From an uncultured Chloroflexia bacterium (GTDB lineage Bacteria; Chloroflexota; Limnocylindria; Limnocylindrales; CSP1-4): a stretch of DNA of 64,000 nt. The stretch covers positions 3,567-67,566 of the forward strand of contig CAVYBA010000003.1 in the NCBI GenBank assembly GCA_963766675.1. Reading direction: 5' to 3'. A model generated the notes under the pieces. That model did no database searches, was not told the DNA's origin, and saw nothing but the letters and a program-made list of their open reading frames with translations. The stretch's first letter is position 1, and each line of letters begins with the position of its first letter. Below are positions 1 through 64,000 of the stretch, piece by piece. The translations under genes and the position numbers were made by a program.

Positions 1-2011
1 CCGCACCGACCTCGGCCTCGAACGACTGGTCGCGCATGTGGAGGTCTATCGCGTCGGCCGGGCAGGCCGCGACGCATTCGCCGCACTCCGCGCACACCGC
101 GCAGTCGAGGCAGCGGCTGGTCGCCGTCCGGGCCTCGGCTTCGGTCATCGGCGCCTCGACCTCGACGAAGTCGAGCGGTGCAGGGCTCAGGGTCGTGCCG
201 CTCGCCTGCGGGGCCCGCAGCGTGTATGCCTTCTGGCGCGCCAGGACCTGCTCCTTGTCGACGACCGGGAGCCGATCGTCGAAGCCGTCAAGCGTCCCGC
301 CGGTCAGCCAGCGGTCGATCATGTGCGCCGCGCGCCGGCCTTCGCCGACCGCGCGGGTGATGTCCGTGGCGCCGTTGACGGCGTCGCCGGCCGCGAAGAC
401 GAACGGGAGGTCGGTCTGGCAGGTCGCGACGTCCGAGCGCAACGCGCCCCGGTCCGTGGTCGGCAGCTGGCCGGTGAACGCGCTCGTATCGGGCGTCATG
501 CCGATCGCGCTGATGACGAGCTCGCACGGCAGGACCGTCTCGCTGTCGGGGATCGGTTCCGGACGACGGCGCCCGGAGGCATCGGGCGCGCCTAGCGCCA
601 TTCGCGCACAGCGTAGCCCGCTGACTGCGCCCGACTGGTCGCCGACGACCTCCGCCGGGGCGACCAGGAAGCTGAAGGCCACGCCTTCCCGCTCCGCGTC
701 ATCGGCCTCCACGTGGTGGGCCGGCATCTCGTCGCGCCCGCGCCGGTAGGCAACGGTCACGGACGCCGCGCCAAGCCGGCGCGCAGTGCGGGCGGCGTCC
801 ATCGCGACGTTGCCGCCGCCGACGATCACGACCCGCTTGCCGCCCAGGTCCGGCGGTTGACCGAGCTTCACCCGGCGCAGGAAGTCGATGCCGCCGACGA
901 CGCCCAGGCGGTCCTCCCCGGGAACGCCGAGGTTGGTCGAGCGGTGCGTCCCGGTCGCGACGAGGACCGCGTCGAAGCCGTCGGAATGGAGCGCAGCGAG
1001 GTCGCGGACGGGGCTGCTCGTCGCGATCTCGACACCGATCGCGCGAACGTTGTCGATGTCGCGCTCGACCACGTCGATCGGGAGCCGGTAGGACGGAATG
1101 GCGAGCCGCAGGAACCCGCCTGGTTCGCGTGCCGCCTCGAAGATCTTGACCGCGTACCCCTTGCGAGCGAGCTGCCATGCCGCGGTCAGGCCGGTCGGTC
1201 CGGAGCCGACGATCGCCACTCGGCGCCCGTTCGGCTGGGCAACGGCAATCCCAAGTTCGTCGGCGGCCGGACCGTCCTGCCCGTCGCTGCGGCCGTGGCG
1301 TTCGTCATGCGCGTCGGCGATGAACCGCTTCAGCCGCCGGATCGGGAGCGTGCCCTCGAGCGAGCCACGGGTGCACTCGACCTCGCACGGCGCGTAGCAA
1401 GCGCGCCCGAGGGTGCCGACGAGCGGTGTCGCCTCGAGGACCAATCGGTAGGCCTTCTCGTATTCGCCGCTTCGGATGAGGGAGATGTACCCGTGCGCCT
1501 GGATCCCGGCCGGACAGGCATACGAGCATGGCGAACTGCCGGCCCGGTCGATGACCGCCTTCTTCGGCACGGCCTGGGGAAAGGCGATGTAGGCGGCGCG
1601 GCGGCCGACGAGGTCGGCGTTGAACTGGTCGGGCACGGCTACCGTGCAGGCCGTCTCGCACAGCGAGCAACCGGTGCAGGCGGCCTCGTCGACGAACCGC
1701 GCCTTGCGTGTCACCGAGGCGTGGAACCGGCCGTCGGCGGTTCGTCGGATCCCGTCGACCCGGCTGTAGGTCAAGGCGGTGATGTTCGGGTGGTGGATCG
1801 TCGCCGCCATCTTGGGCGTCGAGATGCAGCTGGCACAGTCGAGGGTCGGGAAGACCTTGCTCAGCAGGATCATCTTCCCGCCGACGCTTGCCTCCTTCTC
1901 GATCAGCAGGACCTTGTAGCCCATGTCGCCGAGCTTGAGGGCCGACTCCATGCCGCCGATGCCGCTGCCGACGACGAGGACGTCGTAGCGGTCGGCGCCC
2001 ACCGGGTTCAT
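1..2011 (-). CDS. hdrA: HdrA-like flavoprotein with inserted GltD/NfnB-type NAD(P)H module (HdrL type), copy 1; 3' part runs off the window
   Basis: Not in the ORF track; translated by hand from ATG 2011 (ATGA overlap with mvhD stop): MNPVGADRYDVLVVGSGIGGM, SKVFPTLDCASCISTPKM, CTGCSLCETAC, SPCSYACPAG, GRACYAPCEVEC, VAIVGSGPTG, VVIVGGGNVAMD, VAYRRG, RCLDCAVCAECGECVAACP. Colinear paralog of 26791-29538. Confidence 0.9.
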   Translation of the reverse strand, partial: MNPVGADRYDVLVVGSGIGGMESALKLGDMGYKVLLIEKEASVGGKMILLSKVFPTLDCASCISTPKMAATIHHPNITALTYSRVDGIRRTADGRFHASVTRKARFVDEAACTGCSLCETACTVAVPDQFNADLVGRRAAYIAFPQAVPKKAVIDRAGSSPCSYACPAGIQAHGYISLIRSGEYEKAYRLVLEATPLVGTLGRACYAPCEVECTRGSLEGTLPIRRLKRFIADAHDERHGRSDGQDGPAADELGIAVAQPNGRRVAIVGSGPTGLTAAWQLARKGYAVKIFEAAREPGGFLRLAIPSYRLPIDVVERDIDNVRAIGVEIATSSPVRDLAALHSDGFDAVLVATGTHRSTNLGVPGEDRLGVVGGIDFLRRVKLGQPPDLGGKRVVIVGGGNVAMDAARTARRLGAASVTVAYRRGRDEMPAHHVEADDAEREGVAFSFLVAPAEVVGDQSGAVSGLRCARMALGAPDASGRRRPEPIPDSETVLPCELVISAIGMTPDTSAFTGQLPTTDRGALRSDVATCQTDLPFVFAAGDAVNGATDITRAVGEGRRAAHMIDRWLTGGTLDGFDDRLPVVDKEQVLARQKAYTLRAPQASGTTLSPAPLDFVEVEAPMTEAEARTATSRCLDCAVCAECGECVAACPADAIDLHMRDQSFEAEVGA

Positions 2012-2448
2012 CGACGGACCGCCGGGCCGAGCGCCTCGAGCGCCGCCGAGAACTGCTGCATGTGCCGCGTGAACGGCTCGGCGCAGACCGAGCAGATGGC
2101 CGCCATCCGCATCCGCCCCGGATCGACACCTCGCTCGCGGAGTTGTGCCTGGGCGACGCTGCTGATCTTCGACGACCGCTCCGCGCAATCGGACAGGTAG
2201 GCGCACTCGTCGCCATCCGACGCGATGAACACGCCGTCGAACCCGCCCTCGAGCGCGCGCACCACCCAGGACGGTCGAATGCCGCTGGTGCACGGCAGGC
2301 CGATGACGCGGACGCCCGGCGAGTAGTGCAGGTGCGAGCTGCCCGCGAGGTCGATCCCCGGATCGGAGATGTTGTGCGTCGAGAAGACCAGGATCCGGGG
2401 GACGAACCCGGATCCGGCCTCATGCGGCACGGCGGTGGCGGCGGTCAT
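2008..2448 (-). CDS. mvhD: MvhD/FlpD-like hydrogenase iron-sulfur (delta) subunit, variant Cys pattern
   Basis: RILVFS..., LPCTSGIRP.WV..AL..GFDGVF, ECAY, RMAAICSVCAE; coupled to hdrA. Confidence 0.8.
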   Translation of the reverse strand: MTAATAVPHEAGSGFVPRILVFSTHNISDPGIDLAGSSHLHYSPGVRVIGLPCTSGIRPSWVVRALEGGFDGVFIASDGDECAYLSDCAERSSKISSVAQAQLRERGVDPGRMRMAAICSVCAEPFTRHMQQFSAALEALGPAVRR

Positions 2449-2483
2449 CGCGTGGTGCTCCTGTGCCTGTCGGCGGGTTGGGC

Positions 2484-2744
2484 CTACTTGCCGCGTCGGA
2501 TGAGGACGCGGTCGTAGCCGTCGGCGCCGATTGCCCCGAGGAACTCGTGCCCGACCTTGCCGGACCAGGCGCTGATGTCGGTCTTGGTCACCGGGTCGGT
2601 CGACCAGACCTCGATGACGGACCCAACCGGGACGGTGCCCATCCCCTTCTTCGCTTCGAGCAGTGGTCCCGGGCAGGCCGCGCCGCGGGCGTCGACGATC
2701 TTGGCGGCAACGATGGTCTCGAGGTCGGTGAGCGTGGCGGTCAT
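2484..2744 (-). CDS. tusA: TusA/SirA family sulfurtransferase
   Basis: VDARGAACPGP (CPxP) motif, WSTDP, 86 aa. Confidence 0.92.
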   Translation of the reverse strand: MTATLTDLETIVAAKIVDARGAACPGPLLEAKKGMGTVPVGSVIEVWSTDPVTKTDISAWSGKVGHEFLGAIGADGYDRVLIRRGK

Positions 2745-2760
2745 GACGGATTCCTCCTGT

Positions 2761-3126
2761 TCAGTAGACGAGGCTGTTGGTCGCCGAGGTGATCTCGGCG
2801 ATGAACCGACCGGCGGCCACGACTTCCGCGCCGCCGATGAGCTGGTCGGGCGTGATCGCCCGCGGCTTCAGGCAGGGGCCACACACGAGCAGCCGGCCGC
2901 CGAGCGTCCCGAAGTCGTCGACGAGCTTCTGCAGCGGCGGAAAGCCCAATGCCTCGATGCCGTCGACGCCGCCGACCCGGCCGAGCTCGACGCCGTCGCC
3001 CTGGAGGCCGATCACGACCTCGACGTCCGATGCGAGCGCCGCGCAGGCCATGACGAACGGGATCGTGGCGTGTTCCGGCTCGTTGGGACCGTGCAGCACC
3101 ATGAACACGAGCTTCTCGCTGGCCAT
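2761..3126 (-). CDS. DsrE family sulfur relay protein
   Basis: Start reassigned to MASEKLV (ATG 3126); HGPNEPE.ATIPF, QGDGV, LLVCGPC. Confidence 0.85.
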   Translation of the reverse strand: MASEKLVFMVLHGPNEPEHATIPFVMACAALASDVEVVIGLQGDGVELGRVGGVDGIEALGFPPLQKLVDDFGTLGGRLLVCGPCLKPRAITPDQLIGGAEVVAAGRFIAEITSATNSLVY

Positions 3127-3145
3127 CGGACAGGTTCCTCTGCGG

Positions 3146-3553
3146 CTAGATGAAGAGGATCTGGCCGCCTTCGGCGGCCAGCAGGAAGGCGGCGATCCCG
3201 CTCGGACCGTCGACCAGCGGGTCGAGCCCGTCGACATCGAGCCCCAGCGTCTCGAGCGAACCGGAACAGGCCTGGATGCTGACCTCGCCGAGCTCCTTGG
3301 CCATCCGGAAGGTCTCGAGCCAGGGGATGGCGGCGGCGCCGTTGACCGGCTGGCTCGATCCCGCCGCTCTGGCGTCGCAGGCCAGGCCGTGGTCGGCGTC
3401 GATCCGGTCCGCCCGGAACGCGTCGAGTGCCCAGTACTGGAGCAGGACGTTGACCGGGCGGCCCATGGCCGCCGCCCCCGCGGCGACCGTCGCCGCCGAG
3501 TGGAGCTTGTCGGCGGTGCCGGAGAACAGGACGAGGGACAGGCTGTCGTTCAT
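3146..3553 (-). CDS. DsrE/DsrF/DrsH-like (DsrE2/E3-type) protein
   Basis: Start MNDSLSLVLFSGTADKL; AAAMG..V..L..YWAL, IQACSGSL, GIAAFL..A. Confidence 0.8.
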   Translation of the reverse strand: MNDSLSLVLFSGTADKLHSAATVAAGAAAMGRPVNVLLQYWALDAFRADRIDADHGLACDARAAGSSQPVNGAAAIPWLETFRMAKELGEVSIQACSGSLETLGLDVDGLDPLVDGPSGIAAFLLAAEGGQILFI

Positions 3554-3560
3554 TGGAGGG

Positions 3561-3950
3561 TCACCTGGGTTGCTGGCTGCGAGGGATGGCCGCTTCCAGC
3601 TGGCGCTGCCGGTCGTCGTCATGCGCAGCCGCCGCCAGGCTCCCGAGGGCCGACAGGCGACGAACGAGGACGCTCCGCATCAGGTCGCAGGCGGCCAGGA
3701 TCTGGGGATCGGTCAGCTCGTAGCGCACCATCCGCCCGTCCCGGGTCGCGGTGACAAGGCCGACGGCGCGCATGGCCGACAGATGCTGGGACACGGTTGC
3801 CTGTGGAACACCAAGCTCCGCCTCGAGATCGCGAACCTCGAGCGGACCACGGCCGAGCAGGTGGATGATCCGGAGACGGTGCACGCTGGCGAGGGTGCGC
3901 AGCAGCGTCGCCTGGATCACCTCGATCTCGTTCGTCGCGTTGAGCACCAC
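3561..3950 (-). CDS. ArsR/SmtB family transcriptional regulator
   Basis: LASVHRLRIIHLL, VSQHLSAMRAVGLV, RDGRMVRYEL; first gene of the cluster. Confidence 0.9.
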   Translation of the reverse strand: MVLNATNEIEVIQATLLRTLASVHRLRIIHLLGRGPLEVRDLEAELGVPQATVSQHLSAMRAVGLVTATRDGRMVRYELTDPQILAACDLMRSVLVRRLSALGSLAAAAHDDDRQRQLEAAIPRSQQPR

Positions 3951-4000
3951 TCACTCCGTGCGATCTGGGCCTGGTTGAACCCTGTAACAGCTTTGTCATC

Positions 4001-4021
4001 ATATATGTCCGTAGCATGTAT
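4001..4021. promoter_or_regulatory. Imperfect inverted repeat overlapping a TATGAT -10 element upstream of arsR; candidate ArsR operator
   Basis: Minus strand ATAcATG-N7-CATaTAT, AT-rich in a 70% GC background. Confidence 0.35.
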
Positions 4022-4183
4022 GAGTCATGGGCCATATGTCACGAATCACGATGACGCGGACGTGACCGAGATCGGCACGTGGACGCGGGCAGCGGCGGTG
4101 ACGAACCCGGGCTGCAGCTGCTGTCGGCGCCACCGCGAATGAGCCCACGCCTCCGCGCCGACAACGCGATAGGCCCGATCAGC

Positions 4184-4717
4184 TCAGAGAAATGCTCGGC
4201 GTCGAGCCTGCGGCTGGGTGGCCTGCCGTGCCGCTGAATCGTTCGACCGCCGGGCGAAGGCGGCGTCGATCTCACCGACGAGGTGTCGACCGATCGTGGT
4301 CCTGGCGAGCCATTCGAGATAGTCGGGATCGTGATCGACGAGGGCGCCGATCGTCCAACCCGCATAGCGACCGAAGTCGAGGACCGTCCCCTCAGCACTC
4401 GAGGCGGGGCGACGGCCGGCAAGACCCTGGCGTGGCTGCGGGATCGGCTGGCCGTGGGTCGGCGGCTCCGGCGCGGCGGTCGGTGCGGGCATCGGCGCGA
4501 CGGGCGGCCGGTCGTCGAGGGCTCGCGGCTCCGCATCGTAGGCGGCGCGTCGCGCCGGATCGCCCAGCACGGCCCACGCCGCGTTGATCGTGGCCATGAC
4601 TCGGGCGCTGCCGCCGAAGTCGGGATGGTACAGGCGAGCGAGCGCGCGATACGCCCCCCGGATGACCTCGGGCTCGGCCCTGCGATCGACCTGGAGGACC
4701 TCGTAAAGGTCGATCAC
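4184..4717 (-). CDS. J-domain (DnaJ-like) protein with C-terminal FGRYxG...YLxW module
   Basis: DLYEVLQV...IRGAYRALARLYHPD...INAAWAVLGDP.RRAAYD; C-terminal LDFGRYAGWTIGALVDHDPDYLEWL. Start (GTG 4717) uncertain. Confidence 0.8.
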   Translation of the reverse strand: MIDLYEVLQVDRRAEPEVIRGAYRALARLYHPDFGGSARVMATINAAWAVLGDPARRAAYDAEPRALDDRPPVAPMPAPTAAPEPPTHGQPIPQPRQGLAGRRPASSAEGTVLDFGRYAGWTIGALVDHDPDYLEWLARTTIGRHLVGEIDAAFARRSNDSAARQATQPQARRRAFL

Positions 4718-5064
4718 ATCGCGTACCGCATCCTGGGCGCGGCCTTCCGATGGCGGCGCTGCTCCTGGAGGAAACGTCTGGGGAGTCGCTGAATTGGTGA
4801 CATCTGGCAACCGTTTCGTTCGCTCCCCCGTGCTCACACGTTCGCCTGCGCGAGGCTCGCGTTCGAGCACCCGATGGTCCCGCCGGCGATCGCCGAACGT
4901 CATCGCGGGCAACGCGTCGTCCCGGAATCGGCGCGTCAGGGCCCCGGCCGGCGGCCGCGAACCCGCCACCCACCGCGCTTGCGGTCTCTTGACGCTCGCG
5001 GTATACCCAGACCTGCGCCGCTAGGCGCCCTGCGCGGTCGGGGAGCGCGCGGGTCCACGCGTCA

Positions 5065-6906
5065 ATGCCGGGGGTACCGCCCGTGTCGCTGAGCCAACGG
5101 GTCGAGAAGGCGCAACAGCAGGCCGAGCTTGCCCAGACCGACACGCCGACCCGCAGGGTCGACCGCGGCCGGGCATTGGTTCCGGCACGTCCTGAAACGC
5201 CACGGAATCCCGCGCGCGAGGAGATGCTCCGCGACATCCGGCTGCGCCTGGTGGCCGAGACGATCGGCGCATTCGACCCGAAGCTCGATCCCAAGAATGC
5301 CGTCGGTGTACGTGCCAAGATCGAGGGCATCGTCGACCGGGTCATCGGGGTCGAGTTCGCCGTCACCCGGGACGAACGGCTCCGACTGGTCGACGAGATG
5401 ATCGACGAGGTGACCGGTCTGGGCCCGCTCGAGCCGCTGCTCGCGGACGACTCGATCACCGAGGTCATGGTCAACGGGCCGAACCACATCTACATCGAAC
5501 GATCCGGCAAGATCCTGCGGGTCGACACCGCGTTCCAGAGCAACGAGCACGTCCGGCGGATCATCGACCGGATCATCACGCCCATCGGCCGGCGGATCGA
5601 TGAGTCGAGCCCGCGCGTCGACGCTCGCCTGCCCGATGGCTCGCGCGTGAACTGCGTCATCGCGCCGCTGTCGCTGGTCGGCCCGGTGATCACCATCCGC
5701 AAGTTCTCGGCGAAGCCCTACACGGTCGATGACCTGATCCGGTTCGGGACGTCGACGGCCGAGATGTTCGAGTTCATCCGGGTGTGCGTGGAGGCGAGGC
5801 TCAACATCTTCGTCTCGGGCGGCACCGGCTCGGGCAAGACGACGACGCTCAACGTGCTCTCGTCGTTCATCCCCAACGACGACCGGATCGTGACGATCGA
5901 GGACGCGGCCGAACTGCAGCTCCGCCAGGAGCACGTCGTCACCCTCGAATCGCGCCCGCCCAACATCGAGGGCGAGGGCGAGATCACGATGCGCCACCTG
6001 CTGCGCAACGCGCTCCATATGCGGCCCGACCGGATCATCGTCGGCGAGTGCCGGTCGGGCGAGGCGCTCGACATGATCCAGGCCATGACCACCGGCCAGG
6101 CGGGCTCCCTGTCGACCGGCCACGCCAACAGCCCGCGGGACATGCTCCGCCGGCTCGAGACGATGGTCCTGATGACCGGCTACGAGCTCCCGCTCCGGGC
6201 AATCCGCGAGCAGATCGCCTCGGCCGTCGACCTCATCGTCCATACGGCGCGGCTCAAGGACGGCACCCGCAAGATCACCGCGATCACCGAAGTCTACGGG
6301 ATGGAGGACGACGAGATCCTCACCCAGGACATCTTCACCTTCGAACAGACCGCCTTCCGGGACGGCAAGATCGAGGGCGAGCTCAGGCCGACCGGGATCC
6401 GGCCGACGTTCATGCGCCGTTTCAAGGTGAGCGGCATCCAGCTGCCGCCCGACGAGTTCGGGATCCCGCCCGAGGATCCGAACAAGCCCGGCCCGCTCGG
6501 CAAGGACAAGGGCGGTCTGATCTCGGGCGAGGGCATCTCGTCGGTCGATACGCCGACGAGCCCGGTCGGTCTCGGCCGGGCGGTCACCGCCGGCGGAATG
6601 GTCTACGTCTCGTCCATCGGCCCGATCGACCCGGAGACCGGGCGGGTCGTCAGCCCGTCGATCAAGGACCAGACCCGCCAGTGCATGAACAACCTCAAGA
6701 CGCGGCTCGAAGCGGCCGGCAGCTCGCTGGACAAGGTCGTCTGGGCCAACTGGTCGCTGCGCGATCCGGCCGAATTCGACACGTTCAACGAGGAATGGGT
6801 GCGCTGGTTCCCGGGTGAGGCGCCGGTCGGCCAGGGCACGCTCATGCCGCCGCTCCAGCGACGCGCCGGGTTCCGGATCTCCGTCGGAGTGATCGCCGAG
6901 GCATAG
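5065..6906 (+). CDS. cpaF: CpaF/TadA family secretion ATPase fused to a C-terminal Rid (YjgF/UK114)-like domain
   Basis: Walker [10 protein letters not shown], Asp box [19 protein letters not shown], His box STGHANS; C-terminal GGMVYVS...[22 protein letters not shown]. Confidence 0.88.
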
Positions 6907-6964
6907 CGACCGGGCGGTCGCGATCGGCTCGCCTGCGGCTCGCCGCCTGGATGGATCCGCCTCT

Positions 6965-9331
6965 TCAGCCTTCAGCGGGTGCGGCCCAGGTCTCCGCGGG
7001 TGCCGGCATCGCGAGCAGGTAGCCCTGCGCGAACGGAACCCCGAGCTCTCGCAGCGTGGCCAGCTCCTCCTCCGTCTCGACGCCCTCGGCGATCGTCTGG
7101 CTCATCGACTCGCTCGCGAACTGGAGCAGCCCGAGGATGAGCGCCTGTCGAGTCCGATCCGCCTCGATACCCCGGACCAGCCGCATGTCGAGCTTTACGA
7201 AGGCGGGCCGGAGCTCGACGATGTGCGCGAAGTTGGCGACACCGGCGCCGGCGTCGTCAACGGCTACGCGGACGCTTTCGCCCAGCCGGCCAATCGCGGC
7301 GCGCAGCGCGCCGTAGTCCCCGACGGGGACGTGCTCGGTGACCTCGAGGACGATCGGCCGGTCGGTTGTTCGCAGCAATGGGGCAAGCTGCCGGTTCGTC
7401 GTCAGCAGATCCGGCGAAACGTTGAGGCTCAGCCAGGCCTCGGCAGGCAGGATCACCGCCGATGTGATCGCCCGCTCGAGCGTTGCCAGCTCGAGCTCGG
7501 GTTCGATTCCGACGGCCCTGGCATCCGCGAAGACCAGGTCGGGAGCGGTGCCACTCGAGAAGCGCGTCAGTGCCTCGTAGCCCGCCAAGGTGCCCGTTCC
7601 AAGGTCGACCACAGGCTGGAAGACCGACGAGAAGGCACCGCTTCTGATCACCTCCGCGATCCGCTCCCGGCCTCGGCCGACTTCGGTCAGATCCGCGATG
7701 GCGGGGCCGACGAGGGCACCCGCGAATCCTGCGAATTCGAGCAGGGCCGGCAGGGACTCGGTGAGCCGTGCGACCGCGTCGTCCTCGGCCGAGGTCACGG
7801 TGATGATCCCGATCAGCCGGCCTCCCTGGCGGACCGGCGCGTAGGCCAGGGCCTTGGTGGCCAGCTCCTGGTGCAGCTTGTCGTAGGGATGCCACGGCCG
7901 GCGGACCCAGGCCTCGACCCATGGCCCTTCCTCGGCACGCTCCTTGAGGGTCCGGCTGCGCTGGAACGGGAGACGGCGCAGGCGGACCGGGACGCCGTCC
8001 GCCCGCAGGAAGGCAAGGGCCAGCGCCGGGCCTTCGAGGGTGAAGTAGGCAAGCGATGCCGTGGCCACCCCCGACAGGCCGATGATCTGGCGGCAGATCG
8101 CCTCGGCGGTCGCGGGGGCCGTGGGCAGGACCGGCAGGTCGGCCAGGGTCCCGGCGATCATCGCCCGCTCGCGGGTCATCCGTTCATGGGCAGCCTCTAG
8201 CGCTCGCTCATGAGTCACGTCGCGCTGGGCCGCGACGTAGCTGGTGATGACGCCCGCTTCGTCGCGGATCGGGGAGATGACCGCCTCCTCGTGATACAGG
8301 CTCCCATCCTTGCGCCGGTTGACCAGGTTCCCCACGAAGGTGTTGCCGCCGGACAGGACCGCCCACATCGACGCGTAGAACCCCGGCGATTGCTGGCCGC
8401 TCTGGAGGATGCGCGGGTTCAGACCGATCACCTCGTCGCGCGAGTAGCCGCTGGCCCGCTCGAAGGCCGAATTGACGTACTCGATCCGGGCCTCGGTATC
8501 GGTGATCACGACGGCCTCGGCCGACTGCTCGACGGCGACCGCCAGGCGGCGCCGTTCGGCCTCCAGCTGTGATGCCGCCACGCGCGCCCGGAGCGTCCGC
8601 ACGCCGAAGGCGAGATCCGATGCCAATTCCTCGAGCAGGGCCAGCTCGTCGGGCGCGAAGGACCGAGCATCGCCGGCATAGATGACCAGCGTGCCAAACG
8701 CCAGCCCGTCGATCGTCAGCGGCAGGGCCGCCAAGGCCCGGAACCCTTGGGCCAGCATCTCGCTCCGCCAGGCCAGCGTCGCATCGGCCGCCACGTCCTT
8801 GCCGACGACGGTACGTCCCTCCCGGATCGACGTTCCGCCGGGGCCGGCGCTCCCGCGTGCAGGGTCCAGCCAGCTCAGGCTGATCTCCTTGAGGTACTGC
8901 TCGACCGGCCCGGCCCAGGCGATCGGGCGAATCGTGCCGGGCGGATCGTCGTCGCGGTAGCCGACCCAGGCACCGAGGAAGGCGCCCTGTTCGACGACGA
9001 TCGAACAGAACGACTGGAGCAACGCGGTTTCATTGTCCGCGCGAATCAGCTCCTGGCTGGCCAGGCCCAGCGTCCTGAGCACGCGGTTGAGTCGCTCGAG
9101 CTCCTCGGTCCGGCGGACACGTTCGGCGCTGAAGCCGACCAGCAGCAGGCCCAGGAGCGCACTCGTAACGAGGACGAACCCCCACCCCTTGACGGTCGAG
9201 ATCGTCGTGAGCGCCTCCTGGCTCGGCGCCAGTGCGCTCGCGACACGGTCGCTGAAGGCGATCCACAGGCCGGCGACGATCGCGTACGCCGTGACGATCG
9301 CGGGTGCGGATAGGCGGGGATGCCGAGACAT
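6965..9331 (-). CDS. Membrane-anchored GAF-PAS-EAL cyclic-di-GMP phosphodiesterase
   Basis: Start MSRHPRL (9331), two TM helices, GAF, PAS (ITD..ARIEYVN..FE..SGY, NRRKDG), EAL motifs YEALTRF, LNVSP, LEVTE, DDAGAG, VKLD, AEGVE, QGY; no GGDEF. Confidence 0.9.
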   Translation of the reverse strand: MSRHPRLSAPAIVTAYAIVAGLWIAFSDRVASALAPSQEALTTISTVKGWGFVLVTSALLGLLLVGFSAERVRRTEELERLNRVLRTLGLASQELIRADNETALLQSFCSIVVEQGAFLGAWVGYRDDDPPGTIRPIAWAGPVEQYLKEISLSWLDPARGSAGPGGTSIREGRTVVGKDVAADATLAWRSEMLAQGFRALAALPLTIDGLAFGTLVIYAGDARSFAPDELALLEELASDLAFGVRTLRARVAASQLEAERRRLAVAVEQSAEAVVITDTEARIEYVNSAFERASGYSRDEVIGLNPRILQSGQQSPGFYASMWAVLSGGNTFVGNLVNRRKDGSLYHEEAVISPIRDEAGVITSYVAAQRDVTHERALEAAHERMTRERAMIAGTLADLPVLPTAPATAEAICRQIIGLSGVATASLAYFTLEGPALALAFLRADGVPVRLRRLPFQRSRTLKERAEEGPWVEAWVRRPWHPYDKLHQELATKALAYAPVRQGGRLIGIITVTSAEDDAVARLTESLPALLEFAGFAGALVGPAIADLTEVGRGRERIAEVIRSGAFSSVFQPVVDLGTGTLAGYEALTRFSSGTAPDLVFADARAVGIEPELELATLERAITSAVILPAEAWLSLNVSPDLLTTNRQLAPLLRTTDRPIVLEVTEHVPVGDYGALRAAIGRLGESVRVAVDDAGAGVANFAHIVELRPAFVKLDMRLVRGIEADRTRQALILGLLQFASESMSQTIAEGVETEEELATLRELGVPFAQGYLLAMPAPAETWAAPAEG

Positions 9332-9606
9332 GCCGACGCGCCCTCTTACGGGCCCCCGACCTTCCAGATCTTGCCCACGGGCGATTCTCCCCAACGCCGA
9401 GATCGGCGAGGATCCGTCGGTATGGCACCCCGGAGACGTCATCGTACAGGCCGCCGTCCCGCCGGCAAGAGCGCACCGAGACGGCGGCGGTGCGAATCGG
9501 CACAACCCGGGTGAACCCTCGCACCCGGCGCTCGAGACGGTAGACTCGGCGCCTTGCGACATCTGCTTGGCCCGTGGATTCGAGTAGGCCGGTCTCGGGA
9601 GCCGCT

Positions 9607-11187
9607 GTGACCAGCCGCACGCTCACCGTTGGCGGCAGCACCTACCCGCTGATCCTGCCGAAGTTGCGCGATCCGCGCCTCCATGTCGCTGGAGTGATCA
9701 TCACGATCCACGTCCTGGGCCAGGTCGGGCTCCACTTCCGGGTCAGCGTGCCCCAGATCCTGGCGGCGATCCTGACGACCGCGCTGATCGAGGTCGTCCT
9801 GACCTTCCGACAGAGTCGCTCGTTGGTGTGGCCGGCGAGCGCGATGCTGACCGGCAGCGGCGTCGCGCTGATCCTGCGGGTCGTCGGCACCAGCCCCGAC
9901 GATCCGTGGAACACCTCGTCCTGGTACGTCTTCGCGGGCATCGCCGGGCTGTCGCTGCTGACGAAGTACGTCATCCAGTATCGCGGCTCGCACGTGTTCA
10001 ACCCGTCGAACATCGGGCTGGTGCTGGCGTTCGTCGTGCTCGGCAGCTCGCGCATCGAGCCGCTCGACTTCTGGTGGGCGCCGCTGAACGGCTGGATGCT
10101 GCTGGCCTACGGGGTGATCCTGGGCGGCGGCCTGCTGATCACCCGGCGCCTGCACCTCCTGGCGCTGGCCGGGACGTTCTGGCTCGCGCTGTCGGCCGGG
10201 ACGGGTCTGCTGGCGGCTTCGGGCCACTGCATGACTGCGAACTGGGCGTTCGCACCGGTCTGCGGAGTCGATTTCTGGCGGGTCATCGTGACCTCGCCGG
10301 AGGTCATGATCTTCCTCTTCTTCATGATCACGGATCCCAAGACCGTCCCGGAGGGACGGGTCGGGCGGATCGTGTTCGGCCTCCTCGTGGCCGCCACCAG
10401 CACGCTACTCATGGCGCCACAGACCAACGAGTTCGGGGCAAAGGTCGGGCTCATCAGCGGCCTCGTCGTCATCGGCGCCGCCCGGCCGCTGCTCGACCGG
10501 CTCCTGCCCGAACCGCGGTCGACGGCGGACGACGTTCGGCGGTTCGCCTCGACCGTGGCGATCGGCGGCGCCGGGGCCGCGCGGGCCGCCCTTCGTCTCG
10601 GCCTGGCTGCCGTCGCGCTGCTCGTCCTGGGCGTCGCGGTCGTCGCCGCCGGGACGCCGGCGCGCGGTGTCGCCGTCGCGGACACGATGGAGGCGCTCGA
10701 TGCCGCTCCACGCGTCCTCGATCCGGGCACGCTGCCACCCATCTCCGTCTCGCAGAACGTCACGGACTTCGACCACACGATCGCCGCCGACGCCCCGGGT
10801 ATCCTGGTCACCCTGGCCCAGAACCTCGAGATCGAGAACCAGGCCCTACTGCGAACCGACCCGAGCCTGCTGACGGCCGTGGACCACGGCGATCGCCTCA
10901 AGGAGATGGAGGCCCGGCTCGCCGAGGCAGCCTCGTCTGGCCGGACCGTCGTCACGCACTACCGCTTCGAGACGGTGCACGTCGTGCTGATCGTGCCATT
11001 CGGCGTCCAGACCGGCGCCAGTCTCGGCTACCAGTCCCAAGGCACCCTCACCGAGGAGACCTATGACGCTGCGGGCGCGCTTCAGGCGAGCCGCACGTCG
11101 CCGTTCTCGGTGACGTTCGCCGTCCGCCGCGCGACCGGCGGGCGCTGGCTGAACGTCGCGGTGCTGCCACCCGGGACCGGCAGCTGA
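9607..11187 (+). CDS. RnfD/NqrB/UnbU-like polytopic membrane protein with soluble C-terminal domain
   Basis: HVFNPSNIG and FLFFMITDPKT motifs, multiple TM segments; start GTG 9607 inferred. Confidence 0.7.
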   Translation: MTSRTLTVGGSTYPLILPKLRDPRLHVAGVIITIHVLGQVGLHFRVSVPQILAAILTTALIEVVLTFRQSRSLVWPASAMLTGSGVALILRVVGTSPDDPWNTSSWYVFAGIAGLSLLTKYVIQYRGSHVFNPSNIGLVLAFVVLGSSRIEPLDFWWAPLNGWMLLAYGVILGGGLLITRRLHLLALAGTFWLALSAGTGLLAASGHCMTANWAFAPVCGVDFWRVIVTSPEVMIFLFFMITDPKTVPEGRVGRIVFGLLVAATSTLLMAPQTNEFGAKVGLISGLVVIGAARPLLDRLLPEPRSTADDVRRFASTVAIGGAGAARAALRLGLAAVALLVLGVAVVAAGTPARGVAVADTMEALDAAPRVLDPGTLPPISVSQNVTDFDHTIAADAPGILVTLAQNLEIENQALLRTDPSLLTAVDHGDRLKEMEARLAEAASSGRTVVTHYRFETVHVVLIVPFGVQTGASLGYQSQGTLTEETYDAAGALQASRTSPFSVTFAVRRATGGRWLNVAVLPPGTGS

Positions 11188-11264
11188 CGCGTGGACGGCG
11201 GCCTTCGGCGGAACCTGCGGCATACTCTCTGGGACCGTCCATCCAACGACAGGAGATCCGGGAC

Positions 11265-11882
11265 ATGGCACGAGACGAGGAGCGCCTCGCGCGCTCGAAG
11301 CAGGCACCAATCGTCGGCGGACTACCGGATGCCCCGGGCATCCTCGCGGCCATTCGCCTGACCCCGGGTCTCGGCGTCCACCTGCGTGGCCTCGCCGACG
11401 AGCTCCTCGTGAACGACTTCCCGGGGGCCACCCTGAAGCGACCGGAGCGGGAGATGCTGGCGACCGCGGTGTCGGCGGCGAACGACTGCTTCTATTGCAT
11501 GGACTCGCACGGGGCATTCGCCAGCGCGCTCATCGAGCGGTCCGGCCAAGCGGAGCTCCTGCCCCTGGTCGACACCATCAAGCTGGGATCCTCCGCCGGG
11601 CTGGACGACAAGATGTGCGCGCTGCTCCACATCTCGCGAACGGTGCGCCGCCAGCCGCTCGACCTGACCTCGGCCGATGTCGCCGCGGCGCACGCCGCAG
11701 GCGCCTCGGACGCCGACGTCCAGCTGGCGGTCCTGATCGCCGCCGCGTTCTCGATGTACAACCGGATGGTCGACGGGTTCCGGGCCCCGACCCCGCCGAG
11801 CGCCGAGGCATACCGGCCGCGCGCGGCCGAGATCGCGGAACATGGCTACAGCAGCCAACGGGTCAGGTCCGTGCCGGCGTAG
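11265..11882 (+). CDS. AhpD/carboxymuconolactone decarboxylase family peroxidase-related protein
   Basis: REMLATAVSAANDCFYCMDSHG (CxxC-H), FSMYNR.VDG. Confidence 0.85.
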   Translation: MARDEERLARSKQAPIVGGLPDAPGILAAIRLTPGLGVHLRGLADELLVNDFPGATLKRPEREMLATAVSAANDCFYCMDSHGAFASALIERSGQAELLPLVDTIKLGSSAGLDDKMCALLHISRTVRRQPLDLTSADVAAAHAAGASDADVQLAVLIAAAFSMYNRMVDGFRAPTPPSAEAYRPRAAEIAEHGYSSQRVRSVPA

Positions 11883-11993
11883 CCACTCTTCGCCCGCCAG
11901 AACCGCTCCGGCAACGGCTCGAATCCAGCCGAGACGCCGCAGGCGTAGGCTTGTCCCCCGCGGGCCGACACCGGCCTCGCTAACGAGAGGCAA

Positions 11994-12239
11994 GTGATGG
12001 CGGAACGACCAGCCGGTCCCACCGAGGTCCGCCCGAACACCCTCCAGGGCCAATCGATTCCGAACACGTTTCGCAGCGACATGGCAGGGCCCGCGTCTCG
12101 GCAGTACCTGAACAGCGGTGGCGGGAACAGCGCGCCGCCGACGCGGCTGTCGATCCCGGCCCTCCCGATTCGGACGTTCGTCATCCTGGTCGTCGTCCTG
12201 GTCGCCGTCGCCCTGTATCTCCTCAACGGCCAGCCATAG
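11994..12239 (+). CDS. Hypothetical small protein with C-terminal TM helix
   Basis: 81 aa ORF filling an intergenic gap, GAG-rich upstream, hydrophobic tail FVILVVVLVAVALYLL. Confidence 0.55.
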   Translation: MMAERPAGPTEVRPNTLQGQSIPNTFRSDMAGPASRQYLNSGGGNSAPPTRLSIPALPIRTFVILVVVLVAVALYLLNGQP

Positions 12240-12303
12240 GGCGTCGCGCCGTGGATGACGGAGACGCGTCCGCGGCGCATCGTTTGACGGTAGGATCGCC
12301 ACC

Positions 12304-15207
12304 ATGTCGTTCGTCCCGACGCCCGGGTCCGTGTCCGCGATAGACGTGGGTGCCGTACGGGGCGGCGCGCCGTTCTCGAATCGCGCGCGTGTCGAGTCCC
12401 CGCTGTCGACGTTTCTGCTGACGGACATCGAAGGCAGCACCCGCCTCTGGGAAGAACATGCCGCCTCGATGGGGGCGGCGCTCGGCCAGCACGACACGCT
12501 CCTGCGCCAGGCCATCGAGGACAACGGCGGCACCGTGATCAAGACGACCGGCGACGGCATGCTGGCCGTCTTCGCCGATCCCGTACCGGCCGTGGACGCC
12601 GCCGTTGCGGGGCAGCGAGCGCTGCGAGACGCCACCTGGGGCGAGACCGGCCAGCTGCGGGTCCGGATGGCGCTCCATGCCGGTTCGGCCGAGACCCGCG
12701 ACGGGGACTATTTCGGTCCCGCGCTCAATCGGGTCGCCAGGATCCTCGCGATCGGCCATGGTGGCCAGGTCATCTGTTCCGCAGTCGCAGCCGTCCTCGC
12801 CCGCGACGGGCTGCCCGCATCCGTCGACCTGCTCGACCTGGGATCGCATCGGCTCCGGGACATGGACCGGCCCGAGCAGGTGTACCAGGTGGTCGTGGAC
12901 GACCTTCCGCGGACCTTCCCGCCACTCCGGTCCCTGAGCACCCGCCGCTCCAACCTGCCGATCCAGTTGACCAGCTTCGTCGGACGGGAGCGACAGCTCC
13001 GCGAGGTCCTGGACCTGATCGGTCGTCATCGATTGGTGACGCTCATCGGAACCGGCGGGACGGGCAAGACTCGGCTGATGCTCGAAGCTGCCAGTCACCT
13101 GCTCGAGCGCTACCCGGACGGGGTCTGGCTCGCGGAGCTGGCGGCACTCGGGGAGCCGTCGCAGGTCCCCTCCGAGGTCGCGCGCGCGCTCGGGGCGCCC
13201 GAAACCCCCGGCGTCCCGGCGCTCACGACGGTGACCGCCTTCCTCGCCGAGAAGGAGCTGCTGCTCCTGCTCGACAACGCCGAGCACCTCGTCGACGGAG
13301 TCGCCCGCTTCGCCGAGCGGTTGCTCGGGAACGCCCCCGGGCTCCGGATCCTGACCACCAGCCGCGAGGCGCTCGCCGTTTCCGGCGAGGCCGTGCTCCA
13401 GCTCCAGTCGTTGTCCTGCCCGGTGGGTGGCGTCGCTCGCGCCGGGGTCCCGGAGGATCCGATCGACGTGGCGGAGGTTGCCTCGACGGAGGCCGTCCAG
13501 CTGTTCACCGACCGGGCCTCCGCGGTGGATCCCGACTTCCGGCTCGGCGCCGCCAACGTCGCGTCGGTCGCGGAGATCTGCCGGCGCCTCGACGGCATTC
13601 CGCTGGCCATCGAGCTCGCCGCCGCGCGCGTGTCGGCGATGTCGCCGGACGACATCGCTCGCCGGCTTGGGGATCGGTTCCGGCTGCTGGCGGGTGGGCG
13701 CCGCACCGCGGTTCCCCGGCAGCAGACGCTCCATGCGCTCATCGATTGGAGCTGGGATCTGCTGACCGACGAGGATCGCCGCCTGCTGCGGCGGCTGTCC
13801 GTGTTCACCGGCGGCTGGGCGGTCCCCATCGCCGCACGGATCGTCGGTGACGACCCGGACGGCATGGACCCGGTGGACCTGGTCGACGGCCTGACGCGCC
13901 TCGTCGACCGCTCGCTCGTGATCCTCGACCGGGGCGCCACGACGCGGTATCGGATGCTCGAGACGATCCGGCAATACGCCCGCGAGAAGCTCGTCGACGC
14001 CGGCGAGGCAGCCCGGCTGGCCGACCGGCACCTGGAGGTCTACGCGGCGCTCACTGCCTCGGCCGAGGAGCCGCTGCGCGGGCCCGCGATGGTGGACTGG
14101 CTCGATCGACTCGACGCGGAGCTCGACAACCTGGGTGCCGCGCTCGAGTGGGGCGTCGAGGCCGCTCCCTGGACGGCGGCTCGAATGGCCGCCGCGCTGA
14201 TGGGCTACTGGGCGGTACGGGTGATGTCACAGGACAACGATGCGCGGATCGTCGGCGTGATCGAGACCGTCAGGCGGCGCCTGGCCGATGGCCCCTCGCC
14301 CGACCCCGCCGACGAGGTGCTCGCGGCCCGGCTCCTCGGCGAGACCGCCCGCCTGTGGGCGATGACCGGGCGAGCCGTCACGGCCCTGCCGTGGGCCGAG
14401 GAAGCAGTTGCCCTGGCAGAAGCGACCGGCGATCCGACCGCACGGCTGTACGCCGTCGCCGGTCTCGGGATCGCCTCGGTGTTCGCAGGCCGGGCGGGCC
14501 CCGGAGGCACCGAGGCTCGGCGCCGTTTCGAGGAGGCGATCAACCTGGCCGAACGGCAGCAGACGTGGTGGATGCTTGCCCTTGCCGCGGGCTTCTCCGG
14601 TGCCGGCCTCGTTGCCTTCGACGAGGACGCCAGTCGCGACCTCCTGCGACGAGGTGTCGAGGCGGCGGCTCGATCCGGGAGCCCATACGCCATCGGCGCG
14701 GTCTCCATGGCGCAGGGCAGGGTGCTCGGGCGGCAGGGCGAGACCGACGCCGCGGTCGCGGCGTTCACGACAGGGATCCAGCGGTTCATGGAGCTCGGCG
14801 ACGAACGGTTCGTGCTCGCCGCGAGGAGCGACATGGCGCACGCGTTGCGACGCGGTGGCCGGCTCGATGAGGCGCTCGCCGTCTACCGCGAGACCATCGG
14901 CGGTTGGATCCACCTTGGGCACAAGGGCGCCGTCGCGAACCAGCTCGAGAACATCGCGTATCTCGAGGTCGATCGCGGTGGTCTGGATCGCGCTGTGCGT
15001 CTGCTCGGGGCCGCACACGCCATCCGGGAGATGGGCCGATCCGACATGGCGTTCGACGAGGTGCCCGAGCACGCGGCCTTCCTGGAGCGAGCCCGGCAGG
15101 CGCTGGACCCCACCGGGTTCGACCGGGCGTGGACCGCGGGGGTGGCGCTCTCCCAGGCCGACGCCGTCGCGCTTGCCATGACGGACGCGTCGGCCGAGCG
15201 AGTCTAG
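12304..15207 (+). CDS. Class III adenylate/guanylate cyclase - STAND NTPase - TPR regulator
   Basis: FLLTDIEGST, KTTGDG, YFGPALNRVAR; GTGGTGKT, LLLDNAEH, DGIPLAIELAAAR; helical repeats; TAGGAT 7 nt before ATG. Confidence 0.92.
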   Translation: MSFVPTPGSVSAIDVGAVRGGAPFSNRARVESPLSTFLLTDIEGSTRLWEEHAASMGAALGQHDTLLRQAIEDNGGTVIKTTGDGMLAVFADPVPAVDAAVAGQRALRDATWGETGQLRVRMALHAGSAETRDGDYFGPALNRVARILAIGHGGQVICSAVAAVLARDGLPASVDLLDLGSHRLRDMDRPEQVYQVVVDDLPRTFPPLRSLSTRRSNLPIQLTSFVGRERQLREVLDLIGRHRLVTLIGTGGTGKTRLMLEAASHLLERYPDGVWLAELAALGEPSQVPSEVARALGAPETPGVPALTTVTAFLAEKELLLLLDNAEHLVDGVARFAERLLGNAPGLRILTTSREALAVSGEAVLQLQSLSCPVGGVARAGVPEDPIDVAEVASTEAVQLFTDRASAVDPDFRLGAANVASVAEICRRLDGIPLAIELAAARVSAMSPDDIARRLGDRFRLLAGGRRTAVPRQQTLHALIDWSWDLLTDEDRRLLRRLSVFTGGWAVPIAARIVGDDPDGMDPVDLVDGLTRLVDRSLVILDRGATTRYRMLETIRQYAREKLVDAGEAARLADRHLEVYAALTASAEEPLRGPAMVDWLDRLDAELDNLGAALEWGVEAAPWTAARMAAALMGYWAVRVMSQDNDARIVGVIETVRRRLADGPSPDPADEVLAARLLGETARLWAMTGRAVTALPWAEEAVALAEATGDPTARLYAVAGLGIASVFAGRAGPGGTEARRRFEEAINLAERQQTWWMLALAAGFSGAGLVAFDEDASRDLLRRGVEAAARSGSPYAIGAVSMAQGRVLGRQGETDAAVAAFTTGIQRFMELGDERFVLAARSDMAHALRRGGRLDEALAVYRETIGGWIHLGHKGAVANQLENIAYLEVDRGGLDRAVRLLGAAHAIREMGRSDMAFDEVPEHAAFLERARQALDPTGFDRAWTAGVALSQADAVALAMTDASAERV

Positions 15208-15410
15208 CGAGACCCGGGGGGTCGAACCCGCGCATCGGACGTCGACGACGCGCGAGCCACCGCTCAACCGGGCGGACCCTGCCGAGCGAACGCGGCGGCA
15301 GTGTCCTGGCGCGGGGAGGTGGCTGGCCGACCGCATCCCGGGCGCGACATTCCGCCTCGCAACGGGCCAGGGCCACTTCTCGCTCGGCGAGGCGAACCGG
15401 GCCGGTTGCC

Positions 15411-17993
15411 TCAGGACGCGCGCCCCCGGTAGAAGAACCGCTTGGCGACCTCCGTCGCGACCACGTAGGCGACGGTGATGGTCGCCAGCGCGCCGAGGAC
15501 CCCGGCCGGCAACGGCTCGAGGCTGAGGATCGCACCCAGGGGGCTGTAGAGCACCAGGAGCGTGGCCACCAGGAGGCCGATGCTGGCCCAGGCGAGGAGG
15601 CGGCTGGGCCGGGAACGCAGGAAGGGGCGCCTCGTGCGCAGCACGAACAGCACCGCCAGCTCGGTCGCCACCGATTCCAGGAACCAGCCGCTCCGGAAGA
15701 GCGTGGCATCGGCTCCGAACCCGAGCCGGAGCACGCCAAAGGTCAGGAAGTCGAAGGCCGAGCTGACCAGCCCGAACACGATCATGAACGACCGTACGAA
15801 GCCGAGATCCCAGCTGTGCGGCCGATCGAGCTGCTCCGGGTCGACCAGGTCGGTGGCGATCGTGGTCGAGGGGAAGTCGGTCAGGAAGTTGATCAGCAGG
15901 ATCTGCCCGGCGAGCAACGGCAGGAACGGGAGGAGGACCGCCGCGCCGGCCATGCTCAACATGTTCCCGACGTTGGCACTCGTGGTGGTGAACACGTACT
16001 TCATGGTGTTCGCGAAGGTCCGACGGCCCTGCCGGACGCCATCGAGCAGGACGCGCAGGTCCTTGTCCAGCAGGACGATGGCCGCCGATTCCTTGGCCAC
16101 GTCGACCGCCGTGTCGACCGAGATGCCGACGTCCGCGGCGTGGAGCGCCGGCGCGTCGTTGATGCCGTCTCCGAGGTAGCCCACGGTCGACCCTGCGGTC
16201 CGCAGCGCCCGGATGACTCGTTCCTTCTGGGTCGGTTCGACCTCGGCGAAGATGGCCGTCCCTGCGGCTCGAGCGGCAAGCTCCGCGTCCGACAGCGAAT
16301 CGATCGCGTCGCCCGCCAGGACGCCGCTCGCATCGAGCCCCACGAGGCTGCCGATGTGCGCGGCCACGAGACGGTTGTCACCGGTGATCATGCGGACCGA
16401 GATGCCGCTGGCGGCCAGTTCCGCGATCGTCGCCGCGGCGTCGTCCTTGGGCGGGTCGACGAACGCGATGAACCCTTCGAATGTCATCGCGGTCTCGTCG
16501 GCCGGCGTCAGGCCGTCCCGTCCGGCGAGCTCACGTGTCGCCACGCCGAGCACCCGGTACCCGTGGTCGCTGAGGTCTCGGTAGCGGGCCCGGATGGCGG
16601 CCAGCCTCGGTGCGATCTCGACCGCGTCACCTGCCGCATCCCGGATGGTCGCCGAGACCCCGAGGACGCCCTCGAGCGCGCCCTTGGTGATCAACCTGGC
16701 GGGCTGTATCGCTCCGCCGACGTCGGTGACCTCGACCAGCACGCTGAGCCGCCGGCGCCGGAAGTCGTAGGGCAGCTCGGCGACCCGTCGACCGGCAGGT
16801 CCGTGTGCCGCGTCGATGATGGCCTGGTCGATCGGGTTCGTGAAGCCCGTCTGGAGCGTGGCGTTCAGCCAGGCGAGCTGCTTGACGCGATCGCTCTCGC
16901 CACCGTCGGCATCCAGCGCGCCCTGCAGCGTGACCACGCCGGACGTCATCGTGCCGGTCTTGTCGGTGCACAGGACGGTCATCGCGCCGAAGTCCTCGAT
17001 CGCGTCGAGCCGCTTGACGATCACCCGCTCACGGGCCATCAGGCGCGCACCCTGGGCGAGGCTGATCGTGACGATGGCCGGGAGGAGCTGTGGTGTGAGG
17101 CCCACGGCGAGCGCCAGCGAGAACAGGGCCGAGTCGATGAGCGGTCTGGCGAGGACGACGTTGACGGCGAAGATCGTCGCGACGAGGACGAGCATCACGC
17201 GCACGAGCAGGAAGCCGAACTCGGTCATGCCGCGTTCGAAACTGGTCGCCGGAGGCCGAGTCCGGAGCCGCGCCGAGACCCGGCCGAACTCCGTGCGGGC
17301 TCCGGTTCGCACGATCAGCAGCGTCCCGCTGCCGCTGGTCACGTGGGTGCCCATGAAGGCGCTGTTGGTCCGCCGCGCGATGGGAGCATCGGCCGATACG
17401 GGTTCCGTCGACTTCTCGACCGGGAATGTTTCGCCCGTCAGGGCGGCCTCGTCCACGGCGAGCTGGTTGGCGTCGACGATCAGGCCGTCCCCCGGGATCA
17501 CGTCGCCGGCGTTGAGCAGGACGACGTCGCCCGGCACGATCTCCGTCGACGGCACCTCGGCCACGCCCCCGTCCCGGCGGACCTCGACCCTGACCTGGAC
17601 CACGGCGAGCAAGGCCGCGACCGCCCGGGTCGCGCCACGCTCCTGCCAGAATCCGAGCAGGCCGCTCAGGATGATGATCGAGAGGATGATGACCGCGTCC
17701 GTCGCATCGCCGAGGACGCCCGAGATCGCCGTCGCAAATACCAGGATCCAGACGATCGGGCTCTCGAACTGGCGCAGGAGCAGCCGGAGGTCGTCAGTCC
17801 GGGCGCCCGCTCCGATCTGGTTTGGGCCGATGCGCGCGAGCCGGGCCGCGGCCTCCGTGCCGCTCAGGCCATCCGGCCCACTGCCGATGCGCTTGGACAC
17901 CTCGGCGACGTCCAGCGCCCAGAATCGAGCCACGCCGTCATCGTCGGCGCCTGGTGCTGGTACGGCGACCCTCGGAAGGGACGACGTTGGCAT
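15411..17993 (-). CDS. mgtA: Magnesium-translocating P-type ATPase
   Basis: DKTGT, LTGET, PQLLP, MITGD, GDGIND, P3B-like membrane segments. Confidence 0.9.
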   Translation of the reverse strand: MPTSSLPRVAVPAPGADDDGVARFWALDVAEVSKRIGSGPDGLSGTEAAARLARIGPNQIGAGARTDDLRLLLRQFESPIVWILVFATAISGVLGDATDAVIILSIIILSGLLGFWQERGATRAVAALLAVVQVRVEVRRDGGVAEVPSTEIVPGDVVLLNAGDVIPGDGLIVDANQLAVDEAALTGETFPVEKSTEPVSADAPIARRTNSAFMGTHVTSGSGTLLIVRTGARTEFGRVSARLRTRPPATSFERGMTEFGFLLVRVMLVLVATIFAVNVVLARPLIDSALFSLALAVGLTPQLLPAIVTISLAQGARLMARERVIVKRLDAIEDFGAMTVLCTDKTGTMTSGVVTLQGALDADGGESDRVKQLAWLNATLQTGFTNPIDQAIIDAAHGPAGRRVAELPYDFRRRRLSVLVEVTDVGGAIQPARLITKGALEGVLGVSATIRDAAGDAVEIAPRLAAIRARYRDLSDHGYRVLGVATRELAGRDGLTPADETAMTFEGFIAFVDPPKDDAAATIAELAASGISVRMITGDNRLVAAHIGSLVGLDASGVLAGDAIDSLSDAELAARAAGTAIFAEVEPTQKERVIRALRTAGSTVGYLGDGINDAPALHAADVGISVDTAVDVAKESAAIVLLDKDLRVLLDGVRQGRRTFANTMKYVFTTTSANVGNMLSMAGAAVLLPFLPLLAGQILLINFLTDFPSTTIATDLVDPEQLDRPHSWDLGFVRSFMIVFGLVSSAFDFLTFGVLRLGFGADATLFRSGWFLESVATELAVLFVLRTRRPFLRSRPSRLLAWASIGLLVATLLVLYSPLGAILSLEPLPAGVLGALATITVAYVVATEVAKRFFYRGRAS

Positions 17994-18068
17994 GGCTCAG
18001 CAAGCGTAGCGACCATGGCCGTCAACGGAGCCTCGGGATCGCTCCTTCACGGGCCGGTGCGGCCTCGA

Positions 18069-19844
18069 TCACGACTCCTTTCGGCTCTCGGCAAGCTCGC
18101 GCCCGAGTTGGATGTGCGTGGACGCGGGAACCTCGGCATGCACGTACTTCGCGCCGCGGAGCCACGAAGCGGCGGCGGCGACCAGGCTCATCGCGGCGGC
18201 CGCCAGAAAGACGATCGTCAGGCCTTGCTGGAATGGGCCGGTGAGCAGCTGTGGAAAGAAGGCGTGTCCGGTCAGGACGGCGGTCTGGGCCGACGGCAGG
18301 GCCTGGAGGACGCTCGCGGGCAGGAGCGACGCCACCGGGTTGTAGCCGAGGAGCGCGCCGAACAGGCTCGCGACGGGCGGCAGTGAGGCAACTGCGTGCG
18401 CGGGCGCGGCTGGCACGCCGTGCGTCGTCAGCCCGGCGTACAACGCCCCGGGCAGGGAGCCCGCCAGACCGACGATCATCAGCGAGAAGAAGATCCCGAT
18501 CGACACCACGAACCCGGTGTTCTGGAACGTCGCCGCCATTCCGGCGGCGGACCCACGCTGGCCGGCCGGCACGCTGTTCATGATCCCGGCCGTGTTCGGG
18601 GAGTTGAACAGTCCCGAGCCCAGGCCGTTGAGCAGCAGCAGCGCGGCGAAGACCGGGTAGGCGAAGTCGATCGGCAGCAACGTCAGGCCGAGGAACGACG
18701 CGGCGACGAGCAGCATGCCGCCGGTCGCAAACGGTCGCGCCCCGTGATGGTCCGAGAGGTAGCCAGACACCGGGCCGGCGATCAGGAAGCCCACGGTCAG
18801 CGGCAAAAGGTAGATGCCTGCCCAGAGCGGCGTGTCGACGAAGTCGTAGCCATGCAGTGGCAGCCAGATGCCCTGCAGCCAGATCACGAGCATGAACTGG
18901 AGTCCGCCGCGCCCGACCGAGCTGAGCAGGGCCGCGAAGTTGCCGGCGGCAAAGGCCCGGATGCGGAACAGGTCCAGGTGGAACAGCGGGTCGGCCACGC
19001 GTCCCTCCACCCAGAGGAACACCGCCAGGAGGCTCAGCCCGAGCACGATCAATACGACCACGAGCGGGTTCGTCCAGCCCATCGCCCCTCCACCATAGGG
19101 CTGGATGCCGTACGTGATCCCGATGAGCACGGCGGTCAGTCCGACGCCGAAGGTGAGATTGCCCCACCAATCGACATCGGCGTGGTGCCGCTCGCCAACG
19201 TCGCGCAACCGGAGGTAGGCCCAGATCGTGCCGATCACCCCGATCGGGACACTGACGAAGAACACGGAACGCCACCAGATCCCGGCGAGGAAGCCACCGG
19301 CGATCAGGCCGACGAATTGGCCGGCAATCGCCGCCACGCTGTTGATACCGAGCGCCAGGCCCCGCTGGTGAACGGGAAACGCGTCGGTCAGGATCGCCGC
19401 CGAATTGGCCATCAGCATCGCCCCGCCGACGGCCTGGAGGATGCGCATCGCGATCAACCAGAGCGCGCCATCGCCGCCCGTGAACGGCGTGGCAGCAAGG
19501 AGGAGGGAGCCCATCGTGAAGATCGCGAAGCCGGCGTTGTACATCCGGACTCGACCGTACATGTCGCCCAGGCGCCCGAACGACACGACCAGGACGGCCA
19601 CGGCCAGCAGATACCCCATGAAGATCCAGAGCAGGTAGCTCGTGCTCGCCGGCTCGAGCGGGTTGAGCCCGATCCCGTTGAAGATCGCCGGCAGCGAGAT
19701 GATGACGATCGAGCTGTTGAGCGCGGCCATCAGGACGCCCAGGGTCGTGTTCGACAGCGCGATCCACTTGTAGTGGGGACCCACCTGCGTGCGGGGCGAG
19801 TCCGGCCGGGGCGGCGCGGCCCCAGCCGGCCTCGAGCCCGTCAT
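18069..19844 (-). CDS. MFS transporter, DHA2 (14-TMS) family
   Basis: [35 protein letters not shown]. Confidence 0.92.
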
Positions 19845-20308
19845 TCGCCGACCTCGACGGTCTCGCGGGCGCCGGCGGCCATTGCTCCGACTAGCTGCTC
19901 CAGGAGCGCCGCGAGACGGTCCTGGTCGGCTCGCGAGAGCTGCTCGATGGCGTGCATCACCGAGCTCTCGCGGAAGATGGCCGTGTCGCTCAGCGCGGCC
20001 GTTCCGGCGGGCGAGAGCGACACCAGCGTGATCCGTCGATCCGTGGGATGTGCGGTGCGCTCGAGCAGTCCGGCCCCTTCAAGACGGTCGGCGAGGTCGG
20101 TCGTCGCGGACGCGCTCAACCCGACCGCGAGGGCGAATCGGCTGATCGGTGCCTCGCCCAGATCCTGAAGACGGCGCAGCGCGATGAGGTCGGCCACCGA
20201 GACGCCATGGCGGGCGGCGAGCTCCCGTTGCAGCGGCTCGGCCAGGGCCACGGCGCGCACGTAGGCGCGCAAGGCCCGTAGCGCCGTCTCGACATCGTTC
20301 GACACCAC
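19841..20308 (-). CDS. MarR family transcriptional regulator
   Basis: [18 protein letters not shown]; overlaps MFS start. Confidence 0.9.
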
Positions 20309-20484
20309 GACGGAGATCCTTTCGATCGGTCACATAGTCCGGAGTGTCGAAGTATATGGTCCAGGAGGCCCGCGGCGAAGTCCCCGGCTGTGCGTGGCGC
20401 GGGATCGTCGCCCGAGACCGGCACCGTGCCATCCGCCCCCGACGCCGCCGTTCCGGCAGTCGATCGGCTAGCGTTCCTGCCGTG

Positions 20485-21903
20485 ATGGAACGCAGGTGGC
20501 TGATCCTCACGAGCGTCTCGCTGGGTTCGCTGATGGCGACACTCGACGGCAGCATCGTCAACATCGCCCTGCCGGCGATCGAGGACGACTTCCGGGTGGA
20601 CCTGACCTCGATCGAGTGGGTCGTCGTGGCGTACCTGCTCGTGATCGGGGCGCTGCTACTGCCCTTCGGACGGCTCGGCGAGGTCCTGACCTTCAAGCGG
20701 GTCTACCTGGCCGGCTTCACGATCTTCGCGCTGGCGAGCGTGTGCTGCGGGGCCGCGCCGAACGTCGTGATCCTGGTCGCGTGCCGCGTCGTCCAGGCCA
20801 CGGGTGCGGCGATGATCATGGCCATGGGCCCGGCGATCGTGGCCCGGACCTTCCCGGCAACGGAGCGCGGCCGGGCGCTCGGCCTGAACGCGATCAGCGT
20901 CTCGATCGGGCTCAGCCTAGGACCCGCGCTGGGCGGGATCCTGACCGAGGCGGGGACCTGGCGGGCGATCTTCCTGATCAATGCGCCGATCGGGCTGATC
21001 GCCATCGCCTGGGCGGCCCGCGTGCTGCCGGCCGAGGGGTCGGGCAGGGACCAGTCGTTCGACGTGCGTGGTGCTGTCCTCTCGGCCGGCTGCGTCCTGG
21101 CCCTCCTGCTGGCGCTCAGCGAAGGCCAGCGCTGGGGCTGGACAAGCCTCGCCATCGTGGGTCTGCTGGCCGCGTCCGCGGCCCTTGGCTCGGCGTTCGT
21201 GGCGGTGGAGGGGCGATCCGGACAGCCGATGATCGACCTGGCCATGTTCCGGATCCGTCCGTTCTCCGCGGGTCTGGTGAGCGTCGTCGTGGCCTTCTGC
21301 GGCCTCTTCACGGCCACGTTCCTCCTGCCGTTCCTGCTGCAGCAGGGATCCGACTACTCGCCGGTCGAGGCCGGCCTGTTGTTGACGCCATTGCCCCTGG
21401 CGATGGCGCTCGCGGCACCGCTGAGCGGAGCCGCCTCGGACCGGTTCGGGCCGCGCGTCCTGTCGAGCGTCGGGCTGGCGGTCACCACGGTGGGCCTGCT
21501 CAGCCTGACCGAGCTGCAGCCCGACTTCACCCTGCCGGACCTCGTCTGGCGGCTGGTCCTGCTGGGGATCGGACAGGGCATGTTCATGAGCCCGAACAGC
21601 AGCGCCGTGCTGGGTGCCGTGCCCCGGCCGCGGATCGGTACGGCGTCGGGGGTCCTCGCCCAGATGCGGGTCAACGGCCAGGCACTTGGGATCGCACTCG
21701 GCGGGGCGGTCGTCGCGACGCGGCTGCCAGCCCACCTCGCCGGGGCAGGCAGCGACCCGAGCGCAAGCGTTCGGGGCATGGCGCTGGCAGGCGCCATCCA
21801 CGATGCGTTCGTCGTCGCGGCCGTGGTGACCGCCGCGGGGATCGTCAGCAGCCTGGTTCGCGGCCCGCGCAGATCGACAGTACCGGACGATACCCTGCGC
21901 TGA
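20485..21903 (+). CDS. MFS transporter, DHA2/EmrB-QacA family
   Basis: Start MERRWL (GTG 20482 also possible); LDGSIVNIALP, GRLGE, SPNSSAVLGAVP. Confidence 0.92.
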   Translation: MERRWLILTSVSLGSLMATLDGSIVNIALPAIEDDFRVDLTSIEWVVVAYLLVIGALLLPFGRLGEVLTFKRVYLAGFTIFALASVCCGAAPNVVILVACRVVQATGAAMIMAMGPAIVARTFPATERGRALGLNAISVSIGLSLGPALGGILTEAGTWRAIFLINAPIGLIAIAWAARVLPAEGSGRDQSFDVRGAVLSAGCVLALLLALSEGQRWGWTSLAIVGLLAASAALGSAFVAVEGRSGQPMIDLAMFRIRPFSAGLVSVVVAFCGLFTATFLLPFLLQQGSDYSPVEAGLLLTPLPLAMALAAPLSGAASDRFGPRVLSSVGLAVTTVGLLSLTELQPDFTLPDLVWRLVLLGIGQGMFMSPNSSAVLGAVPRPRIGTASGVLAQMRVNGQALGIALGGAVVATRLPAHLAGAGSDPSASVRGMALAGAIHDAFVVAAVVTAAGIVSSLVRGPRRSTVPDDTLR

Positions 21904-21921
21904 TCTGTCACGGCCCTCGCG

Positions 21922-22839
21922 TCAGACCGTGAATGCCGCCGCCAGGTAACCGACCGTCCGCTTGTCCGGCCCGCCGGCATCGGCCGACGTGGCGGCCACC
22001 ATCGCGCTGCCGCGGGTCGCCCCCATCGCCCGAAGCGCAGCCAGACCGAGGACGGCCGGCTGGATCCCGCACATGCCGCACAGCAGCCCACGCGTCCCGC
22101 CCTCCGTCAAGGCGCGCTCCCTGATCGCGAGTTCGAGCGGATCCACGCGCTCGATCGCCGGCGACAGCTCAGCCGTCGCACGCGCGCATTCGAGACTCGG
22201 CGGGTAGTGGGCCATATCGGAACTGATGGCGAGGACGATCGGCGCATTGGCCAGCCGCCGGGCCAGCAACTCGCCGAGACGCGTACCCGCCGCGATGGCT
22301 GGTTCTCCGGTCCCGGCGGCCACCGACAGGGGAACGATCGTCGGGCTCGACCGGCCCACCTGGAGGAATGGCAGCTGGACCTCGATCGAGTGCTCCCCGA
22401 CGTGCGCGGCACGGTCCACCTCGAACGGCGACCCGAGATCCACGATCGCGGCCGCGAGCTCGGCGTCGACCTCGAGGTCGCCGAGTGGCGTTCGCCACGC
22501 CCCGCTCTCCCATACCGCGACGTCATCCAGCCAGTCCGCGCGGTGGTTCGTGCCGAGGATGACGATGACCGGCGCTCGCGTGCCTGGCGCGGAGCAAGCG
22601 ACCAGGCGCCAGCCGGCGGCGGCCACGACCCCGGAATACATGAGCCCGGCGTGCGGGACCAGCAGCCCCACGACGGTTCCTTCGATCGGGGCCGCGGCCG
22701 GGGTCGTCCGATCGGCCTCGGCCACGAGTGTCTGGACCAACTCGGTAAGGATGCCCGGCTCGGCAGGGTAGAACGAGCCCGCGACGGACGGCCGACGAAT
22801 ACCGTCGCCAACTCGCCTGGACGCCAGCCAGCTCACCAT
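21922..22839 (-). CDS. amrB: AmmeMemoRadiSam system protein B (MEMO1 family)
   Basis: RRPSVAGSFYP, VPHAGLMYSG, GTNH, WRTPLG, EHSIEVQLPFLQ, SSDMAHY, MCG. Confidence 0.92.
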   Translation of the reverse strand: MVSWLASRRVGDGIRRPSVAGSFYPAEPGILTELVQTLVAEADRTTPAAAPIEGTVVGLLVPHAGLMYSGVVAAAGWRLVACSAPGTRAPVIVILGTNHRADWLDDVAVWESGAWRTPLGDLEVDAELAAAIVDLGSPFEVDRAAHVGEHSIEVQLPFLQVGRSSPTIVPLSVAAGTGEPAIAAGTRLGELLARRLANAPIVLAISSDMAHYPPSLECARATAELSPAIERVDPLELAIRERALTEGGTRGLLCGMCGIQPAVLGLAALRAMGATRGSAMVAATSADAGGPDKRTVGYLAAAFTV

Positions 22840-22849
22840 CAGCCCGGCC

Positions 22850-23935
22850 TCAGCCGCATGGCGTCGGGCGCCGCACCGAGCCCGACCCACGCCCGAGGGC
22901 GAGCCCGGCCAGGGCCCTGCCGCAGTCGGGGCAGGATCCCGCGGGTGTGAGGTGCGTCCGCACGCGGTACCCGTGGCGCTCGATGAGGAGCCGTCCGCAC
23001 CCCGCGCAAGCCGTGTCCTCCAGGCCGAGCTCCGGTGCGTTTCCGACGTAGACGTGGACCAGGCCGGCCTCACGGCCCAGGTCGGCGGCCCGGCGCAGCG
23101 TCGCCCGTGGCGTGGGCGGCACGTCGAGCATCCGGTGCATCGGGAAGAAGCGGCTGACGTGCCACGGCGTCTCCGGCCCGAGTGCCTCCACGATCCATCC
23201 GGTGAGCGCCCGGAGCTGCCCGTCATCGTCGTTCTGCCCGGGGATCACCAGCGTCGTCAGCTCGACCCAGATCCCGGCGCGGCGCATCCCGACGATCGTC
23301 TCCAGCACGGGCGCGAGGCGCGCGCCGCAGACCGTACGGTAGAACCTGTCGTCGAAGGCTTTCAGGTCGACGTTTGCGGCGTCGAGGACGGGCGCCAGCA
23401 GGCCCACGGCCTCGGGCGTCGCGTAGCCGTCGGTGATGAACAGGTTGCGCAGCCCTGCCTGGCGAGCGAGCCGGGCGGCGTCCAGCGCGTATTCGAGGAA
23501 AACCGTGGGCTCGACATAGGTGTACGCGATCGATTCGGCGCCGAGCATGGTCGCCTCGGCGACCACTCGCTCGGGCGGTAGCGGCCGCGCGGTGAGCTGG
23601 AGCCCGAGGCGCGGGCCCATCGCGATCTCCCAGTTCTGGCAGAACCGGCAATGGAACGGGCAACCGGCGGTCGCGATCGAGTACGCAGTCGAGCCCGGCG
23701 CGACATGGAAGAGCGGCTTCTTCTCGATCGGGTCGAAACAGCTGGCGACGACGGCGCCGTAGGCGAAGCTGACGAGCTGCCCGTCGCGGTTCTCGCGGAC
23801 GCCGCAGATCCCGACCCGACCCGGGCGGACCAGGCAGCGGTGGGCGCACACGCCGCACCGGACGCTCCCGTCGGCTTCCGGCGTGGCGAGAACGGTCGGC
23901 ACGGTCGTGGGTCCGTCGGGGATTCCAGTAGGCAT
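22850..23935 (-). CDS. amrS: AmmeMemoRadiSam system radical SAM enzyme
   Basis: CGVCAHRC, DPIEKKPLFH, CxxxCxxC (GCPFHCRFCQN), YTYVEP, SRFFP, HVYVGN. Confidence 0.93.
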   Translation of the reverse strand: MPTGIPDGPTTVPTVLATPEADGSVRCGVCAHRCLVRPGRVGICGVRENRDGQLVSFAYGAVVASCFDPIEKKPLFHVAPGSTAYSIATAGCPFHCRFCQNWEIAMGPRLGLQLTARPLPPERVVAEATMLGAESIAYTYVEPTVFLEYALDAARLARQAGLRNLFITDGYATPEAVGLLAPVLDAANVDLKAFDDRFYRTVCGARLAPVLETIVGMRRAGIWVELTTLVIPGQNDDDGQLRALTGWIVEALGPETPWHVSRFFPMHRMLDVPPTPRATLRRAADLGREAGLVHVYVGNAPELGLEDTACAGCGRLLIERHGYRVRTHLTPAGSCPDCGRALAGLALGRGSGSVRRPTPCG

Positions 23936-23980
23936 CGGTCGCTCGAGGCAGAGTCTCGTCCGGGGTCGCAAGGCCGGACA

Positions 23981-23994
23981 GTGCCGGGCGGCCC
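23981..23994. promoter_or_regulatory. Candidate operator GTGCCG-NN-CGGCCC between amrS and amrA
   Basis: One mismatch to GTGCCG-NN-CGGCAC, which recurs in other intergenic regions of this block. Confidence 0.3.
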
Positions 23995-24090
23995 CTCAAT
24001 TCAGGTGATCTCGCCCTGTTCGACTCGGATCCGGACTTCCAGCATTTCGATGGGTCGGTGTGACGTCACGCCCCAAGGGAGACGGATCCC

Positions 24091-24717
24091 ATGCGACACC
24101 TCCCAACGATCGCCGGCGAGCGCGCGCTCTCAGGTGCGGCGTCGGCGCCCACCGTCGATTCGGAGGCCCGTGGAGCCCTGCTCGACCTCGCGCGGATCGC
24201 GCTCGTGGTCGCGACCGGCGGCGCCGAGCCGGCGGACCTTCAGCCGGCGCTGGACCTGATCCCCGGTGAGCTCGAGCCTGCCGTGGTGTTCGTCACCCTG
24301 ACCGAGGACGGCGCGCTGCGCGGCTGCATGGGCACGTTCGAGCCGGTGCGCAAGCTCGGCGAGGCCGTCGTGACCTCGACGATCACGGCCGCACTCGACG
24401 ATCCGCGCTTCCTGCCGGTCGCGGCCAGCGAGCTGCCCGCGATCCATGTCGAGATCTCGATCCTCGGCTCACGGGTCCCAGTCGCCGACCCCCAAGCGTT
24501 CCGGCCGGGTCTCGATGGCGTGCTCGTCGAACGTAATGGGCGACGGGGCCTGCTGCTGCCCGAAGTCGCGCTGACGTTCGCCTGGGGAGGGCCGCAGATG
24601 TTCGACGCCGTCTGCGAGAAGGCCGGCCTGCGTCGAGACGCCTGGCGCCACCCGGACTCGCAGCTGTGGACCTTCAGGACGGTGCGATTCGGCGGGTCGG
24701 CCGTCGGCCCAGGCTAG
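24091..24717 (+). CDS. amrA: AmmeMemoRadiSam system protein A (AMMECR1 family)
   Basis: VFVTL...LRGCMG, AALDDPRF, EISIL, DGV, LLLPEVA, VCEKAG. Confidence 0.92.
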   Translation: MRHLPTIAGERALSGAASAPTVDSEARGALLDLARIALVVATGGAEPADLQPALDLIPGELEPAVVFVTLTEDGALRGCMGTFEPVRKLGEAVVTSTITAALDDPRFLPVAASELPAIHVEISILGSRVPVADPQAFRPGLDGVLVERNGRRGLLLPEVALTFAWGGPQMFDAVCEKAGLRRDAWRHPDSQLWTFRTVRFGGSAVGPG

Positions 24718-24847
24718 GCATCGAGGCTCCAGCCCTCGCCGGGGCCTACTGGCCGAGGGTTCCCCTGGCAATACCGCTGCCCGCTCCACCTGTCTTGAGC
24801 CGTTCGCGCGTCTGAGCCCAACGCGTGAACCCGTCCGTCCACGCCGA

Positions 24848-25609
24848 TCAGAACGGCGGTTGCTCGGTCGCCAGGAATGCGTTCCGGATGGTCGTGTAGC
24901 AGCCGCAGGTCATCGCCTCGAGGGCCGCGGGGTTGATGATGTGAAGGCTGCCGCGGCGGTGGACCAGGAACCCGGCCTGCTCCATTGCCTGGAGCGCGAG
25001 CGACACCTTTGGCCGGGTTCCGCCGAGCAGGCCGGCCAGCTGCTCGTGGGTGCACGGGAACTCGTCGCGCTCGATCCGGTCGCGACTCGTCAGGAGGCAC
25101 CTCGCCATCCGGGCCTCGAGCGGGTGCAGGCGATGGCAGGCGGACGTGGTCACGCAGTCCACGAAGCGGGCGCCCATGTACCGGAAGATCGCCGACCGGA
25201 ACGGCGGGCTGCTGTCGAGCAGTCCACGAAGGTCGTCCGTGGCCACCTGCGCGACGGCGCCGTCGATCAGGCAGGTGATCTCGGTTGGCGCCGGCACGGA
25301 GCCCAGCGCCGGCGCCAGCTCGATCGCGCCCTCCCGGCCTACCGTCGCGATCGACGTAAAGCTGCCCATCGGATCCGTGACCACCAGCGAGAACAGTCCC
25401 CCGAGCGGGAAGGTGACGCTGTCCATCGGCTCGCCCGGCAGGTACACGATCTGCCCACGGGTCGCGGCGTGCGTCGGGACCCGCGGGGCGACCTCGTCAA
25501 GGATCCCGCGCGGCAGGGCGGCGAGCAGCTTGTTCGCCCGGAGCGCCCCGGACTCCACGATCGTCGTCTCACGCCCTCCGCTGGTCCTGCCCGGCCGGCA
25601 GCTTGGCAT
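24848..25609 (-). CDS. Crp/Fnr family transcriptional regulator
   Basis: N.LLAALP, VGREG, H.LEARMARCLL, THEQLA.LLG.TRPKVS HTH. Confidence 0.9.
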   Translation of the reverse strand: MPSCRPGRTSGGRETTIVESGALRANKLLAALPRGILDEVAPRVPTHAATRGQIVYLPGEPMDSVTFPLGGLFSLVVTDPMGSFTSIATVGREGAIELAPALGSVPAPTEITCLIDGAVAQVATDDLRGLLDSSPPFRSAIFRYMGARFVDCVTTSACHRLHPLEARMARCLLTSRDRIERDEFPCTHEQLAGLLGGTRPKVSLALQAMEQAGFLVHRRGSLHIINPAALEAMTCGCYTTIRNAFLATEQPPF

Positions 25610-25620
25610 CGTCGGCGTTT

Positions 25621-25634
25621 GTTCCGCCCGGCAC
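25621..25634. promoter_or_regulatory. Candidate operator GTTCCG-CC-CGGCAC between crp and the dsrE-hdr operon
   Basis: One mismatch to GTGCCG-NN-CGGCAC; in the divergent promoter region. Confidence 0.4.
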
Positions 25635-25722
25635 GGACGGCCGTACCTACGGTGAGAGTAGGAGCTGATGGCCCGACCCGCACGGTGGATCGGGCACGGT
25701 TGCGCACACAGGAGGCCCGTTG

Positions 25723-26091
25723 ATGGCCGAGAGCAAGAAGTTCGTGATCATGGCGACGCACGGGCCCGACGACCCGGAGATGGCGACGCTGCCGTTCGTG
25801 ATGGCTGGTGCGGCCGCTGCCGCCGACGTGCAGGTGGTCATGGGGTTCCAGGGCGAAGGCGTGCGGCTGATGCAGTGCGGCGTCGCGGAAACCGTCACGT
25901 CGCCGGGGTTCAAGCCGATGGTCGAGCTCATCGCGACCATCCGCGAATTCGGCGGCACGTTCCTGGTCGGTGCCCCGTGCATCAAGAGCCGGGACATCAG
26001 CGAGGTCGACCTCGTCGAGGGCGCGCACGTCGTGACCGCCGGACGGTTCGTTGCCGAGATCGCGTCGGCGACGAACACCCTGTTCTACTAG
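25723..26091 (+). CDS. DsrE family sulfur relay protein, copy 2
   Basis: HGPDDPE.ATLPF, FQGEGV, LVGAPC; AGGAGG RBS; paralog of 2761-3126. Confidence 0.85.
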   Translation: MAESKKFVIMATHGPDDPEMATLPFVMAGAAAAADVQVVMGFQGEGVRLMQCGVAETVTSPGFKPMVELIATIREFGGTFLVGAPCIKSRDISEVDLVEGAHVVTAGRFVAEIASATNTLFY

Positions 26092-26102
26092 GAGATGCGG
26101 CA

Positions 26103-26369
26103 GTGACAACGGCGATGACCGAAACGGAGCTCGCGGCGATCGGCAAGACGACCGTCGTGGACGCTCGCGGGGTGGCCTGCCCGGGGCCGATGATCGAGGC
26201 CAAGAAGGCCATGGGCGGCATCCCGGTGGGCGAGGTCATGGAGCTCTGGTCCGGTGACTCCCAGACCAAGGAGGACATGGGCTACTGGACCGAGATGGCC
26301 GGCCACACGTTCGTGGGCGTCATCCCCGCCCGTGGCTACGAGCGGCTGTTCATCCGGCGCGGCAAGTAG
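26103..26369 (+). CDS. tusA: TusA/SirA family sulfurtransferase, copy 2
   Basis: VDARGVACPGP; GGAG RBS before GTG 26103 (ATG 26115 also possible). Confidence 0.9.
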   Translation: MTTAMTETELAAIGKTTVVDARGVACPGPMIEAKKAMGGIPVGEVMELWSGDSQTKEDMGYWTEMAGHTFVGVIPARGYERLFIRRGK

Positions 26370-26389
26370 CGGATCGGGCGAGGACCTCG

Positions 26390-26794
26390 ATGCCGACGGC
26401 ATCCGAGCCAAGGGTGCTGGTGTTCTCGACGAATTCGATCTCCGATCCCGGGATCGACCTCGCGGGCAGCCTGCACATGCACTACTCGCCCGAGGTCCTC
26501 GTGACCAGCCTTCCCTGCACGAGCGCGATCAGGCCGGACTGGATCCTGTTCGCGCTCCAGCAGGGGTTCGACGGCGTCTTCATCGCCTCCGACGGGGACG
26601 AGTGCGCCTACCTTCCGGACTGCTCGCGACGATCGGCCCAGCTGATGCTGCACGCGCAGGATTTGCTCGCGGAACACGGGATCGACGATCGCCGACTGAA
26701 GATGGCGGCCATCTGCTCGGTCTGCGCGGAGTCGTTCACGAGGCAGATCCGGGAATTCACGGAGACCCTCGTGTCCCTGCGGGCGGCCGCGTGA
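26390..26794 (+). CDS. mvhD: MvhD/FlpD-like iron-sulfur subunit, copy 2
   Basis: LPCTSAIRP, GFDGVFIASDGDECAYLPDC, MAAICSVCAE. Confidence 0.8.
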   Translation: MPTASEPRVLVFSTNSISDPGIDLAGSLHMHYSPEVLVTSLPCTSAIRPDWILFALQQGFDGVFIASDGDECAYLPDCSRRSAQLMLHAQDLLAEHGIDDRRLKMAAICSVCAESFTRQIREFTETLVSLRAAA

Positions 26795-29538
26795 AGGACT
26801 ACGACGCCCTCGTGATCGGCAGCGGCATCGGCGGCATGGAATTGGCGATCAAGCTCGGCGACATGGGCTATCGGGTCCTCGTCGTGGAGAAGGAGCCGAG
26901 CATCGGCGGGCGAATGGTCCTGCTGAGCAAGGTCTTCCCGACGCTCGACTGCGCAAGCTGCATCGCCACGCCCAAGATGGCGGCCACGGCCCACCACCCG
27001 AACGTGACCGTCATGACCGACTCGGAGGTGACCGGCATCACGCGCGACGGCGGTGGCGGCTTCCACCTTCACGTCCATCGCCGGCCGCGCTTCGTCGACC
27101 TCGCCGCCTGCACCGGCTGCCGGAAATGCGAGCAGGCGTGCACGGTCGCCGTCCCCGATGAGTGGAACGGCGGAATGGTGTCCCGGCGCGCGGCCTACAT
27201 CGCCTATCCGCAGGCGATCCCCCAGAAAGCCCTGATCGAGCACCCGGGCGCGTCTCCGTGCACCGACGCCTGCCCGGCCGGGATCAAGGCCCACGGCTAC
27301 GTCTCGCTCGTCCGGAGCGGTCGCTACGAGGAGGCGTTTCGGCTCGTGCTCGACGCAACGCCGCTGGTCGAGACCCTCGGCCGCGCGTGCTACGCGCCGT
27401 GCGAGACCGCCTGCACCCGGGGCGAGCTCGAGGAGCCTGTCGCGATCCGCCGCCTCAAGCGCTTCGTCGCCGAGCGCCACGTCGCCGACGGCGACGGGAT
27501 GCAGATCGAATGTGCGTCCCCGAACGGCAGGCGGGTCGCGATCGTGGGCTCCGGCCCGGCAGGATTGACCGCCGCCTGGCATCTCCAGCGCGCCGGCTAT
27601 GCCGTTCGAATCCACGAGGCGGCCGACCAGCCCGGCGGCTTCCTCCGCCAGGCGATCCCGGGCTACCGACTGCCTGCCGAAGTGGTCGAACGGGATGTCG
27701 CGCGGGTCCGCGCGATCGGCGTCGAGATCATGACCGGTGCCTCTGTGACTGATCTGGAAACCCTCCGGGCCGATGGATTCGACGCCGTCCTGGTGGCGAG
27801 CGGCACACCCGAATCGCGGCCACTTGGCGTCCCAGGCGAGACGCTCCGGGGCGTCCGCTCCGGGGTGGATCTCCTGCGCGAGGTTCGGACGGGAACGTCA
27901 CCGGATCTGACCGGGCGGCGGGTCGTGGTGGTCGGCGCCGGGAACGTGGCCATGGACGCCGCACGCACGGCCCTGCGGCTGGGCGCGCTCGAGGTGACGG
28001 TCGCCTACCGACGTGGCCGGGACGAGATGCCGGCGCATCGCGCGGAGGTGGAGGACGCGCTCGCCGAGGGCGTCCGGTTCGAGTTCCACGTCGCGCCGCT
28101 CGAGGTCGTCGGGGACGGGCAGGGATGGGTGACGGGCCTGCTCTGCGAACGGACGGTGCCGGGTGCGCCCGACGCGTCGGGACGCCGCCGGCCCGAACCG
28201 GTGCCGGACAGCGGGTTCGATCTGGGTTGCGACGTCGTCGTCGTCGCGGTCGGCCTGGCGCCGGCGCTCGGCGCGCTTGCCGGTCCGCTTGGCGCGGCAC
28301 CCGACGGGCGCGCGGTGGTCGCCTCGCAGACCCTCCAGAGCCCCGTTCCGTGGCTGTTCGCCGCAGGCGACGTCGTCACCGGCCCGAGCGACATCGCGCA
28401 CGCGGTCGGTAACGGACGGCGCGCGGCGTCCGCCATTGATCACTGGCTACGCGGCGAGGAGCTAGACCCAACGGCCCGCCGTGACGACAGCGCCCGCGTG
28501 GTGGACCGGACCGACGTCATCGCCCGGCAGCGCTCATACGCCAACCGTCCGTCACGCCTCGCCCCGCCGGTGCTTTCCCCTGCCCCACGCGCGTTCTCGG
28601 AGGTCGAGCCGCCGATCACCGAGGCGCAGGCACGAGAGGCTGCGGGACGCTGCCTCGACTGCGGCGTGTGCTCCGAGTGCGGCGAGTGCGTCGCGGTCTG
28701 CCCCGCCGACGCGATCGATCTCGACCAGCGCGGCGAGGACCTGTCGCTCCACGTCGGCGGTGTCGTTGTCGCGACCGGTTACCGGCTGTTCGCGGCGGAC
28801 CTCAAGCCGCAGTACGGCTATGGCCGCTACCCGAACGTCATCACCGGCATGCAGATGGAGCGCCTCCTGTCGCCGACACGTCCGTACACCAGCCTGCTGC
28901 GCCCGAGCGACGGCACCATGCCGAAGCGGATCGCCTATGTCATGTGCACCGGCTCCCGCGACGAGAGCGTCGGCAACCCGCTGTGCTCGAAGTTCTGTTG
29001 CATGTACTCGCTCAAGCAGAACCAGCTGATCATGGGCGTGCTCCGGTTCGCCGAGGTGACCGTCCACTACATCGACATCCGGGCCGTCGGCAAGGGCTAC
29101 GACGAGTTCTACGAGCAGGCCAAGGTCATGGGCGCCCGCTTCGTGAAGGGCCGGGTGGCGAGCGTCCGCGAGACCTCGGGCGGCGGTCTCGTCCTGCGCT
29201 ACGAGGACATCGACAACGGCGGCCACGTCGCGGAGGCCGAGTACGACCTCGTCGTGCTCGCGGTCGGCGTGCAGCCGAACCCCGACGTGACGCGCCTGTT
29301 CGAGGGCGGTGCGATCGCGCTCGACGACTGGGCCTACGTCGACGAGGTCGACGAGGACTTCAGCCCGGCCGCGACCAGCATCCCGGGCGTCTTCGTCGCC
29401 GGCGCCGTCTCGGGACCCCGTGACATCCCGGAGTCGATCCTCCATGCCGGGGCGGCCGCGGTCCAGGTCGCGGCCCATCTCGAGTCGTCGGCTCGTGAGC
29501 ATCGCGAGGCCGCAGCAGAGGCCGAGGTGCCCGCATGA
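26791..29538 (+). CDS. hdrA: HdrA-like flavoprotein with inserted GltD/NfnB-type NAD(P)H module (HdrL type), copy 2
   Basis: GTG 26791 overlaps the mvhD stop; VIGSGIGG, FPTLDCASC, ferredoxin, Fer4_20-like CPAG..GRAC..PCE.AC, two further Rossmann motifs, YRRG, then HdrA C-half (YGRYPNVITGMQMER, CTGSRD, CSKFCC, IDIRA.GKGYDEFY). Confidence 0.93.
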   Translation: MKDYDALVIGSGIGGMELAIKLGDMGYRVLVVEKEPSIGGRMVLLSKVFPTLDCASCIATPKMAATAHHPNVTVMTDSEVTGITRDGGGGFHLHVHRRPRFVDLAACTGCRKCEQACTVAVPDEWNGGMVSRRAAYIAYPQAIPQKALIEHPGASPCTDACPAGIKAHGYVSLVRSGRYEEAFRLVLDATPLVETLGRACYAPCETACTRGELEEPVAIRRLKRFVAERHVADGDGMQIECASPNGRRVAIVGSGPAGLTAAWHLQRAGYAVRIHEAADQPGGFLRQAIPGYRLPAEVVERDVARVRAIGVEIMTGASVTDLETLRADGFDAVLVASGTPESRPLGVPGETLRGVRSGVDLLREVRTGTSPDLTGRRVVVVGAGNVAMDAARTALRLGALEVTVAYRRGRDEMPAHRAEVEDALAEGVRFEFHVAPLEVVGDGQGWVTGLLCERTVPGAPDASGRRRPEPVPDSGFDLGCDVVVVAVGLAPALGALAGPLGAAPDGRAVVASQTLQSPVPWLFAAGDVVTGPSDIAHAVGNGRRAASAIDHWLRGEELDPTARRDDSARVVDRTDVIARQRSYANRPSRLAPPVLSPAPRAFSEVEPPITEAQAREAAGRCLDCGVCSECGECVAVCPADAIDLDQRGEDLSLHVGGVVVATGYRLFAADLKPQYGYGRYPNVITGMQMERLLSPTRPYTSLLRPSDGTMPKRIAYVMCTGSRDESVGNPLCSKFCCMYSLKQNQLIMGVLRFAEVTVHYIDIRAVGKGYDEFYEQAKVMGARFVKGRVASVRETSGGGLVLRYEDIDNGGHVAEAEYDLVVLAVGVQPNPDVTRLFEGGAIALDDWAYVDEVDEDFSPAATSIPGVFVAGAVSGPRDIPESILHAGAAAVQVAAHLESSAREHREAAAEAEVPA

Positions 29539-31322
29539 CCGCCGCCGCAGGCCAGCAGCCGAACGGGGCCGCGGACCGCGTCGCCGGCGACTCCGCCCGC
29601 GACCCGGGACCGCTCGGCGGTGGACGCCTCGCCGTCTACGTTTGCCAGTGCGGCGGGAATATCGGCGACTACGTCGACACCGACCGGGTCATCGACGCCG
29701 TCAAGGATCTGCCCGGGGTGTGCGTCGCGCGGCATGCCATGTTCAGCTGCTCGGATACCAACCAGCAGGAGATCATCGACGACGTCGCGCGCGAACGGCT
29801 CGACGGCTTCGTCATGGCCTGCTGCTCGCCCAAGCTGCACCAGTTCACCTTCCGCGGAGTCGCCGGACGTGCCGGCGTGAACCCCTATCGGGTCACCCAG
29901 GTCAACATCCGCGAGCAGTGCTCGTGGACGCACACCAACGAGCCCGGCGCGGCAACGAGGAAGGCGGTCAAGCTCGTGAGCGCGGGCGTCGCGCGAGCGC
30001 GCCTGGCACAGCCGCTGGAACCGGTCGAGGTGCCGACCACCCCGCGCGTCGCCGTGATCGGCGGCGGGGTGGCGGGCATGCGCGCCGCGATCGGGCTCGC
30101 GGACGTCGGTTTCGAGGTCTGCCTGGTCGAACGCGAGGCCGAGCTGGGTGGTCAGGTCGGCCGGCTGGGCGAGCTGTTCCCGCGGCGAGTCAGCGGCCGG
30201 GCCCTCGTGGAGCGGATGCGTGCCGAGATCGCCCGCCGGCCCGGCATCTCGGTGCTGACGGGCGCGCGAGTCGTCGAGAAGGCCGGCACGTACGGCAACT
30301 ACACGATCACGATCCGCCGTGGCGACGAGACGAGCCAGGTGGACGTGGGCCAGATCGTGGTCTCGACCGGGTTCGAACCGTACGAGCCGGGGGCAGGCGA
30401 GCTCGGCTACGGCAGCCCGCGCGTGATCACCCTGCCCCAGTTCCGGCGGCTGCTGGACGAAGGCGAAGGTCCGCTCGTCCACGACGGGAAGCCCGTTCGG
30501 ACGATCGCGTACATCTACTGCGTCGGCAGCCGGGGCGCCGATCGCGCCTACTGTTCGCGCTACTGCTGCAGCGCCGCAGTCCACGCCTCGCTGCTCATCG
30601 TCGCCCGGGACCCGGAGGTTCGCCAGTACCACCTCTACCGCGACCTGCGGACCTACGGTCGCAATGAGGCGATGTTCAGCGAGTCCCGCAAGCACGGTTC
30701 GGCCTACCTGCGCTTCGCCGACGACGACCCGCCGGAGGTGACGATCGACGGGGACGCGGTTCACGTGACCGTGCGCGACCTGCTGACGGCGGGCGAGGAG
30801 ATGACGGTCACGGCCGACCTGCTCGTGCTGGTGACCGGGATGGTTCCCCGCGAGAACGTTGAGCTGGTGGGCGTGCTCAAGCTCCCGGTCGGTCGCGACG
30901 GCTTCTTCAACGAGATCCACACCAAGCTGCGGCCGGTCGAGACCGTGGTCGATGGCGTCCTGATCGCCGGGGCCTGCCAGTCGCCCAAGACGTCCGCCGA
31001 GAGCGTCGGCTCAGGGCTGGCCGCGGCGGCCCAGGCGGCCGCCGTGCTCAAGCGGGGCGTGGCCTCGCTGCACCCCCAGGTGGCGATCGTCGACCCCGCG
31101 CGCTGCGACGGCTGCGGCGAGTGCGTGACGGCCTGCCCGTTCAACGCGATCGAGATCCGCGGCAACAACGGTTCCAGCGTGGCCAATGTCGTGGCGGCGG
31201 GCTGCAAGGGCTGCGGCGCGTGTGCACCCGTCTGTCCGACCGGCGCGATCGATCTCCAGGGCTACAGCGATGCCGAGATGCGCGCGACGATCGTCGGCCT
31301 CCTCACGGAGGTGGCCTCATGA
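29535..31322 (+). CDS. hdrA: Second HdrA-family subunit (N-terminal Fe-S domain, FAD domain, C-terminal 2x[4Fe-4S]; QmoB-like arrangement)
   Basis: VYVCQCGGNI, ACCSPKLH, NIREQCSW, VIGGGVAG, YCVGSR..YCSRYCC, CDGCGECV..CP, CKGCGACA..CP. Confidence 0.92.
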   Translation: MTAAAGQQPNGAADRVAGDSARDPGPLGGGRLAVYVCQCGGNIGDYVDTDRVIDAVKDLPGVCVARHAMFSCSDTNQQEIIDDVARERLDGFVMACCSPKLHQFTFRGVAGRAGVNPYRVTQVNIREQCSWTHTNEPGAATRKAVKLVSAGVARARLAQPLEPVEVPTTPRVAVIGGGVAGMRAAIGLADVGFEVCLVEREAELGGQVGRLGELFPRRVSGRALVERMRAEIARRPGISVLTGARVVEKAGTYGNYTITIRRGDETSQVDVGQIVVSTGFEPYEPGAGELGYGSPRVITLPQFRRLLDEGEGPLVHDGKPVRTIAYIYCVGSRGADRAYCSRYCCSAAVHASLLIVARDPEVRQYHLYRDLRTYGRNEAMFSESRKHGSAYLRFADDDPPEVTIDGDAVHVTVRDLLTAGEEMTVTADLLVLVTGMVPRENVELVGVLKLPVGRDGFFNEIHTKLRPVETVVDGVLIAGACQSPKTSAESVGSGLAAAAQAAAVLKRGVASLHPQVAIVDPARCDGCGECVTACPFNAIEIRGNNGSSVANVVAAGCKGCGACAPVCPTGAIDLQGYSDAEMRATIVGLLTEVAS

Positions 31323-31552
31323 GTCGTGAGATCCGCGAAGTGATCCGGGATGAGCCCTTGATGCGCGATCGCCTCCTCGCGCTGCTGGCCGGCGGTCCGC
31401 TGACGGTGTCCGAGCTGGCGACGGCCGCGGACCTGCCGGCGGAGGAGGTCATGGTCTGGATGATGGGTCTCCGCCGGTTCGGTCTTGTCGCCGAGGAGAA
31501 GGCGACCGCGCGTGCCACCGAGTACCGCTACGCCGCGGTGAGGCAGCCGTGA
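31319..31552 (+). CDS. Small winged-helix protein inside the hdr operon
   Basis: 77 aa, ATGA/GTGA overlaps on both sides; GPLTVSELA.AADL...EV..W.MGLRRFGLV. Confidence 0.7.
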   Translation: MSREIREVIRDEPLMRDRLLALLAGGPLTVSELATAADLPAEEVMVWMMGLRRFGLVAEEKATARATEYRYAAVRQP

Positions 31553-31848
31553 GCATCGCGATCAGCGACCGCCTGGAGCGAGAGCTGCGCGCGCTCGGGC
31601 CATTCGACGCGGCGGCGTGCATGAACTGCGGCTTCTGCAGCGCGGCCTGCCCGATGGACATCGACGTGCTGCCGCGGCGCGTGTTCCGCCACGTGCTGTT
31701 CGGCATGGACGGCGCGATCCGGGCCGAGAGCGAGGCCGTGTTCATGTGCCTCCTCTGCCGGGTCTGCGAGCAGAGCTGCCCGGCAGGAGTGCACATCACC
31801 GACAACATGCGCCTGCTGCGCGGCTGGCTGCTCCGGGAGGGATCGTGA
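31549..31848 (+). CDS. HdrC-like 2x[4Fe-4S] dicluster protein
   Basis: CMNCGFCSAACP and CLLCRVCEQSCP. Confidence 0.88.
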   Translation: MSIAISDRLERELRALGPFDAAACMNCGFCSAACPMDIDVLPRRVFRHVLFGMDGAIRAESEAVFMCLLCRVCEQSCPAGVHITDNMRLLRGWLLREGS

Positions 31849-32864
31849 TGGCGCTGCCGACGCGTGAGGTCGTGGGCATTCTCGTCGACAACCTGCGGAT
31901 CCGGGGATCGGTGCTGCCGATCCCGGTCCGACAGGCAACGCGCTGGGCCCGGGAGCTCGACCTGCCGCGCGGTGGCGAGACGGTCCTGTACACGGGACTC
32001 ATGTATCAGCTCATCCCGTACATCGAACGCCTCGTCGCCCTCGAGCAGCGTCTGGGCAACACCCCCCTCGCCCGCCTGGCCGGCATCGGCCGGCGGGTGA
32101 ACCGGCTGGTCAACGGCGTCGCGTTCGTTGCCCGGCCATCGGCCCGGGAGCGAGCCGAGTACGACCGCATCCCGGCCAACGTCGCGCGCCTCCTCCAGCG
32201 AGCGGGGGTCGAGTTCGGCTACCTGTACGAGGACGACCTGTACGCAGGCGCGCTGGCCTACGACCTTGGCGCGATCGAGGCGGTGACTGCCCACGCTCGG
32301 CGGGTGGCGGCGCGGCTTCGTGCGCGCGGCGTGCGCGAGGTCATCACGATCGATCCCCACACGACCAACATGCTGCGCAGCGTGTACCCGACCCTCCTCG
32401 AGGGCTACGACATCCGGGTGCGCAGCTACCTCGAGGTGCTCGCCGAGCGCGACCTGCCGTCCCTCGCCCCGAACGCCGGACGGGTCGTCGTCCACGACCC
32501 GTGCGTGTACGCACGCTACGAGCACGTGATCGAACCACCCCGCAAGCTGCTCGCCGCGGCCGGAATCCAGACCGTCGAGCCCGAGGACGGGCGCGAGCAG
32601 ACATGGTGCTGCGGCGGCCCGGCCGAGGCGCTGTTCCCGGACAAGGCCGCTGCAGTGGCAGCCTCGCGGGTCGCCCAGCTCCGTGGTGTCGCCGCCGAGT
32701 GCGTGACCATGTGTCCGATCTGCCTGGTCAACCTGCGCAAGTCGGCCGATGGCATGCGCTTCCGCGACATCTCGGACTACCTGGTCGAAGCGAGCGCGCG
32801 ACCTGTGGCCGCGAGCCCGACCATCACCACGCCGGAGCCCTCGCCGGCGCTCATCGGGAGGTGA
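31848..32864 (+). CDS. HdrD/HdrB-like CCG-domain (Fe-S)-binding protein
   Basis: ATG 31848 overlaps hdrC stop; HDPC, WCCGG, TMCPIC in the C-terminal CCG domain. Confidence 0.88.
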   Translation: MALPTREVVGILVDNLRIRGSVLPIPVRQATRWARELDLPRGGETVLYTGLMYQLIPYIERLVALEQRLGNTPLARLAGIGRRVNRLVNGVAFVARPSARERAEYDRIPANVARLLQRAGVEFGYLYEDDLYAGALAYDLGAIEAVTAHARRVAARLRARGVREVITIDPHTTNMLRSVYPTLLEGYDIRVRSYLEVLAERDLPSLAPNAGRVVVHDPCVYARYEHVIEPPRKLLAAAGIQTVEPEDGREQTWCCGGPAEALFPDKAAAVAASRVAQLRGVAAECVTMCPICLVNLRKSADGMRFRDISDYLVEASARPVAASPTITTPEPSPALIGR

Positions 32865-32867
32865 GCG

Positions 32868-33371
32868 ATGCATGCCCTGTCCGCCGTCTCGCATGAGCAC
32901 CACGTGCTCCTGCGCGACTACGTCAACCGGCTGTACGCCCTCGCCGACTGCCTGTGCTCGGACTGCCTCGATACCGTTGGGGCGCTGGCCGGCCTGGCCG
33001 CGCTGCGCGATCTCGAGGACGGCCTCCGGGAGATGTTGATCCCGCACATGGACGCGGTCGAGGCGGCCGTCTACCCGACCCTTGAACGGATCATGGACGA
33101 TCGCCAAACGAGCGTCCCGATGCGCGATGAGCACGAGGAGATTCGCAGGCTCGTCGCCAAGCTGGGTGAGATCGTCGATGCCGCCGACGGTCACCTCGAC
33201 CGGGGCAGCGTGCTGGCGCTGCGGCGGGTGATGCTCCGCCTGCACGTCCTTCTCCGGACGCACCTCGACGAAGAGGAGCTGTACCTGCCGATCCTCGAGG
33301 ACCGAATGTCCCCCGAGGGCGAGTCGGCCCTGGCCCGGGCCCTCGACCACGTGGCCACCGCTCGCCTATAG
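32868..33371 (+). CDS. Hemerythrin (HHE cation-binding) domain protein
   Basis: HEH..L, HMDAVE..VYP, EHEEI, HLDEEEELYLP. Confidence 0.82.
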   Translation: MHALSAVSHEHHVLLRDYVNRLYALADCLCSDCLDTVGALAGLAALRDLEDGLREMLIPHMDAVEAAVYPTLERIMDDRQTSVPMRDEHEEIRRLVAKLGEIVDAADGHLDRGSVLALRRVMLRLHVLLRTHLDEEELYLPILEDRMSPEGESALARALDHVATARL

Positions 33372-33557
33372 GAGGTCCCGGGTCCGGACCGTCGTCACGA
33401 ACAGCGGGCCGTTCGGCACCTGCGGAACGCCGTCGCCGCGAGGCAGTCTCTTGGCGTGGCCCGGCCGTCCGGCGCCGCACGCAGTCAAGAGGAGAGGTTC
33501 CGTGGTCGTACCTGGAGCGGCTGTGGCAGCCGTCGTGGTGAAGAAGTTGGTCGTGCG

Positions 33558-34379
33558 ATGACCGTCGTCGCCACGGTGTTCGAGGCCTCGTTCGACGGCT
33601 CAGAGGGCCGGGTCTTCTACCGGCGCTGGGATCCAGAAGGCCCTCCGACTCGGATCGTGCTGTTCGTCCATGGCTATGCGGAGCATGGGGGCAGGTACGG
33701 CCACGTCGCGATGGCGTTGACCCGGCGCGGGGCCGTCGTGTACGCCGACGATCATCTGGGTCATGGTCGTTCCGACGGCGAGCGGGCGCTGATCAGCGAC
33801 TTCGAGCACGTCGACGACGACCTGCATACGCTCGCCGGCATCGCCCGCGGCGAGCATCCGGGCCTGCCACTGGTCCTGGTCGGACACTCGATGGGAGGTC
33901 TGCTCGCGGCACGCTATGCCCAGCGCTGGCCTGACGAGGTGGCAGGTGTCGCGTTCTGTGGGGCGGTCATCGGCGACTGGCAATGGGCCCGCGAGGTGCT
34001 GCGACGGCCCGATCTCCCGTACGTTCCCTTCGACCCGGAGGCGATCTCCCGGGATCCGCGGGTGGGCGCGTCCTATGCCGCAGACCCACTCGTCTACCAC
34101 GGCCAGTACAGGCGCAGGCTGCTCGAAGCCGAGGTGGCAGCCCTCGACCGCTTCCATCAGGACAACGGTCGTCTGACCATGCCCGTGCTGTTCCTCCACG
34201 GAACCGCTGACCCGTGCGTGCCGTACGAGCGGTCCCTCCAGGCGGTCCGTGACATGCCGACCGACGACCTGACCGTCCACGTGTACCCGGGCGCTCGACA
34301 CGAGGTCCTGAACGAGACCAACCGCGACGAGGTGATCGGGCACCTCTCCGCGTGGATCGACCGAATCTCGTCAACCTGA
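33558..34379 (+). CDS. Alpha/beta hydrolase, lysophospholipase (S33) family
   Basis: VHGYAEHGGRY, DHLGHGRS.G, GHSMGG, HGTAD, YPGARHE. Confidence 0.92.
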   Translation: MTVVATVFEASFDGSEGRVFYRRWDPEGPPTRIVLFVHGYAEHGGRYGHVAMALTRRGAVVYADDHLGHGRSDGERALISDFEHVDDDLHTLAGIARGEHPGLPLVLVGHSMGGLLAARYAQRWPDEVAGVAFCGAVIGDWQWAREVLRRPDLPYVPFDPEAISRDPRVGASYAADPLVYHGQYRRRLLEAEVAALDRFHQDNGRLTMPVLFLHGTADPCVPYERSLQAVRDMPTDDLTVHVYPGARHEVLNETNRDEVIGHLSAWIDRISST

Positions 34380-34389
34380 CCGTTCCCGG

Positions 34390-34421
34390 GGCTGCCGTCG
34401 CTGTCAGACGCGACGGCAGCC
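34390..34421. terminator. 12-bp stem hairpin between convergent genes
   Basis: GGCTGCCGTCGC-N8-GCGACGGCAGCC; no U-tract. Confidence 0.55.
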
Positions 34422-34489
34422 GCGAGCGGTCGAGGGCGATGAGCCGCCTGGCAACGGACTCGTCCCGGTCGAAATCTGGGTGGTGACGG

Positions 34490-34984
34490 TCACCCGCCGG
34501 CCACCGTCGCGCGGAGCATCCAGAGTGCCTTCTCGTGGATGGCGATCCGACGGGTTGCCAGGTCCAACGATGCCGCGTCTTGCGCGTTCTCGGCCAGACC
34601 GACGACCGCGCGGGCCGTTCGAACGACGACCTCGTTCGCGTCGATGAGGCGCCGGATCGTCTCCATGGCGTCCGGTGCGCCCTCCCCGTCGCTGACGGAG
34701 GCGAGGATCGCCATCTCACGGAACGAACCGGGCGCGAGGGGGCCCAGAGCGCGGATCCGCTCGGCGATCTCGTCGACGGCCGTGGCCAGTTCGAGATACT
34801 GCTCCTCGAACATCAGGTGGAGCGAGCGGAATTGCGGTCCGGTGACGTTCCAGTGGTAGCCGTGTGTCTTGAGGTAGAGGGTGTAGCTGTCGGCCAGGAG
34901 CCGCGCGAGCCCGTCGGCCACGGGGCTCGAGGCCCGGTCGGTCGCCGCCGCCTGGGTCGCCGATGTCATCGTCATCTCCTTCAC
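34490..34984 (-). CDS. dps: Dps family ferritin-like DNA protection protein
   Basis: KTHGYHWNVTGPQF.SLH..FEEQY.EL..AVDEIAERIRALG, HEK..WML. Confidence 0.95.
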   Translation of the reverse strand: MKEMTMTSATQAAATDRASSPVADGLARLLADSYTLYLKTHGYHWNVTGPQFRSLHLMFEEQYLELATAVDEIAERIRALGPLAPGSFREMAILASVSDGEGAPDAMETIRRLIDANEVVVRTARAVVGLAENAQDAASLDLATRRIAIHEKALWMLRATVAGG

Positions 34985-35040
34985 GTCTCCTGTTCTGCCG
35001 CGGTCATCTCGCGGCGGTCACCTCGCCGCGGCCCGGGGGT

Positions 35041-35292
35041 CTACGGGTGCTCGGTACCGCGCAGTTCGGCGAGCTCGGTCTCGGCCCGGCGGATCTCCTC
35101 GCGCAGCGCCGAGAGCCTCGCCTCGAGGTCATCGGCGACACCTTCCGCATCGGACCGCGCCGACCGTCGATAGCGGCGCCGGACCGGGCGATCGAATTCG
35201 TCGTACCAATCATCGGGGGCGTACCAACCCTCGCCACGCGGTGGGCCGTACCACGGTCCGCAGCCGTGCCAGCCACCATGTCCGCAACTCAT
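35041..35292 (-). CDS. Hypothetical small Gly/Trp/Tyr-rich protein with C-terminal coiled coil
   Basis: MSCGHGGWHGCGPWYG...DLEARLSALREEIRRAETELAEL; coupled to padR; GGAGG RBS. Confidence 0.6.
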   Translation of the reverse strand: MSCGHGGWHGCGPWYGPPRGEGWYAPDDWYDEFDRPVRRRYRRSARSDAEGVADDLEARLSALREEIRRAETELAELRGTEHP

Positions 35293-35702
35293 CAGTTGCC
35301 TCCTCTGCCTTGGGTGAGGCCCTCGGCCTCACCGAGAAATGCCTCGACCAGCCGTCCGCGCTCGCGCATGACGGCGATCCATTCGTTGATGGCCTGACGA
35401 CCCACCGGGGTCAGCTTGTAGGCACGCCTGGGCGCCCCGTTGTCGGCTTCCCACCGGGAGACAACCAGGCCCTCGGCTTCGAACTCCCGCAACGTGCGGT
35501 AGGCCATCCCGACGTCGACCCCGTTGGGAGCGAGACACAGGGCATTCAACTGGGCGATGAGGGCGCCGCCGTACGCCTCGCCATCGCCGACGAGGACGAG
35601 CAGGAAGGGCTCGAGCCAGCGACCGCGCCGGCCACCGGGGCGGACCCAGCCACGGTGATCGTCGTGATGATGATGAGGGTGTGGGAGAGTTTCGGCATTC
35701 AT
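35292..35702 (-). CDS. PadR family regulator with His-rich N-terminus
   Basis: HPHHHHDDH; LEPFLL.L...AYG..L, YRTLR..E.EGLV.S.W, RR.YKLT..G. Confidence 0.85.
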   Translation of the reverse strand: MNAETLPHPHHHHDDHRGWVRPGGRRGRWLEPFLLVLVGDGEAYGGALIAQLNALCLAPNGVDVGMAYRTLREFEAEGLVVSRWEADNGAPRRAYKLTPVGRQAINEWIAVMRERGRLVEAFLGEAEGLTQGRGGN

Positions 35703-35739
35703 ATGTCAACAGCATGTCAATGCCGAACGATGGTGCCCA

Positions 35740-35753
35740 GTGCCGAACGGCAC
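35740..35753. promoter_or_regulatory. Perfect 6-2-6 inverted repeat GTGCCG-AA-CGGCAC; weaker copy at 35819-35832
   Basis: In the padR/nifX-like divergent region. Confidence 0.45.
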
Positions 35754-35913
35754 GTTTCAAGCGCGCCAGCCTGCGATCGGATGGCCGAGGCAGGAACGTG
35801 CCATTGGGATGGCGCCAGAGGCCGAACGGCACCTGCGCGATGACCGCGGCGAGAGGCAGGCTCTGGTGGGTGCCCGTTGCCGGCGCCTCTTGGGCCTGGA
35901 AAGGGACATCGGT

Positions 35914-36303
35914 GTGAAGATCGCAATCGTCACGGAGGATGGGCGGACGATCAGTCGGCATTTCGGACGTGCAGCGCTGTATGCCGTCATCACCGTCGAG
36001 GACGGCACCGTGGTGGCACGGGAGATCCGTCCAAAGATCGCCCCCCACTCGGGAACCGACGACCACGCAGGACGCACCGCCGAGGGCCACACAGGGGTCG
36101 CCGCCCTTGCCAAGCACACCCAGATGATCGGCCCGATCGGAGACTGCGCCTGCGTCATTGCCGGCGGGATGGGCCAGGGCGCGTACACGCACATCACGGC
36201 CGCCGGCCTTCGACCGATCGTCACCGCCCTCAGCGACATCGATGAGGCGGCGCTCGCGTGTGCGTTCGGCGGGATCGTCGACCACGTGGAACTGCTGCAC
36301 TGA
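35914..36303 (+). CDS. NifB/NifX family Fe-Mo cofactor-binding-like protein
   Basis: KIA..TEDG..IS.HFGRA..Y, DCACVIAGGMG.GA, GLRPI. Confidence 0.85.
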   Translation: MKIAIVTEDGRTISRHFGRAALYAVITVEDGTVVAREIRPKIAPHSGTDDHAGRTAEGHTGVAALAKHTQMIGPIGDCACVIAGGMGQGAYTHITAAGLRPIVTALSDIDEAALACAFGGIVDHVELLH

Positions 36304-36370
36304 GGCGGTCTGGCACGAGCCCCGAGCTCGCCGCCCTCACCCGGCGCTCGACCCACGAGACGCACCTCCG

Positions 36371-36988
36371 ATGACCCACGACGAGCGGCGCAGCCGATGG
36401 GACGAGCGTCACCGGGGCGGCACCATCGAATCACGGGAACCCAACGCGGTCCTGGTGGGCGTCGTCGCCGGATGGGCGGCGGGGTCGGCCCTGGACGTCG
36501 CCTGCGGCGATGGCGCAAACGCGGTGTGGCTGGCGTCGCACGGCTGGCGCGTCACCGCGGTCGACTGGTCGAAGGCTGCGCTCGCCAAGGCGCGAGCGAG
36601 AGCGGAGGACGCTAAGGTAGCCGTCCACTGGGTTGACGCGAACCTGCTCGACTGGTCGCCGCGGGACACGTTCGACCTCGTCACGATCCTGTACCTGCAC
36701 CTGCCCCCCGCCGAGCGAGGCGGCGTCTACCTGGCGGCTGCCGGTGCCGTCGCGCAGGGTGGCCGGCTACTCGTCGTCGGCCACGATCGAACGAACTTGA
36801 CCGACGGCGCCGGCGGACCACAGGATGCCAACCTCCTGTTCACCGCCGGCGAGCTGGCGACAAGCCTCACGGCCGTCCACCCGGAATTCACCATCGAACG
36901 CGCGAATGCCGTCCGACGGGCGGTGTCGGCCGTGCGGGCGCCGATCGACGCGGTGCTCCTGGCACACCGCGGCAGCCGCGCCCCGTAA
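36371..36988 (+). CDS. Class I SAM-dependent methyltransferase
   Basis: RWDERH, ALDVACGDGANA.WLA..GW.VTAVDWS, FDLV..LYLH. Confidence 0.88.
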   Translation: MTHDERRSRWDERHRGGTIESREPNAVLVGVVAGWAAGSALDVACGDGANAVWLASHGWRVTAVDWSKAALAKARARAEDAKVAVHWVDANLLDWSPRDTFDLVTILYLHLPPAERGGVYLAAAGAVAQGGRLLVVGHDRTNLTDGAGGPQDANLLFTAGELATSLTAVHPEFTIERANAVRRAVSAVRAPIDAVLLAHRGSRAP

Positions 36989-36994
36989 CCCGTG

Positions 36995-37393
36995 TCAGCC
37001 GGCGAGGAGGCTGTTCACGCGGATGACCGGCGGGTGCTCGAAATGCTTCTTCACCGCGCACTGCTCGGCGGCGCGGACGGTCGCATCCGCATACTTCGCG
37101 GGGAACCCCTCCGGCAGCTCGATCGTGACCTGCACGTCGCTCACGAGGTGAGTCGCGGGGTCGACCTGCATTCGCTGCACGAGGCGAATCCCGTCCGTCG
37201 GGATCCCTCGCTGCCGGCAGAAGCCGAGCACATAGATGCCCGCACACGTGCCGATGGTCGAGAGGAACGTGGCAAAGGGAGTCGGCGCCGAACTCTCGCC
37301 GCCACCCGATGCCGGTTGATCGGTGGGAATGACGAAGCCTCCGAAATGCGCGTCGACGCGCGCCCCTCCCGGGAAGTCGATAGTCATCTCCAT
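36995..37393 (-). CDS. OsmC family protein
   Basis: IPTDQP...GG..SAPTPF..FL..IGTCAG, AEQCAVK (two Cys). Confidence 0.88.
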   Translation of the reverse strand: MEMTIDFPGGARVDAHFGGFVIPTDQPASGGGESSAPTPFATFLSTIGTCAGIYVLGFCRQRGIPTDGIRLVQRMQVDPATHLVSDVQVTIELPEGFPAKYADATVRAAEQCAVKKHFEHPPVIRVNSLLAG

Positions 37394-37501
37394 GGCACGA
37401 AACCTCTTCCTGCGTGGCAAGTCCTGCCACCTTCGCGATTGCTTGTCCGTTAGCCGGCCCCAGGGTCGGTCCTTCGTCTCGATGACGGGCACGGCCGCTC
37501 G

Positions 37502-37529
37502 ATGGATACATGCGACCGGATGTATCCAT
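37502..37529. promoter_or_regulatory. Perfect 10-8-10 inverted repeat, candidate operator between divergent osmC and DUF2892/ECF genes
   Basis: ATGGATACAT-GCGACCGG-ATGTATCCAT. Confidence 0.7.
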
Positions 37530-37596
37530 TCGGGCCGCCGCCTCGTCAGCGGGATAGGAACGGGCAGTTCGCCCGTGACATCGCGAGGACATCGTC

Positions 37597-37809
37597 ATGA
37601 AGCTCCCGACCAACGAGTCAGCCATCGATCGGATCGTCAGGATCGCGCTGGGGATGGGCCTGACCGGCGTCGCAATCGCCGGGGGCGTCGTCGCTCCCCT
37701 CCTCTACGTCGTCTGGCTCGCCGCGGCCATCCTGCTCGTCACGGGTATCGTTGGGTTCTGCCCGCTGTACGCGGTGCTTCGCATCAGCACCAGGCGGGCC
37801 ATTCGCTGA
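37597..37809 (+). CDS. DUF2892 (YgaP-like) small membrane protein
   Basis: NE..IDR.VRI..G...LLVTGIVGFCPLY. Confidence 0.88.
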   Translation: MKLPTNESAIDRIVRIALGMGLTGVAIAGGVVAPLLYVVWLAAAILLVTGIVGFCPLYAVLRISTRRAIR

Positions 37810-37826
37810 ACCAGGAACCAGACGGT

Positions 37827-38648
37827 ATGACCGAGGGCAACCGGCAGGCCGAATCGCGGATCGATGAGGGTCGCGGCGCCGATGGGTTCGCCCAGGCGCT
37901 GGTCGACGAGCTGCCGCGACTCGTTCGCCTGGCGACGCGGCTCGTGCGCGACGCGGACCAGGCGGAGGACTGCGCGCAGGAGACGATCGTCGGGGCATGG
38001 CGCCGGCGCGACCAGCTTCGTGATCGGGCGGCGCTCTCGGCGTGGCTCCGGCGCAGCCTCGTCAACCGTGTCATCGATCGGTCCCGGGTCCACCGGGACG
38101 AGCTCGACATCGATGCCGTCGAGGCCGACTGGCGTGACGATCGCTACTCGGTCGCACCCGACCGCGTCGTGGAGCGTGCCGAGCTCAACGACGAGCTCGA
38201 GGACGCACTCGCCCGCCTGCCGGTCATCTACCGGTTGCCGGTCGTCCTCCACGACGTGGTCGGCTGGACGGCCGCGGAGATCGGACGGGCCATGGATTCG
38301 CGGTTGCCGGCCACGAAGCAGCGTCTGCGAAGGGGCCGGATGATGCTGGTCAGTGCCCTCGCCGAGGGTGACGAACGCCGGCTGGCGAGCCTGGCGCAGC
38401 CGCTGCGGTGCTGGCGAGCGCGACGCCACGTCTCGGCGTACCTCGACGGCGAGCTCAGTGCGAGCACGCGCCTGGCGGTCGAGACGCACCTGGAGACCTG
38501 TCCGACGTGCCCGCCTTTGTATGCCGGCCTCGTCGGCGTGAAGGCCAGCCTCGGGGGCCTGCGCGATCCCGACTCGGTCGTCGAGGACGAGATCGCCGCG
38601 CGCATCCGGGAGCATCTCGACAAGCACGCGGGAGGGCCCGGTCCCTGA
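37827..38648 (+). CDS. ECF sigma-70 factor fused to a C-terminal zinc-binding anti-sigma (ZAS, zf-HC2) domain
   Basis: AEDCAQET..AWRR, WLRR..VN, LARLP..YR..VVLHD..G, KQRLRRGR; CWRARRHVSAYLDGEL...VETHLETCPTC. Confidence 0.88.
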   Translation: MTEGNRQAESRIDEGRGADGFAQALVDELPRLVRLATRLVRDADQAEDCAQETIVGAWRRRDQLRDRAALSAWLRRSLVNRVIDRSRVHRDELDIDAVEADWRDDRYSVAPDRVVERAELNDELEDALARLPVIYRLPVVLHDVVGWTAAEIGRAMDSRLPATKQRLRRGRMMLVSALAEGDERRLASLAQPLRCWRARRHVSAYLDGELSASTRLAVETHLETCPTCPPLYAGLVGVKASLGGLRDPDSVVEDEIAARIREHLDKHAGGPGP

Positions 38649-38749
38649 CCGACACCCGCGTCCCGCGTCCCGCGTCCCTCCTCCCTCCGACACCCGGCCA
38701 GCCGAGCGCCAATTCGTCCGCGTGGCCGGTGATCTCGCGCGATCGGGCG

Positions 38750-39349
38750 TCAGCGGTTGGGCGGTGCGGGATGATCGTGGAACTCGGGGAAGGAGACGCC
38801 CTCGAGGTCGCTGACGCCGGTGAGGAACTTGAGCAGGCCGTCCTTGCCCTTCACCGCGGTGGCCACCCGATAGCCGGCCGAGGCCAACGCTCCGAGCAGC
38901 TCGCGGTAGACGGCGCTCAGGTACACCTGCTCCCAGGTGTGCACCGCAACGGCACTGTCACCCTCAACGTCCACGACGACCACCCATTGGAGGACGCCCT
39001 TGCGGTTCTCGTAACTGTCGACCATGGCCTTCAGGTCGTCCGGGGTCCAGGAGGTCGACGCCATCCGCGCCACGACGCCGTACGCCAGCCCGCGCCACCA
39101 CGAGCGGTGGAAGTCACGCGAGATCGCGCTCCGGATCTCGGTCTCGAGGCCAGGGACGTCTGGGGCGGCTGTTGTGTCGCTCAGCAGACCGACCACCCGG
39201 TGCATGTTGAGGTTGCGCAGCTCCCAGAAGGTCCAGCCCTCGTCGTGGAGATCGCCGCGAAGGCGCAGCCCCTTCCGTGAGGCCGCCGCCCCGACGACGG
39301 CCGAGAGATCCGGTCCGGTCAAGGTCCCCCTCTGCGAGCTCGATTCCAT
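38750..39349 (-). CDS. Hypothetical protein
   Basis: 199 aa ORF with protein-like composition, GGAGG RBS; no recognisable motif. Confidence 0.6.
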   Translation of the reverse strand: MESSSQRGTLTGPDLSAVVGAAASRKGLRLRGDLHDEGWTFWELRNLNMHRVVGLLSDTTAAPDVPGLETEIRSAISRDFHRSWWRGLAYGVVARMASTSWTPDDLKAMVDSYENRKGVLQWVVVVDVEGDSAVAVHTWEQVYLSAVYRELLGALASAGYRVATAVKGKDGLLKFLTGVSDLEGVSFPEFHDHPAPPNR

Positions 39350-39521
39350 CCGGCTGATGCCTCCACGTCAAACGCACGGTCGCTGGCAGTCACCGCCCAC
39401 GATGTCATAGGTCCGCCACGGTCTGCAAAGCCGGCGGGTGGGCCGATTTGGCGGAGGGACCGCGGAGAGGCGCGCTGGCGCCGGTCGCGGCGGAAGTGAG
39501 TGTCAAGGGTATGCTCCGTCA

Positions 39522-40730
39522 ATGTTCCGGATGGCCGTCGGCCATAGCGACGACGTGGACCTCGAGACCGCGCTGCAGGAGGTCTTCGCGCAGTGCGACC
39601 TCGGTCTCGCCGGAGCAGTCCCGAAAGCCGGCCTCCTGATGAGCACCTGGGGGGTCGACCATCGCTTCACGATCGACCACGTGCGAGCCCGATATCCGGG
39701 AATCGAGCTCGCCGGCTCGAGCAGCGCCGGCGAGATGTCCTCGGCGCTGGGCTTCCGCGAGGACTCTGTCGCGCTTGCCCTGTTCGCGTCGGATTCGATC
39801 GACCTCGTGGCCGGGCTGGGGCACGACATCGCCGCGGATTGCATCGCCGCCGCCCACGAGGCGGTCGCCGAAGCCACAGCCAAGACGAGCCTCCCTCCGC
39901 GGCTGTGCATCGTCATGTCGACGATCGGCGGGGTGGAGGCGGGTGCCATCCTGAGCGCCCTCCGGACCGCGCTCGGCCCCGGAGTTCCAATCATCGGCGG
40001 CGGCGCGGCTCCGCGCGACCCCGGCGCCGAACCCGACGGAACGACGAGCGTGGAGTTCGCAGGCAACCTCCTCGCCCGCGACGCGCTGGCCATCCTGCTG
40101 TTCGCAGGCCCGGTCGCGTTCTCGTACGGCGTCGACACCGGCTGGCGCGGCGTAGGTCCGCGGGCGACGATCACGCGAACCTCGGCCGCAGAGGTGCTGG
40201 AGATCGATGGCCGGCCGGCGCTCGAGTTCTACGAGCGGTTCGTCGGTTCGAGCCAGCCGGCGATCGCCAACCCGCTCGCGGTCTTCGACGCGCCGGATTC
40301 GGACGCCTTCTACCTCCGAACACCGACCGCATATGACCGCGAACAAGGCTCGATCGCCTTCTTCGGCGCCATTCCACAGGGCGCGACCGTGCAGCTGACG
40401 ATGGCCGGAACCGACCAGATCTTCGAGGGGGCGCAGGCTTCGTTTGCCCACGCGCTGGCCGGCTTCCCGAGCGGCGCGCGACCGACCGGTGCCCTCCTGT
40501 TCTCGTGCGCCACCCGCAAGTTCCTGCTCGGAACCCGCGCCGGGCGCGAGATCGAGCTGGCACGGGAGTTCCTGGGCGATACCGTCCCCATCGCCGGCTT
40601 CTACTGCATGGGCGAGATCGCGCCGATGGCACTGGCCGGGGAGACACGATTCCACAACGCGACGATGGTCTCGGTCCTGCTCGGGTCCGCGGACGCGGAC
40701 GCGGACGGGAGAGAATCGCTTGACCACTGA
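39522..40730 (+). CDS. FIST N/C domain signal transduction protein
   Basis: GSSSAGE, GGGAA, GWR.VG, EIDGRPA, FSCATR, GFYCMGEIAP...FHNAT; TATGCT 6 nt before ATG. Confidence 0.88.
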   Translation: MFRMAVGHSDDVDLETALQEVFAQCDLGLAGAVPKAGLLMSTWGVDHRFTIDHVRARYPGIELAGSSSAGEMSSALGFREDSVALALFASDSIDLVAGLGHDIAADCIAAAHEAVAEATAKTSLPPRLCIVMSTIGGVEAGAILSALRTALGPGVPIIGGGAAPRDPGAEPDGTTSVEFAGNLLARDALAILLFAGPVAFSYGVDTGWRGVGPRATITRTSAAEVLEIDGRPALEFYERFVGSSQPAIANPLAVFDAPDSDAFYLRTPTAYDREQGSIAFFGAIPQGATVQLTMAGTDQIFEGAQASFAHALAGFPSGARPTGALLFSCATRKFLLGTRAGREIELAREFLGDTVPIAGFYCMGEIAPMALAGETRFHNATMVSVLLGSADADADGRESLDH

Positions 40731-41523
40731 GCCCGTAGGCCCAGCGTCCCCCGAGGAGCTGGAGAAGGAGAACCGCAGGCTCACGCGCCGCCTCCAGCGG
40801 CTCGAGGACAACGTCCGGCGCCTCGAGCAGTTCCAGGACGCCAACTCGACACTGCAGTCGCGATTGCTGTCGGAGCTCGAGGAGGAACGCGCGAAATCCC
40901 AGCGGCTGCTGCGCAACGTCCTCCCGCAGCGGATCATCGACCGGCTGGCCGCCGGGGAGACGCTCATCGCGGATCGCCACGAGGCCGTGAGCGTCCTGTT
41001 CTGCGACATCGTCGGCTTCACCGAGATCTCCGCCCGCCTCGCGCCGGCGGTGCTGATCGATGAGCTGAACCAGCTCTACAGCGGCTTCGACGCAATCTGC
41101 GAGCGAACGGGGGTCGAGAAGATCAAGACGGTCGGCGACGCCTATCTCGTGATCGGCGGCCTCGGCGGAAGTGCCGACCACGCCGTGGCCGTCGCGGAGA
41201 CGGCGCTGCGGATGGTCGAGCAGGTCGAGGCCGGCGCCGGGGCCGGCGCCGGGGCCGACTGGCGGATCCGGATCGGCCTCCACGGCGGGCCGGCCGTGGC
41301 CGGGGTGATCGGGACCACGAAATTCGCCTACGACGTCTGGGGCGACACGGTGAACGTGGCCGCCCGACTCGAGGCCGCCTCGGAGCCGAACCGGATCCAC
41401 GTCTCCGGGACGCTGGCCGCGCACCTGGAGGAGGGCTTCCGGCTGGAGCCGCGCGGCGCCATCGATCTCAAGGGCAAGGGACGAGTCGAGACGTGCTTCC
41501 TGCTGGGTCGGCGCGAGCCGTGA
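40720..41523 (+). CDS. Class III adenylate cyclase with N-terminal coiled coil
   Basis: TTG start overlapping the FIST gene; VLFCDIVGFT, EKIKTVGDAY, YDVWGDTVNVAARLE. Confidence 0.9.
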   Translation: MTTEPVGPASPEELEKENRRLTRRLQRLEDNVRRLEQFQDANSTLQSRLLSELEEERAKSQRLLRNVLPQRIIDRLAAGETLIADRHEAVSVLFCDIVGFTEISARLAPAVLIDELNQLYSGFDAICERTGVEKIKTVGDAYLVIGGLGGSADHAVAVAETALRMVEQVEAGAGAGAGADWRIRIGLHGGPAVAGVIGTTKFAYDVWGDTVNVAARLEAASEPNRIHVSGTLAAHLEEGFRLEPRGAIDLKGKGRVETCFLLGRREP

Positions 41524-41681
41524 GTCGACATGGATCCTCGTCCACAGCTCGCCAGGATCGGACCGTCTCCGCCGGTGTCGGCACCGGGACCCGGTTCGCG
41601 AGCGACGTGAGATGCACGTCTCCCGCGGTTACGTGCCACCGGCGTCCGGGAGACCGAGGGCGGCTCAGAAGGGCCGGACCG

Positions 41682-43052
41682 CTACGGCTGGATGTTCTGG
41701 TTCACCCGGAAGAGGTTGGTCGGGTCGTGACGACGCTTGACCTCCTGTAGCCGGGCGAGGTTCCGGCCGTAGCTCGCGGGGACGCGGCTGCCATCATCGC
41801 CTGACATGAAGTTCACGTACCCGCCCGCCTCCGAGTACGGCGCGATGGCCGAGTAGTAGTCCCGGACCCAGGCGATGGTTGCGTCGTTGTCGGCGGGATC
41901 CGGCCACATCCCGGCGATGACCGTCGCGAAGTTGGCCGAGCGATTGGCAAATGCCGTCGCCTCCGGCGCGACGCGGTGGCAGGCGCCGTTGATCGGGTAG
42001 ATGTGCATCGTCGAGCTCACCACCGGGACCCTCGAACCGAAGTCGAGGTGTGCCTCGATCGCGTCGTCGGTGAGCTCGGAGGCGAAGGCAGTCTTCCAAT
42101 AGTGCTGCAGCCCGGCCGGGTACAGCGCGTCGAACGCGCTGTTGAGCGCGAAGTAGGGTGCCGGTCCGACGTGCTCAGCGACGACCTCGGCGACCTCGTG
42201 GAAGGGGCGCAGGGCGGCCTCACCTTGGGCGACCGGCCCGGCCCAGCAGGCCACGACGAGGAACATCGTCTCGCCGTGGCGCTCAGCCGGAATGAAGGGC
42301 AGCGGTGGCGCGATCTGGAACCCGGGGAAGGCGCCGAGCTTCTCCGACGCGGTGACGATGTGGTCCCGATAGAAGCGGAGGACGGTGGCAGCGTCCTTGA
42401 GGTCATAGAACATCGGCCCGCCGTAGATCTCGGGCACGGGGTGGAGCCGGAACCGGAACGACGTGACCACGCCGAAGTTGCCGCCGCCGCCGCGGATCGC
42501 CCAGAAGAGATCCTCGTTCTCACGCTCACTGGCGGTCCGGAGCTGGCCGTCGGCGGTGACGATCTCGACCGAGTCGAGGTTGTCGCACGAGAGGCCGTGA
42601 CCCCGCGCCAGGTAGCCGATCCCGCCGCCGAGGGTCAGCCCACCGACGCCGGTCGTCGAGACGATCCCGCCGGTGGTGGCGAGCCCATGAGCCGCGGTCG
42701 CCGCGTTGACATCGTTCCAGGTCGCGCCACCATCGGCGATCGCCAGCCGCCTGCCGGGATCGACCGTGACCTCGCGCATGCCGCCGAGATCGGCCACGAC
42801 CCCGCCATCGACCGTCCCAAATCCTGGGACGCTGTGACCGCCACCTCGGACCGCGAGCGGCACCCCAGCCGCCGCGGCATACCGTACCGCGGCACCGACG
42901 TCGGCAGCGCCGACGCATCGAACGACCGCCAGGGGCCGGCGATCGATCATCGCGTTGTAGACGCGGCGAGCCCGGTCGTAGTCGGCGTCGTCGGGCGTGA
43001 CCACCTGACCCTCCACCTGAGCCCGCAATTGCTGGACGTCGTGGCCTGCCAT
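41682..43052 (-). CDS. FAD-binding oxidoreductase, berberine bridge enzyme/6-HDNO-like
   Basis: RGGGHSV, TGVGGLTLGGGIG, LFWAIRGGGGNFGVVT, YVNF, DPTNLFR.NQNI. Confidence 0.93.
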   Translation of the reverse strand: MAGHDVQQLRAQVEGQVVTPDDADYDRARRVYNAMIDRRPLAVVRCVGAADVGAAVRYAAAAGVPLAVRGGGHSVPGFGTVDGGVVADLGGMREVTVDPGRRLAIADGGATWNDVNAATAAHGLATTGGIVSTTGVGGLTLGGGIGYLARGHGLSCDNLDSVEIVTADGQLRTASERENEDLFWAIRGGGGNFGVVTSFRFRLHPVPEIYGGPMFYDLKDAATVLRFYRDHIVTASEKLGAFPGFQIAPPLPFIPAERHGETMFLVVACWAGPVAQGEAALRPFHEVAEVVAEHVGPAPYFALNSAFDALYPAGLQHYWKTAFASELTDDAIEAHLDFGSRVPVVSSTMHIYPINGACHRVAPEATAFANRSANFATVIAGMWPDPADNDATIAWVRDYYSAIAPYSEAGGYVNFMSGDDGSRVPASYGRNLARLQEVKRRHDPTNLFRVNQNIQP

Positions 43053-43266
43053 CAATTCGCTCCCTTCGCCGCCTTCGGTCTTGCGGCGGCCCACGTGGCC
43101 GCCGGATGCCGACCGGCACCCGGCTTGCCACGCCGACCCAACCTAGGGCAGGTGGACCGCGCTGCGCATCGGGGGAATCACCCAATTCGGTTCGCCGTCG
43201 CTAGGCTCCCAATGGCGGCTACCACGCAGACCGAAGCGGTCCTCCGGCATGCGGCGTCCGCGCCGC

Positions 43267-44376
43267 TCAGACCCGTGGGGCGGGAGTCAACCTGGGCAGG
43301 CGCGTGTCCCGCGCGAGGCGAGCGGCGGCCGCCGCGCGGGCGGCCTTGCCGCCGAGCCCGAACTTGACGTAGATGTTCGACAGGTGGCGCTCGATCGTTC
43401 GAACGCTAAGCGCGAGCTCCGCCGCGATCTCGGCATTGCTCCAGCCCTCGGCCACCAGTCGCAGGACGTCGAGCTCGCGGGCGCTCAGGTCCGCGTTCGC
43501 CGTGGACAGGCTGGCTCGCGTCTCGACGACCGGCGAGTCGGTCCGCACGAAGTCGTCCACCAGGTCCAGGAATCGGAGCCATGCCGGCTCGTCGGGCCGA
43601 ATGATGTGGTTGTTCCCAGGGAACTGGACGAAGCGAGCTCCGGGAATGGCGGCCGCGATCCTCGGACCCCAGCGCGGACCGACCACGTGATCGTCGTCCA
43701 CGTGGATGATGAGGGTCGGTGCCCGGACCAGTGGTGCGATTTCGGCCACATCGGCATGGCCGAAGGCTCGCTCGAAGCGCACGGCATTCTCGGAGGAAGT
43801 CGTGCGGCGCATGAGCTCGTCATAGGAGCGCATCAGCAGCTCGTCACCGTCCGGCACGAAGCTGGACGTCCAGACGCGCCGGAAGCTGGGATCCTCGCGA
43901 CCCCAGCCGAGGCCCATCAGCGTGATGAGCGCCTCCATCTCAGCGCGGTCCTCAGGGTTCAGGTCCGGGCGATCCCAGCCGGTCAGGTAGCCGCCCAGAG
44001 TAACGAGGTGGCTCACCCGCTCCGGGTGGCTGGCCGCGTAGGCGATCGCCACCTGGGCGCCCTGGGACATCCCGAACAGGGCGAAGCGCCCGAAGCCTGT
44101 CGCGTCGACGACGGTCTCGAGATCCTCGACCCAGGCCTCCAGCGAGAAATCTTGCGTGTCCCAGTCCGACAGGCCGCAGCCGCGTTCGTCATAGCGGAGG
44201 GTGGTCCATCGGCGGCCGAATGCCTCCAGCCACGGTTGCCAGATCGGGCTTTCCCAGTCGTACTCGAGGTGGGTCAACCACGTCGGCGCCCGGACGAGGA
44301 GGGGCCCGCTGCCATGGATGGCGTACGCGAGCCTTGTCCCGTCTCGTGCGCTGGCGAAGCGAATCTGCTGTTCCAT
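43267..44376 (-). CDS. Alpha/beta hydrolase fused to LuxR HTH regulator
   Basis: RYDERGCGLS, GMSQG; LSARELDVLRLVAEG.SN.EIA..L..S.RTIERHLSNIY.K. Confidence 0.9.
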   Translation of the reverse strand: MEQQIRFASARDGTRLAYAIHGSGPLLVRAPTWLTHLEYDWESPIWQPWLEAFGRRWTTLRYDERGCGLSDWDTQDFSLEAWVEDLETVVDATGFGRFALFGMSQGAQVAIAYAASHPERVSHLVTLGGYLTGWDRPDLNPEDRAEMEALITLMGLGWGREDPSFRRVWTSSFVPDGDELLMRSYDELMRRTTSSENAVRFERAFGHADVAEIAPLVRAPTLIIHVDDDHVVGPRWGPRIAAAIPGARFVQFPGNNHIIRPDEPAWLRFLDLVDDFVRTDSPVVETRASLSTANADLSARELDVLRLVAEGWSNAEIAAELALSVRTIERHLSNIYVKFGLGGKAARAAAAARLARDTRLPRLTPAPRV

Positions 44377-44464
44377 GGCAGGTCGCCTCCGGACGGGCCC
44401 GGTCGTTTCGAGGCCATGAGGATCGCCGATATCCTACCGCCGCCGGGGTGCGTGACGCCTCCGA

Positions 44465-45073
44465 TCAGCGCCCGGTGGCTGTCAGCCCGCGAAGCACGAG
44501 GTCAATGACCAGCGCCCGCGCCTGCTGGCTTGGCACCTCGTGCGCGCTGCGGAGGTGAAGGTAGGTCCAGCAGACCATGTTGAAGACCACCTCTGCGCTT
44601 TCGAGCAGGTCGCCCTCGACGGGCCGGAGGCTGCCGTCGGCCGAGCCCTCCGACAGGAATCTCGCAAACGGGTCCACGAAGTTCATGCCGACTGCGCCGT
44701 GCTGCTCGCGGAATCCGCGGTGGAAGGCGCGATCCGATGCGACCAGCAGGGGGATGTGACGGTCCACGACGTCGCACAGCCGCTCGAGGCCCAGTCGGAG
44801 TCGCTCGGCTCCGCTGCCCTCGGTCGTCAGCACCGGCCACAGCGTCTCTCGGAAGTCGACGCCCAGGCGGTCGAGGAGCCCACCGGCGAGCCGCTCGCGC
44901 GTGGCGCCTTGCCGCCAGGTGGTGACGCGTGACATGCCCGCGCGTTCGGCGACCCGCTCCTGGGTGAGTCCCTCCCAACCCGACTCGGCCAGAACGGCCG
45001 CGGCGGCATCGAGCAGACGTGCGTCGAGCGCACGCGTCTGGACCTGGCGGGTTCGTTGCTGCGGACTGGACAT
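44465..45073 (-). CDS. TetR/AcrR family regulator
   Basis: LLDAAA.VLAESG.EGLT.ERVAERAGMSRVT.WR; start ATG 45073. Confidence 0.88.
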   Translation of the reverse strand: MSSPQQRTRQVQTRALDARLLDAAAAVLAESGWEGLTQERVAERAGMSRVTTWRQGATRERLAGGLLDRLGVDFRETLWPVLTTEGSGAERLRLGLERLCDVVDRHIPLLVASDRAFHRGFREQHGAVGMNFVDPFARFLSEGSADGSLRPVEGDLLESAEVVFNMVCWTYLHLRSAHEVPSQQARALVIDLVLRGLTATGR

Positions 45074-45112
45074 GGTCGCCAGCATAGCACACGGGGTAGC
45101 ATGACTCCATCC

Positions 45113-45142
45113 TTGACGCAACTATTATGCTACATGTAGGAT
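45113..45142 (+). promoter_or_regulatory. Sigma70-type promoter TTGACG-N18-TAGGAT for the HIT-like/chrA genes
   Basis: Near-consensus -35/-10; GTAGCAT...ATGCTAC inverted repeat overlaps it. Confidence 0.55.
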
Positions 45143-45173
45143 GTACCGACGATGCACGCTGAAGGAGCCAGCC

Positions 45174-45674
45174 ATGCAACTTCCGTATGAGCAGCCACTC
45201 GTGGCACGGAAACCCGGGCCGCGCGTCATCCCCGAGCCGCCGCGTCGCGGCGAACCGGGCGGGAAGCCGTGCGGGATCTGTTCCGGCGCGATGACCACTG
45301 CGGTCTGGTCGGACGAGCACTGGACACTCCATCCCCCGGTCAGCGGCAGCCTGCCCGGGACGGTATGGCTCGCGAGCCGCGTCCACGTCGACTCGTTCGG
45401 CGACCTGCCGCCGGCGGAAGCCTCGACCTTCGGCCCGGTCGTGGCCCGAGCGGAGCGTGCGATTCTCGGCCTGGGCGGCATCGGCCGTGTCCACCTCTAC
45501 CGGTGGGGCGACGGCGGTGCACACTTCCACGTCTGGCTGATCCCACGTCCGCACGGCATGCTGGAGGCGTCGGGCATGATGCTTCCGCTCTGGGAAGACG
45601 TGCTGCCCAAGGTGACCGACGAGGAGCTCGCGGATGCGGCGCGCCGTGTTGCCGCAAACATGGATGCCGGCTGA
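45174..45674 (+). CDS. HIT-like family protein
   Basis: CGIC, RVHVDSF.DLP, GAHFHVWLIPR; AAGGAG RBS. Confidence 0.6.
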   Translation: MQLPYEQPLVARKPGPRVIPEPPRRGEPGGKPCGICSGAMTTAVWSDEHWTLHPPVSGSLPGTVWLASRVHVDSFGDLPPAEASTFGPVVARAERAILGLGGIGRVHLYRWGDGGAHFHVWLIPRPHGMLEASGMMLPLWEDVLPKVTDEELADAARRVAANMDAG

Positions 45675-46870
45675 CGACACGTCGGGGAAACCGGCGTCCG
45701 GGTCCGCCCTCGAGGTGCTGGGCGCCGCGACGCGGCTCGGGCTGACCTCATTCGGTGGACCGATCGCCCACCTGGGCTACTTCCGCCGCGAGTATGTCGA
45801 GCGGCGGCGCTGGCTCGACGACACGAGCTACGGCGAGCTCGTCGCACTCTGCCAGGTCCTGCCGGGCCCGGCCAGCAGCCAGCTTGGGATCGCCATCGGG
45901 ACTCGGCGCGCCGGGCTGCTCGGCGGCCTGGCCGCCTGGGTCGGCTTTACCCTCCCGTCGGCTTGCGCGCTCGTCACGTTCGGGCTGTTGACGGCATCAA
46001 CCGACCTGGCGAGTGCGGGATGGGTGCACGGGCTGAAGCTGGCGGCCGTCGCGGTGGTGGCCCAGGCGGTCTACCTCATGGCGCGCCGCCTGACGCCCGA
46101 CTGGCGCCGGCGTGCCCTGGCGGCGCTCGCGGCGGCTGTGTCGCTGGCCTGGGCAAGTCCGTTGTTGCAGGTCGCGGTCATCGGAGTCGGCGGCCTCGCG
46201 GGCTGGATGCTCGTACCCTGTGCCGGCCGAGACCTCCGACTCGGCCGACACGAGCCCGGTGTCGGCTCGACTCGGCTTTGTTTTCCTCGCGCTCTTCTTC
46301 GCCCTCCTGGCATTGCTACCCGGACTGCGTGCGCTCGACGGACAGCTTGCCGCGCTCGTGGATACGTTCTACCGCGTGGGTGCGCTCGTCTTCGGCGGCG
46401 GGCACGTGGTCCTCCCCCTCCTGCATAGCAGCGTGGTCGATCCCGGCTGGGTCAGCAACGACCGATTCCTCGCCGGGTACGGGGCCGCCCAGGCCATCCC
46501 CGGGCCGCTCTTCAGCTTCTCGGCCTACCTCGGTGGCGTCTCGTCCCTGGCGCCGTCGGGCATCGTCGGGGCCGCGCTCGCGTTGTGCGCGATCTACCTC
46601 CCGTCCTTCCTGCTCATCTGGGGCGTACTGCCCTTCTGGCACCGGCTTCGGACGTCGGTCCCGTTCCGGCGAGCGGTCGCCGGAACGAATGCCGTGGTGG
46701 TCGGCATCCTGCTATCCGCGCTCTACACGCCGATCTGGACCAGTGCCATTCGGGATCCGATCGACGTGGCCGTCGCCGGCGCCGGGCTCGGCGCGCTGAT
46801 GACCGGCCGGGTGCCGCCCATCCTGGTGGTGGTTGCCAGCGCGCTGGTCGGCCAATTCATCGGTCCCTGA
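45664..46870 (+). pseudogene. chrA: Chromate efflux transporter, frameshifted near 46215
   Basis: First half SFGGPIAH, CQVLPGPASSQ; second half in another frame FGGGHVVLP, AQAIPGP, IYLPSF. Confidence 0.85.
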
Positions 46871-47000
46871 GGCGGAGAGGGCTCGCTCCGACACACCCGG
46901 GATGAGCTTCGCCGTGCGCGACAGCTACGGCAACCCGCCGGGAACCGGCACCGGCCGGACTGCGAAACCTCGATCCCCGAGAAGTCAGCCGGGGCAGGGA

Positions 47001-47912
47001 TCAGTCGGTCTCAAGGAGCTCGAGCGCGGGCGCCATCGCCTCGACTGCCGCGAGCGTGCGCGGCCACAGAAGGACCTCGACCTGCGTGAAGCCGCCCCTC
47101 TGGAAGCTCCGCAAACCATCGGCGATCTCCTCGGCGGAGCCGCGCAACGGCACTGCGAGCGCCTCGGCCGCACCCGTCATCGCCGTGGGCTCGACCACGA
47201 TGCCGGCCGACCTGCCAATCGTCGCGGGATCGCGGCCGACCTCGAGGCAGGCCGCCTCCAGGCCCGCGAGCCGTGGGCCGAACTCGCCGAGATCGCTCCT
47301 CTCCTCGACGTACCAGCTCCAGATGTCGGCGTGCCTGGCTGCCAGGCGGAGCATCTTCGGACCCTTGGCGCCGATCATCATCGGGATCCGGCCTGGTCTC
47401 GGTCCGATCGGACGTTGCTCCAGCTCCCGGGCGGCATGGAACGTCCCCTCGAAGTTGGCGCGACCCTGGCGGAGGAGCGGAACGATGATCTCGATGGCTT
47501 CCTCGAAACGACCGTAGACATGGTCCTCGGGGAGCCCGAAGGCATGCGCCTGGCGACCGGCGTGCCCGGACCCGAGCCCGAAGACGAAGCGTCCTCCGCT
47601 GATCTCGTCGAGCGTCTCGACGGCCTTTGCGGTGAGACCGGGATTGCGGTGGAGCGCCGACATGATCCAGGTGCCGACCTTCACGCGCGACGTCGCGGCC
47701 GCCACGGCGCCGGTCATCGCGATGCACTCCCACCAGCCTCGCACCGGCCCGTCCACCGGCCGCCACAACAGCTCATCGGGTACCCAGACCGTGTCGAACC
47801 CGATCTCCTCGGCCCGGACCGCGAGCTCGCGGATCTCGGGCCAGCGGGCCGTCGAGCCGTCGGTCCAGGATTCTTCCATCGGAAGCACGAGACCGATCTC
47901 GAGTCTTCGCAT
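47001..47912 (-). CDS. LLM class flavin/F420-dependent oxidoreductase
   Basis: AEEIGFDTVWVPDE, HRNPGLTAKAVETLDEISGGRF.FGLGSG, GAKGPKML.LAA..AD.W. Confidence 0.9.
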   Translation of the reverse strand: MRRLEIGLVLPMEESWTDGSTARWPEIRELAVRAEEIGFDTVWVPDELLWRPVDGPVRGWWECIAMTGAVAAATSRVKVGTWIMSALHRNPGLTAKAVETLDEISGGRFVFGLGSGHAGRQAHAFGLPEDHVYGRFEEAIEIIVPLLRQGRANFEGTFHAARELEQRPIGPRPGRIPMMIGAKGPKMLRLAARHADIWSWYVEERSDLGEFGPRLAGLEAACLEVGRDPATIGRSAGIVVEPTAMTGAAEALAVPLRGSAEEIADGLRSFQRGGFTQVEVLLWPRTLAAVEAMAPALELLETD

Positions 47913-47953
47913 TGCGCCTCCGCGGTGGGACCCGGTAGCCGGGCCTGATGGGT

Positions 47954-48937
47954 TTATGCGCCTGCGGCGTGATCGAGGATCCCCGCCATCCATTCGAGCG
48001 CGACCTGGTAGCGCTCATTGGCTCGGCCCCCGTGATTGCCCGCGTTCTCCGTGAAGGTGTGGACGATCCCGGCCTCGGTGAGGCGGTGGCTCAGGACCCG
48101 ATGTCCCCAGTGGAGGTTGTAGTCGTCATGCGATCCGGCGTCGAGCAGGATGCCGCGCAGCCGGCGCAGGTTGTCGAACCGCTCGAGCACATTCACGACC
48201 GGGTCGAAGCTCAACCAGCGGTCCCAGACGTCCTGGCGCAGCTCGCCGCTGGGCCAGGCCACCGGCAGGTCGACGAAGAACGGCGGGTTCTCCGGATTGG
48301 GCGAGTAGGTCGCCGAGTAGTCGTACACGAGCTGCGACCAGATGCTGCTCTCGACCGGGCCGTTCGGCGCCTCGGGCCAGATGTCGTCGAGGAACTTGTA
48401 GAGCATGAACTTGTGGGTCATGTCGAGGAACGAATTGCCCGACAGCATCGCCAGGGCGCCGAACACCTCCGGGTTTCGAGACCCGAGGTTCCAGGCTCCG
48501 AACCCGCCCGACGAGAATCCGAACAAGCCGCGAGAACCGGCGGCCGGAATGGTCCGGTAGGCGGCGTCGACAGCGGGGACGACGTCGTGCAGTACGTACT
48601 GCTCGAAGTTGCCGGTGACGGGTGAATCGACCCACTGGCCGCAGCCCCACTTCGACCAGCCGTCCGGGATGGCGACGATCATCGGCGGTACGCCCATTCG
48701 GCGGAAGACCGGCTCGAGGACGTCTTCGATCGGCGGCCTCCAGCGCAGTCCGTCCGTCGGCGGGTCGACCATCTCGGCGACGGTCTCGCCGTACGCCTGC
48801 AGCAGGTAGGCCGTTGGATAGTGGCGGTCCGAATCCTCGTAGCCTGGCGGCAGATACACGAACAGATCCCGTTCGCTTGGATCGCCCAGCAGGTTGCCGG
48901 CAAGGTGGGCGCTTTCGAGCCGGGTGTGAACGATCAC
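47954..48937 (-). CDS. Putative esterase (Fes/alpha-beta hydrolase family)
   Basis: VYLPPGY....R.YP..YLL, GFSSGGFGA, DAG.HD. Confidence 0.88.
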   Translation of the reverse strand: MIVHTRLESAHLAGNLLGDPSERDLFVYLPPGYEDSDRHYPTAYLLQAYGETVAEMVDPPTDGLRWRPPIEDVLEPVFRRMGVPPMIVAIPDGWSKWGCGQWVDSPVTGNFEQYVLHDVVPAVDAAYRTIPAAGSRGLFGFSSGGFGAWNLGSRNPEVFGALAMLSGNSFLDMTHKFMLYKFLDDIWPEAPNGPVESSIWSQLVYDYSATYSPNPENPPFFVDLPVAWPSGELRQDVWDRWLSFDPVVNVLERFDNLRRLRGILLDAGSHDDYNLHWGHRVLSHRLTEAGIVHTFTENAGNHGGRANERYQVALEWMAGILDHAAGA

Positions 48938-49043
48938 GACGGACCATCCTGAACTTGACGCGCGACCATCGCCCGGCGGGCGACGAAAGCCGACACGCAG
49001 ACGATACAGTGGCTCGCGCCCCCGGGACCCGGGATCCCGCTGA

Positions 49044-49274
49044 TCAGGCGGCGGCGAGTTCCTCAGCGTCGAGCAGCAGGATGCGATCGTGCGGCTTCAC
49101 CCAGTCGAACGAGGTCAGCCTCCCCTTCAGGCTTCGTGGCGCCGGGCGATTGGCGCAGAGGAGCCACAGCGCGCCCGCTTCATCAACCGGGACCATGGGG
49201 GCACCACAGGAGCACAGGCGGTGGGCGTTCTCGGCGGTCTCAACGAGCTCGACAAGTGCATTTCGGTCAGACAT
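49044..49274 (-). CDS. Hypothetical small Cys/His protein
   Basis: LCSCGAPM..V...G.LWLLC...H; GGAG upstream; divergent from TetR. Confidence 0.55.
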   Translation of the reverse strand: MSDRNALVELVETAENAHRLCSCGAPMVPVDEAGALWLLCANRPAPRSLKGRLTSFDWVKPHDRILLLDAEELAAA

Positions 49275-49326
49275 GAGGCGCAAGCTCCCTTGCTATAGAT
49301 ACGTTCCGGCTCGTATCATAACAGCA

Positions 49327-50007
49327 ATGACTGGCGAGAATCAAGACGTTCCGTATCGAAACGTCACCGACACCGAATCGAAACCAGCACACTCGGCCGT
49401 CGCACCGGCTGCCGCAGCCGCCGCTGCGCGCCGGCCCGGCGGTCGTCCGCGCAGCGAGAAGGCGCACCGGGCGATCCTGGACGCGGCGCGTGCCGAGCTC
49501 ATCGAGGAGGGCTTCACGCGTTTCCGTCTCGAGCACGTCGCGGCACGGGCGGGGGTCGGAAAGGCCACGATCTACCGGCGCTGGCGGTCCAAGGAGGCCC
49601 TGGCAGGAGAGCTGCTCGCCGAACTCGCGGCGCCCCACATCGCCGTCGTCGACTCGGGTGACACGCGGGCGGAGCTGGCGAGCTGCACGGACAACGCGCT
49701 TCGCGCGATCCGCGACACGACGTTCGGGCCGGTGGTGCGGGCTCTCCTCTCCCAGATCGCGGCCAATCCTCGTCTCGGCGACCGGTTCCGGGCGACGGTC
49801 GTGCAGGCCAGCCGCGCCGAGATCACGCGCGTGGTGCAGCGGGGGATCGCCCGCGGCGACCTGCGCCCGGATGCCGACCTCGAGATCGCCACGGAGCTCC
49901 TCGTCGGACCCGTCTACTTCCGCCTGGTCTTTGGTGGCGCGCTCGACGACGCCCTGGTGGTCCAGGTCGCCGACGCCGTCATGGAAGCATTCGCCGTCCG
50001 TCGCTGA
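49327..50007 (+). CDS. TetR/AcrR family regulator (TetR_C_11-like)
   Basis: GRPRSE.AH.AILDAA, VAARAGVGKATIYRRW.SK; TATCAT 7 nt before ATG. Confidence 0.9.
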   Translation: MTGENQDVPYRNVTDTESKPAHSAVAPAAAAAAARRPGGRPRSEKAHRAILDAARAELIEEGFTRFRLEHVAARAGVGKATIYRRWRSKEALAGELLAELAAPHIAVVDSGDTRAELASCTDNALRAIRDTTFGPVVRALLSQIAANPRLGDRFRATVVQASRAEITRVVQRGIARGDLRPDADLEIATELLVGPVYFRLVFGGALDDALVVQVADAVMEAFAVRR

Positions 50008-50017
50008 GGGCCCCGAC

Positions 50018-50057
50018 ATCACGTCGACGACGATTCCAAGCGCAGGCCCCCGGCGTC
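50018..50057 (-). pseudogene. Relic of the 3' end of a PIN toxin gene paralogous to 53315-53737
   Basis: 36 of 41 aligned nt identical to 53340-53380; encodes PALGIVVDV. Confidence 0.6.
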
Positions 50058-50278
50058 CGTGCTTGGGGAGCTCGTCGATTCGTTGGGCTTCGAGTATTCG
50101 TCACAGGTCGGTGGTATTCCGAGCGAACGCGACCCCTAGCGGCGTGACGCGCGAGCAAGACCTGCCCGTGGAAATAGAAGGCGACCTGGGCTGCGGCGTA
50201 GGCGGTCAGGGCGGCGTGGCCCGCGCGGCTGCCGCCGGCGAGCGCGGTGAGCCCGACGAGGATCCACAGCTGGGTTGA

Positions 50279-50698
50279 CTACCGTCGCGCGCCGGGAACC
50301 GGCACCTGCCGGACCACGAGGTCGTCGATCCCTGCGAAGTCAGCGGGATTGCACGTGTAGAGCGGCAAACCGTTGGCCAAGGCGATAGCCGCGATCAATG
50401 CATCGAGCGCCCGGGCCGCCGGCTTACGCCCGGATCGGCGGAGCGACGACGCGACATGCCCGAACGTCCGAGCGGCAGCGGCGTCGAACGGGAGGGGGTC
50501 GAAGTCGGCTTCGGCTTGCTGAACGTGCGCGAGGCGGCGGGCGCGCTCGGCCGCGTCGTCCGTCACCAGCGGGCCGACAGAGAGCTCGGCGAGGGTGATG
50601 GCAGAGATCAGCGGGACATCGGGCAGCGCCGACGGATCTCCGATCCGCGGCAACAGGAGCAGCGTGCTCGTGTCAAGCAGGCCCTCGGGATCGCTCAC
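50279..50698 (-). CDS. vapC: VapC-like PIN domain toxin
   Basis: LLDTS, ISAITLAEL..G, DALIAA.A....L.LYT.NP.DF; GTGA overlap with antitoxin. Confidence 0.92.
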   Translation of the reverse strand: MSDPEGLLDTSTLLLLPRIGDPSALPDVPLISAITLAELSVGPLVTDDAAERARRLAHVQQAEADFDPLPFDAAAARTFGHVASSLRRSGRKPAARALDALIAAIALANGLPLYTCNPADFAGIDDLVVRQVPVPGARR

Positions 50699-50931
50699 AG
50701 ATCGGGTTCGATCACCGAGTCGAGGTCGCGCCGCAGCCTCGTCGGTTCGACTGCCGGTAGTCGCCGCCACCGCTCGAGAAGGGCTGCTGCGGACAGGCCT
50801 CGCGGCCGCAGGGGTCGCAACTCGGCGACCGCGCGACCGTCGCGGGTGACCGTCACGTGTCCGCCGGCCTCGACTCGGTCGACGACCTCGCCCCCGCGGT
50901 TGCGCAGCTCACGGATCGTCACGGTGTCCAC
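50695..50931 (-). CDS. Phd/YefM family antitoxin
   Basis: VTIRELRN.GGEV.DRVEAG..V.VTRDGR.VAEL.P. Confidence 0.92.
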   Translation of the reverse strand: MDTVTIRELRNRGGEVVDRVEAGGHVTVTRDGRAVAELRPLRPRGLSAAALLERWRRLPAVEPTRLRRDLDSVIEPDL

Positions 50932-50940
50932 AGTCCGAGT

Positions 50941-50956
50941 GTATCACCGGTGATAC
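50941..50956. promoter_or_regulatory. Perfect 16-bp palindrome, likely TA autorepression operator
   Basis: GTATCACCGGTGATAC overlapping the TACACT -10 element. Confidence 0.75.
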
Positions 50957-51015
50957 GATCGTCAAGTCGTCACCACGCCGGAAACGAGGATCAGTCCGGT
51001 GCGGTTAGGTCGGTT

Positions 51016-51037
51016 TGGTCGGGGCGAGAGGATTTGA
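51016..51037 (-). repeat. att-like site 1: 22-nt 3' end of tRNA-Pro
   Basis: Reverse complement TCAAATCCTCTCGCCCCGACCA = T-loop, T-stem, acceptor strand, ACCA. Confidence 0.8.
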
Positions 51038-51125
51038 CCCCGCGGAACGTAGCTCCTCGCGTCGCCCGAGGCGCTCCAAGAACGCAGGGAGACTCTCACC
51101 CAGCCAAAGTGGCCGGCCGGCCGAC

Positions 51126-52691
51126 CTACGGACCAAATACCTCGACCTCGCGCCAGGCCACCCACGACGGGCTGGCCACGGTTTCCACCCGGATCGCCTT
51201 CACACCCCGCATGGGTGTCGGCAGCACGTACCTCAGCACCTGCTCGTCCTCGGTCATCCCGTGAAACCGATGGAGCAGCACGAGCGAGCCGTTGCCGAGG
51301 CGTGCGTACAGCCGGTGGTCGGTGGGACCCGCCGGATACTGAGAAACGATCAGTCGGACGTCAGCGATTGTGTGGACACCGCCGAGGTCGACCTCGATCC
51401 AGCCGGGCGGCCCGGTGCCGCTGCTCCACAGCGTGTCGGGGTCGCCGTCCAGCGCGCCCTTGGCGGGCGACCCGGCAATCGATCGAGACCCCGTAGCCTT
51501 GTGGCCCAAGGCGAGATTCGCGGCGGCGCCCGGCACCGACCCGAGCGCCGCGTGATTTCGGAAGTAGGTGACGACGAGCCCGCTGAAGGTGGCGGGGTCG
51601 GTGTCTGGCAGCACCCGGTCGGGCTGGAGCATCCACGACTGGAATAGCACGTGGTCAGGGGCTGATCCGGCGGCCTCGAAGGCCTTGACGCGCGCGCCGG
51701 CAAGGGCGATCCAGGCCGCCCGATCAGTCTCGCTGCCACCGTTGTAGATCATGCCGATCGGAACGCCGCGTGACCTGGCAGACGAAGCCGCTTCCTGGGC
51801 GAGCGCGGGCCAGCCGCTACGCGACCAGTCGGCGTCAAGGTGGAGGAACGCGAACGGCTCGCCGCCCGCCGCACGATACGCGTCCAGCCACTCCCCCAAC
51901 CCGGCGGCTGACACAGGCGCCGGGAGCGGCTCGGTGTCACCGATGACGACAGCCGGGAAGACCGCACGCATCTGGTCGCGATAGGCCACCACGCCGGCGG
52001 CGATCCGATCCAGCGGCCAATGACAGGCATTCGGCCCGTCGTAAACGTGGGCGAAGAAGTAGGGCTCATCGAAGGCGATGATGTCGATGCGCCCGCCCGC
52101 GGCCAGGATCCTGGCCGCGATGAGCCGGCCCTCGTCCAGGCCGGCAAAGCTCTCCACGCCGGTCCCGCACCCCGAAGTGGCGTCCAGTGGCCCCGCCTCC
52201 ACGGCCAGGGCCATGCCTCGGCTGGCGATGCCCGCGACGGCCTCGCGCAGTTGATTGGGCGTGGCGTGGTAGGCCACCCACTCCCCGTAGAGCTTGTATA
52301 CGCCGATATACCGGGCGGCGGTGGACCAGGGCGCTCCAGCTTGGAACTGGGCCATGAAGTCGGTCGATCCCGTCCGGCCGGGCATCGGCGGCAGGGGCGC
52401 GAACCAGGCGAGCGGCCGCGCCGATAGGTCGACGGGCGTCGCGCCGGGCGTCGGGGCGGTTGACGGCGCAGATATCGCGGGCGTCGCCGCCACCACCGAC
52501 GGAACGATTGAAGCCGGCCTGCCCGACCCCAATGTGGTGACCGGAGGCTCAGCCGAACCTGCAGGAGCGCCGGTGGCCCGCGAGCGTGCCGGGGTGGACG
52601 TAGGCCCTGGGGCTGCGCAACCGGTTGCAAGTGCCACCATGACCGCGACGACCGCCAAGCTGCTTATGCCAACTCGCTTCGGCCTCGCCAT
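51126..52691 (-). CDS. Secreted/lipoprotein with putative glycoside-hydrolase-like domain and C-terminal discoidin (F5/8 type C) domain
   Basis: Start MARPKR, hydrophobic stretch ending LATGC, P/T/A linker, FDEPYF, ALDGDPDTLWSSG...WIEVDLG...EVEVFG. Confidence 0.75.
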   Translation of the reverse strand: MARPKRVGISSLAVVAVMVALATGCAAPGPTSTPARSRATGAPAGSAEPPVTTLGSGRPASIVPSVVAATPAISAPSTAPTPGATPVDLSARPLAWFAPLPPMPGRTGSTDFMAQFQAGAPWSTAARYIGVYKLYGEWVAYHATPNQLREAVAGIASRGMALAVEAGPLDATSGCGTGVESFAGLDEGRLIAARILAAGGRIDIIAFDEPYFFAHVYDGPNACHWPLDRIAAGVVAYRDQMRAVFPAVVIGDTEPLPAPVSAAGLGEWLDAYRAAGGEPFAFLHLDADWSRSGWPALAQEAASSARSRGVPIGMIYNGGSETDRAAWIALAGARVKAFEAAGSAPDHVLFQSWMLQPDRVLPDTDPATFSGLVVTYFRNHAALGSVPGAAANLALGHKATGSRSIAGSPAKGALDGDPDTLWSSGTGPPGWIEVDLGGVHTIADVRLIVSQYPAGPTDHRLYARLGNGSLVLLHRFHGMTEDEQVLRYVLPTPMRGVKAIRVETVASPSWVAWREVEVFGP

Positions 52692-53269
52692 CGCACCCTC
52701 CTTCTCGACGCGCGTCGATGATGCGCCAGGATGGCGTCGCCCTGATGCGACGGGCTCGAGTGCTCGGCTCGGCGGCGTCGTGAGATAGCCCATCTCGCGC
52801 CCCACCGCCACCGCTCACGCAGGCCGCACGTCAGCGGGCGCCTTCGGCCGCCTCGCGCTCATGTCTCCGGAGAATCCGACGATCGTCTTCCTGATCGCGA
52901 TGGTCGGATATCTGGCCCGGGTGATGGAGAGGGAGCGCGCGTCGCGGGTCGAGCCGCGGCTCGCAAGACACCGAGGAGGTGCGGCATTGAGCGTGACCAT
53001 CTGAGCGATAAGCGCGCCGATTGGCATCAAGGTCAGCCGGAGTGGCCAGTCCAACTTTGGATGGCGTCGAACGCCGTGCTGGTTCTGTTTCGCCGTCGGC
53101 GCAAAGGGTACTGGCCCACCGAGTGGTCCTGCGAATGTCCCGAGCCCCCCGGCCGGCTTTCCAGGGGTACATCTGGGTTGGACTGCCAAGAGGGCGAGCT
53201 GATAGTGAATTGGGTGACGGACGAGCGATGGAGTGCTGGCGCTCCAAGCCGACCGCCGAAGAGGTCGTT

Positions 53270-53285
53270 TGGTCGGGGCGAGAGG
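53270..53285 (-). repeat. att-like site 2
   Basis: TGGTCGGGGCGAGAGG; inside a 37-bp perfect repeat shared with site 6. Confidence 0.8.
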
Positions 53286-53314
53286 CTTAGCCCCCAGACG
53301 AACCGGGGCGTCGC

Positions 53315-53737
53315 TTATCCCGGGTCTTGCCCAGGCGAGATCACGTCGACGACGATCCCGAGCGCTGGCCACCTGGCGTCTGTCGTGACGATCCTGTCGG
53401 CTCCCAGCACCTGCGCGGTGGCGACGACGAGGGCGTCGGGAAGGCGCAACGCCCGCCCGTGCATGGCTCGCAAGGCGGCGGCAGCGGCAGCGATCGCCCG
53501 CGAGGCTGGTTCGACCCGAGCCGGCAGTGCATCGACGAACCGGTCGGTCGTCGCGACCGCCTCCGCACCCCGCCGGGATGGGGAGACGAGGCATTCGGCG
53601 TATGTCGAGGCTGGAAGCACGAGCTCGTCGCCGCGCCGCCGGGCCGCCGTCAGGGCCTCCCGTGCCTGGGCATGGTGCGGGTCGCCGGAGTCGAGGATGG
53701 CGATCACGAGCCCGGCGTCGAGGACAGTCAGTCCCAT
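53315..53737 (-). CDS. PIN domain toxin (VapC-like)
   Basis: VLDAG.VIA.LD..D.HH, YAECLV, LRLPDALVVATA, IVTTD. Confidence 0.9.
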   Translation of the reverse strand: MGLTVLDAGLVIAILDSGDPHHAQAREALTAARRRGDELVLPASTYAECLVSPSRRGAEAVATTDRFVDALPARVEPASRAIAAAAAALRAMHGRALRLPDALVVATAQVLGADRIVTTDARWPALGIVVDVISPGQDPG

Positions 53738-53976
53738 TCGTCGCGCAGGGCGTCAAGGTCGCCCGGCTCGAAGACCCCGGTGAGCGCGCCGGCGAATTGG
53801 GTCACCGGGTCGGCGTCGAGAATCAGGAGGACCTCGCCCGGACCACGTACCTCCGCGCGAAGGGCATCACCCGTCCGCAGTCCCGCGCCGCGAAGGGTCT
53901 CGACGGGCAGCGTCACCTGGTGCTTCGCACTGACACGCGTATACCCGCGTCGGCGTTGCTTGACTCGTTCCTTCAT
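53728..53976 (-). CDS. AbrB/MazE/SpoVT-type antitoxin
   Basis: TRVSAKHQVTLP...LR.AGLR.GD.L; overlaps the PIN gene. Confidence 0.88.
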   Translation of the reverse strand: MKERVKQRRRGYTRVSAKHQVTLPVETLRGAGLRTGDALRAEVRGPGEVLLILDADPVTQFAGALTGVFEPGDLDALRDEWD

Positions 53977-53986
53977 GAGTCAAGCA
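53957..53986. promoter_or_regulatory. 10-10-10 inverted repeat straddling the antitoxin start codon, likely operator
   Basis: TGCTTGACTC-N10-GAGTCAAGCA. Confidence 0.7.
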
Positions 53987-54073
53987 TAGTGCCATGGACG
54001 CGTCCCGGCAATGCCAGTCAATCCGAGGCACGTGCGGGGACCGAGGTGCGGCCCGGTGGCGTTGGGTCGAGTC

Positions 54074-54092
54074 TGGTCGGGGCGAGAGGATT
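54074..54092 (-). repeat. att-like site 3
   Basis: TGGTCGGGGCGAGAGGATT. Confidence 0.8.
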
Positions 54093-54232
54093 AGAGCCGA
54101 CACGGCGTCGCCAGTTCGGATCATCCCGGTGACGAACGTTCCGAGCTACGTCGACCGAGCCTCGGAGATCGCCTAGGTCTGCGACGATAAGCGGGTACCG
54201 GCAAGGGGCGCGCGCCTGCAGGCTCGGCTGGG

Positions 54233-54610
54233 TCAGGTTGCCTCGGGACCGTCCAGGTTGACCGTCACCGGGCCCTGGCCGACGCGGACGACGACGCCGT
54301 CGTTAGGGTCGGCACCGGCGTTGCCCTCGCGGTGCACGACGCCCTTCGGGATCAGCACGAAGTCCCCGGGCGCGACTTCGATCCGCTCGGACCCGCCGGG
54401 GCCAAACTCCACGAAGAACCGGCCGCGGGTGACGTGCCCGTACGTGTCGTGGCCGGGGTGGACGTGCCAGTCCAATTCCTGGTGCGGGGTGTTCTCGATA
54501 CGACCGACCCAGACGTGCCCATCAGCGAACGCCTCGAAGCGCGTGACGCCCGGCGTAGCGGTCTCGACGCCCAGGAGCTGGTCCTTCGTGACCAGGGTCG
54601 GCCGGTCCAT
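54233..54610 (-). CDS. Cupin domain protein
   Basis: WHVHP.HDTY, PGDFV.IPKG.VHRE; GGAGG RBS. Confidence 0.88.
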   Translation of the reverse strand: MDRPTLVTKDQLLGVETATPGVTRFEAFADGHVWVGRIENTPHQELDWHVHPGHDTYGHVTRGRFFVEFGPGGSERIEVAPGDFVLIPKGVVHREGNAGADPNDGVVVRVGQGPVTVNLDGPEAT

Positions 54611-54693
54611 GTTCCACCCTCCCTGAGCGAGCCGCGGCGAGGCCGAAGCAGATCCCGGAGTGTACTAAACGCGGGTAGATCGTTTGGTACTTC

Positions 54694-54708
54694 TGGTCGG
54701 GGCGAGAG
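54694..54708 (-). repeat. att-like site 4
   Basis: TGGTCGGGGCGAGAG. Confidence 0.78.
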
Positions 54709-54921
54709 ATAGCGCCAACACGTTCCAACTGTCCATCAGGATCGATGGCGGACGCGTCCCGAACCGTGCGTCGGACATCGCGTAGGCAGCATCCGCAGAG
54801 ATAGGGACTGGCGTTAGCGGCGTGCCCCCGACGGACTCGAACCCCCCAATGGCAAGGCATTGTGCTGGACTCCACCTCGAACTCGGATGAGTGGCGGCCA
54901 TCCGGGCGAGGGCTGAGTCCT

Positions 54922-55593
54922 TCAGGGTGATTGCAGGAGAAGATGCCAGTACGCCCAGTCCTCGTGCGCCTCCGTGTCCTGCTCGACAACGGCGAGACGT
55001 TCGGCCTCGACCCAGCGCATGACCTGGTCACGGCCGGGGTAGTAGTGGTAGCCCGCAACATCGCCTTCGATGACCTCGCCCCTGACAACCGGCAAGCCCT
55101 GCCCGACGAGGTCACTGAACGCCTCGTCGACCACGGCTTCAGCGACCTCCTCGACGGTCAGATACAGATGGCCGCCCGGGCGTACGGCACGATGGAGATT
55201 TGCGATGACAAGCGGCCAGTCCTCAGGGAAGACGTTCTCCATCGCGTCGATGGTCATGACGGCGTCGAATTCGGCCTCGAAGCGCAGCTCCTGGAGACCG
55301 ACCTGGTGGAGGGCGTCGGCGATCCCTCTCGCCCGGGCCTGTTCGAGCATCCCCACCGACTGGTCGATGCCGACGACACGGCGACCGGCAGCCGCGACCT
55401 GCGGGAAGTACTGACCCGTCCCGCACGGGGCGTCGAGCACAAGCCCGTCAGGCGGGCACGTCGCCACGAGCCGCTCGACGAACCGGTGCTGCGTGTCGAC
55501 CCGGTATGGGTGCTCGTCGTACGTTCGAGCCTCTGCGTTGTACGCAGCCTCGACCGCCGCCCGTCGTTCAAGGAGCCACGCCCGGCGGTCCAT
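54922..55593 (-). CDS. Class I SAM-dependent methyltransferase
   Basis: VLDAPCGTG, GIDQS.GML, FDAV..IDAME, PGG.LYL. Confidence 0.9.
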   Translation of the reverse strand: MDRRAWLLERRAAVEAAYNAEARTYDEHPYRVDTQHRFVERLVATCPPDGLVLDAPCGTGQYFPQVAAAGRRVVGIDQSVGMLEQARARGIADALHQVGLQELRFEAEFDAVMTIDAMENVFPEDWPLVIANLHRAVRPGGHLYLTVEEVAEAVVDEAFSDLVGQGLPVVRGEVIEGDVAGYHYYPGRDQVMRWVEAERLAVVEQDTEAHEDWAYWHLLLQSP

Positions 55594-55739
55594 GTCGCAC
55601 ATCTCCCATGCAATGGCGGATCCAACTTGTCGAGCCACCATCCTCCCACGTCCGGATCAGACGTCTGGGCACCTTGTGGGCAGCGGCGGGCAGGCTCTGG
55701 GCACATACACGCGTCACTTGGGCAGCGTCTGGGCACCTC

Positions 55740-56314
55740 GACGCTCTGCCCTGGGCACTCCCGTCCGCGACCCCGACCAGACCAAAGGGATGGCGCGGTC
55801 GCCGCGACGGGTAAGGGGTGCGGCCGGAAGGTCTACGAGGACGCCATTGGCAAGGTCCTGGATCGAGTTGCGCTCGGAGCCGGCTCGCTCACCCAGGTCG
55901 TCGGAATGGTCGCCGTTTCTGCGTCATCGCCTGATGAGCAGGCGCTCGTCCGCACCGAGCGGGAGCGTGACGCTGCCGTGGCGCGATACCGGCGGGACCG
56001 TGACAGCGCGTCGCTCGATCAGGCGATGGCCCGGCTGGACGCCGAAGAGCGGGAGGCTCGTCGCCCTCGCGACATCGATGGGGTCCCCGCCGATGTGGCG
56101 GTCCGCTACCTCCGGGAGCTGACGACGACCTAGAAGAAGGCAGACGGCGGCTCGGGTCGGCGGATGCTGGCGGAGGGCCCTGTGCAGCCGGATCGAGGTG
56201 TTGGGCGCAAGGCAGGCCACGATCCACCTCAGCGACGCAGCGGTGGCGTACGGGTTCGCGGCGGCGATCCCTGACCGGCTCGATGTGACAGTTGGGAATG
56301 GTCGGGCGAGAGGA
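55740..56314 (+). pseudogene. Decayed C-terminal part of a probable large serine recombinase, running into att site 5
   Basis: YEDAIGKVL..., coiled coil RTERERDAAVARYRRDRD, in-frame TAG at 56131-56133, +1 frameshift, then LCSRIEVLGARQATIHLSDAAVAYGFAAAIPDRLDVTVGNGR(GER). Family call from recalled resemblance; catalytic domain absent. Confidence 0.55.
56299..56314 (-). repeat. att-like site 5 (one G deleted)
   Basis: TGGTCGGGCGAGAGGA followed by cttGCCCCGACA. Confidence 0.75.
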
Positions 56315-56336
56315 CTTGCCCCGACAAACCGGGGCG

Positions 56337-56604
56337 GCCGAGGGCAACCCGCTCTTCGTCGAGCAGTTCGTTGCGTACATCTCCGGACCAGGCCGTCCCT
56401 GACGGAAGCCGTCTTGGCGACCGGACACCGCCCGATCTCGTCATCCCGCCGACGATCGGCGCACTCCTCGCGGCGCGTCTCGATCGCCTGCCGGATGTCG
56501 AGCGCCGTCTCCTCGAGCGGGCTGCCGTCGTTGGGCGAACGTTCTGGCATGTGCTGCTGCTTGGGCGGATACGTCCCGAAACGTGCGATCGCGCTGACGG
56601 ATGA
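56337..56604 (+). pseudogene. Internal fragment of a STAND ATPase/adenylate cyclase gene
   Basis: AEGNPLFVEQ..., IPPTIGALLAARLDRLP..ERRLLERAAVVGRTFW; no start or cyclase domain. Confidence 0.75.
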
Positions 56605-56660
56605 TCCGCCAGCGCGATCCGGGCCCGGCTGGAGGCCGTCCTCGGCCCCTGCTGGCATGT

Positions 56661-57014
56661 CTAGCCGTAGACGAGGACCTTGTAACCCGCCTTCGTGACC
56701 AGCTTGAGGCTCATCCACTGGCCCGACACGGTTGTCACGTTGACTCGTGGCGTGACCAGCTGGGCGCTGCCCCTATCGTCCCGGTTCAGCTGATACGCCG
56801 CGACGTTGCCGGTGACGAGAACCGCCAACACCAGGGTGCCGACGGGTCCACTGAGCCGGCGAGCGAGTCGCGCCGGGGTTCCACGCCGCTGCGTTGTTGC
56901 GATCCCTGCTGACATCATCAGCCTCCTGCCCTTTGTTGCGATAGCCGCGAGGAACCGACCTCGGCGGCGGATGGGACGGTGGACGGCGGGGTTCGAGTTG
57001 ATCTGCGTGTCCAT
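56661..57014 (-). CDS. Hypothetical protein with single TM/signal segment
   Basis: AAGGAGG before ATG 57014, second GGAGG before an internal ATG; GTLVLAVLVTGNVAA. Confidence 0.5.
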   Translation of the reverse strand: MDTQINSNPAVHRPIRRRGRFLAAIATKGRRLMMSAGIATTQRRGTPARLARRLSGPVGTLVLAVLVTGNVAAYQLNRDDRGSAQLVTPRVNVTTVSGQWMSLKLVTKAGYKVLVYG

Positions 57015-57097
57015 GGTTTGCCTCCTTGAGGGCGTCGTCGGCCAATGCCGGGTCGCCTGGATGGAATTGCTGTTGGTGGGATTCGGCTGGGCTGGGT

Positions 57098-58384
57098 TCA
57101 GGGCGCGCGTCGTTGCCAGGTCGGGTCGCTGATCGCATTCCAGGGCGCCGTGCGGACCGGCCCGCCGGCCGCGTCCAGGATCAACATTGGCGTGCCAAGC
57201 GTGGCTGCCGCGGGCCGGCCGAGGAGTTCGGAATCGTCAGGTGACCAGAGCCAGGCCGCGCAGCAAGCCGTCTCGACCGATCCGGCCGGGGCGATCTGCA
57301 TGCCGACACCGCTGCCGTCCGCCGGGACCACCCAACCCCGGACGTCGTCCTCGCCGCGCGTGAAGCCTTGGGCGAGGAACAGCCGCGTGCCGTCGTTCGA
57401 CCAGGTCGCATGGGCATTCCAGACGGCGCCGACCGGTGACGGAATCTCGCGGTCGCCGGTCCCGTCGGCGTTGACGACGTGCGTCTTCGCCGACAGTCCG
57501 TCCGTCGTGTTGCCCCACGTCCAGTAGGCGACCTTCGATCCGTCGGGCGACCAGCTCGGCCCCGCGAGGTCGAAGCCGGGCTCCATGTTGACGATCTGGC
57601 GTGTCTGGTTGGTCGATCGATCGAGGACGAACAGGCCAGTCCTGGCGCCTCGGCCGATGAACAGGATTTCGTTGCTGTCGGGCGGCCGGTAGGTTGGTTC
57701 CTCGGCCAGCATCCCGACGTCGAGCTGGCTGGCGCCACTGCCATCGGTCCGGGCGATCGTCATGCCCGAGGTGGTGGCGATCAGGAGCTCTCGTCCGTCG
57801 GGCGAGAACTTGTAGCGTTCCCAAGCTCGGCCGCCGGTAGCGGTCGCGAGACTCACCGGGGTTGGAGTGACCAGGGTGAGCCCGGTCCCATCGGAGCGGG
57901 CCACGTAGATTTGGCTGGTGCCGTCAGCCGCGAGCCGCGCGAACGCGATGTGCGTCCCGTCGAGCGAGAAGCGCGGGCCGCGGTCCGTCTCCGGGCCGGT
58001 GATGATCGCCGTCGCCGTGCCCGTCACGGGATCGGCGGTGTAGATGTCGTCGCCGGCGTCGTAGGCAATCACGCCATTCCGTGCCAGGCCGAACGGGGCC
58101 GGAACGCGCTGCTGGCTGCCGACGTAGACGATGGCGGCTGCGAGGAGGGCGAGAAGAACCACGATCGCCAGGACGAAGGACCGCAATGGCAGGCGTGGCA
58201 CGAAGACGGGCTGACGAACGGCGTCAACCATCGGGAGCCACCTTTCCAGGAACGTCCAGGCCGGTCGTTGCCGGATCGTGGCGGTGGTGGCCAGGACGTC
58301 GTCGATGTAGGCGGGATACGGCCCCATCGCGAGATCGCCGAGGATTTCGGGCAGGTCGCGGGTGAGCCGACGTTCGGTCGTCAT
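57098..58384 (-). CDS. Single-pass membrane protein with extracellular TolB/PD40 beta-propeller, probable anti-sigma
   Basis: One TM, repeats PRFSLDG..IAF, FSPDG, PSWSPDGSKVAY, WSNDG, WSPD; coupled to ECF sigma. Confidence 0.85.
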   Translation of the reverse strand: MTTERRLTRDLPEILGDLAMGPYPAYIDDVLATTATIRQRPAWTFLERWLPMVDAVRQPVFVPRLPLRSFVLAIVVLLALLAAAIVYVGSQQRVPAPFGLARNGVIAYDAGDDIYTADPVTGTATAIITGPETDRGPRFSLDGTHIAFARLAADGTSQIYVARSDGTGLTLVTPTPVSLATATGGRAWERYKFSPDGRELLIATTSGMTIARTDGSGASQLDVGMLAEEPTYRPPDSNEILFIGRGARTGLFVLDRSTNQTRQIVNMEPGFDLAGPSWSPDGSKVAYWTWGNTTDGLSAKTHVVNADGTGDREIPSPVGAVWNAHATWSNDGTRLFLAQGFTRGEDDVRGWVVPADGSGVGMQIAPAGSVETACCAAWLWSPDDSELLGRPAAATLGTPMLILDAAGGPVRTAPWNAISDPTWQRRAP

Positions 58385-58941
58385 GCGATCTGCCCTCCCG
58401 CGATTGACGGGGTCGACGTCGGTTCGGTCTCGATCGCGACTCGCATCGCGACCAACGCGCGATGCAGCCGGGACTTGACCGTTCCGAGCGGGATCGAGAG
58501 GGTCGCCGCGACGTCGGTCAACGGCAGCCCCATGTAGTAGTGCAGGACGACGATCGCCCGGCCTTGCGCGTCGAGCCCGCGGAGGACTTCGTCCACGAGC
58601 TGCCGATCGGCGTGAGCGATCGAGCTGTCCGGCAGAGCCGGCTGGTGAAGCGGCGTGAGCTCGACCTCGATGACCCGGCGGCGCCTGTGGCGGACCAGGT
58701 CGAGGCAGGCATTGACGGTGAGGCGATAGAGCCAGGCATCGAACCGGTCGGGATCTCGAAGCTTCCGGAGATCCCGCCAGGCGCGGATCAGCCCCTCCTG
58801 GACGGCGTCGCGTGCGAGCTCCGGATCCCGGAGGATGAGGCGAGCCGCCTGGTCCAGCCGCACGACGGCGGCGCGAGCGAGGTCGGCGAAGGCGTCATGA
58901 TCGCCTCCCCTTGCTCGCTCCACGAGCCATCGCTGGTCCAC
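58381..58941 (-). CDS. ECF sigma-70 factor
   Basis: GDHDAF, DAVQE..IRAWR.L..LRDPDRFDAWLYR..VN, GTVKSRLHRA. Confidence 0.93.
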   Translation of the reverse strand: MDQRWLVERARGGDHDAFADLARAAVVRLDQAARLILRDPELARDAVQEGLIRAWRDLRKLRDPDRFDAWLYRLTVNACLDLVRHRRRRVIEVELTPLHQPALPDSSIAHADRQLVDEVLRGLDAQGRAIVVLHYYMGLPLTDVAATLSIPLGTVKSRLHRALVAMRVAIETEPTSTPSIAGGQIA

Positions 58942-59173
58942 GGTCGCCTCGCATGTCGGACACGGCCACAGCGGTCGTGCCTCATAGCCTATGGCGACGA
59001 GATTCGGTTTTCGGTTCTTCGCGCAATCGGCCCTTACGGCTCAAGGCGCCCGGAGATCGGGATGGCGGCGGGTTCGACGCTGTGACAGGTCAGAGTCAGC
59101 ACCGTTTTCGCTCGCCGAGTGTCCCATCGACGGGCCAGAATCGAGGTGCGGTGCGGTATGGTCCGAGGGAGTT

Positions 59174-59189
59174 TGGTCGGGGCGAGAGG
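59174..59189 (-). repeat. att-like site 6
   Basis: TGGTCGGGGCGAGAGG; 59171-59207 identical to 53267-53303. Confidence 0.8.
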
Positions 59190-59575
59190 CTTAGCCCCCA
59201 GACGAACGACATAGTTGGCACGGTCCGAGTTGCGCCGCGACCTGCCGCCGAGCTACCTGCCTACGTGGCTTAACCGGGGTGCGGCCGCAGCAGTTGGTGT
59301 GACCCGCAACACTGCTTGGTTCCTCTCCCAGGGGCCGCACCGCGGGCATCGAATGAACGAATCGAGCCATGCCGCACGACGAGCCCGGCAGCCGCGCGGA
59401 CTCGGGTGCTGGCACTCAGTCCGGTCCCCGGCCGACCTGCTGACCGGCGCGCCCTAACACCGTGCATCACGATAATCTCCACTGTCGTTGCAGCCGATTC
59501 GGCCGGTTCCATTCCGTTCGCTGGCGGACGCGGGTTCCCGTCGATTGGAACGTGGATCCTCCGATTCGGGCGACC

Positions 59576-59745
59576 TCACGGGAGCCGAAAGGTCGGACTC
59601 GGGGCGGCACCCTGCGACACGCAGGACGTATCGAGACCCGTCGTCGTTCCGGCGTCGACGAAGCTCGCGATCACTGCCGGACCGCACCCGAGGTGCCCGA
59701 CCACGTGCTCCTGGGCGGGCATGACCACGATCAGGCTGTTCGGGT
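59576..59745 (-). pseudogene. C-terminal fragment of a TAP-like alpha/beta peptidase
   Basis: PNSLIVVMPAQEHVVGHLGCGPAVIASFVDAG...LDTSCV; no N-terminal part. Confidence 0.55.
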
Positions 59746-59892
59746 TCTGCGATGGCACCGCGGTGAGGTTGGCGGGCGGATCCTGCGGGTTCCTGCGCGC
59801 CCGCGCGCTCCAGGCACTCGCGGGTGCTCGCCAGGCGGTCATGGAGGCCGAAGTCAGCGAGCTCACCGGCGTACCCAAGGGCGAGCGGCCGG

Positions 59893-60315
59893 ATGGGCGG
59901 TCTTCGACTGGCTGGAACGCTCTGGGCCATGGCCGGCGTGGTGTGTGCCGGCCTTCTGTCGTTCGTCCTCATCGGCGAACACATCAACGATCTCGGAGCC
60001 TTGTTGGCGAATCTCGCGTTGCCCGCGCGAGTGCTCGGTGGCGCGCTGGTGGCCTTCCTCATCGGCGGCCTGCTGCTGTCCCGCCCGGGCCCTAGCGTGG
60101 TCCGCTGGTCCAGCCTCGCGGGCATCGCGTGGCTCATCGCATTCGGGCCGCTCGTCGTGACGACCGTCGCGGCGGCGCTGGGCGGCAATGAGTTCGGCCC
60201 CGTCGTGTCGAGCAGCCTGATCACCGGACTCGGCACCGCCGGCGCGGTCGTCGGCCGGCTGTCCCGCACGGCGAGGTACGACGACCGACTACCCGCCGAG
60301 GCCGAACCGGACTGA
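59893..60315 (+). CDS. Hypothetical 4-TM membrane protein
   Basis: Four hydrophobic segments; start uncertain. Confidence 0.5.
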   Translation: MGGLRLAGTLWAMAGVVCAGLLSFVLIGEHINDLGALLANLALPARVLGGALVAFLIGGLLLSRPGPSVVRWSSLAGIAWLIAFGPLVVTTVAAALGGNEFGPVVSSSLITGLGTAGAVVGRLSRTARYDDRLPAEAEPD

Positions 60316-61179
60316 CAGCATGAGCCCGGCGACTAGCGAGTAGGCCGCGAACGGCAGCAGGGTGTTCGTCCGGAAGTATCGCTCCAGGAAGCGCACCGAC
60401 AGGTAGGCGGCGACGGCCGCCGCCATGCTGCCGGCGAGGACCTGGAGCTGGACGCCGTCGCCGTTCGGCCCGAGCAGGTCGGGGATCTTGTAGAGCCCGG
60501 CGGCCAGGATGATCGGCGTCGCGAGCAGGAACGAGAAGCGCGCGGCGTCCTCGTGGTCGAGGCCGCGCACGAGCCCCGCGACCATCGTGACCCCCGAGCG
60601 GCTGATGCCTGGCAGGAGCGCGAGCGCCTGGGCAGCCCCGATTCCGAGCGCCTCGCGGGCCTCCAGCGTGTCGAGCCGACGGTCGCCGGCGGCGGTGCGC
60701 GCGTGGCTCGCGATCGCCCGCCGGGCGACGCCGCGACGCCGGACCAATTCGCCCACCAGGAGCAGCACGCCGTTGGCGACGAGGAACAACGAGGCGGCGA
60801 GGGGCCGGGCGAAGAGGACCCGCAGGGCGTGCTCCGCGAGAAGGCCCACGAGGCCGGCTGGCACTGTCGCGATCGCGAGCAGCCAGATCAGTCGCTCGTC
60901 GGGGGTCTCGATGCGACGCGTGCGCAGCGTGCGGACGCCGGCGGCCAGCAGCCGCGCCCAGGTGGTGCGGTAGTAGAAGAGCAGGGCGAGCGCTGTGGCG
61001 ACGTGCAGGCCGACGAGGAACGCCAGCCAGTACGACTCGGCGGCCGATTGCGCCGCGACCACGTCGTTCCAGCCGAGCAGCGCCGGCAGGAGCACCGAGT
61101 GCCCGAGACTGGAAACCGGGAACAGCTCGGTGACGCCCTGGAGGAGGCCGAGCAGTATCGCCTGGGCGTAGGTCAGCAC
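60289..61179 (-). CDS. uppP: Undecaprenyl-diphosphate phosphatase
   Basis: LGLLQGVTELFPVSSLGH, AQALAL.PGISRSG.T, RFSFLLATP. Confidence 0.95.
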   Translation of the reverse strand: MLTYAQAILLGLLQGVTELFPVSSLGHSVLLPALLGWNDVVAAQSAAESYWLAFLVGLHVATALALLFYYRTTWARLLAAGVRTLRTRRIETPDERLIWLLAIATVPAGLVGLLAEHALRVLFARPLAASLFLVANGVLLLVGELVRRRGVARRAIASHARTAAGDRRLDTLEAREALGIGAAQALALLPGISRSGVTMVAGLVRGLDHEDAARFSFLLATPIILAAGLYKIPDLLGPNGDGVQLQVLAGSMAAAVAAYLSVRFLERYFRTNTLLPFAAYSLVAGLMLSVRFGLGG

Positions 61180-61396
61180 GGGCGGAGCCTACCCGGTGTC
61201 GATCCTGGCCTCGCGTATCCGAACCCGACGGCGGCCCGCGTCCAGGGCGTGATCTCGTCCCGCAGGCGTAGCACTGGGGCGAATAGGAATCGCCGCCTAC
61301 CGGCCCGACGCTACGGGCCATGACGGCGCGCTGGTCCGATCCACACCGGCTCCCGGGCTCCCCTGCCTGCTGCGACTCCGCGTTCGCGCCGCCGCA

Positions 61397-62110
61397 TCAG
61401 ACGAAGAACGCGAGCTCGTCCCGGAATGACATGTCGGCAACATCTGCCGAGCCGCGCCCCAGCGCATCCTCCGCGATCGCCGCGGGAAGCATCTGACGCG
61501 CGAGCGTCGCGAACTGCCACGCCTTGTACCGTTCCATCGTCCAGCCGCACTCAACCGTGAACGCGAGATAGGTCTCGGCGCGGTTGATCCCGAACAGCAG
61601 GTCGAGCGCCAGCGATGGGTCGAGGCCGTCGCGCAGCTCGCCCCGGGCCGCGAACACCCCGATGATCTGGCTCATCCCCGCCCGCCGCCGCGCCACCACG
61701 CCGCGCCACGCCTGGTCGACCTCGGGGTCCACGGACGCCGCTGCGTTCACCGCCCCCAGCAGCGGGCCGACGCGCGCGTAGATTTCGTTGCTGTGCTCGA
61801 CGATGAGCGCGAGGCGCCGCGACCCCGTCGGGGCCTCGATGACCCGGCCGATCCAGGCCCGCTCCATGACGACCTCGGGGGAGCCGGGCTCGCCACCGGC
61901 GATCTCGAGTGAGGCGATCAGCAGCTCCGCCTTTGTGTGAAAGGTGAAGTAGACGGTCTGCACCGCCACGCCGGCGTCGCGGGCGACGGCCTCCATGGTG
62001 GTCGCCGCGTAGCCCTGCCCGGAGAAGCGTCGCAGTGCCGCCTCGGCGATGCGCCTGCGGGTTGCCCTGGCGCGATCTCGTCGCGATCGGGGCTTGACAT
62101 CGTCGGTCAC
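61397..62110 (-). CDS. TetR/AcrR family regulator
   Basis: Start GTG 62110; TRRRIAEAA...F...GYAATT...VA.DAGVAVQTVY..F.TKA.L. Confidence 0.9.
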   Translation of the reverse strand: MTDDVKPRSRRDRARATRRRIAEAALRRFSGQGYAATTMEAVARDAGVAVQTVYFTFHTKAELLIASLEIAGGEPGSPEVVMERAWIGRVIEAPTGSRRLALIVEHSNEIYARVGPLLGAVNAAASVDPEVDQAWRGVVARRRAGMSQIIGVFAARGELRDGLDPSLALDLLFGINRAETYLAFTVECGWTMERYKAWQFATLARQMLPAAIAEDALGRGSADVADMSFRDELAFFV

Positions 62111-62130
62111 GTGGCCATCATACTGCACTA

Positions 62131-62144
62131 CGTCACTAGTGACG
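62131..62144. promoter_or_regulatory. Perfect 14-bp palindrome, likely TetR operator
   Basis: CGTCACTAGTGACG between divergent tetR and SRPBCC genes. Confidence 0.75.
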
Positions 62145-62200
62145 CACTCTAGACAAATGATCAGCGCGGACCCGCAGCCCGGGGATGGAGTGAGAGCTAC

Positions 62201-62650
62201 ATGACGGCGGTCATCGAGAACACCGTGGACATCGCGCGCTCGCCGGAGGACGTGTTCGACTACCTGTCTGACCAGGGCCACGAGGTCGACTGGAACCCCG
62301 ACTGCCTGCGGATGGACAAGCTGACGGACGGCCCGGTGGGCGTGGGCACCAGGTTCCGGGCGAAGTGGAAGCAGGGTCCGGAGGTGATCACCGAGTGCAT
62401 CCGGTACGAACGGCCGCGGACGTGGGCCTACGAGAACGGCGGGCCGATCAGCGTCGTCCTGACGGTGAGTCTGGAGCCCACGGCGGCGGGCGGGACGCGG
62501 CTGACGTCGCGCGGCGAGTGGACCCCGCACGGCTGGATGCGGCTCGGCTTCCCGGTCTTCGCCCGGATCATGCGCCGCGCCGAGAAGGGTGTCATGGCGA
62601 ACTCCCGGCGCGCCCTCGAGGAGCACCGGGACCAGAAGCCGGTGGCCTGA
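62201..62650 (+). CDS. SRPBCC (polyketide cyclase/dehydrase-like) family protein
   Basis: IARSPEDVFDYLSD...W, GPVGVGTRF. Confidence 0.85.
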   Translation: MTAVIENTVDIARSPEDVFDYLSDQGHEVDWNPDCLRMDKLTDGPVGVGTRFRAKWKQGPEVITECIRYERPRTWAYENGGPISVVLTVSLEPTAAGGTRLTSRGEWTPHGWMRLGFPVFARIMRRAEKGVMANSRRALEEHRDQKPVA

Positions 62651-62652
62651 GG

Positions 62653-63015
62653 GTGGTGACGGCCGCAGCGCTCTGCTCGATCTTCCTCGGGCTGGCCTTC
62701 GGGCTGCCGGCCGTCTTCGGCACGCTGCACTTCGCGCGGACCGGCGAGGTCTGGACGTTCATGGGCTTCCCGACCTACGGCGGGGGCCCGTTCGAGCAGA
62801 TCGGCCTCCCGACCTCGGTCCCGCTGCTGCTCGGGTTCGTCTGCGTCTGCCTGGCTGAGGGGGCCGTCGGGGTGGCGCTGCTGCTGGGCATCCCGCGCGT
62901 CGCGACCGTCAGCTACCTGCTCCTGCCCTTCGAGTTCGCGTACTGGATCGGATTCGCCCTCCCGTTCGGCCCGCCGTTTGGCATCGCCCGAACGGTCCTG
63001 CTGTTGCTCGCGTGA
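62653..63015 (+). CDS. Hypothetical membrane protein
   Basis: 3-4 TM segments, directly follows SRPBCC gene. Confidence 0.65.
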   Translation: MVTAAALCSIFLGLAFGLPAVFGTLHFARTGEVWTFMGFPTYGGGPFEQIGLPTSVPLLLGFVCVCLAEGAVGVALLLGIPRVATVSYLLLPFEFAYWIGFALPFGPPFGIARTVLLLLA

Positions 63016-63044
63016 CTCTCGGCTGCCCCGTTGGTTGACGTAGG

Positions 63045-63170
63045 CATCCGGCCGAGCACCGTGAAGCGCCACCTCGCCGACCTGCGTGCCCGATCGGGGC
63101 CTCACCAGCGAGCAGCTGATCTACCGGGGACGGGCTGAGGGCTGGCTTGCGGTGGCGGGCCTTGAACCCG
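63045..63170 (+). pseudogene. Frameshifted fragment of a LuxR-type HTH gene
   Basis: GIRPSTVKRHLADLRARSG...EQLIY. Confidence 0.5.
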
Positions 63171-63203
63171 ACCAAGGCGACGACAAAGGAACGAGATGGT
63201 GAC

Positions 63204-63557
63204 TCAGCTTGCCTTCAGTAGTCGGTCGCCCGTCGCGTAGACGAAAAGGTGATAGAAGATCGAGAGCAGGCCCAGGAGGAACCCCGGCGCCGGCTGCCCG
63301 ACGCTCCACAGCGCGACGGCGGCAAGACCAGAGACCAAGAGCTCCTGAACGAGGCGCAGCGCCTCCGCGGCCCGGCCCGCGGAGTGGAAGTCGACAAGAC
63401 CCCAGAATCCGAACCCGACGAGCGGTGCTCCGAGGGCAAGCCCGATCTTGGTGAGGGCCCCGGAACCTGTCTGCCACCCCCAGTACGCAAGACCGACGAC
63501 GATCCCGGTCTCCATCACCGCTCGCATCGCGAGGATGAGCAGCTGAGTTCGCGACAT
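63204..63557 (-). CDS. YrdB/DUF2568-like membrane protein
   Basis: R...E.G....LAYWG, GAPL....WG, LRL..ELL. Confidence 0.7.
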   Translation of the reverse strand: MSRTQLLILAMRAVMETGIVVGLAYWGWQTGSGALTKIGLALGAPLVGFGFWGLVDFHSAGRAAEALRLVQELLVSGLAAVALWSVGQPAPGFLLGLLSIFYHLFVYATGDRLLKAS

Positions 63558-63633
63558 CGATCCAGCTCGCGGTCGCTCGTCGGCGGATTGGTGGAGGTTC
63601 CGGTCAGGACCGCGGCTCTCCACCTCCGTGCGC

Positions 63634-64000
63634 TCAGCCATGGCTCGGCGCCCGATCGCCCGTCGGGTGGAGGCGGCTCCACCAACCGCCTGCGAGGAGC
63701 ACCGTGCCGGGCACGATGCCGGCGACGACCGCGATCACGGCTGCCGAGCGATCGAGCCCCGCTGCGACCAGACCGATCGCACCGCACACGCTGATCGCCG
63801 CCCCGATCCAAACCATGACCGACAGCCGCCAGATCACGTAGAAGCCGAAGAAGTGGACGCCGACCACAAGCGAGATCCACGCAATCGAGGCGTCGTGGAT
63901 GCCGAGCAGATCATTGAGGACGACGAGCCCACCGACCGCGGCGGCAACTTCGGCCGCGACGATGAGCCAGTACGACCGGCTGAATCCGACACTTGGCGGA
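63634..64000 (-). CDS. Hypothetical membrane protein, 5' end outside the window
   Basis: Open frame with several TM segments (WISLVVGVHFFGFY). Confidence 0.6.
   Translation of the reverse strand, partial: PPSVGFSRSYWLIVAAEVAAAVGGLVVLNDLLGIHDASIAWISLVVGVHFFGFYVIWRLSVMVWIGAAISVCGAIGLVAAGLDRSAAVIAVVAGIVPGTVLLAGGWWSRLHPTGDRAPSHG

Follow-up and report, generated by a model that had tools for sequence, protein, structure and literature searches.

Nine tightly coupled genes in an uncultured Chloroflexia bacterium form a real, intact operon (plus strand, positions 25723-33371 of the window, the 64,000-nucleotide stretch CAVYBA010000003.1:3567-67566 of assembly GCA_963766675.1), and the complex that they encode most likely uses NADPH to act on sulfur held by small carrier proteins. 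That it represents an unstudied iron-sulfur flavoprotein complex of the Hdr/Qmo type is plausible but unproven. All nine open reading frames (ORFs) have start and stop codons, and the junctions from gene 1 to gene 9 measure 23, 20, −4, −4, −4, −4, −1, and +3 nt. Based upon Pfam and NCBIfam assignments, the gene order is DsrE, TusA, MvhD, HdrL, HdrA', a winged-helix protein (wHTH), HdrC, a CCG subunit, and a hemerythrin, in agreement with the domain reading given for all nine genes in the first-pass annotation. On the closest metagenome contig (L081, HdrL 80% identical), independent gene calls gave the same nine genes with near-identical lengths. As that annotation had stated, no characterized example of the operon was found in the literature searched.

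The survey across genomes that had been suggested was carried out on 80 fetched loci. These span at least five phyla (Chloroflexota, Actinomycetota, Dormibacterota, Gemmatimonadota, and Bacillota), and the order TusA-MvhD-HdrL-HdrA'-wHTH-HdrC was kept in every sufficiently complete locus, which is far beyond chance. Wherever a locus extends far enough to show the upstream genes, TusA is almost always there, and most loci have a DsrE-family gene; both often occur in two or more copies within an operon, and the carrier sets differ in number among lineages. The module thus recurs across phyla; the expectation of similar neighborhoods in other anaerobes needs correcting as to lifestyle, in that the host carries a haem-copper oxidase and gives no clear sign of being an anaerobe. 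Hydrogenase, Fdh, Apr/Dsr, and lipoate-binding protein genes, as well as the hdrC1B1-A-hyp-C2B2 order of sHdr systems, were absent from the operon and its flanks, as reported earlier.

The first gene (25723..26091, +) encodes a 122-aa DsrE-family sulfur carrier (PF02635, 1e-13; PDB 3mc3 DsrE/DsrF-like, 5e-8), with AGGAGG located 7 nt upstream of its ATG. Most homologues have a C-x-P-C motif, of which the window protein has the second cysteine only (Cys86, its single cysteine, within GAPC); the active-site cysteine is conserved in 87% of homologues. The second gene (26115..26369, +) encodes an 84-aa TusA with a CPGP motif (PF01206, 4e-15), and its active-site Cys22, within ACPGP, is conserved in 99% of 79 homologues. 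Since DsrC (PF04358), DsrA, and, above the cut-off, AprA were not found in the host genome, these carriers are the only obvious protein thiol substrates.

The core begins with a 134-aa MvhD/FlpD-like [2Fe-2S] subunit (26390..26794, +; PF02662 4e-26, NCBIfam VhuD 8e-14) that has five essentially invariant cysteines (43, 72, 78, 109, and 112) and reads STNSIS in the N-terminal region, where a CxWC-type motif is typical of MvhD. Its gene overlaps by 4 nt the start of HdrL (915 aa; 26791..29538, +), which has an HdrA flavin domain of the TrxR type whose inserted ferredoxin domain in turn encloses an NfnB/GltD NADPH module (Fer4_20 and Pyr_redox_2). [quoted passage not shown] The internal GltD/NfnB-type module with a YRR motif, as first annotated, was recovered by alignment of residues 109-645 to StnA/NfnA(Bfu)/NfnB (1e-99 to 1e-77) and of the insert to GltD, and by the motifs GAGNVA (GGGNVA in nearly all homologues) and AYRRGR (residues 405-410). 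Because the window clade has GxGxxA and YRR, whereas one Actinomycetota/Dormibacterota clade has C/S-L-E, this position behaves as a coenzyme-specificity switch, and at the motif level YRR suggests a preference for NADPH. Across 37 type-A and 39 type-B sequences (see below), 23 HdrL cysteines are invariant or nearly so, and C54/C57, the CxxC that holds the equivalent of HdrA Cys197, is invariant in all 76.

HdrA' (595 aa; 29535..31322, +) carries a cluster domain at its N terminus and a 2x[4Fe-4S] ferredoxin domain at its C terminus; the cluster cysteines are invariant in the 76 sequences. Residues 31-262 align to HdrA 5-236 and residues 264-592 to HdrA 314-652. The second HdrA does lack the central (inserted) ferredoxin, as first annotated. 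It also lacks the Cys197 CxxC, reading FPRRVSGRA in place of FPTNDCSIC. Relative to the solved HdrA, the domains of HdrA' are exactly those missing from HdrL. [quoted passage not shown]

A minimal, cysteine-free winged-helix protein of 77 aa follows (31319..31552, +), its start and stop overlapping both neighbors. Pfam gave weak TrmB/HTH matches only; the AF2 model (pLDDT 88) best matched ArsR/SmtB and MarR winged helices, and no match to DsrD was obtained in the fold search. The gene lies between HdrA' and HdrC in 77 loci, and its product is probably a structural subunit. The HdrC-like subunit (99 aa; 31549..31848, +) contains two CxxCxxCxxxCP motifs for 2x[4Fe-4S] (TIGR03290 HdrC 2e-12, qmoC 3e-8, Fer4_17 3e-11). 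In the HdrB-like CCG subunit (338 aa; 31848..32864, +), PF02754 matches residues 213-297 only (1.5e-12). Its invariant cysteines are C219, C254, C255, C289, and C292; the N-terminal half, although conserved, is cysteine-free in 35 of 35 aligned homologues, with DPHTT where CPxC is expected. Its AF2 model (pLDDT 80, pTM 0.83) was matched by Foldseek to M. smegmatis EtfD (best, TMq 0.66), LutA, and HdrB (TMq about 0.5, prob 1.0); separately, the subunit had a weak hit to the DsrK model (9e-6). With only one intact cysteine motif, the subunit has an HdrB fold but would hold a single noncubane cluster and is thus not a normal HdrB. One noncubane cluster is the pattern of DsrK. The last gene (32868..33371, +) encodes a 167-aa hemerythrin-domain protein (PF01814, 1.6e-12); it occurs downstream of the CCG gene in the Chloroflexota type-A clade only, an Hr pair follows Chloroflexota type-B clusters, and it is a lineage-specific accessory.

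A paralogous cluster (type B, the operon being type A) lies partly in the window (1..3950, −), with ArsR, DrsE_2, DsrE, TusA, MvhD, and the first part of a second HdrL that is 65-66% identical to that of the operon. Beyond the window it continues with HdrA', wHTH, and a membrane subunit of the QmoC-like type (tblastn and ORFs, contig C3:1-7516); the ORF for this subunit joins seamlessly where the end of C5 meets the start of C3. A homologous protein (L052) gives a full-length match to NCBIfam qmoC (9e-58, below the cut-off). Type-B loci (39 of 82, one of them in the host genome) have this QmoC-like quinone module instead of HdrC and the CCG subunit and retain TusA/DsrE. Half of the family therefore has the carriers without the CCG subunit, and there they cannot depend on the CCG site; TusA and DsrE go with the conserved MvhD-HdrL-HdrA'-wHTH core rather than with that site in particular. 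The paralogue thus strengthens the link to sulfur carriers and weakens the simple idea of a CCG site reducing TusA persulfide.

The closest published relatives are the HdrL/HdrABC-HdrL-MvhD loci of sulfate reducers, namely Desulfobacterium autotrophicum HRM2 locus VIII (PMC2702500) and Syntrophobacter fumaroxidans Sfum_0819-0824 (PMC5947623), together with the tandem HdrA and HdrA-NfnB genes of ANME. As in the operon, an HdrA of the former is joined to an NAD(P)H module of the glutamate-synthase/NfnB type and adjoins mvhD, a second hdrA, and hdrB/hdrC; the operon shows both class features of HdrL, an HdrA FAD domain interrupted by a GltD/NfnB module with 2x[4Fe-4S] and an adjacent mvhD. The S. 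fumaroxidans set is produced only with sulfate and is proposed to reduce the protein disulfide DsrC (PMC5947623), and a link between NAD(P)H and protein disulfide would be common to both systems. The sulfate-reducer loci differ in having DsrC as proposed substrate and FdhB-like Fe-S genes, whereas DsrC and DsrA are absent from the operon's genome; TusA/DsrE and the winged-helix subunit, present in the operon, are not reported for them. Unlike them, the operon has an HdrB-like subunit with one CCG motif and a strictly domain-complementary HdrL and HdrA'. [quoted passage not shown] Among the ANME asymmetric pairs and HdrA-NfnB fusions (HdrA5/6, 12/13, and 9-11, PMC9012536; 'type III HdrA', PMC12054007), the fusions have an NfnB-like insertion of roughly 500 aa at the point where HdrL has its own, within the inserted ferredoxin domain. 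Pair and fusion were described there in separate gene sets tied to FdhAB and CoM/CoB metabolism, whereas they are combined here in one bacterial operon with sulfur carriers.

[quoted passage not shown] They share with the operon a homologous HdrA flavin domain, the cluster cysteines, MvhD, HdrC, and the HdrB fold. In contrast to the methanogen HdrA homodimer fed by hydrogenase or Fdh, the operon splits the HdrA domains over two genes, predicting a complementary heterodimer, and it contains no hydrogenase, Fdh, or CoM/CoB connection; of the two complete CCG motifs of HdrB only the C-terminal one is present, predicting one noncubane cluster instead of two. The sHdr sulfur-oxidising heterodisulfide-reductase-like system operates with a TusA/DsrE relay (PMC11094781). 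It resembles the operon in having Hdr-like Fe-S flavoprotein genes accompanied by TusA and DsrE-family transferases, and in the ArsR-type regulators near related loci. Unlike sHdr, the operon has an NADPH module and MvhD and lacks lipoate-assembly genes and a short one-cluster sHdrA; neither the hdrC1-hdrB1-hdrA-hyp-hdrC2-hdrB2 order nor a GcvH/LbpA-like gene was found in or beside it. The separation from sHdr and methanogen Hdr proposed at first was thus upheld.

With QmoABC the operon shares two different HdrA-like flavoproteins and MvhD-type and HdrC-type modules. Qmo lacks an NADPH module. The operon has a separate MvhD protein and carriers in place of APS reductase; instead of membrane QmoC, it has the soluble 99-aa HdrC and the CCG subunit (a QmoC-like gene is found in the paralogous cluster), and the AprAB link is lacking, with no aprA above the cut-off in the genome. 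In QmoAB-HdrCB of Gram-positive sulfate reducers, a soluble HdrCB likewise serves as the terminal module instead of membrane QmoC. DsrK of DsrMK(JOP) is a single-CCG catalytic subunit that acts on DsrC. The CCG subunit resembles DsrK in its one complete CCG motif and, as proposed here, in a protein-borne sulfur substrate; unlike the DsrK system, the operon has no DsrM membrane partner, the genome has no DsrC, and the Fe-S domain is a separate HdrC-like protein. Neither an NfnA-like gene beside the NfnB-like module, as in NfnAB, nor Flx-type genes, as in the flxABC-hdrABC arrangement of Flx-Hdr, were found in the operon, the NAD(P)H site being inside HdrL.

The following reading is put forward tentatively as a whole, as possible though somewhat short of probable. 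MvhD, HdrL, HdrA', the winged-helix subunit, HdrC, and the one-cluster HdrB-like subunit would form a soluble Hdr/Qmo-type iron-sulfur flavoprotein complex, encoded alongside the sulfur carriers DsrE and TusA. In the asymmetric HdrL/HdrA' heterodimer, HdrL would contribute the Cys197-type ligand, the inserted ferredoxin domain, and the nested NfnB/GltD flavin module for NADP(H). Electrons would pass between NADPH and a sulfur-sulfur bond on TusA Cys22 and/or DsrE Cys86 (persulfide, polysulfide, or mixed carrier disulfide or trisulfide). The CCG subunit would break this bond at its single noncubane [4Fe-4S] cluster, much as DsrK acts on DsrC, and sulfide would be released. A third leg, along the MvhD/C-terminal ferredoxin domain route, would probably involve ferredoxin or some other partner through flavin-based bifurcation or confurcation, which we infer from the wiring homologous to HdrA. 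In favor of this reading are the tight coupling of the genes, the gene order kept across phyla together with the carriers and their active-site cysteines, the domain complementarity of HdrL and HdrA', the invariant cluster cysteines, the NADPH-type insert, the single CCG motif in an HdrB/EtfD fold, the lack of DsrC, DsrA, and AprA in the genome, the BigR-like ArsR regulators of relatives, and the precedent of the S. fumaroxidans set. The NAD(P)H coupling first proposed is consistent with the NADPH-type module; simple donation by NADPH is, however, not the only wiring because the module sits on the ferredoxin branch of methanogen HdrA, and NADP(H) may be an acceptor or a confurcation partner. 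Against this proposal, NAD(P)H can reduce persulfides without bifurcation, leaving the need for such a large complex unexplained, and the window DsrE has lost the first cysteine of C-x-P-C.

The same core could instead be an electron-transfer hub without a sulfur substrate, shuttling electrons among NADP(H), ferredoxin, and a high-potential sink (quinone via QmoC in type B, a disulfide or other acceptor at the CCG subunit in type A) like Fix/EtfABCX or Qmo. The exchange of the terminal module around an unchanged core would fit such a role, as would the best structural match of the CCG subunit, mycobacterial EtfD being a quinone-linked ETF oxidoreductase, and the canonical hdrCBA-mvhDGA (HdrABC-MvhADG) set elsewhere in the genome, which indicates ferredoxin-type metabolism. 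TusA and DsrE would then have accessory roles only, donating sulfur to the assembly or repair of clusters or sensing reactive sulfur; near-universal TusA and DsrE-family genes in most loci, often multicopy within the operon, are unusual for mere maturation factors, and out-group HdrL clusters (about 40% identity) with HdrB and HdrC are entirely without TusA and DsrE, so cluster assembly does not need these carriers. We consider the hub unlikely.

It is quite unlikely that the complex runs in the oxidative, bifurcating direction, in which sulfide or a carrier thiol would be converted to carrier-bound persulfide at about −270 mV and the electron pair split, one share going to NADP+ at low potential through the NfnB module and inserted ferredoxin and the other to an acceptor of high potential (disulfide in type A, menaquinone in type B), yielding NADPH from sulfide or detoxifying sulfide. 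The NfnB module on the low-potential exit branch of HdrA, the quinone-linked paralogue, the DrsE_2-TusA-DrsE_2 cluster beside an SQR-like flavoprotein, and the capacity of the host for aerobic respiration favor this direction, but the reasoning is purely thermodynamic, a sulfide-oxidising active site is not recognisable, type A would need sulfur species as both substrate and high-potential acceptor, and sulfite-forming or lipoate machinery of the sHdr kind is absent from the operon and flanks. GltD/NfnB-type enzymes show NADPH:polysulfide activity (P. furiosus sulfide dehydrogenase is NfnI), which points to a low-molecular-weight disulfide or polysulfide as substrate, such as an organic polysulfide, a persulfide of CoA or another thiol cofactor, or sulfur derived from thiosulfate. 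The role of TusA and DsrE would then be confined to gathering or handing over sulfane sulfur on either side of the redox step, and a carrier number that varies by lineage is expected of a relay rather than a fixed substrate. A single noncubane cluster speaks against the HdrB mode, in which a free heterodisulfide binds between two clusters, and with no YeeE/YedE-type sulfur transporter found in the genome and no rhodanese in the operon, a small substrate is distinctly improbable.

Divergent from the operon is a gene for a 253-aa Crp/Fnr-family regulator (24848..25609, −; PF13545 HTH_Crp_2 8e-13, PF00027 cNMP_binding 9e-7), which is likewise placed in L081 and in L001-L011, the closest type-A loci. 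The protein has 8 cysteines and lacks the classical Fnr N-terminal cysteine pattern. A near-palindrome in the crp-dsrE intergenic region, GTTCCGCCCGGCAC (25621..25634), has one mismatch to GTGCCG-NN-CGGCAC and is a candidate operator; motifs of this type number 24 across the window against 16.1 expected, an enrichment that is not significant (4 of 100 shuffles reach 24). Many related loci come with an ArsR-type regulator of BigR-like similarity.

Elsewhere in the host genome, a DrsE_2-TusA-DrsE_2 cluster adjoins a flavoprotein that is SQR-like by reading of its sequence, which would indicate reactive-sulfur handling. Because it has a haem-copper oxidase and no DsrA, DsrC, or AprA, the host does not belong to the sulfate reducers and is probably not strictly anaerobic. 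The operon module is widespread in soil and peat lineages, and in this host, which can also respire oxygen, the hemerythrin and the divergent Crp-family regulator would probably restrict or protect an oxygen-sensitive complex.

Given a G+C content of approximately 70%, the ORF listing for the window contained numerous spurious ORFs. Frame-by-frame translation combined with family searches yielded a single coherent gene set on the forward strand, encoding a DsrE-like protein (25723-26091, 122 aa), TusA (26115-26369, 84 aa), an MvhD/FlpD protein (26390-26794, 134 aa), an HdrA-type flavin protein with an NfnB/GltD insert (HdrL; 26791-29538, 915 aa), a second HdrA (HdrA'; 29535-31322, 595 aa), a winged-helix protein (wHTH; 31319-31552, 77 aa), an HdrC-like subunit (31549-31848, 99 aa), an HdrB-like CCG protein (31848-32864, 338 aa), and a hemerythrin (32868-33371, 167 aa). 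Successive genes are separated by +23, +20, −4, −4, −4, −4, −1, and +3 nt, and AGGAGG is located 7 nt before the first ATG (dsrE). On the closest metagenome contig (L081, HdrL 80% identical), genes called independently comprised the same nine, with lengths almost identical to those in the window. The nine-gene operon reported in the first-pass annotation was thus confirmed by gene calls, family searches, and the L081 gene set. For none of the nine proteins did an NCBIfam equivalog model attain its cut-off.

A Crp/Fnr-family regulator is encoded divergently upstream (24848-25609, reverse strand), just downstream of an AmmeMemoRadiSam triad (Memo, radical-SAM, and AMMECR1; 21922-24717) that is not kept beside the operon in most other loci. 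The hemerythrin is followed by an alpha/beta hydrolase (Hydrolase_4; 33456-34379) and a Dps-type ferritin is also encoded downstream. L081 carries a divergent Crp-family gene and the syntenic hydrolase as well (gap of ~90-200 nt); the hydrolase may or may not be part of the operon transcription unit. No hydrogenase, formate dehydrogenase, Apr/Dsr, lipoate-binding protein, or sHdr gene order was present in the operon or its flanks, as had been noted from the sequence. Near-perfect copies of the Crp-type palindrome GTGCCG-NN-CGGCAC occur in intergenic positions around the operon (25621-25634 in the crp-dsrE spacer, 23981-23994, 33406-33419, and 35740-35753), and it was rejected as a regulon marker because its window-wide count was not significantly above shuffles. 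A promoter/terminator scan of the operon returned none and was uninformative at 70% GC.

Relatives of HdrL were detected in 493 genomes in a scan using one genome per species, and the operon family extends over hundreds of species from soil, peat, and freshwater. Among the best 80 loci, the order TusA-MvhD-HdrL-HdrA'-wHTH-HdrC was kept in every sufficiently complete locus, and additional DrsE_2 and TusA copies and ArsR regulators were common. Two architectures were distinguished by their terminal subunits. In type A (39 loci, including the window) the cluster ends in HdrC and the CCG protein; in type B (39 loci) a terminal HdrC domain is fused to a NarI-like membrane domain, and this subunit matches NCBIfam qmoC along its full length (9e-58, below cut-off). 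The two types formed two clean clades in the HdrL tree (SH-aLRT 99), each holding both Chloroflexota and Actinomycetota, and the hemerythrin was restricted to Chloroflexota clades. One isolate, Propionicimonas sp. T2.31MG-18 (type B), was noticed among the 80 fetched loci.

Within the host phylum, 50 of 401 sampled genomes carried an HdrL-like gene, only ~17 of them at ≥ 58% identity. HdrL genes of ~40% identity in other Chloroflexota (L082-L085) belong to hdrC-hdrB-hdrL sets that have neither TusA nor DsrE, and represent a distinct, likewise uncharacterised subfamily. These HdrL proteins are full-length HdrA, with the N-terminal domain present, and have the same NfnB insert. The carrier-free sets ruled out TusA as a feature of all HdrL clusters and make the sulfur-carrier link specific to the window HdrL subfamily. 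The operon is also not typical of the host genus, given that the CCG gene was found in none of 24 same-genus genomes and HdrL in only two of the 24; it is therefore accessory and patchily distributed.

HdrL and HdrA' divide the parts of HdrA between them. [quoted passage not shown] The stretch at ~109-645 matches the NfnB-like parts of StnA, NfnA(Bfu), NfnB, and GltD (E ~1e-99 to 1e-46); this NAD(P)H module sits inside the inserted ferredoxin domain, with one half of that domain on either side. In HdrA', aa 31-262 correspond to HdrA 5-236 and aa 264-592 to HdrA 314-652; FPRRVSGRA replaces the FPTNDCSIC of HdrA, and the CxxC is retained in HdrL as C54/C57. In 37 type-A and 39 type-B sequences, all cluster cysteines of both proteins were fully or almost fully conserved. 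[quoted passage not shown] HdrL and HdrA' show this same complementarity.

The second Rossmann motif of HdrL is GAGNVA in the window protein, with GGGNVA in almost every homologue. After it, the window clade and type B have the NADPH-like AYRRGR (HdrL aa 372-420 region, window ~27904-28050), so the YRR motif reported at first pass was correct; one Actinomycetota/Dormibacterota type-A clade has the NADH-like V(C/S)LE at that position. An acidic residue here is typical of NADH sites. From these motifs we infer that HdrL would use NADPH, and the natural switch between AYRRGR and V(C/S)LE supports this position as one that may set coenzyme preference.

The CCG protein contains a single Pfam CCG domain (aa 213-297), in which C219, C254, C255, C289, and C292 were invariant among 35 aligned homologues. 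Its N-terminal half is strongly conserved and Cys-free, with DPHTT where a normal first CCG motif has CPxC. The AlphaFold2 model (pLDDT 80, pTM 0.83) best matched M. smegmatis EtfD (TMq 0.66), followed by LutA and methanogen HdrB (TMq ~0.5, probability 1.0). With a single intact motif on an HdrB-type fold, the protein is therefore predicted to be two-lobed with room for only one noncubane cluster. The same situation is found in DsrK, which likewise holds one noncubane cluster and acts on protein-borne sulfur. At E ≤ 1e-30, a CCG profile search recovered 202 clusters (50% identity). Several listed matches start ~100-130 residues into a longer protein and, from these start positions, were interpreted as carrying a fused HdrC-like part at the N-terminus.

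Among the small subunits, TusA Cys22 was conserved in 99% and DsrE Cys86 in 87% of homologues. Most DsrE homologues have C-x-P-C; the window DsrE (aa 83-86, window 25969-25980) and its closest relatives have the second Cys only, and a few others have only the first. MvhD has five invariant Cys. The wHTH has no Cys, overlaps both neighbouring genes, and is located between HdrA' and HdrC in 77 loci. Its model (pLDDT 88) is a minimal winged helix similar to an ArsR/MarR DNA-binding domain; judged by size and predicted secondary structure, it appears to be without the dimerisation helices of those proteins. A DsrD-like activator or DsrC-like carrier was rejected based upon the lack of a Pfam DsrD match, the absence of Cys, and Foldseek hits to generic ArsR/MarR winged helices only. 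The protein is presumably a structural subunit, with a possible protein-binding role.

The host genome (3.22 Mb, seven contigs, 87% complete) also contains a type-B paralogue 22 kb from the operon on the reverse strand. It occupies window positions 1-3950 and continues off the window (positions 1-7516 of C3, the contig from which the window was drawn, plus the end of contig C5), in the order ArsR-DrsE_2-DsrE-TusA-MvhD-HdrL-HdrA'-wHTH-QmoC-like-Hr-Hr. Its QmoC-like ORF joins seamlessly from the C3 start to the C5 end, which places these contigs adjacent in the genome. Gene clusters for the soluble CCG form and the membrane QmoC form are thus present in one genome. A canonical set at C5:340995-346393 comprises, in order, hdrC, hdrB with two CCG motifs, a full-length hdrA (716 aa), and mvhD, and is followed by a gene that looks MvhG-like by sequence, so a classical Hdr-hydrogenase type complex may also exist. 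On contig C2, DrsE_2-TusA-DrsE_2 (388300-391011) lies beside a multicopper-type protein and a 416-aa flavoprotein whose sequence reads as SQR-like; this second sulfur-carrier locus suggests that the host handles reactive sulfur species. The genome encodes subunit I of a haem-copper oxidase, and DsrC, DsrA, AprA, and YeeE/YedE were not found in the 87% complete genome. Given the oxidase and the lack of hits to DsrC, DsrA, and AprA, the host is not a sulfate reducer; it is probably a facultative, not a strict, anaerobe.

In methanogen HdrA, electrons enter via MvhD and then the C-terminal and N-terminal domains and bifurcate at the FAD; the high-potential exit runs from the flavin-domain cluster through HdrC to HdrB, and the low-potential exit from the N-terminal cluster and the inserted ferredoxin domain to ferredoxin (PMC9012536; PMC13518236). 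On this template, one leg of the window complex would comprise MvhD and the HdrA' termini, possibly with ferredoxin as partner; another would lead through the inserted ferredoxin domain and NfnB module to NADP(H); and the third would consist of HdrC together with the CCG subunit and its single cluster. The most economical interpretation, to which we would give slightly less than an even chance, is that NADPH, perhaps with ferredoxin, is coupled to cleavage at the CCG cluster of an S-S bond held by TusA/DsrE.

Two observations count against this reading: the type-B paralogue keeps the carriers without a CCG site, and the NADPH module belongs to what is the low-potential leg of the template HdrA. 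The NAD(P)H-linked persulfide oxidoreductase proposed at first pass is upheld in part. An electron hub that works independently of the carriers was also considered and appears unlikely. Operation in the oxidative direction, with sulfide bifurcated, is judged quite improbable, and there is an equally slim chance that the substrate is a small-molecule polysulfide or disulfide. A broader proposal, put forward as distinctly speculative, is an undescribed class of flavin-based bifurcating/confurcating enzymes in which TusA/DsrE sulfane sulfur forms one leg and NADP(H), not ferredoxin, the low-potential leg, via an NfnB module head-to-head with the HdrA flavin. The soluble HdrB' and membrane QmoC forms would then link NADPH, carrier persulfides, and the quinone pool in a redox loop mediated by sulfur, in soil bacteria that are facultative anaerobes.

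Individual elements of the operon have precedents. HdrL was defined in D. autotrophicum, where one locus has tandem hdrL/hdrA with hdrB and hdrC (PMC2702500). S. fumaroxidans produces an HdrABC/HdrL-MvhD set only in the presence of sulfate, and DsrC has been proposed as the protein that this set reduces (PMC5947623). For archaea, HdrA proteins of 'type III' carrying a GltD insert have been catalogued (PMC12054007), and TusA/DsrE relays have been described for sHdr (PMC11094781). The operon as a unit was not found described in searchable full texts, and mention in reviews of HdrA diversity is conceivable.

The operon family is of the Hdr/Qmo kind and is widespread, uncharacterised, and experimentally tractable. 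Hdr-type complexes are the model for flavin-based electron bifurcation; methanogens and sulfate reducers aside, what serves as their 'heterodisulfide' in bacteria is, to our knowledge, not known. The family offers a concrete candidate substrate for a bacterial Hdr, namely sulfur on the co-encoded TusA and DsrE, together with a defined pyridine-nucleotide site whose motif switches naturally between NADPH and NADH types, and informative natural variants (the one-cluster HdrB form, the QmoC form, and the predicted asymmetric HdrA heterodimer). Once solved, the reaction would test protein persulfides as bifurcation substrates, clarify the role of Qmo-like modules beyond sulfate reduction, and explain a common, unannotated part of sulfur and redox metabolism in abundant uncultured soil lineages.

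Follow-up and report, generated by a model that had tools for sequence, protein, structure and literature searches.

Six short repeated sites in a 64,000-nucleotide stretch of DNA from an uncultured Chloroflexia bacterium (hereafter the window) are probably the attachment-site junctions of integrative elements of the Limnocylindrales, elements that integrate at the tRNA-Pro(CGG) 3' end by means of a large serine recombinase (LSR). The core of the sites, TGGTCGGGGCGAGAGG, is found unchanged at sites 1, 2, 3 and 6 (Table 1), and its 16 nt are the reverse complement of the 3' end of tRNA-Pro(CGG), comprising the 3' strand of the T-stem, the 3' strand of the acceptor stem, the discriminator base and CCA. 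The real tRNA gene lies outside the window on the minus strand of contig C4 (C4:8459-8535), and within the window no tRNA or structured RNA was found by ARAGORN or by Rfam, either at gathering or at E<=1. Contig C3 ends with one half of a seventh site and C4 starts with the other, and joining the contigs on the basis of these matching half-sites probably places the array about 19.5 kb from the tRNA gene, in the same orientation. The genome holds seven partial tRNA copies and the tRNA itself. The same layout, two to four co-oriented copies sharing a contig, is seen in 12 of 60 relatives. In related Limnocylindrales (Chloroflexota) the displaced copies sit solely on the 3' side of the tRNA and all face the same direction, and synteny among relatives is kept only on the other side of the tRNA, opposite to the array. 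The 11-kb and 8.4-kb outer units showed no nucleotide-level synteny with congeners; G001 does not carry these units rearranged.

The enzyme of these sites is an LSR, encoded by a gene that as a rule runs into the core. Such recombinases are ~450-600 aa long and combine an N-terminal serine catalytic domain with a recombinase domain and a zinc-ribbon/coiled-coil domain. At ten loci an LSR frame ends in the core and abuts an intact, ARAGORN-called tRNA-Pro, with displaced core copies distal to the intact tRNA, so that hybrid flanks occur together with a preserved target. The frame ends in GRGERI and its stop codon is a TGA in the T-loop of the tRNA. Since the frame runs into the core and stops inside the T-loop, the core is the piece of tRNA that each incoming element replaces, and an autonomous element itself brings the replacement tRNA end. 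Nine intact LSR ORFs of 488-553 aa were found in related loci, and among them the R-E-S and the C..C..H..C (C287/C290/H303/C307) columns are invariant. The LSR has a Pfam Resolvase match of 29.4 bits. PF07508 proved too insensitive as an LSR detector, matching inside the arrays in G032 only, so recombinase identity had to be sought by fold. In a Foldseek search the AlphaFold model of the LSR matched serine integrases over the full length (9dxh, E 2.9e-12; Bxb1 9iu2, 8e-9; PhiC31 9rah, 1e-8; 4kis, 7e-5). Replication genes (primase, helicase) belong to the autonomous members of tycheposon-like islands. Of further genes, the G032 element encodes a 697-aa DUF3631 protein and the G169 element an SNF2 helicase with an 822-aa neighbour lacking a Pfam match; no primase domain was demonstrated in either element, and the left end of the G169 element was not found within 28 kb.

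The sequence-only reading had described the units as lacking an integrase. This stands insofar as no intact LSR is present in the assembly (87% complete), so nothing shows present activity, but sites 4 and 5 have left arms that are relics of LSR genes. The relic at site 4 is identical to the L038 tail LLNAGRAFSTDGRGERI at 12 of 15 positions and clusters with L038. The longer relic at site 5 contains one in-frame TAG and one frameshift; it matches the G169 LSR at 68% over 122 aa (tblastn, E 1e-43), and at the nucleotide level it is 72% identical to the intact gene of G169 and 81% identical to relics in G001 and G027. With LSR relics lying between partial tRNA copies, the array has the layout of an accretion island. 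The cores of both sites are mutated, hence these look like dead scars, and the earlier claim that the sites are not passive scars would not hold for these two.

Table 1. Features of the array, in window coordinates.
Feature	Position	Strand	Remarks
Left arm of site 1, short L1 variant (CGAGGATCAGTCCGGTGCGGTTAGGTCGGTT)	50985..51015	+	gapped score; short form also in G153 and L044
Core of site 1	51016..51031	+	exact copy of tRNA-Pro(CGG) 3' end, reverse complement
Right arm of site 1 (ATTTGACCCCGCGGAACGTAGC)	51032..51055	+	type of the ...CCCCGCGGAACCTACCTCATCG arms in congeners
561-aa protein, F5/8 type C domain	51126..52811	-	cargo of unit 1
Core of site 2	53270..53285	+	exact
Right arm of site 2 (R2/R1-like, CTTAGCCCCCAGACGAACCGGGGCG), left end of VapBC unit	53286..53311	+	homology to G169 unit starts exactly at core
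VapC (PIN; 53315-53737) and VapB (MazE/AbrB-like; 53728-53976)	53315..53976	-	cargo of the 804-bp unit that sites 2 and 3 enclose
Left arm of site 3, L1 long form	54042..54073	+	23-25/36 to site 6, seventh site and tRNA flank
Core of site 3	54074..54089	+	exact
Right arm and flank of site 3 (R4)	54090..54172	+	conserved in G001 and L115
Cupin, 125 aa	54233..54610	-	cargo
Left arm of site 4, last ~28 codons of LSR gene (subfamily iv), relic	54611..54693	+	reads ..VLNAGRSFGTSGRGER (stop)
Core of site 4	54694..54709	+	damaged: last G>A, within putative crossover dinucleotide
SAM-dependent methyltransferase, 239 aa	54922..55641	-	cargo
Putative orphan right-arm-like half-site (GACCCCGACCAGACCAAAGGG)	55771..55791	+	inverted copy of GTCTGGTCGGGG; no adjoining core
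LSR relic (subfamily i) reading into site 5	55792..56298	+	C-terminal ~165 codons, N-terminal part gone
Core of site 5	56299..56313	+	damaged: G-run short by one G
Right arm of site 5 (R1: ACTTGCCCCGACAAACCGG)	56314..56332	+	left half-site mirror image
PD40/WD40-like beta-propeller protein	57098..58384	-	cargo
ECF-type sigma factor	58381..58941	-	cargo
Left arm of site 6, L1 long form	59142..59173	+	anchored identity; nhmmer E 1.4e-4
Core of site 6	59174..59189	+	exact
Right arm and flank of site 6 (R2)	59190..59252	+	conserved in L047, G001 and elsewhere in same genome

The earlier proposal that these are recombinase sites is supported, and their symmetry is that of two half-sites. When the complementarity of 36 non-redundant right arms from many assemblies to the left half was measured, a single peak of dyad symmetry emerged between bases 14 and 15 of the core GGTCGGGGCGAGAGG (z 5.5; the next value, 3.1, lies one base off). 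Inverted symmetry is weak in single sites; long palindromes on the same axis were seen in IMG/VR homologues, L027, L142, G169 and the 'GATGAGGTAGGT' family. Because the block of identity stops at the GG that ends the core and the dyad axis falls there as well, strand exchange, which LSRs carry out by a 2-bp staggered cut at a central dinucleotide, may be placed at this GG. Each right arm would then form the left end (a P'-type half-site) of the next unit, which would make the right arms imperfect mirror images of the core, the left arms would be the right ends of the preceding units, and the array would have grown by repeated integration and subsequent erosion.

The right-arm strings quoted for the sites in the sequence-only reading are all present, and the flank conservation that it expected in related genomes was found: the left arm L1 (described below) and the right arms R1, R2 and R4 behave as discrete, portable modules, since they turn up again in other genera where the DNA further out differs. 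The 19-nt R1 arm of site 5, with its fixed boundary, occurs identically at the seventh site and in G169, L036, G063, L075 and L091. The R2 flank of site 6 recurs in the same genome at C2:882403-882495 beside a degenerate core, and about 80-100 nt of the R4 flank are kept at 83-85% in G001 and in the metagenome contig L115, beyond which the DNA differs. The putative half-site at 55771 sits where the LSR relic of site 5 is cut off.

The left arms of sites 1, 3 and 6 do share CGAGG as first noticed (at 50985, 54042 and 59142, or 31, 32 and 32 nt upstream of their respective cores), and CGAGGTGCGG is identical at sites 3 and 6 (54042-54051 and 59142-59151). In the 36 nt left of the core, anchored and ungapped, sites 3 and 6 are identical at 23 positions, and pairs among these two, the seventh site (C3 end) and the flank of the real tRNA (C4) share 21-25 of 36, compared to 10.5 +/- 2.9 for random genomic 36-mers (P(>=22) = 1.5e-4, P(>=24) = 5e-6). 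Site 1 belongs to the family only if an indel is admitted (gapped score of 15 to site 3 and the seventh site; 99.9th percentile of the null 13), and the left arms of sites 2, 4 and 5 are unrelated to it. This "CGAGGTGCGG" arm, L1, was found at 14 sites in at least nine assemblies. It is a non-coding module of 21-34 nt with GGTGCGGTY repeats phased at 10 nt; its eight long-form copies have outer ends at -34 to -41, four more keep the proximal ~21-24 nt only, and all 12 compared copies are in register without indels. L1 reaches past the ~25 bp normally needed for an LSR half-site, and Bxb1 works on substrates under 50 bp (PMC1470463). L1 marks units that carry no recombinase: among all L1 sites found, it never lies behind an LSR gene or remnant, and for this reason its origin as an element end is argued from position only. 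The L1 units would most simply be non-autonomous passengers, with the LSR supplied by another element.

Several other origins of L1 were rejected. It is not a dispersed repeat (MITE or REP), as nhmmer matched it only beside cores, apart from one weak orphan at C2:561496-561525. Nor is there support for it as a relic of the 3' end of LSR subfamily ii: the string CGAGCTGCGGTGC in L029 resembles CGAGGTGCGGTGC in site 6, though at different offsets, and the anchored identity of L1 to the arms of this subfamily is 13.6/36, compared to 13.9/36 for an unrelated arm family. Read in the GRGER frame, L1 gives D.GAV.[YC]GL.E.GRGER, free of indels; variability is not raised at third codon positions (P 0.89), in-frame stops occur in 3 of the 12 copies, and since it lacks a coding signature L1 is not the tail of a lost gene. 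L1 is probably not a cargo promoter either: vapB has -35/-10-like boxes of its own, identified by eye, between L1 and the ATG.

All cargo genes of the array are co-oriented on the minus strand. The VapBC unit is 88% identical over 720 nt to a unit of another genus (G169/L125), with 97.6% amino acid identity for VapB and 89% for VapC, whereas a chromosomal gene beside the tRNA, the single yardstick gene, is 75% identical in G169. Moreover, cores delimit the unit exactly in its own genome, in G169/L125 and in L075, three settings in which its neighbours differ. Since it recurs at 88% in another genus and is core-bounded, its movement in trans is plausible. One reading is a live cassette system, a serine-recombinase counterpart of integron cassettes or pseudo-SCC elements, in which L1-core-R is a portable site of about 70 nt and an LSR acting in trans would cut out recombinase-less units of 0.6-11 kb, circularise them and return them to tRNA-Pro or to any copy of the core. 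Such a system, which extends the attachment-site explanation and does not exclude it, is possible yet in our view doubtful. It would account for the co-orientation of the cargo genes, for the outer boundaries of L1 and R1, fixed in at least five contexts each, for the two arms adjoining in L091 like an empty unit, for the perfect cores at all L1 sites of this genome compared with the mutated cores at the two relic-flanked sites, and for the contig breaks that fall at these sites in several MAGs. However, the genome lacks an intact LSR, sites 4 and 5, C2:882.4k and L091 are decayed, and wild-type LSRs normally recombine attP with attB only. In addition, G153 carries the same VapBC module inside an eroded LSR-ii element, so erosion alone can yield small units. 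Tentatively, and with reservations of the same order, we further propose that L1-core-R is a self-contained site that makes short recombinase-less gene units mobile; LSRs of autonomous elements might capture, shuffle and export these units at tRNA-Pro, and the phased GGTGCGGTY repeats might bind an accessory protein or a second domain that licenses the reaction.

Alternatively, the sites could be purely passive scars, each the fossil of one whole-element integration, with units left over by random deletion and arms alike through common descent. The relics of ~28 and ~165 codons at sites 4 and 5 indeed demonstrate erosion to near nothing, and the damaged cores, the candidate half-site at 55771 and the like picture in Prochlorococcus islands (10.1101/2020.12.28.424599) point the same way. 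Random deletion, though, predicts relics of many lengths, in contrast to the narrow range in which the eight long L1 copies end. Likewise the 12 copies in register, none with an indel or joined to a recombinase remnant, the missing coding signature of L1 and the fixed boundary of the 19-nt R1 make it unlikely that passive decay is the whole explanation. A lesser chance is given to L1 being the native chromosomal flank 3' of tRNA-Pro (the B arm of attB), copied when tRNA-adjacent DNA was excised and moved. L1 does adjoin the intact tRNA in this genome, L131 and L044, but among the family's 151 genomes GGTGCGG lies within 12-32 nt of the core in just 4, each of seven congeners has a tRNA-adjacent sequence of its own, and genomes with a single unoccupied tRNA-Pro are largely without L1 across the clade, which renders this origin improbable.

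The other form of site raised by the sequence-only reading was an attC-like hairpin. As single-stranded DNA, sites 1, 2, 3, 4 and 6 show no folding in excess of shuffled sequences (z +0.7 to -0.06), and site 5 has z -0.9; only intact R1-type sites fold (seventh site z -4.6, G169 copy z -3.6). Covariation, whose absence was half of what had been set beforehand to count against maintained sites, was not found between variable left- and right-arm positions in 47 junctions (P 0.12-0.87). Single-stranded hairpins used by a tyrosine recombinase, integron-like or Xer-dependent, would suit the small co-oriented units, the several toxin-antitoxin pairs and the 11-13-bp hairpin at R1-type sites, but this reading is already largely refuted and very improbable, given the folding of five of the six window sites, the arms that do not covary, the serine recombinase genes physically fused to the core in many genomes, and the tyrosine integrase family (Phage_integrase, PF00589), which is represented by only two genes in the genome, both far off on C2, and is absent in or beside the arrays of nine relatives.

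The attachment-site array is of a known kind, tycheposon- or SCC-like, and island-building at tRNA ends is already known. Tycheposons of Prochlorococcus integrate at tRNA 3' ends and lie side by side with partial tRNA copies between them, newer elements pushing older ones outward; their islands contain scattered fragmented integrases and extra partial tRNAs, and 910 of 937 of their recombinases are tyrosine recombinases (Hackl et al., 10.1101/2020.12.28.424599). The tRNA 3'-end target, accreted units, partial tRNA copies and degenerate integrase fragments are common to both systems. In contrast to tycheposons, every recombinase seen here is an LSR, the LSR frame extends across the tRNA end that is exchanged and terminates in the T-loop, the host belongs to a soil and freshwater Chloroflexota class, and many units are only 0.6-3 kb long and end in the conserved non-coding L1, which is absent from 10.1101/2020.12.28.424599. 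With SCC/SCCmec the array shares LSR-driven insertion, tandem composites and recombinase-less units. There, the large serine recombinases CcrAB or CcrC insert at one chromosomal site, located where the protein gene rlmH/orfX has its 3' end; direct repeats of this site, accompanied by imperfect inverted repeats, delimit the tandem composites, and pseudo-SCC units without ccr genes rely on a neighbour's recombinase. Unlike in SCC, where the recombinase gene is internal and not fused to att, the LSR gene here is fused to the att site and the target is a tRNA. We know of no L1 counterpart in SCC. CIMEs, known from streptococcal ICE/IME accretion, are att-flanked units that have lost their recombination and transfer genes and can be mobilised by the enzyme of a related element; these systems are mostly based on tyrosine integrases and have larger units. 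The array likewise contains att-flanked units without recombination genes formed by accretion, with mobilisation here a proposal, but differs in its serine recombinase and smaller units.

With phage serine integrases (Bxb1, PhiC31, A118; PMC1470463; PDB 9iu2, 9rah, 4kis) the LSR shares the protein fold, as judged from the predicted model. Their att sites are similarly short, with an imperfect dyad around a non-palindromic central dinucleotide, here presumably GG; they differ from the present sites in that here a tRNA is the target, 14 nt of identity are obligatory on one side of the axis, and the conserved left arm extends to ~35-48 nt from the axis, beyond what a half-site needs. Integrons have an IntI-type tyrosine recombinase with attI and Pc beside an array of mostly promoterless, co-oriented cassettes, whose attC sites are imperfect palindromes that fold as single strands and keep their pairing while the sequence changes. 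To integron arrays the likeness is on the surface only (short co-oriented units, many of them toxin-antitoxin, with a repeated site between), since IntI, an attC hairpin signal and arm covariation are lacking and the recombinase is serine, not tyrosine. What known systems leave unexplained is a single module, L1, which is conserved, non-coding and fixed in its boundaries and is carried by units that lack a recombinase.

The repeat array would thus be explained as a recombination hotspot, with the responsible enzyme family named. Limnocylindrales are an abundant, uncultured soil and freshwater lineage, and their flexible genes, including toxin-antitoxin pairs, sigma factors, sensor kinases and defence-like helicases, would accumulate at one tRNA via LSRs. 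Targets in tRNA genes are rare among serine recombinases, and the overlap of the LSR stop with the T-loop gives a sharply defined attP/attB pair, a potential integration tool. If L1 licenses movement in trans, it would represent a new way to make gene cassettes mobile, and the L1-core-R system, if true, would give an uncultured Chloroflexota class an integron analogue that works with a serine recombinase on double-stranded DNA. Elsewhere in the window, positions 26000-30000 consist of accessory DNA.

The 16-nt core TGGTCGGGGCGAGAGG, the reverse complement of the tRNA-Pro(CGG) 3′ end, is exact at sites 1, 2, 3 and 6; at site 4 its final G is replaced by A, and at site 5 the G-run is short by one G. 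CGAGG stands 31, 32 and 32 nt 5′ of the cores of sites 1, 3 and 6, and CGAGGTGCGG is the same at 54042 and 59142; on re-reading, the coordinates and strings reported from the sequence alone proved correct. ARAGORN and Rfam searches of the window found neither a tRNA gene nor any Rfam family. Across all 7 contigs of the assembly (3.2 Mb, 87% complete) the sole other exact core is the 3′ end of the tRNA-Pro(CGG) gene on contig C4. The terminus of C3, the contig whose positions 3567-67566 are the window, reads ...GGTGCGGTTCGGTGCGGTTAGGTGATGTTT and the start of C4 reads GCGAGAGGACTTGCCCCGACAAACCGG. Together they make up site 7, C3 supplying its left arm and C4 the remainder on the right, with only GGTCGGG(G) absent between them, and no further pair of ends among the seven contigs matches. 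Hence the locus is read as one, and its order in plus orientation would be sites 1-6 (8.2 kb), then site 7 after a further 11 kb, and tRNA-Pro after another 8.4 kb. Taken in the sense of the tRNA gene, every core copy lies downstream of its 3′ end, and all cargo genes of the array point the same way as the tRNA. Also in the 11-kb unit that separates site 6 from site 7, but outside the window, is a 96-aa fragment which to the eye looks like the N-terminal helix-turn-helix part of an IS481/IS3-type transposase.

The core alone was then searched in 60 relatives, of which 12 carry 2-4 co-oriented cores on a single contig. In 9/9 arrays fetched, the cores are all found 3′ of tRNA-Pro(CGG); the opposite side of the tRNA is syntenic with the genome studied here (67-81% identity), and the array sides have one short stretch in common and otherwise nothing. 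Such one-sided synteny, with copies 3′ of the tRNA, is the signature of an integration hotspot. In several metagenome-assembled genomes (MAGs) contigs end at or near such sites: breaks at the sites or within ~650 nt of them were seen at our C3/C4 and in relatives' contigs G016:C2, G022:C71, G027:C5 and G032:C7, and they fit either repeat collapse or structural variation within the sampled populations.

When translated, the stretch common to the array sides gives the C-terminal ~165 residues of a protein whose frame continues into site 5 (...AIPDRLDVTVGNGR, then the core). This relic lacks its N-terminal part and is interrupted by a frameshift and an in-frame TAG, one of each. An intact 505-aa ORF of the same type, likewise ending in the core, is present in G169, a genome of another genus of the same family. 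With this ORF as query 28 loci were found, mostly in Chloroflexota or 'Candidatus Limnocylindrales' MAGs and three labelled otherwise. At 10 of the 28 the frame ends in the core directly against an ARAGORN-called tRNA-Pro; there the protein ends ...GRGERI-stop, encoded by GGT CGG GGC GAG AGG ATT TGA, and its stop codon therefore lies in the tRNA T-loop. Alignment of nine intact ORFs (488-553 aa) revealed an invariant W.RES, a D..LVV.Y..R..R block and C287/C290/H303/C307. Pfam assigned a Resolvase catalytic domain (29.4 bits), and the AlphaFold model (mean pLDDT 68.5) matched whole serine integrases (9dxh, E 2.9e-12; Bxb1 9iu2, 8e-9; PhiC31 9rah, 1e-8) and the 4kis complex of a large serine recombinase (LSR) with DNA (E 7e-5). 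Motifs, domain and model matches together identify the core-fused enzyme as an LSR. No tyrosine recombinase was found in or beside any array searched (our genome and nine relatives), and no intact LSR in our 87% complete assembly. The C-terminal tail of the LSR varies with the DNA right of the core (loci L022, L029, L033, L125/L016), being GRGERI-stop against the tRNA and having 6 to ~80 added residues at other junctions; since that DNA sets the tail, integration and excision alter the end of the protein. The element in G169 encodes an SNF2-type helicase with a NOV_C domain and a Schlafen/AlbA_2 protein, a defence-like cargo.

An element that recombines within a tRNA gene has to supply a copy of the displaced part, and the identity block reaches from the 3′ CCA as far as the opening bases of the T-stem 3′ strand, where it ends. 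A profile of 36 non-redundant right arms gave a single peak of complementarity to the left half, between bases 14 and 15 of GGTCGGGGCGAGAGG (z 5.5), with the second-best register one base off (z 3.1) and every other register at an absolute z of at most 2.5. The dyad axis therefore lies on the GG ending the core, and the earlier proposal of recombinase sites with symmetric half-sites was right. Central dinucleotides of LSRs are non-palindromic, as is GG; from the axis and this property, strand crossover would take place at the core-terminal GG. Intact attP-like sites form long near-palindromes around the same axis in G169, L027, the IMG/VR contig L142 and the 'GACGATGAGGTAGGTT...AACCTACCTCATCGTC' family of congeners; in G169 the axis is flanked by TGGTCGGGGC-N10-GCCCCGACCA.

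The flanks noticed as conserved in the sequence-only reading turned out to be modular: the arms can be sorted into discrete families, which are found again in other genera, bordered by different DNA. The right-arm family R1 (ACTTGCCCCGACAAACCGG) keeps a constant 19-nt boundary at sites 5 and 7 and in G169, L036, G063, L075 and L091. R2, at sites 2 and 6, has a ~85-nt flank in common with L047 and G001, and with one place elsewhere in our genome, on C2, where it adjoins a degenerate core (GGTCGGAGGCTCAAGCGGCTTAGCCCCCAGAC); this flank has no match in Rfam and may represent a small RNA or the end of an element. R4, at site 3, has a flank of ~80-100 nt in common with G001 and L115. In the tandem LSR elements of L033, the arm behind one LSR end forms the beginning of the following element, and right arms are therefore the left ends of units, P′-type. 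Among left arms, that of site 5 is a relic of LSR subfamily i, and that of site 4 reads VLNAGRSFGTSGRGER-stop, 12/15 identical to the subfamily-iv tail LLNAGRAFSTDGRGERI of L038. The left arms of sites 1, 3, 6 and 7 and the tRNA flank belong to one family, L1, and that of site 2 to none. Damaged cores occur, among the six sites, only at the two flanked by LSR relics (4 and 5), and in one of them the change falls in the putative crossover dinucleotide. Contrary to the earlier view of units lacking an integrase, as opposed to passive scars, these two of the six sites are scars beside recombinase relics. Exactly where the LSR relic of site 5 is cut off, GACCCCGACCAGACCAAAGGG is an inverted copy of GTCTGGTCGGGG, a right-arm-like half-site with no adjoining core, and it may mark where a deletion or an inversion ended. 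TGGGCA(C/G) occurs seven times, four of these as (T/C)CTGGGCAC, at spacings of 7-32 nt within 150 nt upstream of a methyltransferase gene (start 55641, minus strand), and the copies look like an operator or iteron array.

Coordinates of the sites and features of the array and of related loci (C2, C3 and C4, contigs of the genome studied; G, relatives' genomes; L, other loci).
Feature	Location	Strand	Remark
Cores of sites 1, 2, 3, 6	window 51016, 53270, 54074, 59174	plus	exact
Core of site 4	window 54694	plus	damaged
Core of site 5	window 56299	plus	damaged
tRNA-Pro(CGG)	C4:8459-8535	minus	3′ end carries the core
Stretch with the LSR relic	window 55765-56338		common to array sides
Inverted half-site	window 55771-55791
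TGGGCA(C/G) copies	window 55662-55758
R2 flank	window 59190-59252; C2:882403-882495 (minus); L047 1267-1329; G001 array		non-coding, conserved across genera
R4 flank	window 54090-54172; L115 1112-1192; L009 8288-8386		83-85% identity in two other assemblies; genes beyond differ
Weak L1 orphan	C2:561496-561525	minus
Transposase-like fragment	C3:71094-71384	minus	outside window
G169 element	L020 5931-11899
Cargo-free succession	L091 1885-1975

Anchored, ungapped comparison of the 36 nt left of the core gave 21-25/36 positions in common for all six pairs among sites 3, 6, 7 and the live tRNA flank; random genomic 36-mers share 10.5 ± 2.9 (P(≥22) = 1.5e-4, P(≥24) = 5e-6). The left arm of site 1 is a short L1 variant that requires an indel, and those of sites 2, 4 and 5 bear no relation to L1. 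We found L1 at 14 sites in at least nine assemblies, including three other genera and six metagenome contigs, always directly 5′ of the core and in one orientation. The proximal 21 nt read sGGTGCGGTCTGrTGGAGTCT, long forms carry GGTGCGGTC once more, 10 nt upstream, and homology ends at about -34 to -41. A coding relic was rejected, there being no third-position excess in the LSR frame and in-frame stops in 3/12 copies; so were an end of LSR-ii, to which similarity is no greater than to an unrelated arm family, and, upon comparison with congeners and family genomes, a general native tRNA flank. Since the 12 copies compared align without indels and show no coding signal, and an LSR remnant was in no case found 5′ of the L1 sites examined, L1 is a conserved module that is non-coding and has a fixed boundary, and this pattern suggests that it marks the right end of recombinase-less units. 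L1 extends beyond the distance from the axis that an LSR half-site requires, substrates of Bxb1 being < 50 bp (PMC1470463), and our guess is a putative accessory binding site. In our genome L1 stands beside cores only, save one weak orphan (CGAGGTCCGGTCCGGTGCGGTCTGGAGGAGCGGCT; nhmmer E 0.007) without a tRNA-Pro core, ~850 nt from tRNA-Ile(TAT), which may be due to chance.

Movement of units through recombination at their cores fits the data. Between sites 2 and 3, the 804-bp VapBC unit matches a unit of G169 at 88% identity over 720 nt (VapB 97.6% and VapC 89% at the protein level), the homology beginning exactly at the core and resuming in L1; as a yardstick, the chromosomal MFS gene adjoining the tRNA is just 75% identical between the two genomes. 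To the left, the VapBC unit is neighboured by an LSR gene in G169, an F5/8-type unit in our genome and an L1 site in L075, and its right neighbours likewise differ among the three. L091 has a decayed site followed directly by R1, L1 and an intact site with its core, with zero cargo, which looks like an empty unit. Nevertheless, G153 carries the same VapBC module within an eroded LSR-ii element, erosion down to ~28 codons is on record at site 4, and decayed sites are present. The L1-bounded units may be moved in trans.

The attC-like hairpins that the sequence-only reading had offered as an alternative are rejected. As single-stranded DNA, sites 1, 2, 3, 4 and 6 fold no better than shuffles (z near 0; site 5, z -0.9), and folding exceeded shuffles at R1-type sites only (site 7, z -4.6; G169, z -3.6). 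Moreover, at positions variable in both arms, 15-26 nt from the axis, pairing between left and right arms is no commoner than with arms permuted (47 junctions, P 0.12-0.87), and the covariation put forward earlier as a check is thus lacking. Complementarity is restricted to fixed positions opposite the invariant core (4, 6, 9, 10 and 13 nt from the axis), a pattern that points to protein-binding half-sites and not to a maintained hairpin.

Among known systems, composite SCC islands with ccr-less pseudo-SCC units and CIMEs work similarly to the window array. An integron is rejected, as IntI, an attC folding signal and covariation are all absent. In the literature we found no description of an LSR frame ending in a tRNA T-loop, of Limnocylindrales as host clade or of the L1 module. 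In Prochlorococcus islands, elements lie side by side with partial tRNAs as sole separators, older elements are pushed outward by newer arrivals, older events are marked by fragmented integrases and extra partial tRNAs, and LSRs occur in a minority of elements (10.1101/2020.12.28.424599). The window array matches this architecture.

Follow-up and report, generated by a model that had tools for sequence, protein, structure and literature searches.

How did a run of small gene units, bounded by copies of one short repeat, come to be stacked at a single place in a chromosome? The locus lies in the window analyzed here, a 64,000-nucleotide stretch on contig C3 of an uncultured Chloroflexia genome. 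A first-pass annotation proposed that minimal cassettes had been captured there one after another by a recombinase acting in trans, in the manner of an integron, with the eroded remains of larger islands as the alternative.

Repeats copy the 3′ end of tRNA-Pro(CGG)

The repeat, TGGTCGGGGCGAGAG, is a 15-mer. Six copies had been counted in the window. Five of these are exact, while the copy at 56299 reads TGGTCGGG-CGAGAGG and, since one G is absent, is a degenerate sixth copy. When up to two mismatches were allowed, shuffled sequences held a mean of 0.91 matches, and none of 100 shuffles reached five. The sites are as follows.

S1: 51016 to 51030, plus strand, exact antisense copy of the last 15 nt of tRNA-Pro(CGG)
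S2: 53270 to 53284, plus strand, exact 15-mer
S3: 54074 to 54088, plus strand, exact 15-mer
S4: 54694 to 54708, plus strand, exact 15-mer; position 16 is A, not G
S5: 56299 to 56312, plus strand, core with a 1-nt deletion
S6: 59174 to 59188, plus strand, exact 15-mer

Elsewhere in the genome, the sole match to the 15-mer is the real tRNA-Pro(CGG), at c[8459-8535] on contig C4; its 3′ end, reverse-complemented, gives the repeat, as the annotation had read it. The prediction that the intact tRNA would lie to the right, outside the window, was also borne out: it is 19.5 kb rightward of S6, past the junction of C3 and C4. Contig C3 ends in one of the site arms described below (P(d)), and C4 opens with the second half of a core followed by a P′ end identical in kind to that of S5, which suggests, from the contig-end sequences, that the two contigs abut at a seventh core copy (S7), 8.46 kb before the tRNA. 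Together, the copy statistics and the tRNA match support reading the repeats as att scars of serial integration at tRNA-Pro.

No further cores were detected left of S1 by fuzzy matching or nhmmer, and a left boundary of unit 0 was not found. An Rfam scan of positions 50000-59600 returned nothing relevant, and a tRNA-like stretch at ~54820-54880 received no score. Dyad symmetry at the sites (12-13 of 24 positions each) was not significant in this GC-rich genome, against a background mean of 11.3 and a 95th percentile of 14. The dyad centers at 15/16 in six of eight sites, an observation that is suggestive only.

Units and their cargo

The array consists of seven units of 0.6-11 kb, from position 51016 to the tRNA on the next contig. 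Units 1-5 measure 2254, 804, 620, 1605 and 2875 bp, matching the size range first given, and all of their intact genes are on the minus, tRNA-sense strand, also as annotated.

Unit 0: 50279 to 50931, minus strand, PIN toxin (50279-50770 as the listed ORF) and Phd/YefM antitoxin (50695-50931); Pfam PIN and PhdYeFM
Unit 0, right end: 50984 to 51015, plus strand, P(d)-type arm, which aligns with the other P(d) arms
Unit 1: 51031 to 53269, minus strand, class-B P′ end, then a single gene (51126-52811; 561 aa, secreted, F5/8 type C domain)
Unit 2: 53285 to 54073, minus strand, 24-nt class-D P′ end, vapC (53315-53737), vapB (53728-53976) and P(d) arm (54042-54073); Pfam PIN and MazE-like, arm by alignment
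Unit 3, class-E P′ end: 54075 to 54176, plus strand, detached serine-recombinase tail exon (GRGER, 28 aa and a stop)
Unit 3, cargo: 54233 to 54610, minus strand, cupin gene; Pfam Cupin_2
Unit 4, cargo: 54922 to 55641, minus strand, class I SAM methyltransferase
Unit 4, relic: 55630 to 56317, plus strand, large serine recombinase relic reading into S5 (residues ~270-492 of 492; one TAG, one frameshift)
Unit 5, left end: 56322 to 56600, plus strand, fragment of a large ATPase-type regulator gene right after the class-G P′ end, frameshifted and in two pieces; tblastn to paralogues on C1 and C2
Unit 5, cargo: 56661 to 58941, minus strand, 117-aa protein, PD40 beta-propeller anti-sigma-like protein (57098-58384) and ECF sigma factor (58381-58941)
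Unit 5, right end: 59142 to 59173, plus strand, P(d) arm, which aligns with the other P(d) arms
Unit 6, class-D P′ end: 59175 to 59273, plus strand, detached recombinase tail exon (GRGERLSPQTNDIVGTVRVAPRPAAELPAYVA*)
Unit 6: 59189 to 64000 and on to the end of C3, 6.2 kb past the window (~11.0 kb)
Unit 7: 1 to 8458 of C4, between S7 and tRNA-Pro(CGG) at 8459-8535, genes all on the plus strand

Unit 6 contains BacA/UppP, TetR, SRPBCC, DUF2568 and MBL-fold proteins, an IS481-type transposase fragment and an adenylate cyclase, with no recombinase. Pseudogene debris is present in units 4, 5 and 6. Units 1-7 have both att ends and, as in CIMEs, no recombination or transfer genes inside; without a recombinase in any of the seven, the units are non-autonomous now, as had been proposed.

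Unit ends resemble the end of a large serine recombinase gene

Similarity among the copies reaches past the 15-mer, for ~32 nt leftward and 24-100 nt rightward. In the G-R-G-E-R frame, the left flank of every core resembles the final 8-14 codons of a large serine recombinase (LSR) gene. Four of the five units had been described as free of any recombinase trace. A recognizable remnant (~220 broken C-terminal codons) is indeed confined to unit 4, but the LSR-3′-like left flanks extend to all cores. In addition, units 3 and 6 open with ~100 nt that still code for a detached LSR tail; the class-E tail of unit 3 is 64% identical to the last 33 aa of the intact LSR P0001, with the stop at the same position.

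Since unit 4 holds a relic, units 3 and 6 begin with tail exons and every core has an LSR-like flank, the units descend from recombinase-bearing islands. These features, along with truncated relics in relatives and the pseudogenes of units 4-6, go part of the way toward what the annotation had named as fatal to its own reading, namely that the units are deletion derivatives of large integrase-bearing islands.

Conservation among P(d) arms (12, from at least seven genomes) starts sharply at -32, and nothing upstream is LSR-like. This uniformly trimmed 32-nt end suggests that some recombinase-less units may have spread in trans. Half-sites of LSRs are typically ~25 bp; the conserved span of P(d) arm and core together, ~47 nt, was counted against the LSR reading.

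The hotspot recurs in relatives

The tRNA-Pro hotspot is found in many genomes, both of the genus and of the order (probably Limnocylindrales), with the same layout and the intact tRNA-Pro at one end of the array. In every genome compared, the 5′ side of the tRNA is syntenic and the 3′ side variable. Thirteen of the 33 units across the arrays compared are shorter than 3 kb, and the cargo of small units in relatives lies on either strand. A cluster of unit sizes near 11 kb was considered as one element family and rejected, as only those of G007 and G015 are related and the cargo consists of ordinary metabolism genes.

Each LSR gene or relic found in the relatives reads toward a core or the tRNA and ends there, and the truncated relics begin at residues 280-452. 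Across relatives and metagenomes, the LSR genes terminate within the core or tRNA, and it is this sequence that encodes their ...GRGER motif. The LSR of G010 is near-intact, with its Resolvase domain present; no fully intact LSR was found in the 16 relatives searched, each having a stop or frameshift. We recovered 704 LSR homologues. Among the matches listed, most are 490-550 aa, several have the name Ca. Limnocylindrales, and the proteins end either in ...GRGERI* (read into the tRNA) or in ...GRGER and a tail that is conserved. On two independent contigs, there are intact LSRs of 519 aa whose genes end within tRNA-Pro(CGG). Judging from intact genes outside the 16 relatives, the LSR family is alive. 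A PDB sequence search with the LSR gave no match.

The unit 0 toxin-antitoxin (TA) pair is 92% identical over 626 nt to a pair in another Chloroflexi MAG (L100), which also adjoins a P(d) arm and core there; by this comparison, the module is not bounded on its left by an att site. G001 and G030 also have array units with a module of the unit 5 kind. Just one contig carries the exact VapC; it has the same arrangement and breaks at the repeat. For the unit 3 cupin, no exact-protein record was found, and of its 35 homologues from metagenomes, 34 have no core nearby and are not part of any array. We found neither an alternative arrangement of the array within the species nor a case of the same cassette with the same bounding ends in two contexts.

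A model for accretion at tRNA-Pro(CGG)

We consider it likely that the locus is an accretion array, formed as LSR elements integrated site-specifically at the 3′ end of tRNA-Pro(CGG). The P half of attP would lie within the last LSR codons and carry the last 15 nt of the tRNA as an exact copy, encoding G-R-G-E-R on the opposite strand, and the P′ half would encode a detachable C-terminal tail of the LSR. Crossover, which we infer to occur at the right edge of the 15-mer (~positions 15/16), would swap the tRNA 3′ end for the element's copy and push the former 3′ end to the far side of the insert. Since the old 3′ end would be displaced at each integration, repeated integration would stack units.

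The present units would be stripped derivatives of LSR islands, with units 4, 5 and 6 plainly decayed. Those ending in the 32-nt P(d) arm probably form a lineage of recombinase-less mini-islands (CIME- or pseudo-SCC-like) that the LSR of another element could move. The annotation had advised a search for tRNA-Pro and an intact recombinase. The tRNA was located, but no LSR was, as neither a Resolvase nor a Recombinase domain occurs anywhere in this genome, which is 87% complete. Since the assembly lacks an LSR, the array is probably frozen in its present state.

Serine integrases are generally said to avoid tRNA genes, with attP and attB sharing few bases. In a survey of mycobacterial prophages, tRNA sites were those of tyrosine integrases (PMC10654092). 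The family described here, which is large and living (hundreds of members, in soil and groundwater Chloroflexota), would target a tRNA and regenerate its 3′ end from its own coding sequence, leaving long arrays made up mostly of tiny units without a recombinase. The array supplies natural attP/attB pairs ready for testing and a concrete case for the question of whether one-gene units without a recombinase are captured in that form or are only wreckage.

Alternative explanations

The trimming of the units could have taken place entirely in situ, every unit having arrived as a full LSR island that ordinary deletions then reduced, so that the recombinase-less units were never mobile. Such erosion fits the LSR relic of unit 4 and the run of truncated ones in relatives, the pseudogene fragments that adjoin site ends, and the detached tail exons of units 3 and 6. 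It also fits the size distribution in this genome, where the two units closest to the tRNA are large and the five distal ones small, and the fact that cupin homologues elsewhere are ordinary chromosomal genes and that the VapBC homologue in G010 is oriented opposite to its core. However, seven of the eight right ends here retain only 8-14 LSR-like codons, and independent random deletions should give varied lengths rather than one cut at -32 in all 12 P(d) arms. Moreover, unit 7, nearest the tRNA and presumably the youngest, is already without an LSR trace beyond the arm, and the tRNA-adjacent unit in G001, G008 and G011 is a recombinase-less unit of 1-2.4 kb. Erosion in place as the whole explanation seems unlikely. 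A doubtful but possible extension of the accretion model is that Limnocylindria carry an LSR-based gene-capture system at tRNA-Pro(CGG), with minimal units (a P′ end of ~25-100 nt, one or two genes, the 32-nt P arm and the 15-nt tRNA copy) that LSRs of autonomous elements, acting in trans, integrate, excise and exchange between genomes. If true, this would be a functional analogue of the integron, with a different enzyme and a tRNA gene as docking site. On this reading, as attP would lie inside the LSR ORF, integration would also swap the C-terminal tail of the enzyme, between a long conserved tail and ...GRGERI*, a change that could set directionality or stability.

We regard as improbable a dedicated integron-like platform, where capture, reordering and expression of minimal single-gene cassettes would be routine, with the recombinase in trans. 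The many small units across genomes, with one or two intact genes tight between conserved ends, the wide sharing of the minimal P(d) arm, and the recurrence of the unit 0 TA module beside a P(d) arm and core are what such a platform would leave. Yet that module has a left edge that is not att, no cassette was found with the same ends in two contexts, and the unit ends are leftovers of an LSR gene rather than cassette-specific sites. Debris in units 4-6 also argues against it, as do the mixed orientation of cargo in relatives and the lack of a resident recombinase in this genome. With no platform-linked recombinase or attI/attC, and apparently no common promoter, the integron-like system of the annotation is not supported. 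As for the enzyme, classical islands with tRNA-targeting tyrosine integrases (P4-like) have as their textbook signature direct repeats of a tRNA 3′ end, and a 15-nt identity block is long enough for an overlap region. However, a PF00589 search of this genome and 12 relatives gave no match in or beside any array, and LSR genes or relics abut the cores throughout. This genome has two tyrosine recombinases, at 1.66 and 1.70 Mb of contig C2, both distant from the array. That such islands left the repeats is very improbable, and with none near any array in 13 genomes, we rejected a tyrosine integrase as the agent.

Comparison with known systems

Like an integron, the array is a stack at one site of small, mostly single-gene, recombinase-less units that are co-oriented in this window. 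Unlike an integron, it lacks IntI, any other tyrosine recombinase and attI, and its tRNA-copy junctions show neither the fold nor the motif of attC (R″/L″-L′/R′, GTTRRRY core); here the annotation, which had noted the lack of IntI and attC, was right. The junctions are instead 15-nt copies of the tRNA-Pro 3′ end between LSR-gene-derived arms. A common promoter also appears to be missing, and orientation is mixed in relatives and all plus in unit 7. The array is an unusual variant of known genomic-island accretion and not a new integron-like machine.

CIMEs of the ICESt1/ICESt3 type are defined with tyrosine integrases and conjugative partners. They resemble our units in being att-flanked and recombinase-less, arising from tandem integration and decay, and are still movable by a neighbor's enzyme; conjugation genes are absent here. 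SCC and pseudo-SCC elements use the large serine recombinases CcrAB or CcrC at staphylococcal rlmH (orfX), and pseudo-SCC members can be moved by Ccr in trans. As in SCC, a serine recombinase integrates elements into the 3′ end of an essential gene and the gene is restored, with short direct repeats at the junctions and stacked composites that include recombinase-less members. Recombinase lineage, host and target differ, and the SCC recombinase gene is not at the very end of the element overlapping the att site. The parallel between SCC and tandem serine-recombinase islands has been drawn before (PMC3146451).

The ssrA-specific islands of Dehalococcoides, which have the serine recombinase DsiB (McMurdie et al. 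2011, PMC3146451), probably come from the same phylum (Chloroflexota). About half lack an integration module and were proposed to be cis-mobilizable (PMC3146451). There, as here, tandem islands lie downstream of a single-copy RNA gene, with a direct repeat (~20 bp in Dehalococcoides) of that gene's 3′ end bounding each island, and a gene for a ~500-aa serine recombinase sits beside one boundary, a likeness of layout. In our array, repeats of the target 3′ end mark the unit boundaries (six in the window and a seventh at the contig break), with the intact target at the array end; a ~500-aa LSR with a Resolvase domain is found at unit boundaries in relatives and metagenomes and, in the window, only as a C-terminal relic. 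The target here is tRNA-Pro(CGG) rather than tmRNA, a DsiA/ParB/Mom-type module was not seen, the att site is inside the recombinase ORF, and many units, with one or two genes in 0.6-3 kb, are much smaller. Accretion of the Dehalococcoides ssrA and SCC type is thereby extended to tRNA genes and to a poorly known class.

The core repeat is a copy of the tRNA-Pro(CGG) 3′ end

The source genome (G000) is a 3.2-Mb MAG of 70% GC in 7 contigs, with the window at C3:3567-67566; related records carry the names Candidatus Limnocylindrales or Chloroflexi. Exact copies of the 15-mer TGGTCGGGGCGAGAG were found at window 51016, 53270, 54074, 54694, and 59174, and a level of five matches was reached in none of 100 dinucleotide-preserving shuffles with 2 mismatches allowed. 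The copy at 56299 reads TGGTCGGGCGAGAGG, one G short of the 15-mer. Thus, of the six identical copies described in the first-pass annotation, five are exact, although an nhmmer search with a site profile recovered all six sites and no others on contig C3. The 15-mer is the reverse complement of the tRNA-Pro(CGG) 3′ end ...CCTCTCGCCCCGACCA, as the annotation had proposed, and this gene, at C4 c[8459-8535], is the sole further match genome-wide.

Contig C3 terminates in ...GGTGCGGTTCGGTGCGGTTAGGTGATGTTT, an arm also found before several cores, and C4 starts with GCGAGAGGACTTGCCCCGACAAACCGG, the second half of the core followed by right-hand sequence identical to that of site 5. Thus, C3 and C4 abut at a seventh core. 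The array reaches past the right end of the window, and the intact tRNA, which the annotation had placed to the right, lies on C4, 8.46 kb past this core. These results largely confirm what the first reading had observed.

Core sites (S) and the units they delimit, from left to right
Unit 0: Phd/PIN pair
S1: window 51016
Unit 1, 2254 bp: one secreted protein, 561 aa
S2: window 53270
Unit 2, 804 bp: VapBC
S3: window 54074
Unit 3, 620 bp: cupin
S4: window 54694
Unit 4, 1605 bp: methyltransferase and recombinase relic
S5: window 56299
Unit 5, 2875 bp: large ATPase regulator gene fragment (two-piece, frameshifted), small protein, PD40 anti-sigma-like protein, ECF sigma factor
S6: window 59174
Unit 6, ~11017 bp: BacA, TetR, SRPBCC, membrane proteins, MBL-fold protein, IS481-type transposase fragment, oxidoreductase fragment, adenylate cyclase
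S7: ~70191 in window numbering, at the C3/C4 junction
Unit 7, ~8467 bp: ParA-like ATPase, 773-aa membrane protein, hybrid kinase, response regulators
tRNA-Pro(CGG): 8.46 kb beyond S7

Every intact gene of units 1-5 is on the minus strand; all genes of unit 7 are on the plus strand. The single other contig carrying the exact VapC has the same arrangement, and cupin homologues elsewhere are ordinary chromosomal genes. Over 626 nt, the toxin-antitoxin (TA) module of unit 0 shares 92% identity with another MAG (L100), and in both it adjoins a 32-nt P(d) arm (see below) and core. The module is bounded on its left by the PIN stop codon rather than an att site; homology stops exactly there (window 50279) in the two genomes, and the DNA farther out is unrelated.

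Other features were also evident. At window 54815-54885, unit 4 contains a second tRNA-like 3′ fragment in the same orientation, with the T-arm motif GGACTCGAACC..., recognised by neither ARAGORN nor Rfam; it could be what remains of an element-borne tRNA or of a different att site. Window 63030-63175 and 61277-61382 are 80-86% identical to segments within array units of G010, G015, G030, and L100. The latter is non-coding, while translation of the former by eye gives a small LuxR/GerE-type HTH (...STVKRHLADLRARSG...). Since this segment also directly follows the P′ end (right of the core) in a G015 unit, it may encode an element regulator.

Serine recombinase genes end at the cores

G000 has just two Phage_integrase domains, both on C2 (1.66 and 1.70 Mb) and distant from the array. 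As no such domain was found in or beside the arrays of G000 and 12 relatives, whereas large serine recombinase (LSR) genes sit at cores, we rejected a tyrosine integrase as the agent. Unit 4 carries an LSR relic (plus strand, window 55630-56317) that aligns with residues ~270-492 of LSRs and contains one TAG and one frameshift. Homologues in G001, G002, G005, G010, G027, G028, and G032 all terminate at the core or tRNA. In relatives, relics form a truncation series, with first residues at 280, 319, 320, 343, 381, 382, 438, 446, 450, and 452, and every one keeps its 3′ end.

The G010 LSR (492 aa, one frame with a single TAG; Resolvase domain, E 3e-11) ends in ...KEGRSGRGER, with GRGER encoded by the core itself. 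A database search returned 704 homologues; among the matches listed, most were 490-550 aa and several were labelled Limnocylindrales. Intact 519-aa LSR genes terminate within tRNA-Pro(CGG) on two independent contigs, and the cargo behind these genes is for restriction-modification or defence.

Two side observations concern these genes. Within the G010 element, ARAGORN predicts a tRNA-Pro(CGG)-like gene, inverted, in the region of the LSR gene (C4 2228-2304; L052/L058). Many LSRs also have an internal degenerate core copy (..GGRGKT..) ~80 nt upstream of the real core (L107 9580-9675 and LSR tails), a duplicated att-derived segment within the coding tail.

The attachment site lies within the LSR gene

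LSRs end in one of two ways. In the integrated state, the ORF extends into the tRNA's GGATTTGA and ends ...GRGERI; in the other form, GRGER is followed by a conserved tail of 26-37 aa (e.g., DSPATNDLPITMRLAEPPEP..LRSA), with many tails ending in Ala (...LRSA, ...KIA). These termini place attP, the element's site, inside the coding sequence of the LSR. Its P half consists of the last LSR codons and a perfect copy of the tRNA end, and its P′ half encodes a detachable tail. The C-terminus therefore depends on state: ...GRGERI and a stop next to the tRNA, and GRGER plus tail when joined to P′. The tail swap may switch LSR stability or directionality, and in this it resembles integration-dependent immunity in mycobacteriophages.

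Unit ends in the array are consistent with this arrangement. At the start of unit 3, ~100 nt (window 54075-54176) translate in the GRGER frame as GRGERIRADTASPVRIIPVTNVPSYVDRASEIA and a stop, with 64% identity to the last 33 residues of the intact LSR P0001 and the same stop position. The start of unit 6 (window 59175-59273) encodes GRGERLSPQTNDIVGTVRVAPRP..., resembling P0002. Left flanks of each core (e.g., ...GAVRYGPREF/GRGER, ...KESGRGER) read like LSR ends (...GPIRCSIGRY/GRGER, ...EGVLSTKEGQS/GRGER), a short similarity that is only suggestive of LSR-gene origin.

We infer that crossover occurs at about G15-G16, since identity between sites stops sharply at position 15/16 and symmetry centres there. 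Perfect 13-nt inverted arms of class B, a P′ end type, in relatives (CGATGAGGTAGGT / ACCTACCTCATCG; flanks read by eye) are centred at 15/16, as is the best ungapped symmetry in 6/8 sites of G000, where per-site symmetry is not above background.

tRNA-Pro(CGG) is a hotspot across relatives

Many of 61 related genomes have same-strand core clusters adjoining tRNA-Pro(CGG). The tRNA 5′ side is syntenic in all relatives, and the 3′ side differs in each genome; the genes in C4 1-8458, like those to the left of the array, are accessory or scattered in relatives. Counting core spacings in relatives with the seven units of G000 (n = 33), 13 units were <3 kb and seven were 10.78-11.02 kb. The latter (G015, G043, G032, G040, G007, G027, and unit 6 of G000; seven genomes, two families) are mostly unrelated in sequence, with ordinary cargo; the common length may be chance or a constraint on size. 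Small units in relatives carry one or two intact genes, in either orientation (TetR, TetR+MFS, methyltransferase, DHFR-like, SRPBCC+TetR, sigma/anti-sigma), and two of ~0.6 kb are empty.

G005 has four same-strand cores on one contig (C5:741563-785611), with no tRNA within the 13 kb scanned around the final two; its tRNA-Pro(CGG) lies on a separate contig (C2:210243), next to an LSR. These cores may represent an array that was translocated or orphaned, or may reflect a misassembly.

Erosion and a proposed lineage of stripped islets

The units are clearly descendants of LSR-bearing islands that underwent deletions, as shown by the unit 4 relic, the tail exons, and pseudogene fragments that abut site ends. 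The eroded islands that the first-pass annotation had offered as its alternative are to this extent present, which counts in part against its main reading. However, purely random erosion is a poor fit. In G000, 7/8 right ends keep merely 8-14 LSR-like codons. Conservation of the P(d) arm (...GGTGCGGTCCGGTGCGGTC.G.TGGAGTC plus core; five units in G000 and seven in other MAGs) always has a sharp onset at 32 nt from the core; none of these 12 instances has LSR-like sequence upstream. Unit 7, adjoining the tRNA, already has a minimal P(d) end; small recombinase-less units adjoin the tRNA in G001, G008, and G011; and the unit 0 TA module shared with L100 is again found with the P(d) arm and core.

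We read this pattern as a mixture: plain wreckage alongside a lineage of stripped islets that lack a recombinase but would still be substrates for LSRs from other elements. The interpretation given in the first-pass annotation is partly supported. As no Resolvase/Recombinase domain was found in G000 (87% complete) besides the unit 4 relic, the array is probably frozen in this genome.

Comparison with known systems

The likeness to an integron is not supported: IntI, attI, and attC are absent from the array, and gene orientation, uniform in units 1-5, is not uniform beyond this window. The closest precedent is the ssrA island arrays of Dehalococcoides, in which 20 bp of the tmRNA 3′ end are repeated, DsiB, a serine recombinase of ~540 aa, lies at one boundary, and about half of the islands lack an integration module and are proposed to be cis-mobilisable (PMC3146451). 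Other close parallels are CIME accretion and the SCC and pseudo-SCC composites at rlmH. The tRNA-Pro array differs from these systems in that its target is a tRNA, which is unusual for serine integrases (PMC10654092), its attP lies within the recombinase ORF, with a tail that depends on state, and one-gene units with minimal ends are prevalent.
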